A DNA stretch of 64,000 nucleotides from an uncultured Acidimicrobiaceae bacterium (GTDB taxonomy: Bacteria; Actinomycetota; Acidimicrobiia; Acidimicrobiales; RAAP-2): assembly GCA_963700135.1 (NCBI GenBank), contig CAVOWM010000010.1:26775-90774 (forward strand), written 5' to 3'. Position 1 is the first letter of the stretch, and the number at the start of each line of letters is the position of its first letter. The notes below the pieces were generated by a model. The model was not told where the DNA came from and ran no database searches. It was given only the letters and a program-made list of their open reading frames with translations. Below are positions 1 through 64,000 of this stretch, piece by piece. The position numbers were made by a program, and so were the translations under genes.

Positions 1-322
1 GCTGCGCAACTACGAGCGCGGCGGCCTCTTGAACCCGCAGCGCACGAGCGGCGGTTCGCGGCGCTTCTCCGACGCGGACCTGGCGGCGCTGCGCCGGATC
101 CAGGAGTTGACCAACGAGGGCGTCAACCTCGAGGGCGTGAAGAAGATCCTGCGCCTCGAGTCCGAGCTCACCGAGCTTCGCGCGCGACTCGACGCTGCGC
201 TCGACCAGGCGCGTTCGAGTGTCGAAGAGGCGCACCGCCAGCACCGGCGCGACCTCGTGCCGATCCAGAACACGATCGCCGAGTTCATCGAGGCCCGTCG
301 GCGAATCCGAGAGACGCCCTAG
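1..322 (+). CDS. hspR: MerR-family heat-shock repressor (HspR-like), C-terminal part; 5' end lies outside the window
   Basis: Frame is open from nt 2. LRNYERGGLLNPQRTSGGSRRFS...EGVNLEGVKKILRLESEL matches the MerR/HspR wing plus coiled-coil pattern. Stop at 320-322. Confidence 0.6.
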   Translation, partial: LRNYERGGLLNPQRTSGGSRRFSDADLAALRRIQELTNEGVNLEGVKKILRLESELTELRARLDAALDQARSSVEEAHRQHRRDLVPIQNTIAEFIEARRRIRETP

Positions 323-418
323 CCGACGTCGCGACGTCGGGCGACGTCGTCGGAGGCCGGAGCGCCAAAATCAATCAACTAGACTTTGCTCGCAACGAGG
401 CCGACTCGGAGGAGCCCA

Positions 419-1696
419 GTGCCCGCAACGGTGGTCGTCGGAACCCAGTGGGGTGACGAAGGTAAAGGGAAGTTGACCGACCTCATGTCTCGTGACATGG
501 ATATGGCGGTGCGCTACCAGGGTGGCCACAACGCCGGTCACCGGATCGTCGTCGACGGCGAGGCCTTCGCGTTGCAACTCGTACCCTCGGGCGTGCTGTA
601 CCCCACGATCACGCCGGTCATCGGCAACGGCGTCGTGGTCGACCCCGCCGTGCTGCTCGCCGAACTGGACACCTTGAGCGCGAAGGACGTCGACGTCTCG
701 CGGCTCATCGTCTCGGGCAACGCGCACCTGATAATGCCCTACCACCAGGAACTGGACCGCCTCACCGAGCGCTTCCTCGGCAAGAACGCGCTGGGCACGA
801 CCAAGCGCGGCATCGGCCCCGCCTACGCCGACAAGTCCTCGCGCGTCGGACTTCGCGTGCAGGACCTCCTGGACGCCAAGATCTTTCGCCAGAAACTCGA
901 CGTGGTGCTGCACGAGAAGAACCTCATCCTCACCAAGATCTACAACCGTCCCGCCATCCAGGCGACGACGATCGCCGAGAAGTACCTCGATGAGTTCGCA
1001 CCCCGGCTGGCGCCGATGATCGGCGACACCGTCGCCGTCGTGCACGACGCGCTCGATCGCGGCGAGCGGATCCTGCTCGAGGGCGCCCAGGCGACCTTCC
1101 TCGACCTCGACCACGGCACCTATCCGTTCGTGACCTCCTCCAACCCCGTCGCCGGCGGCGCCTGCACCGGCTCCGGCCTCGGGCCGCGCGACATCACGTC
1201 GATCGTCGGCATCGCCAAGGCCTACGTCACGCGCGTGGGCGCCGGTCCCTTCCCCACGGAAGTCGACGGCGAGATCGGGGAGTCGCTCGTCGAGCGCGGG
1301 CACGAGTTCGGGACCAACACCGGTCGCCGTCGACGCGTCGGCTGGTTCGACGCCGTCATGGCCCGCCAGGCGGCGCGGCTGAACTCGCTCACCGAGATCG
1401 CGCTCACCAAACTCGACGTCCTCGACAGTTTCGACGAGATCCAGGTCTGCGTCGGTTACGAGGCCGGCGGGGTGCGCTACGACTACCCGCCGTACCACCA
1501 GTCGGTGCTGCACGAGGTGACGCCGATCTACGAGGTCCTGCCCGGCTGGAAGACCGACATCACCGCCTCCACGCGCTACGCGGAGTTGCCGGCCGCGGCG
1601 AAGAGTTACGTCAAGTTCCTGGAACAGACCACGGGCGTCACCATCTCGGTGGTGGGCGTGGGCCCGGGCCGAGAGCAGTTCGTTCGACCCTCGTGA
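419..1696 (+). CDS. purA: adenylosuccinate synthetase
   Basis: [26 protein letters not shown] and GTNTGRRRR motifs. GTG at 419 is preceded by GGAGG (409-413). The ORF is open from 386. Confidence 0.95.
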
Positions 1697-2937
1697 GGCG
1701 CGGCGTCGTCATCGGCTCGGGCGCGCGCGAACACGCCCTGGCCTGGTCGCTCGCCAAGAGCTCTGAGGTCGTGGTCACGCCCGGGAACCCCGGCATCGCG
1801 GCCCACGGCATCACCTGTGTGGCGACGCCCGCGACCGAACTCGACGGCGACCTCTTCGTCATCGGCCCCGACCAGCCGGTCGTCGACGGACTGGCCGACG
1901 AGCTGCGCGCCCAGGGCAAGACCGTCGTCGGTCCCGGGGCCGACGGCGCGCGCCTCGAGGGTTCCAAGTCGTACCTGAAGGAGTTCCTCGCCCGCGCCAA
2001 CGTCCCGACGGCGGCCTACGGCGTCTTCGACGACGAGGCTGCGGCGCTGTCCTTCCTCGCCACCATGACACCGCCGTACGTCATCAAGACCGACGGGCTC
2101 GCCGCGGGCAAGGGCGTGCTCGTCACGTCAGACCTCGACGAGGCGATGAGCGACGTCCGAGAGAAGCTCAGCGGTCGTGCCTTCGGGGGCGCCGGTCAGA
2201 CCGTCGTCATCGAAGAGGGCCTCGACGGACCGGAGTGCTCCTTGATGGTGCTCTGTGACGGTACGCGCGTGAGCTGTCTGGCGCCCTCCCAGGACTTCAA
2301 ACGGCTCGGCGACGGCGACGCCGGCGTCAACACCGGGGGGATGGGCGCGTACGCGCCGATGACCACGCTGCGCGCCGACGATCTCGACGACATCATGGAA
2401 CGCATCGTGGCGCCCACCGTGCGAGAGCTCCGGCGGCGCGACATCGACTACCGCGGCGTCCTCTACGCCGGGATCATGTTGACGTCCACGGGCCCCAAGA
2501 TCCTCGAGTACAACGCGCGATTCGGCGATCCCGAGACCCAGGTCCTCGTCCCGCTCTACGGCGACGACTTCTTCGACCTCTTGCTGCGCGTCGGCGAGGG
2601 CCGACTGGACGCCGCGGCGCCCGAGCCTCGCGGGGCCGCGGTGACGGTCATCCTCGCCTCCCACGGCTACCCGCAGGCCCCGCGCAGGGGCGACGTCATC
2701 AGGGGCCTCGGCCCGGACGGGCAACTCGCGGCGCCGGTCGAGGGCGTGACGATCTTTCACGCCGGCACCGCGCTCGACGCCGACGGACGCTTCGTGACCA
2801 ACGGCGGTCGCGTGCTCGCCGTGACGGGCGTCGCCGGGACCCTGATCGACGCGCGACGTCGCGCCTATGACGCGGCGGCGCTCATAACCTTTGAGGGGAG
2901 GGTGATGCGCAGCGACATCGCCCTGTCCGTCGCCTAG
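1693..2937 (+). CDS. purD: phosphoribosylamine-glycine ligase
   Basis: ATP-grasp PurD motifs [18 protein letters not shown] and [12 protein letters not shown]. Start overlaps the purA stop (GTGA). Confidence 0.95.
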
Positions 2938-2946
2938 AGGAGACCG

Positions 2947-4254
2947 ATGATTCCGAGGTATTCCCCCCAGGACGTGGCCGAACTCTTCAGCGACGCGCAC
3001 CGCTTCGACACGATGCTGGAGGTCGAACTGTTGGCCGCTGAGGGTCTGGCCGAACAGGGCGTGGTGCCGCACGTCGACGTCGTGAAGCTGCGGCAACGCC
3101 GACCCGTGATCGACGAGGACTTCGTGACCGCGGTCGAAGAACGAGAGGCGGTCACCAACCACGACACCGCGGCGTTCGTCGACGTGGTCCAGTCGCGCAT
3201 CGGCATGCCCGAGGGCGCGTGGATCCACTACGGTCTGACGTCCTCGGACGTCGTCGACACCGCGCTCTGTTCGAACCTCACCCAGGCGATGGACATCGTC
3301 GTCACCGAGGCGATCGCCCTGCGCGACGCGCTGACCCGACGGGCCGTCCAATCGATCGACCTGCCGATCACCGGGCGAACCCACGGCCAGCACGCCGAAC
3401 CGACGACGTACGGCGTGAAGTTCGCCCTCTTCGCGCTGCAGGTCCAGCGCGACGTCGAACGCGCGCAGCACGCGCGAACGTCCATCGCGGTGGGCAAACT
3501 CTCCGGCGCGGTGGGCACGTTCTCGAACATCGACCCGGCCGTCGAGGCGTACGTCTGTGCCCGGCTCGGTCTGACGCCGGTCCCGGCGACCCAGGTCATC
3601 GCGCGCGATCGACACGCCGAAGTGCTCTACGCCTGCGCGTCACTGGGGACCGCCATCGAGCAGTTCGCGCTCGAGGTGCGCCACCTCGCGCGCAGCGAGG
3701 TCGGCGAGGCCGAAGAGCCGTTCACGGCCGGCCAGAAGGGCTCGTCGTCGATGCCGCACAAGCGCAACCCGGTGCTCTCCGAACGACTGTGCGGGCTCGC
3801 TCGGGTGCTGCGCGGCTACCTGCAGGCCGGACTCGAGGACGTCGCGCTCTGGCACGAGCGCGACATCTCACACTCGAGTGTCGAGCGCGTCGTCTTGCCC
3901 GACGCCCTGGCGCTCACGGTGTACATGTTGCGCAAGGCCACCGGGCTCGCCGACGGCGTGGTGCTGCACCCGGAACGGGCCCTCGAGAACCTCACGACCG
4001 GCTCGCTCGGGCTCGTCTTCTCCCAGTCAGTCCTCACTGCACTGGTCGATACCGGGATGTCACGCGACGACGCCTACCGGGTCGTCCAGTCCGCCGCGCG
4101 GCGCGCGAGCGACGAACGTCGGAACTTCCGCGAGGTCATCGAAGAGGATGACGCCGTAACCTTGAGTAATGACGCGCTGGCGAAGGCCTTCGACTCGGAA
4201 CGTCTGTTGACCCACCGCGGACGCTTCCTCGACGCGCTGGTGTGGCGCTCGTGA
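2947..4254 (+). CDS. purB: adenylosuccinate lyase
   Basis: Fumarate-lyase family signature GSSSMPHKRNP. Length 435 aa. Confidence 0.95.
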   Translation: MIPRYSPQDVAELFSDAHRFDTMLEVELLAAEGLAEQGVVPHVDVVKLRQRRPVIDEDFVTAVEEREAVTNHDTAAFVDVVQSRIGMPEGAWIHYGLTSSDVVDTALCSNLTQAMDIVVTEAIALRDALTRRAVQSIDLPITGRTHGQHAEPTTYGVKFALFALQVQRDVERAQHARTSIAVGKLSGAVGTFSNIDPAVEAYVCARLGLTPVPATQVIARDRHAEVLYACASLGTAIEQFALEVRHLARSEVGEAEEPFTAGQKGSSSMPHKRNPVLSERLCGLARVLRGYLQAGLEDVALWHERDISHSSVERVVLPDALALTVYMLRKATGLADGVVLHPERALENLTTGSLGLVFSQSVLTALVDTGMSRDDAYRVVQSAARRASDERRNFREVIEEDDAVTLSNDALAKAFDSERLLTHRGRFLDALVWRS

Positions 4255-5150
4255 GCGACCGGGGCCTGACGCCGATCTATTCCGGGAAGGTGCGCGACCT
4301 CTACGAAGTGGACGAGCGCCATCTCCTGCTGGTCGCCTCGGACCGGCTCAGCGCCTTCGACGTCGTCATGGCCGAGACGATCCCCGAGAAGGGTCGCGTC
4401 CTCACCGGGATCACGAACTACTGGATCCGGGAGTTCGGCACCGCGGTGCCGTCATCGCTGGTCAGCTGCGACCCCGCGGTCATCGAGGACTCGGTGCCGG
4501 GCTTCCTCGCTCACACCGACTGGCACGGCCGAGCGATGCTCGTGCGCAAGGCCGAGATGTTGCCACTCGAGTGCATCGTGCGTGGCCGCCTCGCTGGATC
4601 GGCGCACCACGAGTACGTGACACGAGGAACGGTGAACGAGATGATCGTGCCGGCCGGTCTGCAGTTGACCGACGCGTTCGCCGAGCCGATGTTCACGCCG
4701 TCGACGAAGGCCGCCTCCGGTCACGACGTCAACATCAGCGTCGAGCGAGCGTCGCTGCTGGTCGGCGTCGATCGCGTGCACCAGGCTCAGGCGCTGTGCG
4801 TGGACCTCTTCACGCGCGCCGCCGACGCGCTCGCGACGAAGGGCCTCATCCTGGCCGACACCAAGTTCGAACTCGGGTTCGTGGACGGTGAACTGGTGCT
4901 GTGCGACGAAGTCATCACCCCCGATTCGTCACGCATCTGGTCCGCCGACGCGGTGAAGTCGGGCGAGACACCCCCGTCGTTCGACAAGCAGCCGTTCCGT
5001 GACTGGCTCGACGCGCAGTCGTGGGACCGCACCCCGCCCCCGCCGACGGTCCCCGAGGACGTGGTGGCGACGACGTCGGCTCGCTACGTCGACGCGTACG
5101 AACGCGTGACCGGGACCTCGATCGATGACTGGTACGGTGCTTCGTCATGA
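4251..5150 (+). CDS. purC: SAICAR synthetase
   Basis: IYSGKVRDLYE, LSAFD and LILADTKFELG motifs. GTG at 4251 overlaps the purB stop (GTGA). An in-frame GTG at 4242 is an alternative start. Confidence 0.92.
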   Translation: MSDRGLTPIYSGKVRDLYEVDERHLLLVASDRLSAFDVVMAETIPEKGRVLTGITNYWIREFGTAVPSSLVSCDPAVIEDSVPGFLAHTDWHGRAMLVRKAEMLPLECIVRGRLAGSAHHEYVTRGTVNEMIVPAGLQLTDAFAEPMFTPSTKAASGHDVNISVERASLLVGVDRVHQAQALCVDLFTRAADALATKGLILADTKFELGFVDGELVLCDEVITPDSSRIWSADAVKSGETPPSFDKQPFRDWLDAQSWDRTPPPPTVPEDVVATTSARYVDAYERVTGTSIDDWYGASS

Positions 5151-5398
5151 ACTACTTCGTGATCGTCGACGTGACGTTGCGAAGGGGGATCGCCGATCCC
5201 GAAGGATCGACCATCGAACGCGCGCTGCCGGCCCTCGGCTTCACGGGCGTCACCAACGTGCACGCGGGCAAGTCCTTCCGCTTCGACGTCGAGGCCGAGA
5301 GCGAATCGGCCGCGCTGGAGAAGGCTTCGGCGTTGGCGCAGCGACTGCTGTCCAATCCCGTGATCGAGGACGCCCACGCCCGGATCGGAGAGAGGTAG
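5147..5398 (+). CDS. purS: FGAM synthase subunit PurS
   Basis: 83-aa protein between purC and purQ with PurS-like sequence (DPEG..IERAL..LGF). ATGA overlap with purC. Confidence 0.88.
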   Translation: MNYFVIVDVTLRRGIADPEGSTIERALPALGFTGVTNVHAGKSFRFDVEAESESAALEKASALAQRLLSNPVIEDAHARIGER

Positions 5399-5401
5399 CT
5401 C

Positions 5402-6085
5402 GTGTCGCGGATCGGTGTCGTCGTCTTTCCCGGGTCTAACTGCGAGTACGACGCCGCGGCGGCCGTCGAACGCCTCGGTGACCAGGCAGAATTCGTCTGG
5501 CATACCCGAACCGACCTCGACGGTCTGGACGGCGTGATCCTGCCCGGGGGCTTCGCGCACGGTGACTACCTGCGACCGGGCGCGCTCGCGCGCTTCTCGC
5601 CCGTGATGGAAGCGGTCGAGCGTTTCGCCGCCGACGGCGGACCGGTGCTCGGCATCTGCAACGGCTTCCAGGTCCTCGTCGAGGCCGGACTGCTGCCCGG
5701 CGCCTTGCAGAAGAATCGCGGTCTGACGTTCCTCTGTCAGCCGACGACGCTGGTCGTCACCTCGACCTCCTCGGTGCTGACGCGCCAGGCGAGCGTCGGG
5801 CAGGAACTGGTCGTGCCCATCAACCACTTCTCCGGCTCCTACACGTGCGACGACGACACGCACGACGAACTCGAAGCCCACGGCCAGATCGTGCTGCGCT
5901 ACAAGGACAACCCCAACGGCTCGCGTGACGACATCGCCGGCGTGGCCAACCTCGCGGGCAACGTCGTCGGCCTGATGCCGCATCCGGAGCGCGCGATGTC
6001 GACCCTGCTCGGCAGTGCCGACGGCGTCGTGCTGTTCGAAGGCTTTCTCGGCGTACGGGTCGACGAGCCCGCGCTCGCGCGTTGA
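5402..6085 (+). CDS. purQ: FGAM synthase glutaminase subunit
   Basis: Class I amidotransferase motifs [18 protein letters not shown] and MPHPER. Confidence 0.93.
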
Positions 6086-6113
6086 GGCGCCGTCCGGTCT
6101 CCGTGGTGTCCCG

Positions 6114-8387
6114 GTGAGTAGTCCGCTGCCCCTGCACCGCGCGCTCGGTCTCACCGATGCCGAACTCGACGAGATCCGCGAGGTCCTCGGGCGCGAACCC
6201 AACTCGCTCGAACTCGCGCTCTACGGCGTGATGTGGAGCGAACACTGCTCGTACAAGTCGTCGCGGATCCACCTGCGCCGCCTCCCGACCGAGGCGCCGC
6301 ACGTGCTCGTCGGCCCGGGGGAGAACGCCGGGGTCATCGACGCTGGCGACGGCATCGCCGTCGCGATCCGTATCGAGAGCCACAATCACCCGTCGGCCAT
6401 CGAGCCCTATCAGGGTGCGGCGACCGGCGTGGGAGGGATCCTGCGCGACGTCTTCACGATGGGCGCGCGGCCGCTCGCCGTGATGGACCCGCTGTTCTTC
6501 GGGGAGTTGAGCGACGCGCGTCAACGATGGTTGGTCGAGGGCGTCGTCTCAGGCATCTCGGGTTACGGCAACTCCGTCGGCGTGCCGACGATTGGCGGCG
6601 AGTTGACCTTCGACGACTGTTACGCGTCGAACCCCCTGGTGAACGTGTTGTGCTGCGGCGCGCTACCGACCGAACGGCTGGTCCTCGGCGTGGCCTCGGG
6701 CGTCGGCAACCTCGCGGTCCTGCTCGGTTCGACGACCGGGCGCGACGGGATTGGCGGGGTGTCGGTGTTGGCCTCGGCCGGCTTCGACGGCGCCGACGGG
6801 GCCGAATCGCTCGACGACGCCAAGCGACCCAGCGTGCAGGTCGGCGACCCCTACGAGGAGAAGCGGCTCATCGAGGCCTGCCTGGCGCTCCTCGATGACC
6901 ACCTGGTCGTGGGCATCCAGGACCTCGGCGGCGCGGGCATCGTCTGTGCGACGAGTGAGACTGCGGCGCGTGGTGGTGTCGGCATGGACGTGGACGTGAC
7001 GGCCATCCCGCTGCGCGAAGCGGGGATGGCGCCCTTCGAGATCATGACGTCCGAGAGCCAGGAACGGATGCTGGCGATCATCACGCCCGAGCACTGGGAC
7101 GCGGTCAAGGCGCTGTGCGACAAGTGGGAGGTGCGCGCGACGGTCGTAGGCCACGTCGTGGAGCCGACGGTTGACGCGAACGGTCGCGCGGTCGCGATGC
7201 TGCGCGTGCGCGATGGTTTCGACGGCGAGGTGCTCGCCGAGGTGCCGGCCAGTTCGCTGGCCGACGAGGCCCCCCTCTACGACCGCCCGATGGCGCGCCC
7301 CGCCGATCTGGACGCGATCGTCGCCGATGACCCGAGTGACGACGAGCCGGTCGGGTCGCCGAACGACGACCTCCTGGACCTCTTGGTCGATCCGGCGTGG
7401 GTCTACCGGCAGTACGACTCGATGCTGTTCTTGAACACGGTCGTCGGCCCCGGTCGCGACGCGGCGCTGCTGCGACTCGCCGGCCCGGGCCTGCCGACCT
7501 CGCAACGCGGCATCGCCCTCTCGACCGACTCCAATCCACGCTGGTGCGCCCTCGACCCACGCGCCGGGACCGCGTTGACGGTCGCCGAGGGCGTGGCGAA
7601 CCTGGCCTGTGTCGGGGCGACGGCCAAGGCCGTCGTGAACTGCCTCAACTTCGGCAACCCCGAGCACCCCGAAGTGATGTGGCAACTGTCCGAGGCGATC
7701 GACGGGATGAGCGAGGCCTGTCGTGGACTCGGGCTCCCGGTCATCGGCGGCAACGTCTCGCTCTACAACGAGAGCGGTGGCCACGACATCGACCCGACGC
7801 CCGTCGTCGGACTGTTGGGCGTGGTCGAGTCGCTCGTGGCGCCGCCGCCCGGCTGGGGGTGGCGCGAAGGCGACGTGGTCGTGTTGGTGGGCACCCGACA
7901 CGCCAACTCGCACTACCGATTCCCACTCGGGGGATCGCGCTGGGCGACCCGGCGCGGTCGCCGCGGCGGTCACGTCGCGCACTTCGACGCCGAGACGCTG
8001 TCGGTCGCGATCGACTTCGTGGTCGGCGAAGTCGCCGCGATCTGTGCGGGTCACGCCAGTGACGTCACGGCCGTGCACGACGTCGGCGGCGGCGGACTCG
8101 CCACGGCCCTGGCCGAGATGGTCGCCGTGACCGGAGTGGGTGCCGTGATCGACGAACTCGAGAGCCACGCCGAACTGTTCACGGAGTTCCCCGGTCGTTT
8201 CGTGATGACCACGAACGACGTCGCCGCCTTCACGGCCCGGGCGGCGCTCGCGGGTGTGCCGGTCACACGGCTCGGTTCGGTCGGCGGTGCGAACCTGCGA
8301 ATCGGCACGGTGGTCGACCTCGCCGTCGCGGACGTCGCCGCCCGCCGAGGCGGCGCGCTCGAAGCGTCGCTCGCCGCGGTCGGCTAG
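6114..8387 (+). CDS. purL: FGAM synthase II subunit PurL
   Basis: [11 protein letters not shown] and [18 protein letters not shown] motifs. GTG at 6114 chosen to avoid overlapping purQ. The ORF is open from 6015. Confidence 0.92.
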
Positions 8388-9304
8388 CGCGCCGCCTTCA
8401 GTTCGTCGAGCACCTCGTCGGGCACGCGCAGATCGCCGGTCCGTCCGAATCCCAGTTGGACGTCGGTCTTGTACGTGCCGTGATAATCCGAACCGCCCGT
8501 CGGGATCATCCCGGCGTCCCTCGTGAGCTTGACCATCAGGGCCCGGATCCCGGTGCTGGTGCCGCCGTAGTGCGCTTCGACGCCCGCGAACCCGCGTTCG
8601 CGCAGCGACGCCAACACCCGCGGCATGGTGGTCTCGATGGAGGTCGGGTTGATCTCGTCCACGTAGTTGACCAGCGGATGGGCGATGGAAAAGACGGTGC
8701 CCGATCCCCTGGCGGCCTCGACGAACTCCTCGATGGGCATGCTCGTCTTGGAGACGTAGGCGGCGCCGTCGGTGCCGAGCCAGTCGGTGAAGATCCGGTT
8801 CCAGGTGTCATCGTTCTGCTCCCCGATGAGCTCGGGGTGCAGGTCGATCATCGCCCGCGCGAAGTGCGGGCGCCCGATTGAGTCCACGTTGCCCGTCATC
8901 TCGGTCAGGTAGGCGAGTGTCAGGTCCTCGAAGCCCTTTTCCTGGAGGAGTGTGACCAACTGGTGGTTGCGGCTATCGCGGTCGTGGCGCAACGACGCCA
9001 GTTTCTGCTGGAGCGGGTGTTCGGCCTCCAGCGGCAAGAAGTACGCGAGGACGTGGACGTTGCGCGGCTTGGCGACGCCGTCGCGCACGCGCGGGAACTC
9101 CGTGTCGCGCAGCGACACCTCGACGCCGGTGACCAGTTCCAGCCCGAGGCGCGCGCACGTGCCGGACATCTCCTCGTGACTCAGCGTCGTGTCGTGGTCG
9201 GTCAGGGAGATCGCCGAAATACCCAGATCGTGTGCCTTTTCGGCCAGCTGCGTCGGCGTGTCCGAACCGTCGGAGAACGAGGAGTGGGTGTGGAGATCGA
9301 GCAC
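8384..9304 (-). CDS. PHP-domain metal-dependent phosphoesterase
   Basis: N-terminal [12 protein letters not shown] ... ISLTDHD is the PHP His/Asp pattern. It is convergent with purL (4-nt overlap of ends). Confidence 0.8.
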
Positions 9305-9396
9305 CCCAGCATCGTACAGAGGTCGAACGGGGGTGAGTGATTGTGCGACAATATGTCAGTGCCTTCTGAGATGAATATTCGAACCGGAGAGGGCGC

Positions 9397-10797
9397 GTGA
9401 AGGAAGCCTGTGGCGTCGTCGGGATCGTCGCTCCCGGTCGCAGCGTTTCGCACCTCTGCTACGACGCGCTCTACGCGCTCCAACACCGTGGTCAGGAATC
9501 GGCCGGCATGGCGACCTTCAACAACCACCAGATCACGGTCGTCAAGGACAACGGATTGGTGAGTCACGTCTTCGCCGAGACGACGTTGCGCGCGTTGGCC
9601 GGCGACTTCGTGATCGGCCACACGCGCTACTCGACGTCGGGTTCGGCGAACTGGACCGCGGCCCAACCGGTCTATCGTTCGGCCGGCACGTCGGGCTTCG
9701 CCATCGCGCACAACGGCAACCTGACCAACACCACGGCGCTCGCTGAAGAGGCGGGGATCCAGTTCACCTCGATGCTCTCGGACTCGGACCTCGTCGCTGA
9801 ACTCCTTGCGCGCGAGGTCGAGTCGGGCATCTCGCTCGCCAAGGCGCTGGGCGTGGTGCTGGCGCGCACCGAAGGCGCCTACTCGATGGTCGTGCTCGAG
9901 GCCGGCGAGATCCACGCGGTTCGCGACCCGTACGGCTTTCGACCGTTGTGCCTCGGTCGTTTCGGCAGCGAAGCGGAACCGGAGGGCTGGATCGTCGCGT
10001 CCGAGTCACCGGCGCTCGACGTCGTCGGTGCGACGTTCGTGCGCGAGATCGCGCCCGGCGAGATGGTGACGATCTCGAACAGGGAGTTGTCCTCGGTCCA
10101 ACTGCTCGATCCGGCCGAGGGCAAGCAGAAGCTCTGCATCTTCGAGTTCGTCTACTTCGCGCGGCCCGACACCTACCTCATGGGACACCAGGTCCACACG
10201 ACGCGTCGGCGCATGGGCGAACTGCTCGCCGCTCAGTCGTCGGTCGAGGGCGACATCGTGATGGGCGTACCGGACTCCGGCGTGCCGGCCGCCGAAGGTT
10301 TCGCCAAGGCCTCGGGCATCCCCTTCGGCTACGGGCTCGTCAAGAACCGCTACATCGGGCGGACCTTCATCTCCCCTGATCAGAACCTCCGAGCAGCGAC
10401 CGTCCGTCGGAAGCTCAACCCCCTCCGCGAGAACATCGAGGGCCAGCGCCTCATCGTCGTGGACGACTCGATCGTGCGCGGCACGACGACGCGCGAGATC
10501 GTGAAGATGCTGCGCGACGCCGGCGCCAAAGAGGTGCACCTGCGGATCTCCTCGCCGCCGTTCATGAACCCCTGCTACTACGGCATCGACACGCCCACGC
10601 GCGTCGACCTCCTCGCCGCGAACAACACGGTCGCCGAGATGAACGAGTTCATCGGTTCGGACACCCTGGAATTCATCACGTTGGAGAACCTGCGCCGCGC
10701 GATACAACTCGACGGTGAGTGCTGTGACGCCTGTCTCACCGGCTCGTACCCCGCGCCAACACCGGTCGTGTTGGGAACCGCAGGCAGTCGCTGGTGA
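9397..10797 (+). CDS. purF: amidophosphoribosyltransferase
   Basis: Ntn Cys near the N-terminus (ACGVVGI), PRPP loop [11 protein letters not shown], and a C-terminal Cys cluster. Confidence 0.95.
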
Positions 10798-11855
10798 GCC
10801 GGCTGCTCGAACAGCCCGTCAACGGCACGACGTACGCGAGTTCGGGAGTGTCGATTGAGGCGGGTGACGCGGCGGTCGAACGGATCAAGGACGTCGTGGC
10901 GAGCACCACGCGCGCCGAAGTGCTGGGTGGCATCGGTGGTTTCGGAGGCCTCTTCGCCCTCGACACCGCGAAGTACAGGTCACCGGTGCTGGTCGCCTCG
11001 GCCGACGGTGTCGGCACGAAGTTGGACATCGCGCGTCAGCTCGGACGCTACGACACGGTCGGCATCGACCTCGTGGCGATGCTCGTCGATGACCTCGCCT
11101 GTGTCGGCGCCGAGCCACTCTTCCTCCTCGACTACGTCGCGGTCGGGAAACTCGATCCGGCACGGCTCGAAGAGTTGGTCAGCGGCATCGCCGAAGGCTG
11201 TCGCGTGGCCAACACCGCGCTGCTCGGCGGCGAGACCGCCGAGCACGCGGGCGTCATGGCGCCCGATGACTTGGACGTGGCGGGCTTCGCCGTCGGTGTC
11301 GTCGAGCGCGGCGAGGAGCTCGGTCCCGCGCGCGTGCGCGAGGGTGACGTGTTGGTCGGCTTCGCGTCGCCCGGGCTTCGCTCGAACGGCTACTCGTTGG
11401 CGCGGCGGGTGCTGGTGAACGACGTGGGCGACCTCAGCGCCCCGGCCTGGGACGGCGCTGACCACAGCCTCGGCGACGAGCTGCTCGTGCCTTCGGTGAT
11501 CTACGCACCGACCATCACGGCACTTCGGAAGGACCTCGGCGGCGCCGTGCACGCGGCGGCGCACGTCACGGGAGGCGGCATCGTCGGCAACGTCGCGCGA
11601 ATCCTGACCGACGGCCTCGACGCGTTGATCGACATGGACAACTTCGAGACGCCGGAGATCTTCTTCGAGATCCAGCGCCGCGGTCGTGTCCACGCCGACG
11701 AGATGGTCCGCGTCTTCAACTGCGGGCTGGGCATGGTCGTGGCCCTCGACGCCAGCGCCGGGGACGCCGCGGTCTCGCTGGCGCGGGCCAACGGCATCGT
11801 CGCCATGACGGTCGGGTCGGTGCGAGCCGGGTCGGGCGAGGTGGTGTTGTTATGA
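10794..11855 (+). CDS. purM: AIR synthetase
   Basis: ASADGVGTKL and GGETAEH motifs. GTGA overlap with purF. Confidence 0.95.
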   Translation: MSRLLEQPVNGTTYASSGVSIEAGDAAVERIKDVVASTTRAEVLGGIGGFGGLFALDTAKYRSPVLVASADGVGTKLDIARQLGRYDTVGIDLVAMLVDDLACVGAEPLFLLDYVAVGKLDPARLEELVSGIAEGCRVANTALLGGETAEHAGVMAPDDLDVAGFAVGVVERGEELGPARVREGDVLVGFASPGLRSNGYSLARRVLVNDVGDLSAPAWDGADHSLGDELLVPSVIYAPTITALRKDLGGAVHAAAHVTGGGIVGNVARILTDGLDALIDMDNFETPEIFFEIQRRGRVHADEMVRVFNCGLGMVVALDASAGDAAVSLARANGIVAMTVGSVRAGSGEVVLL

Positions 11856-12406
11856 GTGACGCCCGCGAACGGGTCCGTGCGCATCTCCTCGAGCACTCCG
11901 TTCGACGGGGCGACTTCATCTTGAAGTCCGGTCGGCCCTCGACCTGGTTCATCGACTCCAAGAAGACCATCTGCGCGCCCGAGGTCATGGTCGACCTGGC
12001 GACGCTGATCCTCGAGAGGATCCCCAATGAAGCGACCGCGATCGGTGGATTGACGATGGGTGCCGATGGCGTGTCGTTCATCACCGCCGGCGTCGGCGCG
12101 ACTCGCGGTCGGCACCTGAACGCCTTCAGTGTGCGCAAGGAGGTGAAGGACCACGGCGCCGGGGGACGCATCGCCGGCGTGCTCGAACCGCGGGACCGTG
12201 TCGTGATCACCGAGGACACGGTTACGCGCGGCACGAGTCTGCTCGAGGCCGCGCACGTCGTGCGCGACTACGGCGCCGAGGTGATCCTGCTCTTCGCGGT
12301 CGTCGACCGTGGCGGCACCGTACGGGCGATGGCGGCCGAGGAGGGCATCGCGTTCGACGCACTCTTCACCGCGCAGGACCTCGGATTCAGCGACGAAGAG
12401 TCGTAG
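11852..12406 (+). CDS. pyrE: orotate phosphoribosyltransferase-like type I PRTase
   Basis: FILKSGRPSTWFIDSKK and PRPP loop VVITEDTVTRGTS. ATGA overlap with purM. Confidence 0.75.
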   Translation: MSDARERVRAHLLEHSVRRGDFILKSGRPSTWFIDSKKTICAPEVMVDLATLILERIPNEATAIGGLTMGADGVSFITAGVGATRGRHLNAFSVRKEVKDHGAGGRIAGVLEPRDRVVITEDTVTRGTSLLEAAHVVRDYGAEVILLFAVVDRGGTVRAMAAEEGIAFDALFTAQDLGFSDEES

Positions 12407-13468
12407 TCACTTCGCGAGCACTGCGAGCACTCGCTCGCGCCACTTCATCCGTGGTTCGTAGTACTCCTCGGGTGTGTGACCGAAGCGCACGATGACCGCG
12501 TCGAGGGCCGGTACGACCGAGATCATCTGACCCTCGTACCCATTGGCCCAATAGGTGCCGTACTCGTCACCGCTGACCCACCACTGCCATGAGTAGAGGT
12601 GTCCGCTCGAGGCTTCGACACTGAGCGGCACCTGGGCCGTGGCGGCCCACTCCCGCGAGACGAGCGGCCGACCGTCCCACTCACCGCCGCGCAGGTAGAG
12701 CAGTCCGAACTTGGCGAAGTCCAGGGCGCGCGCGTGCACGAAGCTCGAGGCGACGAAGACCCCGCTCGTGTCGAAGGTCGCGACCGCGCTCGTCATGCCA
12801 ATCGGTCCGAAGAGGGTGCGTTCGAGGCACGCGCGGTAGTCGTCGCCGTAGCCGACGAGGTCGGCCACGATGCGGCTCAGGACGTTCGTCGTCCCGCTCG
12901 AGTAGTTGTAGAACGTGCCGGGCTCGTGGGCGAGGGGTAAGGCTGCGGTGAAGGCGGCCATGTCGTCCTTGCCCTCGCCCCAGAGCATCTCGATGACGTG
13001 ACTCGTTTGACCGATCGTGTACTCCTCGACGTAGGCCAGTCCGTCACGCATGGCGAGGAGGTCGCGGACCTGGATCTGGTGACGCGGATCGGCCTCGTCG
13101 CTCCATTCGCGAACCGGCGCGAGTTGGTCGGGGTTCAGTCGACCGTCGTCGACCAAAGTACCGACGATCATGTGCAGGATCGACTTGGCCATCGACCACG
13201 AGAGCAGTTGACTGTCGGCGGTGATCGGTTCGGCGGGCCGGTCGAAGTAGAACTGCTCGCCGCCATAGCGCTCGCTGAGAACCCGGCCTCCCTGCACGAC
13301 GACGACGGCGTTGGTCACCGCCAACTCCTCGTCGGTGAACATCTCTTCGACCACGGCGTCCAGTTCGTCCTGATGCTTCGACACACCCCGGGGCCACTCG
13401 TGCGTGGGCCACGCGACATCGGCTGGCTGGGGCGCGAAGCGCGGCTGTACTGACGGCAGTTGGTCCAT
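12407..13468 (-). CDS. serine hydrolase, beta-lactamase (class C / esterase) family
   Basis: SWSMAKS (SxxK) and YSSG(T)TN motifs. ATG at 13468 is preceded by GGAGGA. The ORF upstream to 13717 is Arg-rich and non-coding-like. Confidence 0.8.
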   Translation of the reverse strand: MDQLPSVQPRFAPQPADVAWPTHEWPRGVSKHQDELDAVVEEMFTDEELAVTNAVVVVQGGRVLSERYGGEQFYFDRPAEPITADSQLLSWSMAKSILHMIVGTLVDDGRLNPDQLAPVREWSDEADPRHQIQVRDLLAMRDGLAYVEEYTIGQTSHVIEMLWGEGKDDMAAFTAALPLAHEPGTFYNYSSGTTNVLSRIVADLVGYGDDYRACLERTLFGPIGMTSAVATFDTSGVFVASSFVHARALDFAKFGLLYLRGGEWDGRPLVSREWAATAQVPLSVEASSGHLYSWQWWVSGDEYGTYWANGYEGQMISVVPALDAVIVRFGHTPEEYYEPRMKWRERVLAVLAK

Positions 13469-13536
13469 GGTCCTCCGGTGCTTCGGTGCATCCTTACACG
13501 AGCGACCCTGTGACACCCCGTCGGTAGGTTCGGCGC

Positions 13537-13848
13537 ATGTCGTTGTCGCCCGCACCCGAGGTCGAACAGTACTTCTACCGGTCCGTGACGACCTCGAGTC
13601 GTCATCGCAATCGCGTGAGCGCCTACTACGTCCAACGGGTGCGCGGTTCGACGGTGGTGGCGCGGATCGAGCCGCTCGGACTGGTGCCGACCTCGGTCGG
13701 TGACGAGCAACTGGCAATCCAGCGTCTCCGACGCAATCTGGTGGTCGCTGGCACGTGGCAGGTGACGCCGAGCGGGCACCATTCGCGGATGCGTGTCGCG
13801 CCGGCCGAGAACGTCACCACGAAAAAAGTCGCCCCACAGAGCTCGTGA
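13537..13848 (+). CDS. hypothetical small protein (103 aa)
   Basis: Strong G/C third-position bias across the whole ORF. No recognisable family. Confidence 0.4.
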   Translation: MSLSPAPEVEQYFYRSVTTSSRHRNRVSAYYVQRVRGSTVVARIEPLGLVPTSVGDEQLAIQRLRRNLVVAGTWQVTPSGHHSRMRVAPAENVTTKKVAPQSS

Positions 13849-13867
13849 GGAGTCCGTGGGGCGACTT
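13821..13867 (-). terminator. intrinsic terminator downstream of the tRNA pair
   Basis: Perfect 12-bp stem (AAGTCGCCCCAC / GTGGGGCGACTT), followed on the minus strand by a T-run. Confidence 0.7.
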
Positions 13868-13869
13868 GC

Positions 13870-13945
13870 TGGTGGTCGAGACCGGCGTCGATCCGGTGAC
13901 CTCACGCTTTTCAGGCGCGCGCTCTACCGACTGAGCTACTCGACC
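13870..13945 (-). tRNA. tRNA-Phe (anticodon GAA), CCA encoded
   Basis: Reverse complement folds as a cloverleaf: GGTCGAG acceptor, GCTC/GAGC D stem, anticodon loop CTGAAAA, 3' CTCGACC-A-CCA. Confidence 0.93.
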
Positions 13946-13971
13946 TCCTCGTCACCCTTGCGGGTGTCGAG

Positions 13972-14046
13972 CGGACCTGACGGGATTTGAACCCGCGACC
14001 TCCGCCTTGACAGGGCGGCGTGCACTCCGAGCTGCACCACAGGTCC
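13972..14046 (-). tRNA. tRNA-Asp (anticodon GUC), CCA not encoded
   Basis: Reverse complement has GGACCTG acceptor, anticodon loop CTGTCAA, and T arm GCGGG-TTCAAAT-CCCGT. Confidence 0.93.
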
Positions 14047-14191
14047 TCGGTGTTCCCAAGGTCGAGACCCCGAGACGCGAATCGTAAGTCTATACGGTGA
14101 CGACCGCACGCTTTGAGGGCCGTCGTACGAGCGAAACGATGTCGCCTCCTAGGATTTCTCACGTGCGATTCGATGACGAGGCGAGGCGCTC

Positions 14192-15028
14192 GTGAGTCTC
14201 GCCATCGTCTTCCTCGTACTCCTCGCCGGTCTCATCCACGCCCTCTGGAACGCGCTGGCCAAGGGTATCGCCAGTCAAACGACCAGCTTCGCGTTGATGA
14301 ACGTCGGCACGGCCGTCGTCAGCTGGATCGCGCTGCCGTTCATCGGCGTGCCGCGGGCCGCCGCCTGGCCGTTCGTCCTCGCCTCCACCGTCTGTCACCT
14401 CGGTTACGAGCTGTTCTTGATGGGCTCCTACCAGCGGGCCAACTTCTCTCGCGCCTACCCGATCGCGCGCGGCGTCGCACCGTTGCTCGTCTCGATCGGC
14501 GGACTGGTCTTCGCGAGCGAACACCTCGACGCCAAGGGCATTGCGGGGATCGTCCTCATCGTCGTCGGCATCGTCAGCCTGGCTTACGTCCGCGACTCCT
14601 CGAAGCTCGATCGCGTGGGTATCTACTGGGCACTTGCGACCGGCGCGGCGATCGCGGTCTACACCGTGGTCGATGGCCTCGGCGTGCGAAGGAGCCACGG
14701 CACGCTGCGCTACGCCGTGGTGCTCTTCGTCCTCCAGTCGACGATCTGGATCGTGGCCGTGGCGATCCGACGCGGCTGGCACCTCACAGAGAGGCGATCG
14801 ACCATCGGCGTCGGTCTCCTCGCCGGACCGATGTCGCTCGTGGCCTACACGATCGTGCTCTACGCCCAGACGCGCGCGCCGCTCGGCGTCGTCAGCGCGC
14901 TACGTGAGACGGGCGTGGTGTGGGCCGCGGCCATCGGCGTCGTGTTCTTCAAGGAGGGTAGGGCGCGCGCCCTCATGGCGCCAGCGGTGGTGGTCGTGGC
15001 GGGGATCGCGCTGTTGAGTCTGTCCTAG
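14192..15028 (+). CDS. EamA/DMT-superfamily transporter
   Basis: About 10 hydrophobic helices and an N-terminus (LLAGLIHALWNALAK) typical of the DMT family. Confidence 0.75.
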   Translation: MSLAIVFLVLLAGLIHALWNALAKGIASQTTSFALMNVGTAVVSWIALPFIGVPRAAAWPFVLASTVCHLGYELFLMGSYQRANFSRAYPIARGVAPLLVSIGGLVFASEHLDAKGIAGIVLIVVGIVSLAYVRDSSKLDRVGIYWALATGAAIAVYTVVDGLGVRRSHGTLRYAVVLFVLQSTIWIVAVAIRRGWHLTERRSTIGVGLLAGPMSLVAYTIVLYAQTRAPLGVVSALRETGVVWAAAIGVVFFKEGRARALMAPAVVVVAGIALLSLS

Positions 15029-15082
15029 TGGCGTCGTCGAGGCGTCGATAGGCTCAGCGACACGCGTGAAGAAGGAGTCGCA

Positions 15083-15859
15083 ATGTCCGATCGGGTCGAA
15101 GTCGAGACGGTGAGCGTGGGTCACGGGGGTGGGCGCGAGCTCCTGGCCGACCTCTACCGACCACCCAGTCCCAACGGCTGCGGCGTGCTGCTCGTCTACG
15201 GCGGCGCCTTCGTGCAGGGGGACCGCCGTCAACTCGCGGGCTACGCCATCGCGCTTGGGCGCGCCGGTTACACGTCGCTCGCGTGCGAGTACCGACTGGC
15301 CGGCGAGGCGTTGTGGCCCGCGGCTCTTGACGACGTCAACACCGCCTTCGGCTATTTCCACGATCACGCGAAGTCACTGGGTCTCGTCAAGTCGAAGTTG
15401 GCGGTGTCGGGCAACTCCGCGGGGGGATGTCTGTCGCTGTTGTTGGCCGGAACCAGCTCGCTCCCGGTCGCCGCTTCGATCGCCTTCTACGCGCCGGTGG
15501 ATTTCTTGGGTGACGACGCTCGAGCGCACGGCGCACCGGAGGGCATGAAGTACCTCCTCGGTGACGACGTCTCGGACGAACGACTCCGTCAGATGAGTCC
15601 GATCAACTACGTCCGGTCGGACTTCCCGCCGACGTTGTTGTTGACCGGCAACCGCGACGAGCGAGTCGGCTGGAAGGAGAGCGTGCACCTGTGCGAGTCG
15701 TTGGCGCGGGCGGGCGCGCATTGCGAGTTGCACGTCTTTGACGGTCTCGAGCACGCCTTTGACCTGGCCCCGGAGTACGGACGCCTCAGCGCGGCCTTGA
15801 TGACACGCTTCCTCGACAGTCACGTGCGGGCGCCCGTCTCGAGCGGCCTGATGCGCTGA
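15083..15859 (+). CDS. alpha/beta hydrolase (esterase/lipase type)
   Basis: GNSAGG nucleophile elbow. Oxyanion region LLVYGGAF. Confidence 0.8.
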   Translation: MSDRVEVETVSVGHGGGRELLADLYRPPSPNGCGVLLVYGGAFVQGDRRQLAGYAIALGRAGYTSLACEYRLAGEALWPAALDDVNTAFGYFHDHAKSLGLVKSKLAVSGNSAGGCLSLLLAGTSSLPVAASIAFYAPVDFLGDDARAHGAPEGMKYLLGDDVSDERLRQMSPINYVRSDFPPTLLLTGNRDERVGWKESVHLCESLARAGAHCELHVFDGLEHAFDLAPEYGRLSAALMTRFLDSHVRAPVSSGLMR

Positions 15860-15915
15860 GGTCTCCGCTCGGGCGCCCTTGACGAAGCGACGTCAGTGGC
15901 GCATGTGCGGGTGCG

Positions 15916-16305
15916 TCAGTCGTCGGACAGCACCAGACAGAACGGGTGGCCTACGGGATCGAGGAACACGCGGAACGTGGTGCCGGGTTGGTAGTCGTGC
16001 TTCGTCGCGCCGACCGCGAGGGCGTGCGCCTCGCCGTCATCCAGGTCGGGGACGAGGAAGTCCAGGTGGAGTTGCTGCGGCGTCGCGCCGGTCGGCCACG
16101 TCGGCGCCACGTAGTTGGGGACCCTCTGGAAGGCGATCGTCGGATGGGCACCGTTGTCGAGTTCGATCCACTCGACCTCATCGGGTTCGAAGTCGCCGAG
16201 GGGTTCGACCTCGAGACCGGTGAGTCGGGAGTAGAAGTTCGCGAGGGCGATTGGATCCGGGCAGTCCAATCCGACCAGTTGGTATCGAGGTCGCACGTCG
16301 GTCAT
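15916..16305 (-). CDS. VOC/glyoxalase-fold protein
   Basis: 129 aa with sequence like the glyoxalase-like domain family (VGLDCPDP...FYSRLTG...HLDF). Confidence 0.7.
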   Translation of the reverse strand: MTDVRPRYQLVGLDCPDPIALANFYSRLTGLEVEPLGDFEPDEVEWIELDNGAHPTIAFQRVPNYVAPTWPTGATPQQLHLDFLVPDLDDGEAHALAVGATKHDYQPGTTFRVFLDPVGHPFCLVLSDD

Positions 16306-16396
16306 CTGACACTCCTTGTTCGTGACTAGGTTCGAGTGACGCCGTGGTCACTCTATCGACGTCGATGCAACATCCGGTGTCCAGGGGGTGACGGGT

Positions 16397-17575
16397 TCAG
16401 CGAGGAGCGGTGAAGTTTCGGGTCGCCTCGGCGTACCAGGCGGCCGACGGCTTGGGGGTGCGTTCGAAGGTCGTGCGATCGACGGCGACGATGCCGAACT
16501 TCGGTCGGTAACCGAGCGTCCACTCGAAGTTGTCGAGCAGTGACCACTGGAAGTACCCGCGAACGTCGATGCCGTCGGCGATCGCGTTGGACAGTCCGGC
16601 GAGCGCGCCCGTGAGGTAGCGAATCCGCTGCTCGTCGTCGTCGGTGCCGATCCCGTTCTCGGTCACGATGATCGGGACGTCCACCATCGAGGCCGCGCGA
16701 CGGATCGTGTACTCGACACATTCGGGCCAGAAGAGATAGCCCATCTCGGTGAGTTCGCCTTCGGGGTGCACGATGAATCCGTCCGGACCGAAGACCCACT
16801 TCGTGTAGCACTGGACGCCGACGAAATCGTCGTCGCCCATCGAGCGCAGGTACTCGTCTTCCATCTCGTGTCGTAGCGACGAGGCCGCCTCCTCGCCACC
16901 GGGCAGCGCCTCGTACTCGTGCATCGAGATCGGCATGCCGATCGGATAGTGGCCCGGCGTCGCGCGCAGCGCGTCGCGCATCGCGACGTGACAGGCGCGC
17001 AACGTCGTGTTGACCTTGGAGAACCGGTCCCAATCACTTTGGGCCGGTGGGAACAGTCCCATGAGATAGCCCATCAGCGCGACGATGTTCGGTTCGTTCA
17101 CCGTGCACGCGACGCCGATCACGTCGCCGAGGGCCTCGCCGACGATCCGCGCGTAGTTCCCCATGAGTTGGACGATCTCCGGGCTCTCGAACCCGCCGAG
17201 GTCGGCGACCCACAGGGGCAACGTGAAGTGGTGCAGTGTGACGACCGGCACGATCGAGCGCGCGTGACACGCTTCGAGCATCTGGCGGTAGTGGCGAAGC
17301 GCGTCGGCGTCGATCGCGCCGCGCTGGGGTTCGATGCGGGCCCATTCGACCGAGAGTCGGTACGAGTTCAGTCCCAGTTCGACGATCAGGTCGAGGTCCT
17401 CTTCGTAGCGATTCCACGAGTCGCAGGCGTCACCGCACTCCTCGGCGCAGTGCGTGCCTTCGGCGCGCTCGTAACGCCACCAGTCGGTGTTGGAGCCGCC
17501 GCCTTCGGTCTGGTACCCCGACGTGGAGGTACCCCAGGCGAAGCGATCCGGAAAATGAACGTCACGTTGTGTCAT
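16397..17575 (-). CDS. GH1 beta-glucosidase
   Basis: FAWGTSTSGYQTEGG, acid/base TVNEPN and nucleophile VTENG motifs. Confidence 0.9.
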   Translation of the reverse strand: MTQRDVHFPDRFAWGTSTSGYQTEGGGSNTDWWRYERAEGTHCAEECGDACDSWNRYEEDLDLIVELGLNSYRLSVEWARIEPQRGAIDADALRHYRQMLEACHARSIVPVVTLHHFTLPLWVADLGGFESPEIVQLMGNYARIVGEALGDVIGVACTVNEPNIVALMGYLMGLFPPAQSDWDRFSKVNTTLRACHVAMRDALRATPGHYPIGMPISMHEYEALPGGEEAASSLRHEMEDEYLRSMGDDDFVGVQCYTKWVFGPDGFIVHPEGELTEMGYLFWPECVEYTIRRAASMVDVPIIVTENGIGTDDDEQRIRYLTGALAGLSNAIADGIDVRGYFQWSLLDNFEWTLGYRPKFGIVAVDRTTFERTPKPSAAWYAEATRNFTAPR

Positions 17576-17697
17576 GACGAGAATCTAGGTGGCGCAGCAC
17601 CCCGGTGCGATTCGTCGCGTCCGACGGGTGGCGTTCTCGTCGACCCGCGTTGGGTCGTAGATAAGGTGACCATCGAAGCCGAGGGGGAAGGTACGTC

Positions 17698-19626
17698 ATG
17701 GAGCACTCGTCACCGGAGCGAAAACCAGCGAGCTCGTCGACCAGCGATTACCAACGCGCGGCCCGGGCGAGCATCGCGACGGCGTCGGCGAGCGACTTCG
17801 AACGAGCGACGCGTGGCATGATCGCGCCCGGTGCTCCGCGACAGGTGCCCGGTCGCTTCGGGCAGGTCCTCTGGGACCTCGACGCCTACGCGTTCTTGGA
17901 CGACCCGTCCACCATCGAGGCCCCGAGCACGGTCAACCCCAGCCTCTGGCGACAGGGTCGGCTGAACAACATCGCCGGACTGTTCGAAGTGACCCCGAGG
18001 ATCTTCCAGGTGCGCGGCATGGACATCTCGAACGTGACGTTCATCTCGGGCGAGACCGGTTGGATCGTCATCGATCCCCTCACGTCAGAAGAGACCGCCC
18101 GGGCCGCGCTGGCGATGGTGAACGAGCACCTCGGCGAACGACCGGTTCACGCCGTGATCTACACCCACAGTCACACCGACCACTTCGGTGGCGTTCGCGG
18201 CGTGCTGAGCGACGATGACCTCGACGGCGGTCGCGTCGCGATCATCGCGCCCGACGGTTTCTTGGACGCGGCGATCAGTGAGAACGTCCTGGCCGGCACG
18301 GTCATGATCCGCCGCGCCATGTACATGTACGGGGTGCTGCTGCCGAAAGACGCGCAGGGCCACGTCGACACCGGGCTCGGCAAGGGGATGCCCGGGTTGC
18401 CGAGCGTGTCACTCGTCGCGCCCACGCACGAGATCGTCGCCACCGGCGAGGAGATGACCATCGACGGCGTGCGACTCGTCTTTCAGGTCACGCCCGGCAC
18501 CGAGGCGCCGTCCGAGATGAACATCGTCCTACCCGACCAACGGGCCCTGTGCATGGCCGAGAACTGCACCGCGACGCAGCACAACGTCTACACGCTGCGC
18601 GGGGCGCAGATTCGCGACGCGTTGCAGTGGAGCAAGTACATCGACCAGTCCCTCGAGCTCTACGCCGAGGACTGCGACGTCCTGTTCGCCAGCCACCACT
18701 GGCCGAGGTGGGGCCGGGCCGAGCTGTCGGTGTACCTGGCGAGTCAGCGCGACGCCTATCGCTACCTGCACGACCAGACCCTCCGCCTGGCCAATCACGG
18801 GTGGACGATGGACGAGATCGCCGAAGAGATCACCCTGCCCGCGAGTCTCGGTGACGAGTTCTTCAATCGCGGCTACTACGGGACGCTCTCGCACAACGCC
18901 AAGGCCGTGTACCAGCGCTACCTCGGCTGGTTCGACGGGAATCCGGCGCACCTCAATCCCCATCCACCGGTCGAGGGGGCGCGGCGGTACGTGGCGTTCA
19001 TGGGCGGCGCGGACGTAGTGCTCGACCGGGCCCACGCCTCGTTCGCCGAGGGCGACTACCGATGGGTCGCCGAGGTCGTCAACCACGTCGTCTTCGCCGA
19101 TCCGGACAACGAGGCGGCGCGGCTCTTGCAGGCCGACGCGCTCGAGCAACTCGGCTACCAGAGCGAGTCCGGGCCGTGGCGCGACTTCTATCTGACGGGG
19201 GCCATGGAACTCCGCTCGAACGGGACCGTCCTCAAGGGACTACCCGGCAACGCCCTGGGATCGGGCATCGTCCGCTCGATGACACCCGAGCTGTTGCTCG
19301 ACCTCATCGGGGTACGTCTCAACGGCCCGAGCGCCGCGAACTTCGAGATCGAGGTCGAACTCGTCGTCGCCGACCGGGCCGACGAGCGGTGGAGTTTCGG
19401 CGCACGACACGGTGTGCTGCACGCGCGACGCGACGCGCGAGGCGCCGCCTCGGTCGGCGTCATCTGTTCGCTCGCCGCGTTCGCGGTCTTCGCCACCGGT
19501 TCCAAGAGCTTCGACGAACTGCTCGCGCGCGACGACTTCCAGGTGACCGGCGCCGTGGACGCGCTGCGCGAGTTCGCCGAGAAACTCGACGCGTTCGAGT
19601 TCGGTTTCGAGATCGTCCTCCCTTGA
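17698..19626 (+). CDS. MBL-fold alkyl/aryl-sulfatase (SdsA1/BDS1-like)
   Basis: YTHSHTDHFGG metallo-beta-lactamase motif, plus a long C-terminal dimerisation/SCP2-like extension. Confidence 0.85.
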   Translation: MEHSSPERKPASSSTSDYQRAARASIATASASDFERATRGMIAPGAPRQVPGRFGQVLWDLDAYAFLDDPSTIEAPSTVNPSLWRQGRLNNIAGLFEVTPRIFQVRGMDISNVTFISGETGWIVIDPLTSEETARAALAMVNEHLGERPVHAVIYTHSHTDHFGGVRGVLSDDDLDGGRVAIIAPDGFLDAAISENVLAGTVMIRRAMYMYGVLLPKDAQGHVDTGLGKGMPGLPSVSLVAPTHEIVATGEEMTIDGVRLVFQVTPGTEAPSEMNIVLPDQRALCMAENCTATQHNVYTLRGAQIRDALQWSKYIDQSLELYAEDCDVLFASHHWPRWGRAELSVYLASQRDAYRYLHDQTLRLANHGWTMDEIAEEITLPASLGDEFFNRGYYGTLSHNAKAVYQRYLGWFDGNPAHLNPHPPVEGARRYVAFMGGADVVLDRAHASFAEGDYRWVAEVVNHVVFADPDNEAARLLQADALEQLGYQSESGPWRDFYLTGAMELRSNGTVLKGLPGNALGSGIVRSMTPELLLDLIGVRLNGPSAANFEIEVELVVADRADERWSFGARHGVLHARRDARGAASVGVICSLAAFAVFATGSKSFDELLARDDFQVTGAVDALREFAEKLDAFEFGFEIVLP

Positions 19627-19684
19627 TTCAGTCCCAGGTGTCGTCAGTACAATGTGATGAAATTCCCACAGAAAGCGGTGCTCC

Positions 19685-20425
19685 ATGACCTCGAACCTGC
19701 GTGCCGAGACGATCCATTTCGATTCCTACGACGGCCAGTCGGTGGAGGCCTACCTCGCGACCACCGAGTCGGACGGCCCGGTCGGTGGCGTCGTGGTCAT
19801 CCACCACTTTCCCGGTTACGACGAGGCGACCAAGGAGATCGTGCGCAAGTTCGCCGCCAACGGCTACAACGCGATCTGCGTGAATCTCTACAGTCGAGAG
19901 TCGCCCGGCGCGAGTCCCGACGACGCCGCGGCCGCCGCGCACGCGCGCGGCGGTGTGCCGGACGACCAACTGGTCGGCGACGTCGGCGCGGCGGCGCAGT
20001 ACCTGCGCGCGCTCTCGAGTTCGAATCAGAAGGTCGGGGTGATCGGCTACTGCTCGGGCGGCCGCCAGTCCGTGCTGTCGGCCTGCAGTCTCGACCTCGA
20101 CGCCGCCGTCGACTGCTACGGCGCCTTCGTCGTCATGAGTCGGCCCGAGAGCACGATGACGTCGATCGTGGACTTGCTGCCGAACCTCTCGTGTCCCCTG
20201 CTCGGACTGTTCGGCGAGGAGGACCAGTACCCATCACCCGATCAGACCCAGACGCTCCGAGAGTTGCTCACGAGTGAGGGCAAGGATTTCACCTTCCACG
20301 AGTACGAAGGCGCCGGCCACGCGTTCTTCGCCGTCGACCGCCCGTCGTATCGCCCCGAGGTGGCGACCGAAGCCTGGGGCGAGATCTGGAAATTCTACGG
20401 CCAGCACCTCTCGAGCGCGAAGTAG
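19685..20425 (+). CDS. dienelactone hydrolase family protein
   Basis: GYCSGG nucleophile motif and C-terminal AGHAF. About 246 aa. Confidence 0.85.
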   Translation: MTSNLRAETIHFDSYDGQSVEAYLATTESDGPVGGVVVIHHFPGYDEATKEIVRKFAANGYNAICVNLYSRESPGASPDDAAAAAHARGGVPDDQLVGDVGAAAQYLRALSSSNQKVGVIGYCSGGRQSVLSACSLDLDAAVDCYGAFVVMSRPESTMTSIVDLLPNLSCPLLGLFGEEDQYPSPDQTQTLRELLTSEGKDFTFHEYEGAGHAFFAVDRPSYRPEVATEAWGEIWKFYGQHLSSAK

Positions 20426-20431
20426 GTCGAC

Positions 20432-20698
20432 GTGTGCACCTACGAAGCTGAACGAATCTCGGTGACCGGCAGCGCCAAGGGCGCCAACGGCTGGTTCCGC
20501 GCGACCGACGCGACAATCTATTACGACCACCCGGTGCACTTCGGCGCCGGCCACGCGCTGATGGTCGACGTCATCAATCCGTCGCTCGGCGCGAGTTCAC
20601 GCGTGGGCATCGAACTCAACGCCGAATCGGCGCGCGAGTTGGCGATGGCGATCCTGCGCTCGCTCGACAACGTCCCGCCGGGCCTGCTCGAGAGTTAG
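20432..20698 (+). CDS. small conserved hypothetical protein (MCTY... N-terminus)
   Basis: 88-aa ORF with good codon bias, 6 nt after the DLH stop. Possibly a DUF-type actinobacterial family; not verified. Confidence 0.55.
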   Translation: MCTYEAERISVTGSAKGANGWFRATDATIYYDHPVHFGAGHALMVDVINPSLGASSRVGIELNAESARELAMAILRSLDNVPPGLLES

Positions 20699-20700
20699 AG

Positions 20701-22443
20701 GTGTCCGGCACCGAGCGCACAGCGAAGGACGGGTCACTTCGAAACCCCGACGACCGCTACAAGTGGGTCGTCCTCTCCAACACGACGCTCGGCATGTTGA
20801 TGGCGACGATCGACATCTCGATCATGCTGATCGCGCTGCCCGACATCTTCACCGGCATACACCTCGATCCGTTGTTGCCGGGGAACAGTTTCTACCTCCT
20901 GTGGATGATCCTCGGTTTCATGGTCGTGACGAGCGTGCTCGTGGTCACCTTCGGCCGACTGGGCGACATGTTCGGTCGCGTGCGGCTCTACAACCTCGGC
21001 TTCGTCGTCTACACGTTCTTCTCACTGCTCCTCAGCGTCACGTGGATGTCCGGCACGGCGGCCGCGCTGTACCTCGTGGTCATGCGGATCTTCCAGGGCG
21101 TCGGCGCCGCGATCCTCATCGCGAACTCCTCGGCCATCCTCACCGACGCCTTCCCCGAGGACCAACGGGGCATGGCGCTCGGCATCAACCAGATCGCGGG
21201 TATCAGCGGTTCGTTCATCGGTCTCGTGCTCGGCGGACTCCTCGCGCCCATCCAGTGGCGACTCATCTTCGTGGTCTCGGTGCCCATCGGCCTCTTCGGC
21301 ACGGTGTGGGCGTATCGCAAACTCAAGGAGATCCCCCGACGCATCGACACGAACATCGACTGGCCGGGCAACATCACCTTCGCCCTCGGCTTGATCGCGA
21401 TCATGGTGGGCATCACCTACGGCATCCAGCCCTACGGAGGCCGCACGATGGGGTGGCTGAGTCCACTGGTCCTCTCGGCGCTGACGGGTGGCGTCGCCAT
21501 GCTCGTCGTCTTCACGCAGGTCGAGCGACGTTCCCCCGATCCGATGTTCCGGCTCTCGCTGTTTCGGATCCGGGCCTTCAGCGCCGGCAGCATCTCGAGC
21601 TTCCTCGCCTCCGTCGGACGCGGCGGACTGATGTTCATGCTCGTCATCTGGCTGCAGGGGATCTGGTTGCCCCTGCACGGTTACGACTTCGCACGCACGC
21701 CGCTGTGGGCCGGGATCGCGATGCTGCCGTTGACACTCGGCTTCTTGATCGCCGGACCGGTCTCGGGCGCGCTGTCGGACCGTTTCGGGTCGCGTCCCTT
21801 CGCCACGGTCGGCATGTTGGTCGCGGCGCTTTCGTTCTTCCTCCTCGAACTCTTGCCCGTCAACTTCAACTACTACGAATTCGGCGGACTGCTCCTTTTG
21901 AACGGGCTCGCCATGGGCGCGTTCGCGGCGCCCAACCGCGCCGGCGTCATGAACAGCCTGCCGCGACAACACCGCGGTGTCGGATCGGGCATGAACTCCA
22001 CGTTCCAGAACTCCGGCCAGGTGCTCTCCATCGGCATCTTCTTCACGTTGATGATCATCGGACTCTCCTCGACGCTCCCGTCATCGGTCTTCCACGGGCT
22101 CACCTCGGTCGGGGTCCCGGTCCTCGACGCGCGCCGGGTGGCGTCGCTCCCGCCGGTGTCGACGTTGTTCGCGTCGTTCCTCGGCTACAACCCGCTCGAA
22201 CACCTCTTGAGCCCGCAGGTCATCGCGAGTCTGCCCACGCACACGCAGCTCGCTCTGGCGAAGCGGAGTTTCTTCCCCTCGATCATCACCAAACCGTTCC
22301 ACAACGGTTTGCACGCGGCCTGCGACTCGGCCGTGCTCGCGTGCCTGTTGGCCGCGGGGTGCTCGTGGCTGCGCGGGGGGAAGTACGTGTACGTCGAAAA
22401 GTCCAACGAATCCAGCGAATTATTCAGTGCCGTAGCCGACTAG
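20701..22443 (+). CDS. MFS transporter, DHA2 (14-TMS) type
   Basis: Multiple TM helices. Motif A-like GRLGDMFGR and motif C-like region. 580 aa. Confidence 0.9.
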   Translation: MSGTERTAKDGSLRNPDDRYKWVVLSNTTLGMLMATIDISIMLIALPDIFTGIHLDPLLPGNSFYLLWMILGFMVVTSVLVVTFGRLGDMFGRVRLYNLGFVVYTFFSLLLSVTWMSGTAAALYLVVMRIFQGVGAAILIANSSAILTDAFPEDQRGMALGINQIAGISGSFIGLVLGGLLAPIQWRLIFVVSVPIGLFGTVWAYRKLKEIPRRIDTNIDWPGNITFALGLIAIMVGITYGIQPYGGRTMGWLSPLVLSALTGGVAMLVVFTQVERRSPDPMFRLSLFRIRAFSAGSISSFLASVGRGGLMFMLVIWLQGIWLPLHGYDFARTPLWAGIAMLPLTLGFLIAGPVSGALSDRFGSRPFATVGMLVAALSFFLLELLPVNFNYYEFGGLLLLNGLAMGAFAAPNRAGVMNSLPRQHRGVGSGMNSTFQNSGQVLSIGIFFTLMIIGLSSTLPSSVFHGLTSVGVPVLDARRVASLPPVSTLFASFLGYNPLEHLLSPQVIASLPTHTQLALAKRSFFPSIITKPFHNGLHAACDSAVLACLLAAGCSWLRGGKYVYVEKSNESSELFSAVAD

Positions 22444-22460
22444 TAAATTCCCCGTTGGGG

Positions 22461-23546
22461 GTGCGCGTGGACCAGGACCGACGACCAACCGTGACCGAAC
22501 AGGTGCGACGGGTGACGCGCCGTTGGAGCGAGCCGGCCGATCAGTGGCGCACGAAGGTGCAGCACTGGGTCGACGCCGGCATCGTGAGCTCGGCCCAGGG
22601 CGACGAGATCCTCGCGCTGGAGTCGGCTGGAACCCAAGCGAGGGCGAACCAATCTGGCGTCGACGCCGGTCGAGCGACGCTCTCGCCGGCCGCCGAATCG
22701 CTGTCGTACCTTGGTGTGGTCATCGTTGGTCTCGCGGCGGTCCTCTTCCTCGGTCACTACTGGGACACCATCGGACTCGCCGGTCACCTGATCGGGGCGC
22801 TGTCGGTCACCGTCGCCGGCCTCGCCAGTGGACTGGTCGTGGCCCAGATCGGCGACGCCGGTGCGAGACGGCTGAGCGGATTCCTTCGACTGGTCGGCAC
22901 GGCCGGCGCCGCGGGGGCGACCGCCGTCGCCGTCGGACCGTCAGCCAAAGCACACCACGGACTTCTCTTGCTCTGCGTCGGCCTCGTCGTGGCGGCGCTC
23001 AGCGCGGTGCTCTGGCGCAACCGCGATCGGTCGCTGCAGTTCCTGTCGATGTTGCTCGGCGTGACGATGACGTTGGCCGGCGTGGGCACCGTCGCGCATC
23101 TCCACGCCACGTCCACCGAAGTGGCGCTGCTGGAGTGGTTCTTCGCGGTCGCGATCGGACTGATGAGCCTGCAGATGATCCGTCCGGCACCGACGGCGTT
23201 GGTGGTGGGCGAACTCGGGAGTTTCCTCGGCGCGTTCGCGCTCTCATTCCCGAATCACCTCGGCGGCGTACTCCTGGGTCTCCTCTCGGCCGTGTGCGCC
23301 GTCGTGATCGGCTTCGCCCTGGAGCGACCGTCGATCATCGTGCTCGGTGCCGTTGGATTCTTCATGTTCGACTTTCGGACCTTCGCCATCTACTTACGGA
23401 GCATGGACGCGGCACTCGGCGCGTTCGTCCTGGGACTCCTCTTGGTGTTGGTCGCGCTCGTACGGGCCTGGTACGCGTCGACGCGCGGCGACGCCGACTC
23501 GCCGATGGAGATGCCCGCCGAGGCGGAATGGTACGAGCCCTGGTAG
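22461..23546 (+). CDS. polytopic membrane protein (DUF2157-like)
   Basis: Only the last third of track ORF 20763..23546 looks coding: a soluble N-terminal segment followed by about 8 hydrophobic helices. GTG starts at 22461 or 22467. Confidence 0.6.
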   Translation: MRVDQDRRPTVTEQVRRVTRRWSEPADQWRTKVQHWVDAGIVSSAQGDEILALESAGTQARANQSGVDAGRATLSPAAESLSYLGVVIVGLAAVLFLGHYWDTIGLAGHLIGALSVTVAGLASGLVVAQIGDAGARRLSGFLRLVGTAGAAGATAVAVGPSAKAHHGLLLLCVGLVVAALSAVLWRNRDRSLQFLSMLLGVTMTLAGVGTVAHLHATSTEVALLEWFFAVAIGLMSLQMIRPAPTALVVGELGSFLGAFALSFPNHLGGVLLGLLSAVCAVVIGFALERPSIIVLGAVGFFMFDFRTFAIYLRSMDAALGAFVLGLLLVLVALVRAWYASTRGDADSPMEMPAEAEWYEPW

Positions 23547-23565
23547 AGGCTCGAACGCGGACGGC

Positions 23566-25110
23566 TCAGTGGCCGATGCGTTTGTAGAGACCGATGCCGT
23601 CGTCAGTGGTGACGAGACGGAAGTGTTTCTCGATGCCGGCGAAGACGCTGGCGTCGTCCGGAGGGTAGAGGGGCACGGGGAGGACGAGGTACTGCACCTT
23701 GCTCGCGACCGCCAGTCGCGCGCCGTTGTTGTGGAACAGTCCGTAGTTCTGCGTGTCGAAGGGCGTCGGCCAGAGGTAGATCTGCGTGCGGTGATCGAGG
23801 TGCGGCACGAAGAGGTACCACGCCGAGACGACCGCGTCGGGCGGGATGCGGGCCTCCAGAGTCGTGAAGGATCGCACCGCGGCACTGGTGGGTACCCACT
23901 CGGACACGGCCGTGTTGTCAGAGAACGGAGCCAGACCCCAGAGCACGCACGACCAGAACGCGCAGAGCACGACGACGCCCGTGATGACGACGCGCCGCAC
24001 CTGGGACCGCTGACGCGAGATGGCCCACACCGTGCCCAGGATGAGGACCGGGACGACGGGCATGGAGAACTGATACGGAATCTGGTGCATGTACGGCAAG
24101 GTGCTCACCACGTTCTCGGCGACGACGAGGATCGCGATCAGCGCGATCTCCGGCGACAACAGGAATCCCCACCCGGTCATGAAGCCCATCTGCCAGACGT
24201 AGAACGGTCGACCGTCGCGGCGTAGGTACGTGAACATCGTGCCGGGATGGGCGAACAACGTCCGGAAGAATCCGCCGACGCCGCCGAAGGGGATGTCGCC
24301 GCTGTAGAGACTGCCCTGCCCGAGGAGACTGGGGATGATGACCTCCAGCGCCAGCGCCGTCCAGGCGAGCGCGCCGGCGACGATCCACAGTCCCCACTTT
24401 CGATCGCGCCGCCAGAGGACCCAGAGACCCAGCGGGATGACCAGCAGCGCCGCGTCCTCTTTGACCATCAACGCGAACACGACCATGACCGCGAGCAACA
24501 CGCCCCGTGATTCGATCGCCGCGTAGACGGCGACGCTGATGATCAACACCTGGAGCGCCTCGGGGTGGAACTGCTGCATGTTGCCTTGTTCGAGCGCCGG
24601 GTTCAACAGGAACGCGGCGGCCAGCATCGTGGCGATCGTCGCGTTGCCGATGCGCTTCAGCGCGAGGAGGTAGATGGGGATCGCGGCGCCGGCGATCGCC
24701 AGGACCTGGAGCCCGAGCAGACCCTGTGGTTCGGGGAACAGTCGATAGAACGGCGCGAAGAGCACGAGAATGAACGACGTGTGGTCGCCGAAGAGGTCGC
24801 GGCCCATCACCGTGACGAACGGCGCGTGGAAGTGGGTGAGGAGCCAGAGACCCTGGTCGAAGATGGCCAGGTCGAACGGCGGATACCCGTAGCCGTAGTA
24901 CATCTTCCAACTGAGGTAGCTGAACCAGCCGACGTAGAGCACGAGCAGCACGATGAAGGCCCAGTGCCTCCTCTGGAACGCCGCGCGCAATCGGCGCTGC
25001 AGTCGGTGCACGAACCCCTCGAGCTCGGGGTCGAAGGCGGGATTCGATGAACCAAGCCGCAACACGGCGGCGACGTCGGTGCTCGCAGCCGTTACCCCGT
25101 CCAGCGACAT
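23566..25110 (-). CDS. polytopic membrane protein, DUF2079-like (possible GT-C-type glycosyltransferase)
   Basis: 514 aa, more than 10 TM helices. The YGYPPFDLAIFDQGLWL region is typical of DUF2079 as I recall it. Confidence 0.7.
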   Translation of the reverse strand: MSLDGVTAASTDVAAVLRLGSSNPAFDPELEGFVHRLQRRLRAAFQRRHWAFIVLLVLYVGWFSYLSWKMYYGYGYPPFDLAIFDQGLWLLTHFHAPFVTVMGRDLFGDHTSFILVLFAPFYRLFPEPQGLLGLQVLAIAGAAIPIYLLALKRIGNATIATMLAAAFLLNPALEQGNMQQFHPEALQVLIISVAVYAAIESRGVLLAVMVVFALMVKEDAALLVIPLGLWVLWRRDRKWGLWIVAGALAWTALALEVIIPSLLGQGSLYSGDIPFGGVGGFFRTLFAHPGTMFTYLRRDGRPFYVWQMGFMTGWGFLLSPEIALIAILVVAENVVSTLPYMHQIPYQFSMPVVPVLILGTVWAISRQRSQVRRVVITGVVVLCAFWSCVLWGLAPFSDNTAVSEWVPTSAAVRSFTTLEARIPPDAVVSAWYLFVPHLDHRTQIYLWPTPFDTQNYGLFHNNGARLAVASKVQYLVLPVPLYPPDDASVFAGIEKHFRLVTTDDGIGLYKRIGH

Positions 25111-25252
25111 CGCGCACCCCTCTCGTACACAAAATAGAGTGTCCCGATTCGCTCACCGTGCGCCGGAGCGGTGCGTGCCCGCCGCCGAGTAGTGCGTATG
25201 ACGACGGCGCCAGTGCAACGCACGCGGGCGTGACAGCGCCGCGATCAAAAAT

Positions 25253-25345
25253 GTTACGAGTTAGTGACGATGTTTGTTACGAGTTGATGACGAACGCACC
25301 ATGCTGAGTTGTGTGAAACCACAGTGGCCTCACAGAGGTTTCACA
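25253..25345 (+). promoter_or_regulatory. candidate operator region: 18-nt direct repeat x2 (22-bp phase) plus a 9-bp inverted repeat
   Basis: GTTACGAGTTAGTGACGA (25253) and GTTACGAGTTGATGACGA (25275). TGTGAAACC (25312) and GGTTTCACA (25337). Confidence 0.4.
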
Positions 25346-25409
25346 AACTCGTGCGCGATACTTGTAGATGTACTCGCCGCACTCGGTGGGTGTATCGAAA
25401 GGGCCAATC

Positions 25410-27008
25410 ATGTCTACAACTAAGTCAAGTCGCGTCATTCGAGCGGCGGCCGCGTCGGCCGTGTGCGTCGCACTCGCGTTCGGCACTGCAGGAGTAGCCC
25501 TCGCCGGACAGGGATCGCACGCACGCGATCATTCCAACATCTCTTCTCACGACAACGGTCAGTGGAGCGGCGCTCGCGGCACGATCAGTGCGCTGGGCAC
25601 CAGCTCGATCACCCTGAAGGACCGCAAGGGCAACACCACGACCTACACCACGACGAGCGCCACCACCTACTTCGAAGGCTCCACCGCCGGCGTCGTCGGT
25701 GACCTCGCGATCGGTGAGCAGGTCGACCTCGCGTTGACCCCGACCACGCCCCAGACGGTGACCAAGGTCACGATCGACCTCGCTCGAGTCTCGGGCACCG
25801 TCACCACCGTCGTCGGCAACGTGATCACGATCACCGGCTGGCACAACACGACGCTCACGGTGAACGTCTCGGGCACCACGACCTACACCTCGGGTGGCGC
25901 GGCCTCAACGCTCGCCGCCGTGGTGACCGGCGCACAGATCAGCGCCGTCGGCCTCCCCGGTTCGACCGCGGGCAGCCTCAACGCCATCTCGGTGAACATC
26001 TGGGCACCGCGCGTGTCGACGCACGCTCGCGGCACGATCAGTGCGCTGGGCACCAACTCGATCACCCTGAAGGACCGCAAGGGCAACACCACGACCTACA
26101 CCACGACGAGCGCCACCACCTACTTCGAAGGCTCCACCGCCGGCGTCGTCGGTGACCTCGCGATCGGTGAGCAGGTCGACCTCGCGTTGACCCCGACCAC
26201 GCCCCAGACGGTGACCAAGGTCACGATCGACCTCGCTCGAGTCTCGGGCACCGTCACCACCGTCGTCGGCAACGTGATCACGATCACCGGCTGGCACAAC
26301 ACGACGCTCACGGTGAACGTCTCGGGCACCACGACCTACACCTCGGGTGGCGCGGCCTCAACGCTCGCCGCCGTGGTGACCGGCGCACAGATCAGCGCCG
26401 TCGGCCTCCCCGGTTCGACCGCGGGCAGCCTCAACGCCATCTCGGTGAACATCTGGGCACCGCGCGTGTCGACGCACGCTCGCGGCACGATCAGTGCGCT
26501 GGGCACCAACTCGATCACCCTGAAGGACCGCAAGGGCAACACCACGACCTACACCACGACGAGCGCCACCACCTACTTCGAAGGCTCCACCGCCGGCGTC
26601 GTCGGTGACCTCGCGATCGGTGAGCAGGTCGACCTCGCGTTGACCCCGACCACGCCCCAGACGGTGACCAAGGTCACGATCGACCTCGCTCGAGTCTCGG
26701 GCACCGTCACCACCGTCGTCGGCAGCGTGATCACGATCACCGGCTGGCACAACACGACGCTCACGGTGAACGTCTCGGGCACCACGACCTACACCTCGGG
26801 TGGCGCGGCCTCAACGCTCGCCGCCGTGGTGACCGGCGCACAGATCAGCGCCGTCGGCCTCCCCGGTTCGACCGCGGGCAGCCTCAACGCCATCTCGGTG
26901 AACATCGGCGTCCCGTTCAATCACAGCGGCAACGGTGGTCACGGCCACTCCCACGGCCAGGGCTTCGACAGCGGCCACGCGAAGAGCTTCGGACACAGTC
27001 GTCGCTAG
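25410..27008 (+). CDS. secreted Thr-rich repeat protein (three 151-aa modules, DUF5666-like) with His-rich C-terminal tail
   Basis: Signal-peptide-like N-terminus (AAAASAVCVALAFGTAGVALA), three near-identical modules, and tail GNGGHGHSHGQGFDSGHAKSFGH. Confidence 0.85.
   Translation: MSTTKSSRVIRAAAASAVCVALAFGTAGVALAGQGSHARDHSNISSHDNGQWSGARGTISALGTSSITLKDRKGNTTTYTTTSATTYFEGSTAGVVGDLAIGEQVDLALTPTTPQTVTKVTIDLARVSGTVTTVVGNVITITGWHNTTLTVNVSGTTTYTSGGAASTLAAVVTGAQISAVGLPGSTAGSLNAISVNIWAPRVSTHARGTISALGTNSITLKDRKGNTTTYTTTSATTYFEGSTAGVVGDLAIGEQVDLALTPTTPQTVTKVTIDLARVSGTVTTVVGNVITITGWHNTTLTVNVSGTTTYTSGGAASTLAAVVTGAQISAVGLPGSTAGSLNAISVNIWAPRVSTHARGTISALGTNSITLKDRKGNTTTYTTTSATTYFEGSTAGVVGDLAIGEQVDLALTPTTPQTVTKVTIDLARVSGTVTTVVGSVITITGWHNTTLTVNVSGTTTYTSGGAASTLAAVVTGAQISAVGLPGSTAGSLNAISVNIGVPFNHSGNGGHGHSHGQGFDSGHAKSFGHSRR
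25572..26906 (+). repeat. tandem repeat, 453-bp unit, about 2.95 copies, near-perfect nucleotide identity
   Basis: Unit starts at 25572, 26025 and 26478. I see only two substitutions between copies (AGC/AAC). Confidence 0.95.
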
Positions 27009-27037
27009 TTCGTTTCGCGTTACGTCTTCGTAGGTAG

Positions 27038-27077
27038 GAATCCCCCGGCGGGCATGGCTCGCCGGGGGATTTCATTT
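27038..27077. terminator. hairpin terminator between convergent genes
   Basis: 12-bp perfect stem AATCCCCCGGCG / CGCCGGGGGATT, followed by TCATTTTC on the plus strand. Confidence 0.7.
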
Positions 27078-28004
27078 TCAGGCGTGCTCGGACCCGACGC
27101 GTTGGCCCGAGCCGGTCGGATCGGCGAAGTGTTCGGGCGCGCAGTTCGTGCTGACGTTGTCCAACTCGCAGGCACCGCAGAGAAGGATCAACTTTCGACA
27201 GGCCAAGTTGGCGCAGTTGCGGTACTGGCTGGTGGGCGTGCCGCATCGTTCGCACCTCCCGATCACTTTCGTGTGGTCACTGAACTCGTGATGCATCCGG
27301 GCGTCGAAGAGGTACAGCGAGCCCTCCCAGAGGCCGTCGTCGCCGAAGGCCTCGCCGTAACGCACGACGCCGCCGTCGAGTTGGTAGACCTCTTCGAATC
27401 CGCGTTGGATCATCAGTGCCGAGAGGACTTCGCACCGCACGCCGCCGGTGCAGTACGTGACGACGGCCTTTCGCCTGAGGTGGTCGTAGCGGCCACTGTC
27501 GAGCATCGACGAGAAGTCGCGCGTGGCATGCACGTCAGGGACGACGGCGTCGCGGAAGCGTCCGATGGCGGCTTCGAAGGCGTTGCGCGCGTCGAAGAAC
27601 ACGACGTCGTCACCGCGCTGTTCGATCAGTTCGTGGACCTCCTCGGGCTGAAGGTGGACACCACCACCCACGACGCCGTCGTGATCGACCACCACCTCTC
27701 GCGCGGCGCCGAACGAGACGATCTCGTCGCGAACGCGGATCCGGAGCCGCGGAAAGTCGTTCGCGGACCCTTCGGACCACTTGAAGTCGATCTGCCGAAA
27801 GCCGGGGAACTCCTTGGTCGCGGCGACGTAGCGACGCAGGTCGTCGATCGTGCCACCGAGCGTTCCGTTGATGCCGTGACGCGAGATGAGTATCCGACCC
27901 TTGAGCGAGAGCATCTCGCAGAGCGTCCGTTGCCAAAGTCGGATCGCGTCGGGGTCTTCCAGTGGGGTGAACGCGTAGTAGAGGATGATCTTCTGCGGTT
28001 TCAC
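27078..28004 (-). CDS. trhO: rhodanese-domain protein, UPF0176/TrhO (tRNA U34 hydroxylase) family
   Basis: N-terminal ILLYYAF...[13 protein letters not shown], a rhodanese Cys loop (YCTGGVRCE), and a C-terminal Cys-rich tail. Confidence 0.8.
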
Positions 28005-28077
28005 AGTGCGAGTGTACAGAACGAGCTGCTTCGACTCGTGGGGCCGGGTCGCGTCGCCGCGCGGCGCGATCTCTCGA

Positions 28078-28905
28078 CTAGGTCTCGGGCACCTGCACGA
28101 TCGCGACGCTGTGCGCGAACCACGGGATGACGGCCGACGTCGAACGCTGGAACAGTTCGTACTCGGGATACTTCGACAGCGTAATCTTCTCGGTGAATCG
28201 CGTCGAGCCGACGAAGAGCAACGTCAACAGCGCCGGTCCGATCGCGGTCCACTCCCACAACGACTGCGCGGCGAGCGCCCCGAAGAGGAAGATCACCCAC
28301 CACTGCGCCAGTTCGAAGAAGTAGTTCGGGTGTCGCGAGAATCGGAACAGTCCACTTTGAAGGAAGCGAGGGTTCGGCGTGCGACCGGCGCGCACCTCGG
28401 CGCTCTTCCACTGGTGAAAGTTCCACTGCTGCTGATCGGCGACCGTCTCGCCCAGGGTGAAGAGAAGGAAGAGGACCGTCAGAACGACGTCGAGTGGGCC
28501 GAAGGACGTCGCGCGATGCTGGTAGACGCTCCAGACGGGAAGCGTGATCAGCACCAAGAGGGCGTTCTGGTAGAGCACGATGAAGAACAGGTTGAAGAGC
28601 TGGAACTGCCACGGCGGCATCGACGAGCGCAGGACGGCCCAGCGATAGTCCTCGACCCCGCGGTAGCCACCCTTACGCGCGAAGTTGTAGGTGAGTCGCA
28701 GGCCCCACACCGTGACGAGTCCGGCCACGACGTCCAGTCGCGGGCTGGCCAGATGGGCGTAGGCGGCGAAGACCCACGCGTAGAGGACCGGCACGATCGA
28801 CCACATTCGATCGACCCACGACGTGTCGCCGGTCACGAGTGACGCAACCCAGGCGAACGCGCACGCTCCCGCCGCGAGCGACACGGTGAGGGCGAGTGGC
28901 GACAT
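28078..28905 (-). CDS. DUF1295 / steroid-5-alpha-reductase-like membrane protein
   Basis: Polytopic, with [10 protein letters not shown] motif. Confidence 0.8.
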
Positions 28906-29142
28906 GGAGCGACCCTATCGCGAGCGGTTGGAGTGACCGCGAACGGCTACGGGGTGCTGCGGGACTCGTCGCCCCGCTCGAACTTGGCCCGGTCGAGGCA
29001 CGCCAGTCGCTGGTCGTGAGAGCCCCAATTCGCCTGTTGGCTTCGACACGGTGGCTGCCTACCACCGTGTGTGTCGTCGAGGGCGCGATCGACGACGGCG
29101 CACCGTAGATTGAGGAGTCGATTCGAGAACCGAGGAGTCACC

Positions 29143-29541
29143 GTGCCGTTTCCAATCGTCGATGGACTTCGATCGCTCGAGATAGGTTCGCCGGGCGAGA
29201 TGCGACAGCGACTGAACCAGCTGATCCTCGACGGACGCAAGCGCGCCACCGCGGGCCTGTTGATGGAATACGTGAGAGAGAACGAGGAGTTGGAACGCGT
29301 GGGCGAGCGCCTCGCGCTCGTCGACGACGACGCACACCACGTCGCGACCGTCGTCGTGGTGGCCGTGACGACCGTGCCCTTCATCGAAGTGCCGTGGAGC
29401 TTCGCGCAGGCTGAGGGCGAAGGTGATGAGTCACTCGAGGAGTGGCGCGAAGGCCATCGACGATTCTGGACCACGCAGGGCGAGTCGATCGACGACCAGA
29501 CGCCCGTGGTGTTGATCTGGTTCGAACTCGCGTTGGAGTGA
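29143..29541 (+). CDS. ASCH-domain protein
   Basis: LILDGRKRATAGL ... WSFAQAEGEGD pattern. GTG at 29143 follows GAGGAG. Confidence 0.7.
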   Translation: MPFPIVDGLRSLEIGSPGEMRQRLNQLILDGRKRATAGLLMEYVRENEELERVGERLALVDDDAHHVATVVVVAVTTVPFIEVPWSFAQAEGEGDESLEEWREGHRRFWTTQGESIDDQTPVVLIWFELALE

Positions 29542-29582
29542 GCCGTCGGACGCAGCGACGTCGTCGCACTTAGACTTTTGCC

Positions 29583-30026
29583 ATGGTGCAATTGGACGAT
29601 CGAGAACTGGCGACGCAGCTCTTCAACCGGTGTTGGGAGCTCTTAGAGAGCTCACGCGACGCCGACGGCGACGTCGAGTTGTTGACCGTGGCATTCAGTT
29701 CTCGGTATCACTGGCTGAAGGTCGGTGAGACCGAACAGTGGATCGTCAGCGACTGGATGGTTGCCCGCGCCGCGGCGGCGGTCGGTGAGGCCGAGTTGTC
29801 ACTTCGCTTCGCCCGGCGGGCACATTCCGCCTCCCAGGAGAACGAGGTCCCGGACTGGCTGGTCGCCTCGACGGCCGAGGGCGTGGCGCGCGCGTACGCG
29901 GCCCTCGGGGACGCCGAGGAGTTCACTCACTGGTCGGCGCTGGCCGCTCGACTCGTGGACGTCATCGCCGACCCCGAGGACAAGAGCCTCATCGCCAGTC
30001 AACTGGCCAATATCGAGGCACCGTAA
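29583..30026 (+). CDS. hypothetical helical protein
   Basis: 147-aa ORF with good codon bias. No family recognised. Confidence 0.5.
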   Translation: MVQLDDRELATQLFNRCWELLESSRDADGDVELLTVAFSSRYHWLKVGETEQWIVSDWMVARAAAAVGEAELSLRFARRAHSASQENEVPDWLVASTAEGVARAYAALGDAEEFTHWSALAARLVDVIADPEDKSLIASQLANIEAP

Positions 30027-30068
30027 GGTCGTCCGTCGACCAGGGTGCGTCGAGGTCCGACCTTGCAC

Positions 30069-30500
30069 CTACGGCTGGGCGATCGTCCTGAACGCTCGAG
30101 CGGCCGCGGCGCGCACGCGCGCGTTGTCGTCGTCGAGGAGGATCACGACTGCGTCGATCGCGGGCTCGACGTGATGGCGCGCGATCACCTTGGCCGCCAT
30201 CTCGCGAACCCGCCACGCCGCGTGCGTCGTCGCGTCGATGATCGAGTCCGTGGCGACATCGTCCCACTCGTGCAGGAGTCCGCGCGCCGCCCAGACGCGG
30301 GGCCAGTAACCGTCGAGGCCACCGTCACGGCCGTCGAGGACGTTTTCGGCCGGCGGTCCGCCAATCACGCGCAGAAAGTCGTCGTCCGCGCGCTCGCCGC
30401 TCAGGATCGCCACGCAGTCGCGGACGACGGCGACGCGGCCGCGCCGTTCCGTCTCGAACGCGATCGACTGCTGGGGCGTCATTCCCCAGATGCTCGCCAT
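30069..30500 (-). CDS. HEAT-repeat-like protein
   Basis: ATG at 30500 lies 5 nt after the upstream stop. C-terminal DDDNARVRAAAARAF is a HEAT-like repeat. Confidence 0.55.
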   Translation of the reverse strand: MASIWGMTPQQSIAFETERRGRVAVVRDCVAILSGERADDDFLRVIGGPPAENVLDGRDGGLDGYWPRVWAARGLLHEWDDVATDSIIDATTHAAWRVREMAAKVIARHHVEPAIDAVVILLDDDNARVRAAAARAFRTIAQP

Positions 30501-30505
30501 CGCGC

Positions 30506-31333
30506 TCAGGCGTGCGGACTCGCGCCGTCGGGCGCGACGCCGAGACGAGTCGTGAAGAAGTCCAGTACGTCCTCGAGCGCTCGCCGGGTCGGCGACGTGG
30601 CCTCGTCGGAGTAGTCCTCGGTCAGCACCGAGTGGGCCGACTTCTTGTAGCCCCACGGGTTGCCCGGCGACGAGTCGATCTCGACCCCAATGAACCGGTC
30701 GCCGAGCGTTTCGCGCAAGCGCGTGAATCGCTCGGCCGGTGACTTCTTGTCACCGCTGAAACGCAGGCCCATGACGCACAGGTCCTCGGTCGTACGCCGC
30801 TGAACGACGGCGAAGTCGTCATCAGAGAGGCCGAGGGCGCGGCGATGCTCCGGGTTGGTGGGAAACGGCAGCGACGGCTGGCTCATAACGGGCGCGATGA
30901 CTGAGGGCTCGACGCACATGGCCAACGCGAAGCCACCGGTCAGGCACATGCCCACGGCACCCACACCTGGTCCGCCATGTGCCTCACGTTCGTGGAACGC
31001 AAGTTCGCGAAGGTAGTCGACAATGGGGCTCGTCTTATTGAGTGCTAAGAGCGTGAACTCCTTGCTGACACAGGCTCGCGCCAGGGAGGAGAGTGCGTAT
31101 GGAACGGTCATCGGTCTTCCGGCTGTGCCCAGCAAACTGGGCAGGACTGCGGTCATGCCTCGGTCGGCGACCTTGCGAGCGAAGTCCGCGACGAGAGGGG
31201 TGATCCCCGGGATCTCGTGAATGATGATCACGGCCGGTCCTCTGCCACGGCGATAGACGTCGTGTGTACGTCGACTCGACGACGTGAAAGGTTCGAACTC
31301 GAAGCCCTGGAGGGCGAATGGCACGACACTCAT
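30506..31333 (-). CDS. dienelactone hydrolase family protein
   Basis: VIIIHEIPGITP and GMCLTGG nucleophile motifs. Confidence 0.85.
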   Translation of the reverse strand: MSVVPFALQGFEFEPFTSSSRRTHDVYRRGRGPAVIIIHEIPGITPLVADFARKVADRGMTAVLPSLLGTAGRPMTVPYALSSLARACVSKEFTLLALNKTSPIVDYLRELAFHEREAHGGPGVGAVGMCLTGGFALAMCVEPSVIAPVMSQPSLPFPTNPEHRRALGLSDDDFAVVQRRTTEDLCVMGLRFSGDKKSPAERFTRLRETLGDRFIGVEIDSSPGNPWGYKKSAHSVLTEDYSDEATSPTRRALEDVLDFFTTRLGVAPDGASPHA

Positions 31334-31443
31334 GGTTATTCCGATCTCAATTTCCTTGGTTCAACTGGCTCGATCCGATCACAACGCGACAAGACCAAGG
31401 TAGTTTCATCGAAACATGAGATTCCAATGAATGGGAGTGCAGT

Positions 31444-32631
31444 GTGTCCAATCCGCATACGATCCTCTATCGCAATCCTGACTTCGACGGCCAGCTTGGT
31501 CGCACGCTGTCCGCGGCGCAATTCCACTCGTCGGATTTGGGTGAAGCGCTAGCCACGGCTCGGGGCGTCAAGAAATTGACTGGCGCCTCGTGGCATCGGG
31601 CGTGGGCGAATGCGGCGACCAACGCCGAGCTAAGCGCACGCTCGTCTATCGCCATCGGCGACACCGTCTCTGCCCGACACGCGCACTTACGCGCGAGCGA
31701 ATACTTTCGACAGAGCTACTACTTTTTGCGCTCAGACCTGGACGACAAACGATTGCAAGATAGTTACCGCCAACACGTGTCGACGTTCATCGCTGCGACG
31801 GAGCTGATGAAGCATCCGGCCGAACGGGTGAAAATTCCGTTCGAACAGACTTACCTGATTGGATATTTTTACGCTCCCGACGACTCGAGGACGAAACGCC
31901 CGACATTGCTCTTTCCATGCGGCTACGACTCCACGGCAGAGGCCGGTTGGGTTAATGTGCCCGCGGCGCTAGAGCGCGGATACAACGTCCTCGTCTTCGA
32001 AGGACCGGGCCAGGGAGAGGCCCTCTTCAACCAGCGACTGTATCTCCGACCTGACTTCGAGAAGGTTTGCACTCCTGTCGTCGACTGGTTGCTCACTCGG
32101 TCGGAGGTCGAGCCCACTTCCGTGGCCCTGATCGGGAGGTCATTCGCGGGCTACTTGGCACCCCGCGCCGCCGCTTTCGAACACCGCCTCGCGGCACTCG
32201 TCGTAGATCCGGCGCAGCCGGACATGGCCGAGCGTCTCCCTGCAGGTATGGCCGCCAAATTCGCTGGACCCGTCGTCAAGGCACAAATGCGATTCAGCCA
32301 GGCTCGGAGGGAATTCTTTGGAGCTCGCATGGCCGCTCATGGTCTCCATGACATCGATTCGTATTTCGCGGAACTGCGGCGTTTCAACATGCTCGACGTT
32401 TCTAAGCAGATCGCCTGCCCTACGTTGATTGTCGAATCGGAGAACGACTTCGCCGGTGGCAGCGGTCGGACCTTGCAGACAGCAATGACAGCGCCCACGA
32501 CGTTCGTGCAGCTCAGCGCAGAGCAGGGCGCAGACGGACATTGCGCCGGCCTTGGACAAGAGATTTGGTCTGATGCAGTGTACGGGTGGCTTCGCGAGAC
32601 ATTGGAACACGAGCGAACGTCGACAAGCTAA
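31444..32631 (+). CDS. alpha/beta hydrolase (DUF1100 / prolyl-oligopeptidase-like)
   Basis: GRSFAGY nucleophile elbow. 395 aa with a helical N-terminal cap. Confidence 0.75.
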   Translation: MSNPHTILYRNPDFDGQLGRTLSAAQFHSSDLGEALATARGVKKLTGASWHRAWANAATNAELSARSSIAIGDTVSARHAHLRASEYFRQSYYFLRSDLDDKRLQDSYRQHVSTFIAATELMKHPAERVKIPFEQTYLIGYFYAPDDSRTKRPTLLFPCGYDSTAEAGWVNVPAALERGYNVLVFEGPGQGEALFNQRLYLRPDFEKVCTPVVDWLLTRSEVEPTSVALIGRSFAGYLAPRAAAFEHRLAALVVDPAQPDMAERLPAGMAAKFAGPVVKAQMRFSQARREFFGARMAAHGLHDIDSYFAELRRFNMLDVSKQIACPTLIVESENDFAGGSGRTLQTAMTAPTTFVQLSAEQGADGHCAGLGQEIWSDAVYGWLRETLEHERTSTS

Positions 32632-32680
32632 CCCGCGAATGGCTGGTCGGTCTCCCCGGCGTGCCGAGTGGATCCGTGAG

Positions 32681-32809
32681 GACCGGTACCTCGTGGATGA
32701 CGATGACCTCGGGGCCGCTGCCCGTTCGAAAGACGTCGCGCTTGCGACCGTCGGACGACGTGAGGGGTTTCATCTCGAAGCCGTCGAGGGCGAAGGGTAC
32801 GACACTCAT
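32681..32809 (-). pseudogene. truncated paralog (first ~43 codons) of the dienelactone hydrolase at 30506..31333
   Basis: MSVVPFALDGFEMKPLTSSDGRKRDVFRTGSGPEVIVIHEVP aligns with MSVVPFALQGFEFEPFTSSSRRTHDVYRRGRGPAVIIIHEIP. Similarity is then lost. Confidence 0.5.
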
Positions 32810-32950
32810 GGATGCTCCCATTTCAAGAGTTCCACCGCACGACGCACCTGGCAGTTGTCAACACCGTTGGTCGTACTCACCATCGCCGATCAGACGCCGA
32901 CGAGACCGTCGCGTAAGCGGTCACCGTCTGCGCCGGAGCCCCTGCGTAGA

Positions 32951-34606
32951 TCAAAGACAGATCCCGAGGACGCAGATGATCGGAACGGTCGTCGTCGTGG
33001 TGCTCTTGGGCACCGTGGTCGTCGACTTGGGCGCGGTCGTCGTGGTGCTCTTGGGCACCGTGGTCGTCGAGTTGGGCGAGGTCGTCGTGGTGCTCTTCGG
33101 CACCGTCGTCGTCGACTTGGGCATCGTGGTGCTCGTCGTCTCGCCCGGCGCCGTCGTGCTCGTCGTGCCCTTGGTCGGAATCGTCGTCGTACTCGTCGCC
33201 GAGGCCACGGTCGAAGTGGAACTCGCGGGCGACGTCACCGGTGGATCATTCGCACCCGCGCCGGTGTTTCCCGACGCGCTCGAACCACCTGATGAGTTCG
33301 TCGAGGTGACCGAGGTCGTCGTCGTGTCCGACGTGCCCGAGGTGGCACCGATGCCACTCGCTGGGGTCACCGGATTCCCGCCGCTTGACTGTGAGGTCGC
33401 GTCATTCGTCGCGCCCGTCGGCACGGACGCCGTGCGGTCCGCGGCCACCGCGACGGGCGTCGCCGCCGGTAGATGCGTCGCCGAGTGGGCAACGCCGACC
33501 ACGGCGGCGCCCGTGATACTGATCGAGATCGCCGCGGTTCGAGCCGCGGCGACGCCCACCTGCGCGAGGGTCGGCACGTTGCCGACGAAGGGGAGTGATC
33601 CGAGCCAAGCGACCGGACCCGCCACGACGCGCAAGCGTCCGATCGACACGTCAAGAAACGCCCGCACCACAGTCGGATCGAAGTGCGTCCCCGCGCAGGC
33701 CTGTAGTTCGGCTCGAGCGGCTTGAGGCGTCATCGCCGGCTTGTAACTGCGGACAGCAGTCATCACGTCATAGGCGTCGGCGACCGCGACGATCCGCGCC
33801 CCCAGGGAGATTTCTTGGCCCCGCAGGCCGCGCGGGTAGCCCGACCCGTCGTACTTCTCGTGGTGCTCGGCCATCGTGTCCGCCCACTGGCCGAGCCACG
33901 CCGAGAGCGGCGCCGTGAGCTTCGCGCCTTCGAGGGGGTGATTCTTGATCTGCTCCCATTCGGCGTCGTCCAGTGCGCCCGGTTTGTTCAAGATCTCGGG
34001 ATGGACCGCGACCTTCCCGATGTCGTGCAGGAGTGCCGACCAGCGAAGACGGTCGCGATCGACCTGTGGCAACTTCATCTCTTCGGCGATCAGGTCGGTG
34101 TACATTCGCACGCGCTCACTGTGGCCGCGGGTGCGACGATCATGGACGTTGAGGGCGCCGGCGAGCACGAGGATCTTCTCCGCGGCGATCACGGGCGCGT
34201 CGCGCATGCCGTTGTCCTTCGCCTCCTGCACTCGTCGAGCCAGGTCTCTGGTACTTCCGGCCTTGCGCGCCACGGCCATCCTCTTCGGCGCTTGGTCGGG
34301 GAACACCAGCGTCATCTTCAGCAACACCGCGAGCGGCAGCAGTCGACGCGCCACCCGATCGGTCAGGACCAGCACGATCAGCGGGGTGCCCAGCACCAGC
34401 AACCACCATCCGACCGTTGCGCCGGCGCCGTGCGGCGCGGGCAGCGAGCGAGCGACGAGCGCCGCGGCGATGACCGAAAGGGCGACGGGGACCAAGAATG
34501 CCGTGACGCTCACGAACATCGACAACCATCGGCGCCCGCGCCACCGGTTGGGCGCACCGTCCGCGTGCATGCTGTGGTTCGCGTTGTTCACCGTTCGCCC
34601 TCGCAA
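32951..34606 (-). CDS. membrane-anchored HD-GYP domain protein (c-di-GMP phosphodiesterase type) with long Ser/Thr-rich C-terminal tail
   Basis: Two N-terminal TM helices, then HSERV...LLHDIGK...HHEKYDGSGYP. Further hydrophobic segments follow, then about 200 aa of S/T/G/P low-complexity sequence. Confidence 0.85.
   Translation of the reverse strand: MRGRTVNNANHSMHADGAPNRWRGRRWLSMFVSVTAFLVPVALSVIAAALVARSLPAPHGAGATVGWWLLVLGTPLIVLVLTDRVARRLLPLAVLLKMTLVFPDQAPKRMAVARKAGSTRDLARRVQEAKDNGMRDAPVIAAEKILVLAGALNVHDRRTRGHSERVRMYTDLIAEEMKLPQVDRDRLRWSALLHDIGKVAVHPEILNKPGALDDAEWEQIKNHPLEGAKLTAPLSAWLGQWADTMAEHHEKYDGSGYPRGLRGQEISLGARIVAVADAYDVMTAVRSYKPAMTPQAARAELQACAGTHFDPTVVRAFLDVSIGRLRVVAGPVAWLGSLPFVGNVPTLAQVGVAAARTAAISISITGAAVVGVAHSATHLPAATPVAVAADRTASVPTGATNDATSQSSGGNPVTPASGIGATSGTSDTTTTSVTSTNSSGGSSASGNTGAGANDPPVTSPASSTSTVASATSTTTIPTKGTTSTTAPGETTSTTMPKSTTTVPKSTTTTSPNSTTTVPKSTTTTAPKSTTTVPKSTTTTTVPIICVLGICL
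32987..33124 (-). repeat. 45-bp (15-aa) tandem repeat x3 inside the HD-GYP tail
   Basis: Units at 32987 (48 nt), 33035 and 33080 encode STTTVPKSTTTT(S/A)P(N/K). Confidence 0.85.
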
Positions 34607-34774
34607 CGTTGTCCGACACCGTCTGAAGTGACGATAGTTCTGCGCTCCTGGTCAGAGGGTCAAATTACCAACAACTCGACGCGGGAATCCGTTGTGATTG
34701 AGGGTTGCAACAGCCCTCCGAGCCTCGCGTGAAGCTGCCCACGAACTGATCCGATCCCGCGATCATCCGCTTCG

Positions 34775-35245
34775 TCAGCGAACGCGGATGACCACCGTGA
34801 AGTGACTCTCGCTCGACGTGCACACCGAGCCCGTCGGACAGGACGTGAGGAGGGCGATGAGTCGAATGAGACCCGGCTCGAGGGCGTAGTAGACGGCCTT
34901 GATCGAGCCGCACGTGCGTCCCGGTACACAGGCCTGGATCGCGCCGGAGGTCTTCGTCGGAGTGACCGACGTCGACACCAGCTCGACGACCTTGCGCGTG
35001 CCCTGCGTGGTGAAGGTCCATTCGGGATTCGTCAGCGTGACGACGATGTGGGCGCCCGGCGTGGCGACGATGACCCGTCCGTTGTCCGCGGCCGTGATCG
35101 TGACGGTCTTGGCGGCGGTCGCCGCGGTGCCGACGCCCGTCGTGCCCAGGAACAGTGCGCCGATGGTGACCAGTGCGACCACGGCCTGTCGGGCGTGCGC
35201 GCGCCGTCCGGTCCCGGTGGTTGAGCGAGTGAAGAACTGATTCAT
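34775..35245 (-). CDS. secreted hypothetical protein with four Cys
   Basis: ATG at 35245 gives an N-terminus with RR and a hydrophobic core (AVVALVTIGALFLGTTGVGTAATA). It lies directly upstream of the HD-GYP gene on the same strand. Confidence 0.55.
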   Translation of the reverse strand: MNQFFTRSTTGTGRRAHARQAVVALVTIGALFLGTTGVGTAATAAKTVTITAADNGRVIVATPGAHIVVTLTNPEWTFTTQGTRKVVELVSTSVTPTKTSGAIQACVPGRTCGSIKAVYYALEPGLIRLIALLTSCPTGSVCTSSESHFTVVIRVR

Positions 35246-35397
35246 TTCGATCCTCTCGTTACTCGACGTTGCCATCGATTGTTCGATCCGGCATAACTTC
35301 AAATGAACCCTGCGATCGATCAGCGATCGACCCGTCCTCGGCCGGTGCCCGGCGGCATTCGGAACCGGACGTCGACCACTTTGTTGCTGACTACAGC

Positions 35398-36906
35398 CTA
35401 GGCACTGAGTCGATTTGTCGGATCAAGCAGCGGGATCTCCTTGATTCGCTCGAGCGAGGCGAGTGCGGGCTGGGAGAGCTTCCTGCGGCTCGGGACGAGC
35501 AGGGCCATCACGACACCGATGGCCACGACGAGGGCGCCGACGTACATCGCCGGTCGCAGTCCGTTGACGTAGTCCTGGGCCGAGAGGTAGCCGCCGCTCG
35601 AGGAGAAGACCGCGCCGAGCAGCGCGATGCCGAAGACCCCACCGAGTTCACGGAATGCGGCGTTGGTGCCCGAGGCGAGTCCCTCGTGCTCGACCGGGAC
35701 CGAGCCCAACACCAACGACGCCACCGGGACGAAGAACAGCGTCATGCCGACACCGGCGACGATGAAGGCCGGCACCATGTCCGTGTACGGGGTCGTCGGC
35801 GTCAACAGGATCGCCAACCACGTCAGGCTCAGCGCCTGGAGGATCAGGCCCGTGACGACGAGCGGCTTGCCGCCGAAGCGCTGCGCGAGGAGTCCCACGA
35901 CGGGGGCGAGGAGCATGGGCATGCCGGTCCAGGGAAGGACGCGCAGCCCCGCCCCGAGCGGCGAGTAGCCCTGCACGGTCTGGAGGAACTGCGAGAGGAA
36001 GAACACCGTGCCGAACATGCCGAAGCTGAACAACAGCGCGGTCACGTTGATCGCGGCGAACCCGCGGTTGCGAAATAACTGCAAGTTGAGCATCGGCGCC
36101 GTCGCGCGGAGTTCCCAACGGATGAAGGCCACCAACAAGACGGCACCGATCACGAAGGAGGACAGCACGCTCGCGCTGGTCCAGCCACTGGCGTTGCCGC
36201 GCACGAGGCCGAGGACCACGCCGAGGAGGCCGCCGCTGACGAGGAGAGCGCCGCGAAAGTCGAGGCGGCTCTGGACGCCGCGTGACTCGGCCAGCTTCCA
36301 CCACGCCAACGGCACGAGCACGATGCCGATCGGTACGTTCAGCCAGAAGATGTAGTGCCATGACCACCCGGTGGTGACCGCGCCGCCCACGAGCGGCCCG
36401 AGCGCGATCGCCGCACCGCCGATCGCGCCCCAGATGCCGAGTGCGGCGTTGCGGCGTTCGGGCTTGACGGCCGCGCTCAACAGCGTGAGCGACAGGGGCA
36501 TGATCATGGCGCCGCCGGCACCCTGGAGGGCTCGCGCGGCGATGAGGAACCCGATGTTCGGGCTGATCGCCGCGAGCGCCGACGCCGTGGTGAACAGCGC
36601 GATGCCGGTCATGAACGTGCGCCGACGACCGAAGCGTTCGCCGAAGGCCGCGGCGGTGAGCAACAGCACGGCGAACGTCAGGGTGTAGGCGTTGACCGTC
36701 CACTCGAGTCCGGAGAGTCCGGCGTGGAGGTGGATCCGGATCACCGGCAGGGCGGTCGTGACGACGAGGTTGTCGAGCGAGGCCATGAAGAGTGCGAGGC
36801 CGGTGATGAGCACGGCCCACGCACCACGGTGGCGATCGTCACGGCGTCGCGGGGTCGGCAGACTCGTCGGCTCGGCGTCGATCGGTCGGGTGAGTGTGGT
36901 GGTCAT
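35398..36906 (-). CDS. MFS efflux transporter, DHA2 (EmrB/QacA) family
   Basis: 14-TMS pattern. LDNLVVTTALP and GERFGRRR motifs. AAGGAG RBS. Confidence 0.9.
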   Translation of the reverse strand: MTTTLTRPIDAEPTSLPTPRRRDDRHRGAWAVLITGLALFMASLDNLVVTTALPVIRIHLHAGLSGLEWTVNAYTLTFAVLLLTAAAFGERFGRRRTFMTGIALFTTASALAAISPNIGFLIAARALQGAGGAMIMPLSLTLLSAAVKPERRNAALGIWGAIGGAAIALGPLVGGAVTTGWSWHYIFWLNVPIGIVLVPLAWWKLAESRGVQSRLDFRGALLVSGGLLGVVLGLVRGNASGWTSASVLSSFVIGAVLLVAFIRWELRATAPMLNLQLFRNRGFAAINVTALLFSFGMFGTVFFLSQFLQTVQGYSPLGAGLRVLPWTGMPMLLAPVVGLLAQRFGGKPLVVTGLILQALSLTWLAILLTPTTPYTDMVPAFIVAGVGMTLFFVPVASLVLGSVPVEHEGLASGTNAAFRELGGVFGIALLGAVFSSSGGYLSAQDYVNGLRPAMYVGALVVAIGVVMALLVPSRRKLSQPALASLERIKEIPLLDPTNRLSA

Positions 36907-36965
36907 CGGGGTGCTCCTTGCCCTTGCGCTCCCACCCGGAAACCCCTGATGGAAGGTGCTGTTAG

Positions 36966-36986
36966 TTGTGAGTAGTCACTATCTTG
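36966..36986 (-). promoter_or_regulatory. operator-like motif upstream of the MFS gene
   Basis: Minus strand CAAGATAGTGACTA matches 12 of 14 positions of CAAGGTAGTGAGTA upstream of the tetR gene. Confidence 0.4.
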
Positions 36987-37015
36987 AAACGTGAAAAAAA
37001 ATAGAGGGGTCATCG

Positions 37016-37630
37016 TCACGACGCCTGCGCCGTCGATTGCTGCTGTGCCGCGTTGCGCGCGTCGGAGATCGCGTTCATGGCCTCGAATTTGTCCATCCCG
37101 GGACAGATCGACTGGGCCCACGACGCCTTCACCGAGAGCAGGTCGATCGCGGACATCACTGAGATCAACATCCCGTTGGCGAAGAAGTCCTGGATCATCT
37201 CCTGGTCCAGACCCAACTTGTCCTTGACCATGTGCCACAGCACTTCGAAGGTCCGTCGACAGGCCGCGGCGATATCGGGGTCGCCCGTGGCCGCGGCGTA
37301 GCCGTGCATCTGGACCTGCAGCATCTCGGTGTCTTGCATCAACTGCAGATAGGCCATGCCCATCGCGTGCATTGCCTCTTCGCCGTCGAGCCCTTCGATC
37401 GCGCGCGACAGCTCGTTCACGATGCGGCTGCCGACCTGGTCGTAGGTCGCGATGAACAGGTCCTTCTTCGTGCCGAAGAGTCGGAAGAGGTACGGCTGGG
37501 AGATCCCGGCGCGCGCGGCGATGGCGTCGGTCGACGTCCCGGCGTAACCGGACTTGGCGAACTCGGTGACCGCGGCGCTCAAGACGGCGACTCGTCGTTC
37601 GGCGGCTGTCTGTCGGGTCGAAACCATCAT
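37016..37630 (-). CDS. TetR/AcrR family transcriptional regulator
   Basis: N-terminal HTH (FAKSGYAGTSTDAIAARAGISQPYLFRLF). Confidence 0.9.
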   Translation of the reverse strand: MMVSTRQTAAERRVAVLSAAVTEFAKSGYAGTSTDAIAARAGISQPYLFRLFGTKKDLFIATYDQVGSRIVNELSRAIEGLDGEEAMHAMGMAYLQLMQDTEMLQVQMHGYAAATGDPDIAAACRRTFEVLWHMVKDKLGLDQEMIQDFFANGMLISVMSAIDLLSVKASWAQSICPGMDKFEAMNAISDARNAAQQQSTAQAS

Positions 37631-37636
37631 TCGGTC

Positions 37637-37666
37637 ATTGTAAGTGCTTACTCACTACCTTGTCAA
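37637..37666 (-). promoter_or_regulatory. sigma-70-type promoter TTGACA-N18-TACAAT, likely giving a leaderless tetR mRNA
   Basis: -35 at 37666-37661 and -10 at 37642-37637, with only 6 nt between the -10 and the ATG at 37630. Overlaps palindrome GTAAGtgCTTAC. Confidence 0.55.
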
Positions 37667-37946
37667 GCGCATCGTGCGGAAACTCCTAGGAACGCCGAAA
37701 GGGCCGGTAAATCCCGCGTTGCACCGCGGGGATCCGAAGGAACGGGACGGCGATCCCCCGAGAGAACGGCCGCGCGTCGTCGACGCGGATCTCCGGAACG
37801 CGAAGGTACGCGATGCCCACCTTCGCGGCCGCGCGTCGCAGTTTCTCGCTCAAACGAGGCACCATCGTCTCCTCCGTGTCCTGACGTCGTCCCTCATGGT
37901 AGCGAACGCGAACGTCAACACCCGGGGCATCACTTGAGGTCCGGGT

Positions 37947-38474
37947 TCAGGTCCCGGACTGATCCACGACCCGTCGCCAACGCACGAGGTCGGGCGTCCG
38001 GTCGTAGACCTCGAAGCCGGCTTTCGCGAGCACCCGCTGACTGGCCGCGTTCTCGAGGTCCGTCTCGGCGAGGACGACCGTGGCGCCCGGTCGCGCGAGG
38101 TCGCACATCGCGCGCACCGCCTCGGTCGCGACCCCTCGACCCTGACACGACGCACAGACGCCGTAGCCAATCTCGACCTCACCTCGTTCGTTGGGCGAAC
38201 CCTTGAACCCGATCCCGCCGATGCTGCGACCGCTGCGACGTTCGACGATCGCGTAGAGGCCCCACGGCATCGTGGGGGTGACGAAGGCGACGACGCCGTC
38301 GAGCGCGCCCTTGGCGATGAACTCGTCGCCCGGCGTCGGATAGTCCGGTGCCCAAGTCCGTCCGGTGCGGTCCCGCGCGACGATCGCCTCAGCGTCGTTG
38401 GGGGTGAGCCCCAGCAGCCACACTCCATCGGACTCGTCGTTCACCCGCACATTCTCGCAGTCGCTCATCGGCAT
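37947..38474 (-). CDS. GNAT family N-acetyltransferase
   Basis: CQGRGVATEAV acetyl-CoA binding (Q/RxxGxG/A) motif. Confidence 0.85.
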   Translation of the reverse strand: MPMSDCENVRVNDESDGVWLLGLTPNDAEAIVARDRTGRTWAPDYPTPGDEFIAKGALDGVVAFVTPTMPWGLYAIVERRSGRSIGGIGFKGSPNERGEVEIGYGVCASCQGRGVATEAVRAMCDLARPGATVVLAETDLENAASQRVLAKAGFEVYDRTPDLVRWRRVVDQSGT

Positions 38475-38519
38475 CGGTTCCCGGGACCGCTCGTCGACGT
38501 CGCCAGCACTCGGAACAGA

Positions 38520-38837
38520 TCACTTCCTCTTCTTCGGAAGTGGCAGTGCGGCACTGGTCGCTTCCACCAGCGACACGATCCATTCACGGTCGTTCAACTT
38601 GGCCGCCGAGATCCGAAAGGCCGGCTTGGCCCCGTCATAGGGCGGGCCTTGGCCGACGCGGCCCGCCACGGCGGCCCCGGCCGGGGTGATCTTCACGAAG
38701 AGCGTGTTGTCACAGACGAGCGCGAAGTTCTTCCCCTGGTGGTAGAGGCCGTACTCACCGAACATCGGCTTCGCCGTGATCTCGAGCGGCCCCAGTTTCT
38801 CGATGACCGTCTCGATGAACTGCCTGTCAGTCGCCAT
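38520..38837 (-). CDS. TfoX N-terminal-domain protein
   Basis: KPMFGEYGLYHQGKNFALVCDNTLFVK pattern. ATG at 38837. Confidence 0.7.
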   Translation of the reverse strand: MATDRQFIETVIEKLGPLEITAKPMFGEYGLYHQGKNFALVCDNTLFVKITPAGAAVAGRVGQGPPYDGAKPAFRISAAKLNDREWIVSLVEATSAALPLPKKRK

Positions 38838-38880
38838 CGTCGCAATGTAGCAACGCCGACGCCGTCGCACCGACGACGCC

Positions 38881-39366
38881 CTACGAGCGAAAGGACTTCT
38901 CGTGTTGGAGCAGCCATGTCTTTCGCTCGAGGCCGCCGCCGTAGCCGGTGAGCGAGCCGTCCGCCCCGATCACCCGGTGACAGGGCACGATGATGGCGAT
39001 TGGATTGCGACCGTTGGCCAGGCCGACCGCGCGCGACGCGTTCGGGTTGCCGACCCGCCGGGCCAACTCACCGTAGGAGATCGTCTCGCCGTAGGGGATC
39101 TCGCACAGTTGCGACCAGACGCCCTTCTGGAACGCGGTGCCGAGCAGTTCCATCTCGAGGTCGAAACTGGAGAGTTCGCCGATGAAGTACGCGTCGAGTT
39201 GCGCGGTCACGTCCTTGAACCAGGCGTCGTCCTCCTCGGCGTCTTTGGGCGGCGGCGAGGTGTGTCGCTGTTCGTGCATCGCCACGTTCGTGAGCACGCC
39301 GTCACGCGCGATCAGCGTCAGCGGCCCGATCGGGCTCTCCATCGTGGAGGTGAGGATCTCGGTCAT
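38881..39366 (-). CDS. ogt: methylated-DNA-protein-cysteine methyltransferase
   Basis: Active site PCHRV. ATGA overlap with the upstream ada/alkA gene. Confidence 0.9.
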   Translation of the reverse strand: MTEILTSTMESPIGPLTLIARDGVLTNVAMHEQRHTSPPPKDAEEDDAWFKDVTAQLDAYFIGELSSFDLEMELLGTAFQKGVWSQLCEIPYGETISYGELARRVGNPNASRAVGLANGRNPIAIIVPCHRVIGADGSLTGYGGGLERKTWLLQHEKSFRS

Positions 39367-40853
39367 TTCTTTCCTTTCGTTGCGTGTGGTTGGGGCGGCC
39401 AGTCGTTGATCGGATGGTCGTCCACCGACCAGAGGTACTGCACCGCGTACGCGCGCCACGGTCGCCAGGCCTGCGAGTGGTTCACCAACGCCGCGGGCGT
39501 GCCGGGGAGCCCTAGTCGTTCGGCCGCGTGTCGCACGCCGAGGTCGCTCTGTGGGAAGGCGTCGGGATCGCCGAGTGCGCGCATCGCGATCACCTGCGTG
39601 GTCCACGGTCCCACGCCGGCGATTCGCGACAGCTGGTCGACGCTCTTGTCACGGTCACAGCCCGGTCCCAGTTCGAGGTCGCCGCGTCGCAGGGCTCCCG
39701 CGAGCGCCGCGAACGTGTCGCGCCGCGCGGCCGGCATGGCGAGGTCCGCCTCGCCTAACTGCTCGGGCGTCGGGAAGAGGTGGGTGAGTGCGCCCCCCGG
39801 GTCGCTCAACGCGTCGCCGTGGCGCTGGACCAGGCGACCGGCGTGCGTCTGGGCCGCGGCCGTCGAGACCTGTTGTCCCAGCACGGCGCGCAGCGCCATC
39901 TCGGCGCCGTCGACGCATCGGGGCACCCGACGTCCCGGTGACTTGGCGACGAGGGGTGCGAGCGCGTCATCGAGACTCAACTGCCGATCGATCGCCACGG
40001 GATCGGCGTCCAGGTCGAGGAGCCAACGACTTCGCGCAATGGTGGTCGTCAGGTCGCGCAGGTCGCTCAACACGGCGCGACAGTTGATGTACTCAGGAGT
40101 CGGCGTGAGTTCGACGATGCCCGGACCGTGGTTCAGGCGAAGCGTCCGTCGGTAGGTCTTCCCGCGCACCTCTTCCACGCCGGGGACGGCCGTGGCGGCC
40201 AAATGACCGAACAGGTTGTCGGGGCACAGCGGCTGGCGAAACGCGAGGCGCAGCTGTATCGCGGTCACCGCGCCGGTGGCGTCACAGGGACCCTTCGCGC
40301 GAGCACGGAGCACGGTCGGCGATGAGGCGAACACGCTCTGCACGGTGTCGTTGAACTGACGGACGCTGGCGAAGCCCGCGGCGAAGGCCACGTCGGTCAT
40401 CGCCAGAGCGGTCGTCTCGATCAGTATTCGTGCCGTCTGGGCTCGTTGCGCTCGCGCGATGGCGATCGGCCCGGCCCCTATCTCGTGTTGCAGGACCCGC
40501 TCCAACTGACGCACGCTGTAGCCGACCTGATGGGCCAGTCCGTTGACACCTTCGCGGTCGACCAGTCCATCGGCGATCAGCCGCATGGCGCGAGCGGCCA
40601 CGTCGGCGCGCGAATTCCACTCGGGGGAGCCGGGTGATGCGTCGGGTCGGCAGCGCTTGCAGGCGCGAAAGCCCGCGAGCTGGGCCGCCGCCGCGGACGG
40701 ATAGAAGCGGACGTTCTTGCGCATCGGCGTCTGGGCGGGACAACTGGGACGACAGTAGACGTGCGTTGACGTGACGGCCGTATAGAACCAGCCGTCGAAG
40801 CGGGGGTCGCGCGAGTGCACCGCGAGATAACACCGCTCGAAGTCTTCGACCAT
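39363..40853 (-). CDS. Ada Zn-binding/AraC HTH fused to AlkA-type DNA-3-methyladenine glycosylase II
   Basis: CRPSCP...CKRCRP Ada metal site, an AraC HTH, and a C-terminal HhH-GPD region (GVGPWT). Confidence 0.88.
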   Translation of the reverse strand: MVEDFERCYLAVHSRDPRFDGWFYTAVTSTHVYCRPSCPAQTPMRKNVRFYPSAAAAQLAGFRACKRCRPDASPGSPEWNSRADVAARAMRLIADGLVDREGVNGLAHQVGYSVRQLERVLQHEIGAGPIAIARAQRAQTARILIETTALAMTDVAFAAGFASVRQFNDTVQSVFASSPTVLRARAKGPCDATGAVTAIQLRLAFRQPLCPDNLFGHLAATAVPGVEEVRGKTYRRTLRLNHGPGIVELTPTPEYINCRAVLSDLRDLTTTIARSRWLLDLDADPVAIDRQLSLDDALAPLVAKSPGRRVPRCVDGAEMALRAVLGQQVSTAAAQTHAGRLVQRHGDALSDPGGALTHLFPTPEQLGEADLAMPAARRDTFAALAGALRRGDLELGPGCDRDKSVDQLSRIAGVGPWTTQVIAMRALGDPDAFPQSDLGVRHAAERLGLPGTPAALVNHSQAWRPWRAYAVQYLWSVDDHPINDWPPQPHATKGKK

Positions 40854-40949
40854 GGCGTCGAACCTAGCGTCGTAGATGGACCTCCACTAGCGGAAATACG
40901 ACATCGCCATCGACGACAGTTCCGGGCCGACGGTGACGTCGAGAATCCG

Positions 40950-41411
40950 CTAGTCCGACGCCACCTCGATCGGCGCGTCGAAGGGCGCGTGGAACGTGAA
41001 GGCGTACGGCGACGGCCCACCTCGCGCCAGTGCCGCCAGGCGCGCGACCGCGTCGGATGGTTCGGGAGTGGTCCCGGCGCGGATCCACCACATCGCCGAT
41101 TGGACGCCCTCGAAGCGATCGGCCCACTCGCGACGCCGGCGCAGGACCTCCTTGTGATCGCTCTGGTACACGAACGCCTTGAGCGCTTCGATTGACTCCC
41201 ACACGCTCATGTTCAGCAGTATCTGGTCATCGGCGAAGACCCGGATGCTGGTCGCGTCGCCCTCGTCGGTCTTCAGGCGCCACACGAATCCCGGCGCCGC
41301 GTCCGCCACGGCGTTGATCGGATCGAGGGCTGCGACGAAGCCCGCCACCTCCGGCGCGTCGAGGGGTGCCTTCAACTTCACGACGTTGCACTGCGCGAGG
41401 TGGAACGGCAT
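40950..41411 (-). CDS. DUF3291-domain protein
   Basis: MPFHLAQCNVVKLKAPLD...GFVWRLK N-terminus is typical of the family. Confidence 0.7.
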   Translation of the reverse strand: MPFHLAQCNVVKLKAPLDAPEVAGFVAALDPINAVADAAPGFVWRLKTDEGDATSIRVFADDQILLNMSVWESIEALKAFVYQSDHKEVLRRRREWADRFEGVQSAMWWIRAGTTPEPSDAVARLAALARGGPSPYAFTFHAPFDAPIEVASD

Positions 41412-41527
41412 GGGGCGACACTACCGGCGACGGTCGCGACCCCGCGAGCGAAAGTGACAGCGGATAACTAGATTCGGACTGTTCGTCGCCGGCAGATCAC
41501 CGGGGACACGTAACGAAAGGGTGACGC

Positions 41528-41842
41528 ATGTCGAAGGCGTACGAAATCTCTATTTGGGAGCCGCACCCCGGGAAGTCCGAGGAGTTCATGGAGACGATCA
41601 AGAGCCTGACCAAGGCCTTCGTCGAGTCAGGCGTCTCGAAGGTGGACCTGCTCACGGGTGTCGCCGGCAAGGACGTCTTTCGTATCGTCGTGATCCAGCA
41701 CTTCAAGGGACTGGCCGACAACGGGTCCGTCAACGAGTCGATCGGCGACAGTCCGGCGATGAAGGCCTGGCGCGAGGCGCACCCGGGCGACTTCCCGGCG
41801 AAGCTGATCTCCCACGACCTGTACCAGTCGATCGACGACTGA
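41528..41842 (+). CDS. hypothetical small alpha/beta protein
   Basis: 104-aa ORF with acceptable codon bias. No family recognised. Confidence 0.5.
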   Translation: MSKAYEISIWEPHPGKSEEFMETIKSLTKAFVESGVSKVDLLTGVAGKDVFRIVVIQHFKGLADNGSVNESIGDSPAMKAWREAHPGDFPAKLISHDLYQSIDD

Positions 41843-41854
41843 CCATATCCTCTC

Positions 41855-42238
41855 GTGGCGCGAAAGGGATACGGGCTGAGTCTGGAGGCGATCTCGGAGT
41901 TCGCCGCGGGTCTCGCCGGCGTCGTCGAAGAACAGCCGTTCGGCCCGAGCGTCGACGTGCTCAAGGTCGGCGGCAAGATCTTCGCGATCCTGTCACCCGA
42001 GCGCGTGCCCGGGGCGATCTCGCTAAAGTGCGACCCCGATCTCGCGATCGAACTCCGTCTGCAGTTCGCGGCGGTGACACCCGGGTATCACCTCAACAAG
42101 CGACTGTGGAACACGGTGCAGCTGGACGGGACGATCCCTGACCACGAGATCGTGCAGATGGTCACGCACTCCTATCAACAAGTCGTCGCGGGACTTCCTA
42201 AATCGGTACGTCAGGAGCTGCTCGCCACCATCGAATGA
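41855..42238 (+). CDS. MmcQ/YjbR family DNA-binding protein
   Basis: KVGGKIFAIL ... HLNKRLWNTV pattern. Confidence 0.72.
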   Translation: MARKGYGLSLEAISEFAAGLAGVVEEQPFGPSVDVLKVGGKIFAILSPERVPGAISLKCDPDLAIELRLQFAAVTPGYHLNKRLWNTVQLDGTIPDHEIVQMVTHSYQQVVAGLPKSVRQELLATIE

Positions 42239-42277
42239 CGCGAGTCGGACATCTCTCCGCCCGCTCGTTAGGGTGAG

Positions 42278-42973
42278 GTGGTGTTCGAGCCCGGTCCGTT
42301 ACTCGCTGCGGGACGTGACGCGGACATCTTCGACTACGGCGCGACGCAGGTACTGCGTCGGTCGCGGCACCATCGATCGATGGTGCTCGAGGCGCGAACG
42401 ATGGACTACGTTCGCGCTCGGGGTTACCCGGTACCCCGGGTCGACGAGGTGAGTGCCGACGGGACCGAACTGGTCATGGAGCGGATCGACGGCGGCAACA
42501 TGGTCGAGGCCCTGACCGCGTCGCCGTGGAAGGCGAAGCGCCTCGGCCGGGTCCTCGCCGACCTCCATCGACAGCTGCACGAGTTGGCGGCGCCGGAGTG
42601 GCTCGCGCCGGCACCCGTTGGCCACGGCGATCGACTGCTGCACTTCGATCTCCATCCGCTGAACGTGATGATGTCGTCGCGGGGCCCGATCGTCATCGAT
42701 TGGGTCAACGCGGTTCGAGGCAATTCGAACACCGACGTGGCGCTCACCTGGGCCCTGATCTCAGCGGGAGAGGTCCCGCGTCGCGGCGTCAAGGGGGCGC
42801 TCGTCGGCCTCACTCGTTCACAACTGATCCGAGGATTCATCGGCGACTACGACACCGACGCCATCGCCGCAGAGATAGGCGCCGTCGTGGAGTGGAAGTC
42901 GAAGGACCCCAATCTGAGCGAATCCGAGATCGCGACCGCGCGCGACTTCGCTCGACGCGTCCGCCCGAACTGA
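42278..42973 (+). CDS. phosphotransferase (APH/choline-kinase fold)
   Basis: LLHFDLHPLNVM catalytic loop and IDW motif. Confidence 0.75.
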   Translation: MVFEPGPLLAAGRDADIFDYGATQVLRRSRHHRSMVLEARTMDYVRARGYPVPRVDEVSADGTELVMERIDGGNMVEALTASPWKAKRLGRVLADLHRQLHELAAPEWLAPAPVGHGDRLLHFDLHPLNVMMSSRGPIVIDWVNAVRGNSNTDVALTWALISAGEVPRRGVKGALVGLTRSQLIRGFIGDYDTDAIAAEIGAVVEWKSKDPNLSESEIATARDFARRVRPN

Positions 42974-43058
42974 GGCGTTCCGCGCGTCCGGCGACGACGC
43001 GTCCGAATCCGGGATTCGTACTTGCGCGCCACGTCGTTGGGCGATAATATACAACCAT

Positions 43059-43403
43059 ATGGTTGTACGTAAACTCGAAAACCCTGAAGTGGACCGGATT
43101 TTCCGTGCGCTGGCCGACGCCACGCGCCGCGACATTTTCGGGCGCGTCATCAACGAGGGACTCTCGGTCTCATCCTTGGCGCACGACTACGAGATGAGTT
43201 TCGCCGCGGTGCAAAAGCACGTGACGGTCCTCGAACGAGCGACACTCGTCACGAAGGTACGCCACGGTCGAGAGCAGATCGTGCACGGCAACGTCGCGAC
43301 CCTTCGTCGTGTGGAGGCGCTGCTCGAGGCGTTCGAGCAGATCTGGATCGGTAGGGCAACACGGATCGCCGAGATCCTCGGCGAGGAAGGAAGTGCAACA
43401 TGA
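43059..43403 (+). CDS. ArsR/SmtB family transcriptional regulator
   Basis: ALADATRRDIF...SVSSLA...MSFAAVQKHVTVLERA wHTH. Confidence 0.85.
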   Translation: MVVRKLENPEVDRIFRALADATRRDIFGRVINEGLSVSSLAHDYEMSFAAVQKHVTVLERATLVTKVRHGREQIVHGNVATLRRVEALLEAFEQIWIGRATRIAEILGEEGSAT

Positions 43404-43894
43404 CAGTCATCTCATCGGTCACCGACCCTGAGCGGTTGTCCCTGACGGTCGTCGCGGAGTTCGCGGCCCGTCCGGACCGGGTGTGGGGGGTGTGGGAAGA
43501 CCCCCGACAGCTCGAGCGATGGTGGGGGCCGCCCACCTATCCGGCGACGTTCACGCGCCACGACTTCGCCGTCGGCGGCGAGTCGCGCTATCACATGACG
43601 GGACCGCAGGGCGACACGCCGCACGGCTACTGGCGCATGTTCACGATCGACGAGCCGCGTTCCCTCGAATTCGCGAACGGTCTCGCCGGCGAGGACGGAG
43701 AGCCGATGGCCGACCTCGAGCCCATGGGTGCGCACGTCACCTTCGAAGCGAACGGCGACGGCACCCGGATGACCGTGGTGAGCAGGTTCGTCGACGCGGC
43801 ACAGATGAAGACGATGCTGGACATGGGCATGGCTGAGGGCATGACGCAGGCGGTCACCCAGATCGACGAGGTGCTGTCCTCGAAGGTCGCCTGA
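43400..43894 (+). CDS. SRPBCC (AHSA1/Aha1-like) protein
   Basis: RVWGVWEDPRQLERWWGP motif. ATGA overlap with the arsR-like gene. Confidence 0.85.
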   Translation: MTVISSVTDPERLSLTVVAEFAARPDRVWGVWEDPRQLERWWGPPTYPATFTRHDFAVGGESRYHMTGPQGDTPHGYWRMFTIDEPRSLEFANGLAGEDGEPMADLEPMGAHVTFEANGDGTRMTVVSRFVDAAQMKTMLDMGMAEGMTQAVTQIDEVLSSKVA

Positions 43895-43985
43895 GCTCGT
43901 GACCGATCCGCCGTGACCTGATCGGCGAATCCCCACTCGTACACTTGGGGTCGTTGTTTCATTCGAACGGACACGGAAAGGCACG

Positions 43986-44870
43986 ATGGCCCTCGCGCAC
44001 AACGGCTCGGTCGAGATCTACTACGAGACGTTCGGCGATCCGTCGGACCCGGCCCTACTCCTCATCAACGGGCTGGGAAGCCAGTGCATCAACTTCGACG
44101 TCGAGTTCTGCGAACTGTTCGTCGCCCGAAGCTTCTTCGTCATCCGCTTCGACAACCGCGACGTGGGACTCTCGACGAAGTTCAACCTGGTCCTGCCGGA
44201 TCTCTTCGCGGTGCTCGAGGCGGTGAGGGACGGACTCGAGCCGAAGGTGGCGTATCGAATCTCCGACATGGCCCGCGACGCCCTCGCGGTCCTCGACGCG
44301 CTCGACGTCGACCGTGCGCACGTCGCGGGATGGTCGATCGGCGGCATGATCGCGCAACAGCTCGCCATCGATCATCCGGAGCGTCTCTTGTCGATGACCT
44401 CCAACATGTCGACCACGGGCGACCCCGACGTCGGACAGGCGTCGGCCGAAGCGCTCGAGATCATCTTGGGTCCCAGCGACATCGATCGGGCGTCGATCAT
44501 TCAACGACGATTGGACCTCGAGCGGGTGATCGGCAGTCGGGCCCACTTCGACGCCGAACGAGTCGCCCAGCAGACGGGGGACGCGTACGACCGCTGCTTC
44601 AACCTCGCTGGCGTCGCGCGCCAACTGTGCGCCGCCGTGGCCAGCGGAAGTCGAACCGCGCGACTGCACAACGTCACGACCCCCACGCTCGTGATGCACG
44701 GCGACGTCGACCACCTCATCGACATCAGCGGCGGCGTGCGAACCGCCGAAAGCATCCCGGGTGCCCGGTTCGTGGTCCTCGAAGGAATGGGACACGACCT
44801 CAGCCTCTTCTACTGGAATCAGTTGGTGGATGAGATCTCGAACCACGCACACGGTGCCACGTCGTTGTAG
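43986..44870 (+). CDS. alpha/beta hydrolase
   Basis: GWSIGG nucleophile elbow, and a C-terminal MGHD region (MGHDL) that may hold the catalytic His. Confidence 0.85.
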   Translation: MALAHNGSVEIYYETFGDPSDPALLLINGLGSQCINFDVEFCELFVARSFFVIRFDNRDVGLSTKFNLVLPDLFAVLEAVRDGLEPKVAYRISDMARDALAVLDALDVDRAHVAGWSIGGMIAQQLAIDHPERLLSMTSNMSTTGDPDVGQASAEALEIILGPSDIDRASIIQRRLDLERVIGSRAHFDAERVAQQTGDAYDRCFNLAGVARQLCAAVASGSRTARLHNVTTPTLVMHGDVDHLIDISGGVRTAESIPGARFVVLEGMGHDLSLFYWNQLVDEISNHAHGATSL

Positions 44871-44894
44871 GCGACTGACCGATACGGTGGTGCC

Positions 44895-45545
44895 ATGAAG
44901 TGGTCACTGAGGTCGTGGTTGACGGTCGTGTCAGTGGTCTGTCTTTCACTCGTGCCGCCGGCGTTGGCGACGTCCGCGAGTGGCACCTCGACGCACGCGA
45001 GTTGTCGTGTCCCACGTATGACCGGATTGACGGTGAAGGGGGCACGGAGCCGGGCCGCGGTAGCGGGCTGTACGCTGCGACTCATCGGCGCCACGGTGAC
45101 GATGCCGACGGTCCAGACGATTCACACGCAGAGCGTTCGACCCGGTCGGCGGGCCCGGGTCGTCGTCGACCGGGTCAATCCGGTGTGTCCGGGCTCGGCG
45201 GCGCTGGGACCACCTCCCGGAGAGCCCTTACTGAAGCCGGGACCGACCGAACTGATCGCCGGACTCTTCGGTGAAGGGGGTCCGTTGCTCTTTCGTTCGG
45301 CGCCGAACTGCAAGAATCTGGTGGGAACGTCGAGCCCGGGGACCATCACGGTCGTGAACGCCGAGGGGACCGTGGTCGTCAACAAGATGGCGCTCGCCAC
45401 CGGTCAGTTGCTGCACGCCGACGTGCCGGCTGGCACGTACACGCTCACGGGCGTCCTCAAGGGTGGCACGAAGGTCGGTCCCCTCACCGTGAAGGTCCCG
45501 TCGGGTGAGATCGTCCGTCAAGACTTGGTGATCGACTTTCCATGA
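44895..45545 (+). CDS. secreted hypothetical protein (PASTA-like segment plus beta-sandwich-like C-terminus)
   Basis: Signal peptide (LTVVSVVCLSLVPPALA). VPRMTGLTVKGARSRAAVAGC resembles a PASTA unit. Confidence 0.55.
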   Translation: MKWSLRSWLTVVSVVCLSLVPPALATSASGTSTHASCRVPRMTGLTVKGARSRAAVAGCTLRLIGATVTMPTVQTIHTQSVRPGRRARVVVDRVNPVCPGSAALGPPPGEPLLKPGPTELIAGLFGEGGPLLFRSAPNCKNLVGTSSPGTITVVNAEGTVVVNKMALATGQLLHADVPAGTYTLTGVLKGGTKVGPLTVKVPSGEIVRQDLVIDFP

Positions 45546-45619
45546 GGCGACCGAGCTCGAGGGCCGGTCTCACGCACGATCCGCTCCGTCGTCGTCGTGA
45601 ACGTGGTGGGGCGTCGTAG

Positions 45620-46693
<1,074 letters not shown>

Positions 46694-46696
46694 CGG

Positions 46697-49039
46697 CTAG
46701 GCCGCCGCGGAGTACGAGTCCTTCCCGGTGTCGAACGCCGGACCCAACACGTCGGCGATCGTGCCGGCGAGGTGGAAGGTCATGGCGTCGCGGACCTCTT
46801 CGGGAACGTCTTCGAGGTCCGGTCCGTTGCGCTCCGGCAAGATGACTTCCGTGAGTCCCGCGCGGTGCGCCGCCAGGACCTTCTGCTTGACCCCACCGAT
46901 GGGGAGCACCCGACCCTGGAGCGTCACCTCACCGGTCATGCCGACGATCGAGCGCACCGGTTCGTCGCGCAGCAGACTCACGAGGGCCGTGGTCAGGGTG
47001 ACACCGGCCGACGGCCCGTCCTTGGGCACCGCACCGGCGGGCACGTGGAAGTGGAACCGTTTGCCGGTGAAGAGCGCCGGGTCGATGCCCAGTGCCGCGG
47101 CGTGACTGCGCACGTAGGACATCGCGATCTCCGCCGACTCCTTCATGACGTCGCCCAACTGTCCCGTGAGCGTCAGTCCTTCCGGGCCTTCGGACACGCT
47201 CGCCTCGACGAAGAGGACGTCGCCGCCGGCGCCGGTGACGGCGAGTCCGGTCGCGACGCCCGGCACGCTCGTGCGATCGGCCGATTCGAAGTAGAAGTGG
47301 GGACGTCCGAGCCAACCGCGCACCTCGTCCGCCGTGACGGCGATCGGGGCCTCGCGTTCGCCGGCGGCCAGTTTCGTGGCGGCCTTCCGCAGTAGTCGTC
47401 CGATCTCTCGTTCCAGGTTTCGCACGCCGGCTTCGCGCGTGTAGTCCGAGACGATGACGCGAAGGGCGTCGTCGTCGATGGTGACCTCGTCCTCGCGCAG
47501 CGCCGCCCGGGCGAGTTGACGACCGAGCAGGTGGTGACGCGCGATCGAGATCTTCTCGGTCTCGGTGTAGCCGTCGAGTCTGATCACTTCCATGCGATCG
47601 AGCAGTGGCCCCGGGATCGTGTCGACGACGTTGGCCGTGGCCACGAACATCACCCGCGAGAGGTCGAGGTCGACTTCGAGGTAGTGATCGCGGAAGGTGT
47701 GGTTCTGGGCCGGGTCGAGGACCTCCAAGAGCGCCGAGGACGGGTCGCCCCGGTAGTCCGAACCCAATTTGTCCACCTCGTCGAGGACGATGACCGGGTT
47801 CATGGTGCCGGCCTCGCGCAACGCGCGCACGAGCCGTCCCGGCTGGGCGCCGACGTAGGTGCGACGGTGTCCCCGGATCTCCGCCTCGTCGCGGACGCCA
47901 CCGAGCGCGACGCGCACGTACTTGCGCTCGAGCGCGTTGGCGATGGACTGGCCGAGTGAGGTCTTGCCGACACCGGGCGGACCGACGAGCGCCAAGATGG
48001 CGCCCGAGCCGCGCCCGTCGACCGGCGCCAGACCCCGTTCCGCTTGCAACTTGCGCACCGCGAGGTGCTCGAGGATGCGGTCCTTCACGTCTTCGAGTCC
48101 GTCGTGATCGGCGTCCAGGATCCGCTGCGCTTCGGTGATGTCCAGGCGGTCTTCGGACTCGACGCCCCACGGGACTTCCAGGATCGTGTCGAGCCACGTG
48201 CGGATCCAGCCGGTCTCGGGGCTCTGGTCACTGGTGCGCTCCAATTTGTCGATCTCGCGCAGGACGGCCTTTTCGACGTGCTCGGGAAGGTCGCGATCGG
48301 CGATCTTCGCGCGGTAGTCGTCGGGGTCGACGTCGTCGCTGTCGCCGAGCTGTCCCAGTTCCTTCTTGATGGCGTCGAGTTGTCGGCGAAGGAGGAACTC
48401 ACGTTGTGTCTTCTCCATACCCTCTTCGACGTCGCTCTTGATGCGGTCGCGCAACGTCAGGTCCGCCAACACGTCGCGGGCCCAGCCGAGCACGAGCCGC
48501 AGTCGGGCTTCGACGTCGATGGTCTCGAGGACCTCGACCTTTTGGGCGAGCGTGAGGTCGGGGGAGTAGCCGGCGACGTCGGCGAGACGTCCCGGTTCGT
48601 GGATCTCGCGCAGTTGCGCCGCGATCTGGCGCGCGCCGCGACTGAGCAGGATGTTCTCCAGCACCGCGCGATACTCGCGAGCGAGTTCGATGACGTCGGG
48701 TGTCGCTTCGGCGTCACGCAGTGGTTCGGCTTCGACCCACAACGCGTCGCCGGTGCCGGGAACGCCGGTGCCGATCGTGGCGCGCTGGTCGCCCCGGATG
48801 GCGATCGCTTCGAGGCCACCGGGCAGCGAACCCTCCTCCATCACCTCGGCGATGACGCCGACGCTCGCGTAGCGACCTTCGATGTGGGGCACCAGGAGGA
48901 GACGGCCACCGGCCGAGCGTGCGGCCTCGACGGCGACGCGGGCCTCGTCGGACTCGAGGGCCATGGTGAACATCATGCCCGGCAAGATAACGCCGGACTT
49001 CAGTGGCAGCAGCGGCAGGGTGACTGTCTCAATCGTCAT
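46697..49039 (-). CDS. lon: ATP-dependent Lon protease
   Basis: LON N-domain, Walker A GPPGVGKTS, proteolytic PKDGPSAG. ATG at 49039; the upstream part of the track ORF is non-coding-like. Confidence 0.95.
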   Translation of the reverse strand: MTIETVTLPLLPLKSGVILPGMMFTMALESDEARVAVEAARSAGGRLLLVPHIEGRYASVGVIAEVMEEGSLPGGLEAIAIRGDQRATIGTGVPGTGDALWVEAEPLRDAEATPDVIELAREYRAVLENILLSRGARQIAAQLREIHEPGRLADVAGYSPDLTLAQKVEVLETIDVEARLRLVLGWARDVLADLTLRDRIKSDVEEGMEKTQREFLLRRQLDAIKKELGQLGDSDDVDPDDYRAKIADRDLPEHVEKAVLREIDKLERTSDQSPETGWIRTWLDTILEVPWGVESEDRLDITEAQRILDADHDGLEDVKDRILEHLAVRKLQAERGLAPVDGRGSGAILALVGPPGVGKTSLGQSIANALERKYVRVALGGVRDEAEIRGHRRTYVGAQPGRLVRALREAGTMNPVIVLDEVDKLGSDYRGDPSSALLEVLDPAQNHTFRDHYLEVDLDLSRVMFVATANVVDTIPGPLLDRMEVIRLDGYTETEKISIARHHLLGRQLARAALREDEVTIDDDALRVIVSDYTREAGVRNLEREIGRLLRKAATKLAAGEREAPIAVTADEVRGWLGRPHFYFESADRTSVPGVATGLAVTGAGGDVLFVEASVSEGPEGLTLTGQLGDVMKESAEIAMSYVRSHAAALGIDPALFTGKRFHFHVPAGAVPKDGPSAGVTLTTALVSLLRDEPVRSIVGMTGEVTLQGRVLPIGGVKQKVLAAHRAGLTEVILPERNGPDLEDVPEEVRDAMTFHLAGTIADVLGPAFDTGKDSYSAAA

Positions 49040-49184
49040 TGCAATGTCCTTTCCAGTGATCGAATTCACCTGATTGACACTGGTGACGCCAGGCAAACTC
49101 CTTCCCATCCGGACACCCAAAGGGTCCGAGACCGAAAGTCGAATCGAAGTTCGAGACGTCGAGCATAAAGGTCGATTACGAGAA

Positions 49185-49211
49185 TCTGGCACTCTCGATG
49201 GGAGAGTGCCA
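49185..49211. promoter_or_regulatory. CIRCE-like inverted repeat (HrcA operator type)
   Basis: Minus strand reads TTGGCACTC-N9-GAGTGCCAG, against consensus TTAGCACTC-N9-GAGTGCTAA. About 150 nt upstream of the lon ATG and about 100 nt upstream of the peroxiredoxin ATG. Confidence 0.6.
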
Positions 49212-49309
49212 ACGGTCCGAGTCGGCCGGTGCCCCTCCTGATGAGGAGCCCTATACTCACCCTGAAACCGCTGAGGCACAAGGAGTTTCCGTCAAGGAGA
49301 GGAGTGCGC

Positions 49310-49765
49310 ATGGCGTTGGAGGTGGGGGCAGTCGCGCCGGAGTTCGCCCTTCTGGCGACCCCGGATCAGCGGGTCTCGCGCTCGGAGTTCCATGGTCCGG
49401 TGGTTCTGATCTTCTATCCGGCGGACTGGAGTCCCGTGTGCAGTGACGAGCTCTCGGTCTTCAGCGCGGCGAGCCGGATGTTCCAGGCTCGGGGCGCGCA
49501 ACTGCTGGGGATCTCCGTCGACGGACCGTGGTGCCACGAGGCGTTCAAGGAACAGCGCAACATCGGGTTCCCGCTGCTCGCGGACCACAACCCCAAGGGC
49601 GCAGTCGCCAGGGCCTACGACGTGTACCGCTCCGACGACGACACGTCCGAGCGCGCCCTGTTCGTCATCGACGCAGACGGCACGGTCGTGTGGAGTGAGG
49701 TCTCGCCCGTCGGCGTCAATCCCGGGGCCGACGGTGCCCTGCGAGCGGTGGAGGCGTTGTCATGA
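49310..49765 (+). CDS. peroxiredoxin (AhpC/TSA family)
   Basis: VLIFYPADWSPVCSDEL peroxidatic Cys motif. Confidence 0.88.
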   Translation: MALEVGAVAPEFALLATPDQRVSRSEFHGPVVLIFYPADWSPVCSDELSVFSAASRMFQARGAQLLGISVDGPWCHEAFKEQRNIGFPLLADHNPKGAVARAYDVYRSDDDTSERALFVIDADGTVVWSEVSPVGVNPGADGALRAVEALS

Positions 49766-50301
49766 GCGAGCGTGCCCAACTATCGATCCCCGTCGGACCC
49801 GACGACCACTCGCGAGGTCCCCTCGACGCGAAACTCACCGTGGTCGAATACGGCGACTATCAGTGTCCCTACTGTGGCCAGGCCTATCCGATCGTGGAAC
49901 GGTTGCGTGATCGCTTCGCCGACTCGCTCCGACTCGTCTTTCGCAACCTCCCACTCGCCGACGTGCACCCGCACGCCGAGGCGGCGGCCGAGATGGCCGA
50001 AGCCGTGGCGTTGCAGGGGAAGTTCTGGGAGATCCACGACGCCCTCTACGAGAATCAACGCGACCTCTCGGACGCGGCCCTGCGTCGCTACGCGCAAGGC
50101 GTCGGCGCCGACGTGGACGAGGCGACGGCGGCCATCGCCGAGGGCGGTCCCGGCCAACGGGTCGAAGACGACTTCGAAGGCGCGATACGAAGTGGCGCCA
50201 ACGGCACGCCGACGTTCTTCGTGAACGGTGTGCGCTACGACGGCTCGTGGCTCTTCGAACCGTTCGCGGCCTACCTCGAGCAGGTGCTCGACGACCAGTA
50301 G
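49762..50301 (+). CDS. DsbA-family thioredoxin-fold protein
   Basis: DYQCPYCG active site. ATGA overlap with the peroxiredoxin gene. Confidence 0.85.
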   Translation: MSERAQLSIPVGPDDHSRGPLDAKLTVVEYGDYQCPYCGQAYPIVERLRDRFADSLRLVFRNLPLADVHPHAEAAAEMAEAVALQGKFWEIHDALYENQRDLSDAALRRYAQGVGADVDEATAAIAEGGPGQRVEDDFEGAIRSGANGTPTFFVNGVRYDGSWLFEPFAAYLEQVLDDQ

Positions 50302-50387
50302 TCGACGGACAGGGACCGACGTCCCTGGTCCGCTCGCGCCGGAGGCCGCCCTTGACTTATATATGCCTCACGAGGCATACTTAGGTC

Positions 50388-50717
50388 GTGAGTGCGAGTG
50401 CCACCCTGGCAGTGATCGCGGAGCCGAATCGCCGACGCATCCTCGACGAGTTGCGGAGCGGCGAGCGCCCCGTGAACGTCCTCGTCGAGCGACTCGACCT
50501 GAGCCAACCATCGATTTCGAAGCACCTGCGCGTGCTGCGCGACGCCGGTCTGGTCGAGATGCGACCCGATGGTCAGCGTCGTCTCTACCGCGTCCGACCG
50601 GAGCCCCTCGTCGAGCTTGACGCGTGGCTCGAGCCGTATCGCGAGATGTGGCGGGCCAGCCTCGACCGGCTCGAACAGCACCTGTCGAACACGACACCGA
50701 GGAGGAAGTCCCCGTGA
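50388..50717 (+). CDS. ArsR/SmtB family transcriptional regulator
   Basis: IAEPNRRRILDEL...LSQPSISKHLRVLRDAGLV wHTH. Confidence 0.87.
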   Translation: MSASATLAVIAEPNRRRILDELRSGERPVNVLVERLDLSQPSISKHLRVLRDAGLVEMRPDGQRRLYRVRPEPLVELDAWLEPYREMWRASLDRLEQHLSNTTPRRKSP

Positions 50718-51217
50718 ATGAGGCCACCCTGCAAGCGACGGGACCGCGACCCGTACTCCGATTCGAACGGCATCTCCCCGAGTCGATCGACGTGGTGTGG
50801 AACGCGGTGACCGACCTCGACGAGATGCGCTCCTGGTTTCCAACCCGCATCGAGGTGGACGAATGGAAGGTCGGGGCGACGTTGACGCATCACTTCGACG
50901 AGCACGACGTGGGCCCACTGACCGGCACCGTCCTCGAATGGGATCCGCCACACCGGGTGCGTTTCACGTGGGACGTGGACACGATCACGTTCGAACTGAC
51001 GAGCGCCGACGACGGCGGGACGATATTCGTGCTGACCGAGGAACTGGTCGCGTCCCACGCCGCGCGCAACGCGGCCGGCTGGGAGATCTGCCTGGACCGT
51101 CTGCAATTCCACCACGAGACCGAGACCTGGAGCGCGCGATTCCACCACTACAGCGAACTGTTCGAGCCGGTCTTGGGGCCGCAAGACGGTCCGCCCAAGG
51201 AGTTCGACGTCTCGTAG
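50714..51217 (+). CDS. SRPBCC (AHSA1-like) protein
   Basis: VWNAVTDLDEMRSWFP motif. GTG at 50714 overlaps the arsR stop (GTGA). Confidence 0.82.
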   Translation: MNEATLQATGPRPVLRFERHLPESIDVVWNAVTDLDEMRSWFPTRIEVDEWKVGATLTHHFDEHDVGPLTGTVLEWDPPHRVRFTWDVDTITFELTSADDGGTIFVLTEELVASHAARNAAGWEICLDRLQFHHETETWSARFHHYSELFEPVLGPQDGPPKEFDVS

Positions 51218-51382
51218 GCGGTGGCATTCGACCACCTCGGCACGCGAGTTCGTCGAGCTATTGGCGCGTTGCGGCGTTTCCGAAGGCCGGATCCGCTGAG
51301 TGCGACGGCGCGTGGTCGCAGGTGCGTCTGAAGATGTTCAAGTACCTTGAAGGACGAGTGAGAGCGAGAGAGAGCGGTACCG

Positions 51383-51880
51383 ATGCACGGCTATGACGTG
51401 GAATCTTGGAGGACGTTCTTCCTCGCCATGATTGGCGCCGCCGCGACGCTCACCGGCCTCCTCTTCGTCTCAGTCTCGATCAACCTCGATCGCGTTTTGA
51501 GTGGCGGGACGTTTCTGCCGGCGCGCGCTCGAGAGACCCTTGCGAGTTTGGTTTTGATCGTGTCCTATTCGTCGTTGACGCTGGTGCCGCAGAGCAGGAC
51601 GCTCCTGGGCGCCGAGATCCTCGCCATGGCAATACCGTTGTTGGCCACCACGTTGTGGGATCAGATCAAATATATGAAGTCCAATCCGGAAGGACCGTTG
51701 CTCTGGTCGGTGTCGCGCATTTCGGCATCGGGAATGGGCATCGTCCCCGCCACGCTCGCCGGCGTGTCGCTCATCATTCGATGGGGAGGCGGTTTCTACC
51801 TCCTCGTTCCGGCGTCCCTCCTTGGCATATTCGGCGCGGTGTACAGCGCGTGGGTGCTTCTCGTCGAGATCGCTCGCTAG
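51383..51880 (+). CDS. hypothetical polytopic membrane protein
   Basis: 165 aa with 4-5 hydrophobic helices. No family recognised. Confidence 0.5.
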   Translation: MHGYDVESWRTFFLAMIGAAATLTGLLFVSVSINLDRVLSGGTFLPARARETLASLVLIVSYSSLTLVPQSRTLLGAEILAMAIPLLATTLWDQIKYMKSNPEGPLLWSVSRISASGMGIVPATLAGVSLIIRWGGGFYLLVPASLLGIFGAVYSAWVLLVEIAR

Positions 51881-52037
51881 TTAAGGAGCGAGTCGAATGC
51901 GCCGAACTCCGTCGTACATTCGTCGTCGTGAAGATAGAGCGCTCACCCGCGTCGGTAGTGCGCGAACCACCTCAGGTGCCGTCTCTCGGAGCGATTGCTT
52001 GGTAGGTTGCTCGTAGGAGCGAGCAGCGAGGTAGTAG

Positions 52038-52685
52038 GTGATATCAACGTCTTCCACGGGATTGATTGTGGGCACCTACGTCTCGGCGCTCGTGCTGCTG
52101 AGCGTGCTGGCCAGTGTTGGCAGCATCGTCACCTACATCATCATCGTGGTCGCCAATCGGGCCGAACCTGATCCGTCTGGTAATCGCACCAACGCCATCT
52201 ATCACGTCGGCACCGCGTTCATCGCGCTGTGGCTGGAGATCGCGGGGGTCATCACACTCTTCGTCACGTTGTTCAACCTCATCGGTGCCGGCAACACGCC
52301 GAATTTCTCGTCCGAGATCCACCCACTCGGAGACGCGACGATCCGGGGCGTCACCATCGGACTCCTTCTCTCGATTGTCGGGGGCCTGACCGCGCTGACG
52401 CACCGTGCGAAGGCGATCGAGTTGGCCAACAGTGATGGGAACGCGGCGAGCCCGTCGAATCGCGTGCTTCGTAGTTACGCCGCGGTCGTCAGCTTCATCA
52501 GCGTCATCGTCGTGGTCGTCGTGTCGCTCGCCATCCTCTGGGCGCTGCTCGGACTCATCGCACCGGGTGTCTATCAGACCGGTGGTCGAACGGGCGACCT
52601 CCGAACCTTGTTGGACGAGTTGACCGTGTTCGCGGTCTTCGCGTGGGTCTTCACGACCCACCGTCATCTAGTGGGAGCGCGCTAA
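52038..52685 (+). CDS. hypothetical polytopic membrane protein
   Basis: 215 aa with about 5 hydrophobic helices, GTG start. No family recognised. Confidence 0.5.
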   Translation: MISTSSTGLIVGTYVSALVLLSVLASVGSIVTYIIIVVANRAEPDPSGNRTNAIYHVGTAFIALWLEIAGVITLFVTLFNLIGAGNTPNFSSEIHPLGDATIRGVTIGLLLSIVGGLTALTHRAKAIELANSDGNAASPSNRVLRSYAAVVSFISVIVVVVVSLAILWALLGLIAPGVYQTGGRTGDLRTLLDELTVFAVFAWVFTTHRHLVGAR

Positions 52686-52727
52686 GGACGCACTGACGTC
52701 AGCACGTGTGGCGGGGTGTCGATCCCT

Positions 52728-55340
52728 CTAACGTCGCGCGAGCGCTGGCGCGTGGAGCTCGCGAAGCCAGGAGGCGACGTCGGCGCGCACGGCGGCGCCC
52801 GAAATGATGACGTCGACCATGATCATTGACGTGTGCGTCTGGCCCCGGCCCTCGACGTGGCGCGCCGACACACCCGCCGCCTCCAGCGCGCGCGCGTAGG
52901 CCACGCCTCCGTCGTGCAGGGGATCGAACTCCGCCGTGACGATCAACGCGGGCGGGAGCGCGTCGAGACGTCCCCGCAATGGCGCCGCGCGCGGATCGGC
53001 CCGTGACGCGGGGTCGACGTAGAGATCCGAGAACCACTGCATCACTGATCGCGTGAGCAGGTACCCCTCGGCGTTCTCGACGTACGAGGTTCGGTCGAAG
53101 TCGAAGTCGACGACGGGGCATAGCAACAGTTGACCGGCGATTGACACGTCGCCGACATCGCGCGCGTCTTGGCAGACGACCGCCGCGAGGTTGGCGCCGG
53201 CGCTCCAACCGGCGACGACGAGTTGACCCTCGATGCCCCCGAACTTGGCGATGTTCGACGCGGCCCAGCGCACTGCCGCGCACGCGTCGTCCACCGCCGC
53301 GGGGAACGGGTGCTCGGGCGCGTGCCGATAGTCGACGGACACGACGATGGCATCGGCGCGCACGCACAGGTCGCGACACAGCGGCGCGTCCGAGGTCGCG
53401 CTTCCGAGCACCCAGCCGCCACCGTGGAAGTACAGCACCACCGGGTGTGGACCCGCAGTCGCAGGACGGAGGAGCTGATAGGCGAGATCGCCGGCCGGGC
53501 TCGCGAAGACGCCGTTGACCACCTCGCCCACGTCAGGTCCCGGCGGCATGATCGAGGCACTGGCATCCCAGAGCGCCCGAGCGTCGCTCGGCGTCAAACT
53601 CTCCAGCGGTGGCAAGCCCATCGACGCCATGGTCTCGAGCATGATCGTCACGTCCAGTTGCAAGCGGCGGACTACCCCGTCGTTGCAGTGCTCGACGCCG
53701 TCTCCCGTCAATCGGAATCCCAGATAGTCCGACTCGACGACCTCGTCGCAGACCGCTCGGTAGCGATCGACCCCGGCGATGTAGGGGAGGAGCATCCGCG
53801 GTTTCCCGGGTACGTTCGCGCCCATGTACCACGAGTCCGCTTGAGGGAGCAAGGTGATCGCGCCGCAGTCGGCGACGTGTTGGTCCCATCCGGCTTGAGC
53901 CCGCGACGTCGGTTCGATCTCGGAGAACCCGTGGCGGTCGAGGAAGGTGACGCAGTCGACGATCCAGTCGACGTGCTGTTCGATGGACACCACCATGTTG
54001 GAGAGCACGGACGGGCTGCCGGGACCGGTGATCATGAAGAAGTTGGGGAAACCGACCGTCGTGAGACCGAGGTACGTCGACGGGCCGTCGGCCCATGTCT
54101 CTTTCAGGGTCGCCCCGTCTCGGCCCTCGACGTCCACGGCCACGATGGCGCCCGTCATCGCGTCGAAACCCGTGGCGTAGACGATGGCGTCGACGTCGAA
54201 TGACCGTTTCGACGTCGCGAGACCGTCCGCGGTGATCCGCTCGATTGGTTCTCTTCGCAGGTCGACGAGTTCGACGTTCGCCTGGTTGAAGGTCTCGTAG
54301 TAGTTGGTGTCCAAGCACGGGCGCTTCGTCCCGAAGGGATAGTCCCTGGGGCAGAGCGCCTCGGCGATCTCGGGATCGTTCACCTTCTCGCGGATCTTCT
54401 CGCGGATCATGTCGGCCACGATGGCGTTGGACGCGAGGTTCGTGCTCTGGTCGGCGAAGACGCTGAGGATCTCGAAGAGCTCACCTTTCTCCCACGCCGA
54501 CTCGAACCTGGCTCGAGCGACGTCCTCGCTCGCCGTGACTCCGGTCACGTCATTGGGTGGCATCGGCACACCCCCTCGCGACCAGCGCGCGGACTCGCGG
54601 TACGCGGCGCGGTCGCGCGCGAGTTCGGCCAATCGATGGGCGGGCGGCGGTCCGTTGTGCGCGGGAACCGAGAAGTTCGGGGTTCGCTGGAACACCGTCG
54701 TGTGAGCCGCTTGGGCGGCGATGATGGGAATTGACTGGATGGCGGACGAGCCGGTGCCGATGACGGCGACCCGCTTGCCCGTGAAGTCCACGCCGTCGTG
54801 GGGCCACGTGCTGGTGAAGTACACGTCGCCCGCGAAGTCGTCGGCACCCACGATCTCCGGTGCCTTCGGCATCGAAAGACACCCACTCGCCATCACGAAG
54901 AATCGACAGACGATCTCGTCATCGTGATCCGTCCGGACACGCCAGCGGCGTGTCGGCTCGTCCCACGTCGCGGCCTCGACCCGCGTCGAGAATTCGATGT
55001 CGCGTCGGAGGTCGTAGCGAGCGGCGACGAACTGCAGGTACCGCAGTATCTCAGGCTGCGTGGCGTACTTCTCGGACCAGGTCCACTCCTCGTCGAGGAC
55101 AGGATCGAAACTGAATGAGTAATCCGTGGTCGGCACGTCACATCGCGCGCCGGGGTAGCGATTCCAGTACCACGTACCGCCCACGTCATCGGCCACGTCA
55201 AACGCCAGGGCCGACAGTCCCGCCTCGCGACATCGGTGGAGCAGGTACAGACCCGCAAAGCCCGCTCCCACGATCGCGACGTCGACGTCACGCGCCCTTT
55301 TATCTCGAGTCGTCACGTCGCCCCACCTTCCAGTTCTCAT
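52728..55340 (-). CDS. fusion protein: type I Baeyer-Villiger (flavin) monooxygenase N-terminal ~545 aa plus HSL-family alpha/beta esterase C-terminal ~310 aa
   Basis: GAGFAG, DVGGTWYWNRYPG, FAGDVYFTSTWP, GTGSSA and ATGFD motifs, followed by HGGGW and GWSAG. One uninterrupted 870-aa frame. Confidence 0.85.
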   Translation of the reverse strand: MRTGRWGDVTTRDKRARDVDVAIVGAGFAGLYLLHRCREAGLSALAFDVADDVGGTWYWNRYPGARCDVPTTDYSFSFDPVLDEEWTWSEKYATQPEILRYLQFVAARYDLRRDIEFSTRVEAATWDEPTRRWRVRTDHDDEIVCRFFVMASGCLSMPKAPEIVGADDFAGDVYFTSTWPHDGVDFTGKRVAVIGTGSSAIQSIPIIAAQAAHTTVFQRTPNFSVPAHNGPPPAHRLAELARDRAAYRESARWSRGGVPMPPNDVTGVTASEDVARARFESAWEKGELFEILSVFADQSTNLASNAIVADMIREKIREKVNDPEIAEALCPRDYPFGTKRPCLDTNYYETFNQANVELVDLRREPIERITADGLATSKRSFDVDAIVYATGFDAMTGAIVAVDVEGRDGATLKETWADGPSTYLGLTTVGFPNFFMITGPGSPSVLSNMVVSIEQHVDWIVDCVTFLDRHGFSEIEPTSRAQAGWDQHVADCGAITLLPQADSWYMGANVPGKPRMLLPYIAGVDRYRAVCDEVVESDYLGFRLTGDGVEHCNDGVVRRLQLDVTIMLETMASMGLPPLESLTPSDARALWDASASIMPPGPDVGEVVNGVFASPAGDLAYQLLRPATAGPHPVVLYFHGGGWVLGSATSDAPLCRDLCVRADAIVVSVDYRHAPEHPFPAAVDDACAAVRWAASNIAKFGGIEGQLVVAGWSAGANLAAVVCQDARDVGDVSIAGQLLLCPVVDFDFDRTSYVENAEGYLLTRSVMQWFSDLYVDPASRADPRAAPLRGRLDALPPALIVTAEFDPLHDGGVAYARALEAAGVSARHVEGRGQTHTSMIMVDVIISGAAVRADVASWLRELHAPALARR

Positions 55341-55373
55341 CGAGCATCAGTCGGCGAAGCCTTGCCGTCGGCG

Positions 55374-55940
55374 TCATGTTCCGCGAAACAGTTCGACGAA
55401 TCGCTCGGCGGTTTCGGAGGGAGGAAGTTCAGCATCGGCCTCGCCCGATTGACTCACAATCCTCTCGAGATTGTCGAGACTGGTAATCATCGCCGGTCGC
55501 CAGAACTCACCGTCTTCGATGAACTTTCGGAGTTCCTCGGGCAATCGGGAGCCTTCGAAGAAGGTAGTGACGCGGGTTCTGTCGTCACTCAATGGTTCCA
55601 ACTGCCATCCCCACTCGCGAAGTCCAGGATGGCCGACCGATTGCTCGTAGTCGGGGTTCGCGTAGGAGAACACCACCGGCTCCCACGAGATCAGACGGTC
55701 CTGTTCGAACTCGCGCACGTGATTTGCCATTACGTAGTTCCCAAGGTGCCAGTGAACCATCTCGATGTTGAACACGTCGCCCACTTTGGAGACGCGACGG
55801 TTGTCGACGGCGGAACGCAACATTCCCGTTCCGTCGACTTGCGGGTGCATTGCGGGATCGGACAGGACCGAGAAGATTCGCGCCGCGGGAGCGTCGATGT
55901 CGCGGCTCTCTGAGACCGATGGCTGGATCATGGCCCACAC
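55374..55940 (-). CDS. SRPBCC/polyketide-cyclase-like protein
   Basis: SRDIDAPAARIFSVLSDPAMHPQVDG N-terminus. Lies 33 nt upstream of the BVMO-esterase gene on the same strand. Confidence 0.7.
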   Translation of the reverse strand: MWAMIQPSVSESRDIDAPAARIFSVLSDPAMHPQVDGTGMLRSAVDNRRVSKVGDVFNIEMVHWHLGNYVMANHVREFEQDRLISWEPVVFSYANPDYEQSVGHPGLREWGWQLEPLSDDRTRVTTFFEGSRLPEELRKFIEDGEFWRPAMITSLDNLERIVSQSGEADAELPPSETAERFVELFRGT

Positions 55941-56127
55941 TCCTTGCGATGATGATGATTTTGAACGAAAGTATCACCGGATTCGAAGGCGATCGTCCTG
56001 AGGCGACGCGGTCGACGGTCGGTGCCATCGACCGATTGGACGGAGATGGTCCTCACATTTGGGATTGAGGACCATCTCGTGTCGTCCAGCCCAACCATTC
56101 ACTCGCCGTGAGTGTCAGGCAAGGTCG

Positions 56128-56862
56128 TCAAAGACCGCGCCGACGCCGAAGGGCGAGAGCGAGGCCCGCGAGTCCGACGAACAGCACCATGGCCGCCCCG
56201 GTCAGGACGACACCATTGTCAGTTGAAATTGCCGATCCACCGGCACCGGCCGCCGGGGCACCCGAAGGTACGGTGGCGGGCGCCACGGTCGGCGGCGAGA
56301 CGATCACCGTCGTGTTGGTCGCTGGCGGGATCGACGTGGTCGTGGTACTCGTCGACGTCGAGGTGACGGACACCGTCGAGGTGGTCGTCGATGACCTATT
56401 GGGCGGCGGAGGAGGCGGCGATGTCGTCGTAGTTCCTTCTGTCGTCGTGGTGCGCGGTACGGTCGTGGACGTCGTCGAGGTAGTCGTGGTCGACGTCGTC
56501 GAGGTGCTGGTCGTGGTGCGCGGCACGGTCGTCGTCGTCGGTCGCACCGTCGTTGTCGTCGTCGGTGCCGTCGTCGTCGTCGTTGTCGTGTGATACGTGG
56601 TCGTCGTCTGGCAGCGACCCGTGAGCGTCGTGCCGCCACCGTGGTTCGTCGACGCATTCGACGCCAGCGCCGGCAGCGCGACGAGACTCAAGGTCACCAC
56701 CGTCACCACTACCAAGGCTGAGCGGAATCCCTTGATCAGCGCGGTGATTCTCGTACGCCACAACCCGACAAACTCGCGCAAGGTAACTGCTCGATCGTCA
56801 CTGCAAATAATGCGGACATTCGTTGCCATGATTGTGAATCCAATCCGCCCTTGCACAGTCAA
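56128..56862 (-). CDS. secreted Thr/Pro-rich protein with C-terminal hydrophobic anchor and Arg tail
   Basis: Signal-like N-terminus (VVVTVVTLSLVALPALA), poly-Thr core, PPPPPP, and C-terminal VVLTGAAMVLFVGLAGLALALRRRRGL. Confidence 0.65.
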   Translation of the reverse strand: MTVQGRIGFTIMATNVRIICSDDRAVTLREFVGLWRTRITALIKGFRSALVVVTVVTLSLVALPALASNASTNHGGGTTLTGRCQTTTTYHTTTTTTTAPTTTTTVRPTTTTVPRTTTSTSTTSTTTTSTTSTTVPRTTTTEGTTTTSPPPPPPNRSSTTTSTVSVTSTSTSTTTTSIPPATNTTVIVSPPTVAPATVPSGAPAAGAGGSAISTDNGVVLTGAAMVLFVGLAGLALALRRRRGL

Positions 56863-56993
56863 TCTAAGCGGGAGTTGTGCTGTTTGTGTCGCGTAGTTGA
56901 CACGGGATTGTGACGAGCGGTCGGGTCTGGGGAAGGGACTCTCTGGCGTACGTCAGTGAGTTGATTGCCACTCGCCAATGGCGAGGGACGGGG

Positions 56994-57623
56994 CTAGCGA
57001 CGCGGCTCGCCGGAGAGCCGACTCGTGACGGCTGCTCGGGCGCGGCCGATCACCGCCACGTCATCGTGAAGAACACTGACGATGTTCGTTCCGGCCAGGA
57101 TCACACCGAGTTCAAAGGCGAGTTGCTGTGGATCCGTTCCAACGGACAGCTCACCGCGATCGGCGGCCGTGTTCGCTTCACGTCCGAGCAAGTCTCGCCA
57201 CTGCTGTTGCACTCGAGCGACCTCGTCATGGACGCGTCCGGGGCGACCGCCAACCTCGGCGGACGCGGAGACGAAGAAGCACCCGCCCGGGAAGACGCGT
57301 CGCTCGACGTAGGAGAGATAGCCCTCGCAGAGGGCGAGCAGGCGCTGGCGCCCGGGCTCGGTCGTATTGAACGCCGGGGCGACGACCTCGATGAGGAAGC
57401 TGTCGCGCGCCGCGTTGATGGTCGCCAGTTGGAGTTCTTCCTTGGAGCCGAAGAGCGCGTAGACACTGCTTTTAGCGATGCCGGTCGCCTCAGCCAGCCG
57501 TCCGATCGAGATCCCTTCGATGCCTTCGATAGTGGCCAGCTGCGCTGCCTGTTCCACGACGCGGGCGCGGGCGCGCTCTCCCGGGGCCCGAGTCTGCTTC
57601 TTCGGGGTCTCCTCATCGGCCAT
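56994..57623 (-). CDS. TetR/AcrR family transcriptional regulator
   Basis: HTH IEGISIGRLAEATGIAKSSVYALF. Confidence 0.9.
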   Translation of the reverse strand: MADEETPKKQTRAPGERARARVVEQAAQLATIEGIEGISIGRLAEATGIAKSSVYALFGSKEELQLATINAARDSFLIEVVAPAFNTTEPGRQRLLALCEGYLSYVERRVFPGGCFFVSASAEVGGRPGRVHDEVARVQQQWRDLLGREANTAADRGELSVGTDPQQLAFELGVILAGTNIVSVLHDDVAVIGRARAAVTSRLSGEPRR

Positions 57624-57711
57624 CGGGACTCCTCACTTGACCAGCGCACTTGCATCTTAGACGGACGAGCGTTTAGAGTATCTTGTACGGTCGTACGTTT
57701 AAGGGGGTCAG

Positions 57712-58500
57712 ATGTCGACGAACACGGTGGACTGGCAAGAGGCCGGGCGAGGTTGGGGAGCGAGAGCAACTGAATGGGCCTACCTGTGGGAGCCGTACGC
57801 ACTTCCGGCGAACGAAGTGCTCTTCGATCGACTGGGAGTCGATGAGGGTATTCGTCTCTTGGACATCGCGTGCGGCTCCGGCTTCGCCGCCGCGGTGGCC
57901 GCGCGCCGCGGCGCGGAGGTCTCGGGGATCGACGCGTCAGAACAACTCACCGCGATCGCGGCAGCGCGCACACCGAGCGGGAGCTTTCGAGCTGGCAACA
58001 TGTTCGCGCTGCCCTACCCCGATGACAGTTTCGATCTCGCCACCAGTTTCAATGGGATCTGGAAGGGGTGCGAGGGTGCACTCGATGAGGCGAAGCGTGT
58101 ACTGGTCCCCGAGGGCCGTCTGGGTCTCACCTTTTGGGGCCGGTACGAACGGGTGGGACTCATGCCCTACTTCCTCAAAGTCATCGAGCTGTCGCCATCG
58201 AGCCACGCCAGTGCAACCATGGAACACGGCAGAACGCAGAATGTGATCGAGGACATGCTCACTGCAGCGGGACTTGAAGTCCTCGAGCGCGGGACCGTGA
58301 ACGTCGTCAACGAATGGCCCGATACGTCGACCGCCGTTCGCGCGTTGGCGTCAGCCGGGCCGTCGGTTCCGGCAATCGAATCGGTCGGCTACAACGCCTT
58401 CTGCGAAGCGCTCCGAGAGGTTGTCTCGCCACTCTGCGATCGAGATATCGGCGTCCGAATCACGTCGGAGTTCGCCTGGATCACCGCAAAGGCTCTTTGA
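57712..58500 (+). CDS. class I SAM-dependent methyltransferase
   Basis: Motif I LLDIACGSGF. Divergent from the TetR gene. Confidence 0.85.
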   Translation: MSTNTVDWQEAGRGWGARATEWAYLWEPYALPANEVLFDRLGVDEGIRLLDIACGSGFAAAVAARRGAEVSGIDASEQLTAIAAARTPSGSFRAGNMFALPYPDDSFDLATSFNGIWKGCEGALDEAKRVLVPEGRLGLTFWGRYERVGLMPYFLKVIELSPSSHASATMEHGRTQNVIEDMLTAAGLEVLERGTVNVVNEWPDTSTAVRALASAGPSVPAIESVGYNAFCEALREVVSPLCDRDIGVRITSEFAWITAKAL

Positions 58501-58564
58501 CGCCTCCAGACCAGTCACTCCGACGGGGATCGGGCGAAAGCGCTGTGCCGCCCATGGTCGAACC

Positions 58565-58642
58565 ATGGAAACGTGGAACTTTCGCTTCGCCGACGTTGTG
58601 GGCTCGACGGCAATGATTCCCGAGTCGCCCCATGGGGCATGA
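58565..58642 (+). pseudogene. possible 5' stub of a class III nucleotidyl cyclase gene
   Basis: METWNFRFADVVGSTAM resembles the F(T/A)D(I/V)VGST start of cyclase catalytic domains. The frame stops after 25 codons, where G+C drops. Confidence 0.25.
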
Positions 58643-58690
58643 TTCACTCGCCAGAGGAATAGAACTTGAGTACAAAGCATCTTTACGTGA

Positions 58691-59623
58691 TCAATCGAAC
58701 CTTTGACCCTGATCCTGCTGGATCAGTATCGGCAGTAGGGACGTCTTGAACTTCCCTCTCCCTTCGATCTGGAGTGGTACTTCAATTGCCCACGACCCGG
58801 GTGGAATTGCGTAGCCAAGGCTCCTCACGGATGAGGCCGTTCCAACAAGTAGTGGAATTGACACCGTACCGTCAGGTGGAATCCGGTACTTAATCAACGG
58901 CAGAGCCTGGGCACCAACGTATCCGCCGACCCCTCTATTCGTTTGAGGATCAACGACGCGTGCAGTGACCCCACCGTTCGTTTCGATGACCGCCTCAGCG
59001 CTCCCCCGGTTTTGAATTCGAAGCACGCCCCTTGCCGTTGCACCGGATGAAATGACAATGTCGCCTTCGAGGCTGACCTCGAACTCTTCACTGGGCAGCA
59101 GCGGCAACTGAGGACGTGCGCCAACCGCCGACCCCTTCTCCCGACGATCAACGTCAAGCACGGGCGGGTATGGAAACACTCCGACGCGGAGTTCGACGGC
59201 ATCTCCATGACGCCTATGAAAGGTCGCCGCTAGTCCTTCCTGATCCGCAGCAAGTTGGACGTTTACCCGTCCGTGGCCTATTCCCCATTGCATGAAAGCT
59301 TCTGGACGGTTCTTCGCCGTCGCTTTCAGTTCTCGCCGAATCTCTTCGAGTTGGGACTTTGGGAATGGCGTCCGTCGAACCTCGAGCTGATCGGGATGCT
59401 GCACAAGTTCACGAAGGGCCACCTCGTGCTCAGTGAGGCGGTCGCCCATCATCAAGACGATGAGGCGAATGTGGGGTTCGTTCTCGAAGAGTTCCTCGAC
59501 AAAATCGTCGGGGTGAAGCTCTCCATAACGGCGCACTGCCTCCACGTCAGAGCGGAACTTCCAGTGTTCGCGTTCAAGATCGGGATTGGGAGGCTGGGCC
59601 ATGAGTCCATTGTGCACTCTCAA
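58691..59623 (-). CDS. hypothetical protein (no signal peptide; beta-rich C-terminal half)
   Basis: 310-aa ORF. Alternative ATG at 59602 (MAQPPN). No family recognised. Confidence 0.55.
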   Translation of the reverse strand: MRVHNGLMAQPPNPDLEREHWKFRSDVEAVRRYGELHPDDFVEELFENEPHIRLIVLMMGDRLTEHEVALRELVQHPDQLEVRRTPFPKSQLEEIRRELKATAKNRPEAFMQWGIGHGRVNVQLAADQEGLAATFHRRHGDAVELRVGVFPYPPVLDVDRREKGSAVGARPQLPLLPSEEFEVSLEGDIVISSGATARGVLRIQNRGSAEAVIETNGGVTARVVDPQTNRGVGGYVGAQALPLIKYRIPPDGTVSIPLLVGTASSVRSLGYAIPPGSWAIEVPLQIEGRGKFKTSLLPILIQQDQGQRFD

Positions 59624-59670
59624 GAAGTTGCAGGGGATTGGTTCTCAGGATCCTGCATAGCGATGATTCT

Positions 59671-59698
59671 GGGCATACTGCGGGCATATAACGGGCAT
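59671..59698 (+). promoter_or_regulatory. GGGCAT direct repeats x3 with 11-bp phase (array A)
   Basis: GGGCAT at 59671, 59682 and 59693. The 18-mer GGGCATACTGCGGGCATA is identical to 61305-61322. Confidence 0.6.
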
Positions 59699-59726
59699 GA
59701 AGCAGGGGTAAAGGGCGGATGTTCGC

Positions 59727-59752
59727 GGTCACTGGTGGTCAGTCGTGGTCAC
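59727..59752 (+). promoter_or_regulatory. GGTCA(C/G) direct repeats x3 with 10-bp phase
   Basis: GGTCAC at 59727, GGTCAG at 59737, GGTCAC at 59747. Confidence 0.4.
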
Positions 59753-59857
59753 ACAAAAACACCTGTGAAGCGTGGGAAAAAAGTATCAACAGCTCAGCAA
59801 CATCAGTTAGTCGCGCTCACCGGGCTGCAAGAGGCTTGTCATGTTCGCACCAGATTG

Positions 59858-60409
59858 TTAGCGCGACAACCCGGTGTCGCGTTTTTTTGCTTTCTCCTCA
59901 GGAAACATTTCTTGGAGCAAAAATTGTACCCTCGGCAATATCTGACGTTCCGGATAGTAAGACTCCAAAAGATCCAAACCCTGCGTGGCCGTCGTGAGAC
60001 CACAGAGCTTGTATAGCTCGCGAATGTCGTCCTGATCTCGTTCGACGCGCGACGCCATCAACTTCATCGCCAGGAGGTACTGGGGTGACGCCGCAGCGAC
60101 GCTGAGATGCTGCCCTTCATAGACGCCGATACGATCCTTGTCTTCACCAGGCAAGAACGCCTTCGCACCGTCGTTGAGCCAGTCGGGTTCCAGATTCAAT
60201 TTCTCAGCGACTCGTGATGCAGCCGTTCTTACTTCGCTCGAGGGCACGAACACGGCGTCGACGTCGGAAGTCGCTCTGCGAGTGTCGTAGGCGATCGCCA
60301 TCGCGGCGCCTCCGACGATGAACACCTCACCTCGAACATTGAGAATGCCTAATTCTTGGTCAAGCTCCTCGAGGGCATTGAGCAATTCTCGACGACCGAG
60401 AAGCGCCAC
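59858..60409 (-). CDS. pol-beta-fold nucleotidyltransferase (AbiEii/MenT/DUF6036-like)
   Basis: VGGAAMAIAYDTRRATSDVDAVF fits hG[GS]-x(9-14)-DhD. GTG at 60409 shares one nt with the upstream stop (TAGTG). Confidence 0.6.
   Translation of the reverse strand: MALLGRRELLNALEELDQELGILNVRGEVFIVGGAAMAIAYDTRRATSDVDAVFVPSSEVRTAASRVAEKLNLEPDWLNDGAKAFLPGEDKDRIGVYEGQHLSVAAASPQYLLAMKLMASRVERDQDDIRELYKLCGLTTATQGLDLLESYYPERQILPRVQFLLQEMFPEEKAKKRDTGLSR
59862..59888 (+). terminator. intrinsic terminator on the plus strand with no annotated plus-strand gene upstream
   Basis: 7-bp stem CGCGACA/TGTCGCG, 6-nt loop, then T7. Lies inside the 3' end of the minus-strand NTase gene. Confidence 0.5.
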
Positions 60410-60846
60410 TACGCGTACTCCAATGCGCCCTGCGTTACAAAGACACCGCGACGAGCGAGGGAGATTGGGCTGTGCACAAGCGCGTTGGCGTGCAGCGACG
60501 CCAACCCTGATACGAACCACCATTTACTCAGAAAGTAGCGCTCTGCATTTACCCAAGATGGGGCGACTGCGCCATGCGAAGCACAGGCATACTCGACGAT
60601 CCCTGCCAAGAGGGCGTCGTATCGATCGCTACCCGTAGTCAGTGGCGGCTCAACTGTGATGCGCGCCCGAGTTTCCCAATCAGATTTGTCATATCGCTCC
60701 AAGAAGCGAAACGCAAGTCGAGTGGCCGAATTGAGATCTCCTTTGGCAAGACACGCGGCGATTTCTTCGCCCAAGTCGTTCACGGAGTCTTCATTCCACG
60801 GCATTCCAATATCGTAGGACCCCGAACCGACAACGGCGGATGTCAA
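60409..60846 (-). CDS. hypothetical partner protein of the NTase (candidate antitoxin/regulator)
   Basis: 145-aa ORF translationally coupled to the NTase. Alternative ATG at 60804. No family recognised. Confidence 0.5.
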   Translation of the reverse strand: MTSAVVGSGSYDIGMPWNEDSVNDLGEEIAACLAKGDLNSATRLAFRFLERYDKSDWETRARITVEPPLTTGSDRYDALLAGIVEYACASHGAVAPSWVNAERYFLSKWWFVSGLASLHANALVHSPISLARRGVFVTQGALEYA

Positions 60847-61064
60847 AGTGCCATACAGGCGAGTGGATTCTGAATGCTAGGGACGTTCACTCAGCTTGGC
60901 TAAAACAACTGGTACCCCCGACGGTGCGTGACCGCAATAGATAGCGGACAGGAATGTGTCGAGACATAGTTGACACTCCGGGGATCGGTGGTGGCTCGGA
61001 TGCAGCCAGAATTGAGTAGCGATAACTGTATGGCGGCTTGCTACGTCCATTTCCAGGTGATTTT

Positions 61065-61092
61065 GGGCATTGAACGGGCATGACCCGGGCAT
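61065..61092 (+). promoter_or_regulatory. GGGCAT direct repeats x3 with 11-bp phase (array B)
   Basis: GGGCAT at 61065, 61076 and 61087. Confidence 0.6.
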
Positions 61093-61177
61093 TGATGGCG
61101 CTCATTTTGTGAAAATATGGCACTTTCGATGCAGATACTCGCTAGGCGAAAATACCTTTTCACCAGGAATTACGAAG

Positions 61178-61223
61178 CACCCCCAACGGGATTCGAACCC
61201 GTGCCGCCACCTTGAAAGGGTGG
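61178..61223 (-). other. 3' fragment of a tRNA-Glu(UUC) gene (anticodon arm to discriminator): att-core-like
   Basis: Minus strand: CCACC-CTTTCAA-GGTGG, CGGC, ACGGG-TTCGAAT-CCCGT, TGGGGGT-G. No complementary ACCCCCA acceptor strand or D arm upstream. Confidence 0.7.
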
Positions 61224-61304
61224 CTAGATTCCGATTTGTCTAGTTGCGAAACTACTGATCAACACCAATATTCATTCAGGGAGACTCCTGTTTAGAAGGG
61301 GTTC

Positions 61305-61321
61305 GGGCATACTGCGGGCAT
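61305..61321 (+). promoter_or_regulatory. GGGCAT direct repeats x2 with 11-bp phase (array C)
   Basis: GGGCAT at 61305 and 61316, immediately upstream of the sigma-factor ORF. Confidence 0.55.
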
Positions 61322-61389
61322 AAGTGGCAACCGCCTCTCACCGTACGGAGACACTGACTAACAAGCTCGTTCGTGTAACGCTGACTCCG

Positions 61390-62004
61390 ATGCGGACATT
61401 TCCTGTAGTGGGAACGCCAATAGAAGAGTCTGCGGCTTGGGCTGCATCACTTAAGAATGACGGAAACGCCTTCGCCGTCGTCTTCGATCTGCATCGAGAC
61501 CGTGTCTATCACCACGCCCTACGAATGACGACGAATGTCCACGACGCGGAAGACGTCGTAGCAGCAGCATTCTTCGAACTGTGGCGCCTTCGGAACTCCG
61601 TTCGGGTGGTCGATGGATCGGTGTTGCCCTGGCTTCTCGTTACCGCAACCAATCTCTCGCGAAATTTGACTCGCGGTATCCGTCGTTATCGAGCACTCAT
61701 CGCGTCATTGCCTCGAACTACAGAAGCGCGGAGCTCGGAGGAATCCGCGTTGGAAAATATCGAGGAGTTGCGACTCGCTGTAAACCTGCGAGTCGCAATG
61801 AGCACAATGTCCTCTGACGATGTCGCTCTCATCATGCTCACCACGTTTGAGCATTACTCGCCAACGCAAATTGGTACCGCGCTTGGAATATCTAACGGCG
61901 CGTCACGAACGCGCCTTCACCGTGCCCGGGCCCGCTTGGCGGTTGCGCTCGAATCCATGGAACAAGTTGGAGGCGGCTTCATGACGAAGGAGAAGAGTCG
62001 ATGA
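61390..62004 (+). CDS. ECF-type RNA polymerase sigma factor
   Basis: Region 2 (DAEDVVAAAFFELWR) and region 4 HTH (YSPTQIGTALGISNGASRTRLHRAR). The ORF is open from GTG 61324. Confidence 0.8.
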   Translation: MRTFPVVGTPIEESAAWAASLKNDGNAFAVVFDLHRDRVYHHALRMTTNVHDAEDVVAAAFFELWRLRNSVRVVDGSVLPWLLVTATNLSRNLTRGIRRYRALIASLPRTTEARSSEESALENIEELRLAVNLRVAMSTMSSDDVALIMLTTFEHYSPTQIGTALGISNGASRTRLHRARARLAVALESMEQVGGGFMTKEKSR

Positions 62005-62816
62005 GCACCATCGAGATGGATCCGGTTTTCACTGCATCACTTCGCGAAGCGCTGATTACAAACGTCTTATCGGCTCCTCGGACGAAGCGTCGATGGCATT
62101 GGCGAATCGGTGCCGGGATGATCGTGAGCCTGACGCTCGCTGCGGGAGGGGTGGCGATCGCTACCGGTCTGTTCACTCAACCCGGAACATCTGTCGACAC
62201 CCAACTCGGAAGCGTTGTGATAGCAACTCGAACGGGAACAGCGACGATCGAAATGGGCACGCCGCCCGCAGGCACGACCGATGTTTCACTCAAGCTGACA
62301 TGCCTCACGGTAGGCACGTTCGACTTTCCAAACGGTTCCAGAATGACCTGTAGCGCGGTCGATCTAAGCAAGCCATCAGCTGAGCGTACGACGAGCGAAG
62401 TAGAGCCGATAAGTCCCGGCGTTGACGCGTTGACGATCGTGACGAGTTCGAAAGCAACATGGACGTTGCAAGCAACCTACGTGAATCAGGTCTCGACCGC
62501 TTGGGGCATCAACGCGAACGGCCAAACTTTCGGAGTACCAAATCAGAATGGCACCCCGGATCTCGTCGCCGTCTTCGCCGATAATCCGAAGATTCAGGGC
62601 TACGTTAAGGAGAGCGATTTGAACTGCGCTGCAGGTGGTGACATCTCATCTCCGGCGGAAGCTGCTGTGTGGGACAAAGTGAGTCAGAATCGTAATGTCT
62701 CCATCGCTGTTTACCAAAGCGATGGCGAGACGGTCGTTGGTACCTTCACTGTTGGTAGTGCCACTGGACCGAATGCCGAAACGGTCCCGCTCTCGTCGCT
62801 GTCGTTGGGCTGCTAA
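62001..62816 (+). CDS. single-pass membrane protein, candidate anti-sigma factor
   Basis: ATGA overlap with the sigma gene. One TM helix (IGAGMIVSLTLAAGGVAIATGLF) and an extracytoplasmic ~200-aa domain. No HxxxCxxC motif. Confidence 0.55.
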   Translation: MSTIEMDPVFTASLREALITNVLSAPRTKRRWHWRIGAGMIVSLTLAAGGVAIATGLFTQPGTSVDTQLGSVVIATRTGTATIEMGTPPAGTTDVSLKLTCLTVGTFDFPNGSRMTCSAVDLSKPSAERTTSEVEPISPGVDALTIVTSSKATWTLQATYVNQVSTAWGINANGQTFGVPNQNGTPDLVAVFADNPKIQGYVKESDLNCAAGGDISSPAEAAVWDKVSQNRNVSIAVYQSDGETVVGTFTVGSATGPNAETVPLSSLSLGC

Positions 62817-62960
62817 TCAAATGCAACAGCATCCCTCCACTAGATCGAAAGACTGAGTGCGGTTAGTAGTCGTGGGCCCGGCTTAGCGGAAATGCCACCT
62901 TGCATTGGCGGCTGACGTTACGAGTGGTCGTACAAACTGCTGGAAGTCGGCATATTCGAA

Positions 62961-63608
62961 GTGGAACCGAGACGCTCTGATAAGACTGTGCCAATGAGTG
63001 ACACCAGTGAGTCGGCTTGGAAACCAGGCACCAATGGCCAGTATCTGCTTGCTCAGTTCGGTCATCGAAGCCAACGGCGGCTCACGCTTTCGATGATGCT
63101 CGAAGCCAGTGACCTACCAGAAGTGGGTTGGTCCCAATACGACCAAAAGTGTTGGCGAACCGGAAAGATGTCGGCAACGAACTCGCGGCATATTCGGGCA
63201 CGGGAAGTCGGCACCTATACCGGATTGCGCACCTATTGGCATCCGGCGACTCAGAGGGTTATCGCGGCGAAAGTCGCGCCTATGGCGTCTGTTATCGATG
63301 CAGAAGCCGAAGTGCCCGGTTGGGGCCTGCATCTTATGAAGCGGCCAGACAGAGAGGGCACAGTGTCAGAAGAGATTCAGATTGACAATCTCGAAGTGCC
63401 GGACTTACCCAACGCACTGCTTACAAAGAGTGTCATTTCCGGACCGTCCGGAACATCAACCATGAGGAATGTTCGCGGGAACATCGATCGGGTTATCTTC
63501 GCTCTAGGGTGCAGTGCGTTGGACGGAGGTTTAGATTGGCAAGAAGTATTTAGGGTTGTGCAAATTCAAGTAATGAAGATTGAGAGGACTCTCCAAACGA
63601 GTGTCTGA
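62961..63608 (+). CDS. hypothetical protein
   Basis: 215-aa ORF in the low-GC island. Alternative ATG at 62994. No family recognised. Confidence 0.4.
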   Translation: MEPRRSDKTVPMSDTSESAWKPGTNGQYLLAQFGHRSQRRLTLSMMLEASDLPEVGWSQYDQKCWRTGKMSATNSRHIRAREVGTYTGLRTYWHPATQRVIAAKVAPMASVIDAEAEVPGWGLHLMKRPDREGTVSEEIQIDNLEVPDLPNALLTKSVISGPSGTSTMRNVRGNIDRVIFALGCSALDGGLDWQEVFRVVQIQVMKIERTLQTSV

Positions 63609-64000
63609 AATTGAGATTCAATTTGATTGTGGAATCTATCCGGATCGCTTGAATTTTTGGTGCTCCGCCATCAATCGTCGACTTGAATGAGGTTGACCTA
63701 TAGCGAACCAGCAGAACCGTGAATGTTGGTGGCGGCACCTTTGGTCATGGTGGGCATTGTCGTCTCCGCCATGGGATCAATTATCTAATTCATTCGAGGC
63801 TGAAGTCACTGCTGAAATGATGACCTTGTGCGCCATTGGCTCGATAACCCTTCATGAGCGTTCACAATGATCCGTTTGCTCATCAGATTTACGGCGTGAT
63901 GAACTTTTCGGCAACGCATGAAGGTGCTCAGCAGGCAAAATGGTGCAGTGGCTTCACTCTCCCAGAATCAACATTTCGCTATGTATGAGCGCTACCTCGT

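Follow-up and report, generated by a model that had tools for sequence, protein, structure and literature searches.

A tRNA-Glu fragment between helically phased GGGCAT repeats: the probable far attachment junction of an integrase-carrying island in an uncultured Acidimicrobiaceae bacterium

Results

Features of the locus

The window, i.e., the whole 64,000-nucleotide stretch of DNA analysed, changes in composition towards its right-hand end: from roughly 58.5 kb to the window end the GC content drops from ~0.65 to ~0.55. Three arrays of the hexamer GGGCAT are found in this tract, all on the + strand and all with an 11-bp spacing between the units. Array A (59671-59698) has three units (59671, 59682 and 59693), array B (61065-61102) has three units (61065, 61076 and 61087) followed in phase by a GGCGCT at 61097, and array C (61305-61321) has two units (61305 and 61316). 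Between arrays B and C a displaced 3′ fragment of a tRNA-Glu(UUC) gene lies on the minus strand (61176-61223), and serves as the core of the putative attachment (att) site; array B ends 83 nt before it and array C starts 81 nt after it. Exact GGGCAT-N5-GGGCAT pairs number five in the window versus 0.02 expected, with all five within 59.67-61.32 kb and none elsewhere in the window outside arrays A, B and C. The exact 18-mer GGGCATACTGCGGGCATA is common to arrays A (at 59671) and C (at 61305). The first-pass annotation of this DNA had described arrays B and C, their common orientation, their 11-bp spacing and their position ~80-85 nt to each side of the core, and all of this was confirmed; its inventory was incomplete, in that array A was overlooked and a fourth array (D, four units) lies just beyond the window.

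Direct reading of the sequence revealed a second repeat set next to array A, GGTCAC/GGTCAG/GGTCAC with a 10-bp spacing (59727-59752, + strand). Three minus-strand genes are interspersed with arrays A and B: 58691-59602, which codes for a 303-aa protein of no assigned function; 59858-60409, which codes for a DUF6036/AbiEii-like nucleotidyltransferase (Pfam); and its partner ORF 60409-60846, also of no assigned function. To the right of array C, on the + strand, are the genes for an ECF sigma factor (61390-62004) and, overlapping it, for a membrane protein, putatively an anti-sigma factor (62001-62816), both assigned from Pfam, NCBIfam and the gene call. In another part of the window (25571-26906), a 453-nt unit is repeated 2.9 times with 99% identity; it is unrelated to the att site and is probably a repeated 151-aa domain inside a gene.

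To reach the ground beyond the window, the gene at 62001-62816 was looked up, and six assemblies carry it; the locus coordinates used below equal the window coordinates minus 52000. All 48 nt of the fragment are identical to part of an intact tRNA-Glu(UUC) gene of the same chromosome (locus 18267-18314, window-equivalent 70267-70314). The intact gene occupies locus 18268-18341 on the minus strand, with a tRNA-Pro gene next to it; the fragment has the same orientation and lies 9,091 bp downstream in the sense of the tRNA. On the minus strand the fragment contains the anticodon stem-loop (CUUUCAA, anticodon UUC), the variable loop, the T arm and the 3′ acceptor strand, so that the core spans from the anticodon stem to 1-2 nt beyond the tRNA 3′ end, and the identity breaks off exactly at the 5′ side of the anticodon stem. 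The first-pass annotation had recognised these tRNA parts at 61178-61223, taken them for a fragment and proposed a search for a second copy of the core; the exact repeat is slightly longer than it had read, and the second copy is the one within the intact gene.

ARAGORN called a 72-nt tRNA-Glu at 61179-61250, and a sensitive scan with the Rfam tRNA model gave 28.9 bits, 0.1 below the gathering score of 29, so that an unusual but functional tRNA-Glu gene, to which the arrays would be unrelated, has to be weighed. The covariance model does not support a complete tRNA: nothing was reported at the gathering threshold, the D arm is not proper and two acceptor pairs are non-canonical, whereas the intact tRNA-Glu copy scores 61.9 bits and the tRNA-Asp and tRNA-Phe genes at ~13.9 kb of the window score 64-65 bits. 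Furthermore, the segment that ARAGORN took for the 5′ half (61224-61250, minus strand) does not resemble the 5′ half of the intact gene and varies among related elements; it is element-derived DNA, not tRNA-derived. The low Rfam score, the broken acceptor pairs and the stop of identity at the anticodon stem identify the sequence as a displaced fragment rather than a gene, and we regard a functional tRNA at this position as extremely unlikely. As a separate observation, the tRNA-Asp and tRNA-Phe genes (13870-14046, minus strand) have no tRNA-Glu gene upstream, the tRNA-Glu gene being the one paired with tRNA-Pro beyond the window.

The island E1

The two core copies delimit an island of 9,091 bp (core to core), termed E1, whose left 2.8 kb (61176-64000) are in the window, whereas its integrase gene, array D and the intact tRNA-Glu are beyond it. 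The tyrosine integrase gene is located between the two core copies at locus 15495-16763 (window-equivalent 67.5-68.8 kb), ~3.5 kb past the window end. Its product matches PF00589, PF22022 and PF14659 (Pfam), and phrog_1 at 2e-60 (PHROGs). It was called as a protein of 422 aa, but the true start is probably M61, because the homologues are 362-375 aa long and align from that point; the protein would then have 362 aa. Array D (locus 18131-18169) lies at the near end of E1 beside the intact tRNA-Glu, and array C, the core-distal (P′-type) arm, is present in every E1 copy, including those that have no left array (L002/L007). When rebuilt from the two ends, the attP of E1 reads: array D (4 units), 97 nt, the 48-nt core, 81 nt and array C (2 units). 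We conclude that E1 is an integrase-carrying, presumably mobile island inserted in the 3′ half of the tRNA-Glu(UUC) gene. E1 brings a copy of the last 48 nt of the tRNA, by which the gene is regenerated at the near end beside array D, and the original 3′ piece has stayed behind at 61176-61223, at the far end of E1.

Besides the sigma/anti-sigma pair, E1 codes for proteins of 204, 190, 182, 598 and 416 aa, for which no confident Pfam, PHROG or NCBIfam match was obtained; their sole matches were weak tail-fibre similarities in the 182-aa protein. Genes for replication, transfer or virion functions were not recognisable in the E1 cargo. The first-pass annotation had proposed that a recombinase and its xis be sought just beyond 64 kb. 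The recombinase is there, but no excisionase was found in E1, either by tblastn with the HTH_17 proteins of its relatives or by inspection of all E1 ORFs of at least 40 aa. More distant relatives have an HTH_17 excisionase gene directly upstream of int. E1 may have lost the ability to excise. Neither an empty site nor a circular form of E1 was recovered: the search for an empty site via the flanking methyltransferase gene gave only a rearranged variant (L143, described below), and contig L006 breaks at the repeat.

In nearly all relatives the gene of the 416-aa protein (L001 16780-18030, minus strand) separates int from the type I arm and is conserved with 46-69% identity. The protein has a signal-peptide-like N terminus and, by our own reading of the sequence, Asp-box-like motifs, with no family match. 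The 303-aa and 416-aa genes occupy the same slot beside type I arms and were considered as homologues, but on comparison they are not homologous.

Two decayed units to the left of E1

The low-GC tract extends to the left of the core, and the comparison with related genomes allowed us to split it into two units. The first, E2 (59770-61175), was delimited by Pfam and by comparison with other genomes. It is integrase-less, contains the nucleotidyltransferase gene and its partner ORF, and has array B as its arm; it is also found in L012 (98% identical) and is absent from L002/L007. The second, E3 (58602-59769), consists of the 303-aa gene and an arm with array A, and is truncated ~30 nt before the expected position of its core. 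The segment 59671-59769 (array A and ~70 nt) is 83-84% identical to arm D beside the intact tRNA. The 303-aa gene beside array A has, as its immediate left neighbour in L001 and L003, a piece of an integrase C terminus (residues 282-417, 82% identical), so that the order integrase, minus-strand gene, array reproduces that of E1; the homology between the window and L001 begins at 58602. The similarity of array A to arm D and the integrase fragment beside it in L001/L003 indicate that the low-GC tract left of the tRNA fragment holds two decayed related units.

In L002/L007 (OY970319.1, a complete-chromosome MAG of an uncultured Acidimicrobiaceae bacterium), E1 and array C are present, but homology to the window starts only at 61162. 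Leftward there is unrelated AT-rich DNA, and no GGGCAT array was found left of E1, i.e., arrays A and B are absent. The presence of E1 without array B reveals that arrays B and C belong to different elements. No second core, with up to 3 mismatches allowed, was detected in the window, so that the distal cores of E2 and E3 are gone. These comparisons show that E2 and E3 are the decayed remains of two earlier related insertions, that the segment 61065-61321 is a hybrid made of the arm of decayed E2, the core and the arm of E1, and that its attP look derives from the insertion of related elements in tandem. This agrees with the proposal of the first-pass annotation that an att core with arm-type repeats could look like attP through tandem or decaying elements, and departs from its suggestion of an intact attP-like junction, since the left arm is that of E2 and the right arm that of E1. 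The arm type of E2 differs from that of E1 (see below); hence the junction is a working attP of neither element.

Two further observations concern the variability of this region. In L143 (11330-11800, window-equivalent 61040-61500) the match to the window takes in E3, E2, array B and just 8 nt of the core, ending at 61183; beyond it, unrelated AT-rich DNA begins that codes for a Vgb_lyase/NHL/fn3 protein and a PIN_4 protein; no core or tRNA was found within 5.3 kb after the breakpoint. L143 is a further rearranged state of the same hotspot. At the other side, the 3-6 kb between a conserved FMO-carboxylesterase gene and the island complex (window region 55001-58602) differ among assemblies, with TetR and methyltransferase genes in the window, MFS and TetR_C_11 genes in L001/L003, and SnoaL and hydrolase-cyclase genes in L002. 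The variable region may thus reach left of 58.6 kb.

Arm types and spacing in related loci

Relatives of the E1 integrase (68-89% identical) were found in other Acidimicrobiaceae MAGs with the same layout. In L010, L011, L012 and L029 there is an internal core with arrays on both sides. Three successive cores are present in L014 and in L015, separated by integrase-less units of 1.9-2.6 kb; the units at L015 5230-7150 and L014 12916-15526 keep both att sites.

Two types of left arm can be distinguished. Type I (arrays D and A) has GGGCAT three to five times, then three to four GGTCAC-like repeats at 10-bp spacing, a hairpin and the core. Type II (array B) has GGGCAT two to three times with an in-phase GGCGCY, in a different backbone; such arms are also present in L010, L012, L014, L015 and L029, in L014 beside the intact tRNA. 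The GGTCAC repeats are a feature of all type I left arms, and of those only; type II arms lack them. In L069 and L097 the type I arm module (GGGCAT four times and three GGTCAC-like repeats) is joined to a tRNA-Gly(CCC) instead of a tRNA-Glu, and in these arms, too, the GGTCAC repeats are kept, which suggests that arms and cores may be exchanged as modules.

The gaps between array and core were measured across the window and 14 related loci, the left gaps to a 47-nt core string. Each of the six type II arms had a left gap of 84 nt, and 11 of the 15 type I arms had one of 97-98 nt; the right gap, from the core to the first GGGCAT, was 80-82 nt in nine of 12 fragment junctions. The outliers were off by roughly one repeat unit, with the end unit degenerated. 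The GGGCAT motif is conserved, and the surrounding arm sequence diverges. An anchored comparison of the arms also revealed the block ACTGATCAAC (61254-61263, + strand), ~30 nt from the core, which is kept in the right-hand arms of most related elements.

A regulatory role of the arrays, which the first-pass annotation had offered as an alternative, was considered against these distances. The start codon of the sigma factor comes 69 nt after the end of array C, a minus-strand gene is preceded by each of arrays A, B and D, and an 11-bp spacing of direct repeats is typical of winged-helix regulators, all of which would fit operators or promoter elements for an OmpR/SARP-type regulator or for the island ECF sigma factor, with an incidental proximity to the tRNA fragment. 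However, the distance from array to core is constant within 1-2 nt, while that from array to gene start ranges from ~70 to 220 nt. In E1, L011, L012 and L029 the sigma/anti-sigma pair comes after the right array, but L010 and L015 keep that array and lack the pair, and the short integrase-less units hold both arrays around unrelated cargo. Moreover, no sigma-70-like promoter was found in 60850-61450, and no OmpR/SARP-type regulator is encoded in E1. The constant distance to the core, the varying neighbour genes and the joining of the same arm to a tRNA-Gly indicate that the arrays track the recombination core and not any gene; we consider an operator function very unlikely.

In the related integrase loci, each array adjoins a core, is the equivalent of array A, or sits where a contig ends. 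When three phased GGGCAT units were sought across all metagenomes, at least 120 loci were obtained, of which 94 were unrelated plain 11-mer tandem repeats, 6 had a core and 20 were too short. With 94 unrelated loci, the bare GGGCAT pattern is not diagnostic outside this lineage; the pattern together with its fixed distance to a tRNA-derived core is. The expectation that such arrays are not commonplace thus holds within the window and the related integrase loci, and does not extend to the bare pattern across the metagenomes.

Two other features recur in or beside the arms. Immediately past the 3′ end of tRNA-Glu, type I arms share a hairpin that is conserved, CCAAAACCCTT-N6-AAGGGTTTTGG (L001 18200-18266), and partially retained in the array-A arm of the window (59753-59769). 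Only 2 compensatory pairs were seen in 10 sequences; the hairpin may be an element-supplied terminator for the tRNA-Pro/tRNA-Glu operon. Genes for nucleotidyltransferase toxins (DUF6036 or AbiEii) recur beside the arms (window 59858-60846, L014 14209-15200 and L019 9168-9713) and are found in integrase-less short units too, where such cargo could stabilise decayed units.

The integrase as candidate reader of the repeats

Integrases that recognise core as well as arm sites are found in phage lambda, mycobacteriophage L5 and elements of actinomycetes. To examine the domains of the E1 integrase we used the AlphaFold model of a homologue (P0001, 90% identical; mean pLDDT 85). Ahead of the core-binding and catalytic domains, the model has an N-terminal domain with strands at residues 7-11, 17-23 and 26-33 and a helix at 36-51. 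Full-length lambda Int chains aligned to the model over 346-373 columns, and lambda Int 75-356, which lacks the arm-binding domain, over 286-313 columns, in alignments that are not domain-resolved. In its extra N-terminal strand-strand-strand-helix domain, as predicted by the model, and in its alignment at full length the integrase resembles lambda Int. PF26003 was found at the N terminus of all full-length homologues and is absent from N-terminally truncated forms of 291-317 aa. In a sequence and profile search against solved structures, the core-binding and catalytic domains had matches and the N-terminal domain had none. The model points to a separate N-terminal domain of the arm-binding type in this integrase.

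If the protein acts as lambda-type integrases do, this N-terminal domain would bind the helically phased GGGCAT repeats and the tRNA-derived core would be the target of the catalytic and core-binding domains, whereas the GGTCAC repeats of the type I left arms would be bound by an accessory or directionality factor. The presence of GGGCAT on both arms and of GGTCAC in type I left arms only is what would be expected if the former were integrase sites and the latter accessory-factor sites. In addition, among the E1 proteins the integrase alone has a homologue in the element of L039, which is more distant and has GGGCAT arms.

Comparison of N-terminal domains among relatives gave a less simple picture. 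In close GGGCAT elements the N domain is 93-100% identical and the other domains 79-82%, which favours the integrase as reader; in L039, which also has GGGCAT arms, the N domain is just 60% identical to that of E1. The elements of L017 (1478-1505), L019 (8990-9017) and L021 (7354-7381) have integrases that are 63-67% identical and each a phased triple repeat of another motif: CGCCCAC in L017, GGCGCTA in L019 and CTGTGC in L021. In L017 and L021 the triple repeat is ~90-100 nt from a tRNA gene or a tRNA 3′ fragment, in L017 a tRNA-Leu with a 33-nt repeat; in L019 the arm backbone around it is array-D-like, and neither a tRNA nor a core follows. The hosts of all these elements are uncultured. 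The N domains of the integrases with CGCCCAC, GGCGCTA or CTGTGC arrays are 66-74% identical to that of E1. Since this exceeds the 60% of L039, overall similarity of the N domain does not predict the motif; this, the N-terminal domain's lack of a match among solved structures and the missing excisionase gene of E1 weigh against the integrase as reader.

A different reader of the repeats has to be weighed on this point. The att junction could be correctly assigned and the protein on GGGCAT nonetheless be a directionality factor, some other protein of the element or a DNA-bending protein of the host, with the integrase sites elsewhere, e.g., at GGTCAC. Phased direct repeats are typical of excisionase-type factors too, N-domain identity does not follow the motif, and similarly diverged integrases are found with different motifs, so that the motif could track the host or an accessory protein. 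Such a reader would have to accommodate that it is GGGCAT that flanks the core on both sides, with GGTCAC in type I left arms only, that neither an excisionase nor another common small protein was found in E1, and that L039 shares the integrase alone. We hold it to be unlikely, though less so than an operator function. From the arm sequences, the structure model and the likeness to lambda-type systems, we infer that the GGGCAT repeats are arm-type sites read by the integrase. It is likely that the locus is the far att junction of E1 in tRNA-Glu and that its GGGCAT repeats are arm-type sites bound by the integrase.

Discussion

The arrangement reported here has clear counterparts among known integrative elements. 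In the Islander signature, a regenerated tRNA gene is found at one end of the island and a displaced 3′ fragment at the other (PMC4383910). In E1 likewise, a tyrosine integrase gene is enclosed by the intact tRNA-Glu and a 3′ fragment that is oriented the same way, and the fragment starts at the anticodon stem, which is consistent with the anticodon-centred class of attachment sites (PMC4383910). Tandem arrays at one tRNA gene have been catalogued among Islander islands as well (PMC4383910). Unlike those cases, the host here belongs to an uncultured Acidimicrobiaceae lineage, and E1 is small (9.1 kb), with cargo in which replication, transfer or virion genes could not be recognised. Among the related genomes, the neighbours E2 and E3 are polymorphic, being present in the window and absent from L002/L007.

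The design of the proposed attP is, by analogy, lambda-like: the core lies between short direct repeats that are one helical turn apart and at fixed distances on both sides. It differs in the GGGCAT motif, in having 2 units in one arm and 2-5 in the other, and in their single orientation, all of which are specific to this family. It differs also in that no excisionase was found in E1, the candidate accessory sites being the three GGTCAC repeats of the type I left arms.

Tandem accretion and cis-mobilizable elements (CIMEs) are described for streptococcal ICEs and IMEs (PMC5704250, citing Pavlovic 2004 and Bellanger 2011). As in that account, a new element would have entered the att site of a decaying relative, giving rise to internal arm-to-arm junctions, and integrase-less units with both att sites exist in the relatives L014 and L015. 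The window holds arms of three units. Its E2 and E3, whose distal cores are gone, are remnants and not complete CIMEs, and unlike in ICEs and IMEs, conjugation machinery is not evident here and mobilisation is putative.

A broader reading is that the tRNA-Glu site of these Acidimicrobiaceae is a platform that accumulates cassettes, in which short integrase-less units are moved in trans and the arm module was swapped from tRNA-Glu to tRNA-Gly. We advance it as a speculation with a small chance of being right. If it were true, the cargo of such a unit, flanked by complete att sites, would be a nucleotidyltransferase toxin of the AbiE/DUF6036 type, and the integrases acting on the unit would be those of small E1-like islands, in which transfer, replication and virion genes are not recognisable; the arm module would consist of the GGGCAT repeats, the GGTCAC repeats and the hairpin, and a swap of the core would retarget the elements.

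The locus is a clear but ordinary case of a known process, and it does not reveal a new mechanism. What it provides, for a mobile-element family of the Acidimicrobiaceae, an uncultured lineage with almost no described mobile genetics, is an integrase together with att sites and putative arm-type repeats that are mapped with precision. The near-invariant spacing, together with one arm module on two tRNA cores, represents a natural data set on the retargeting of integrases, and the locus could be a starting point for integration vectors for the Acidimicrobiaceae.
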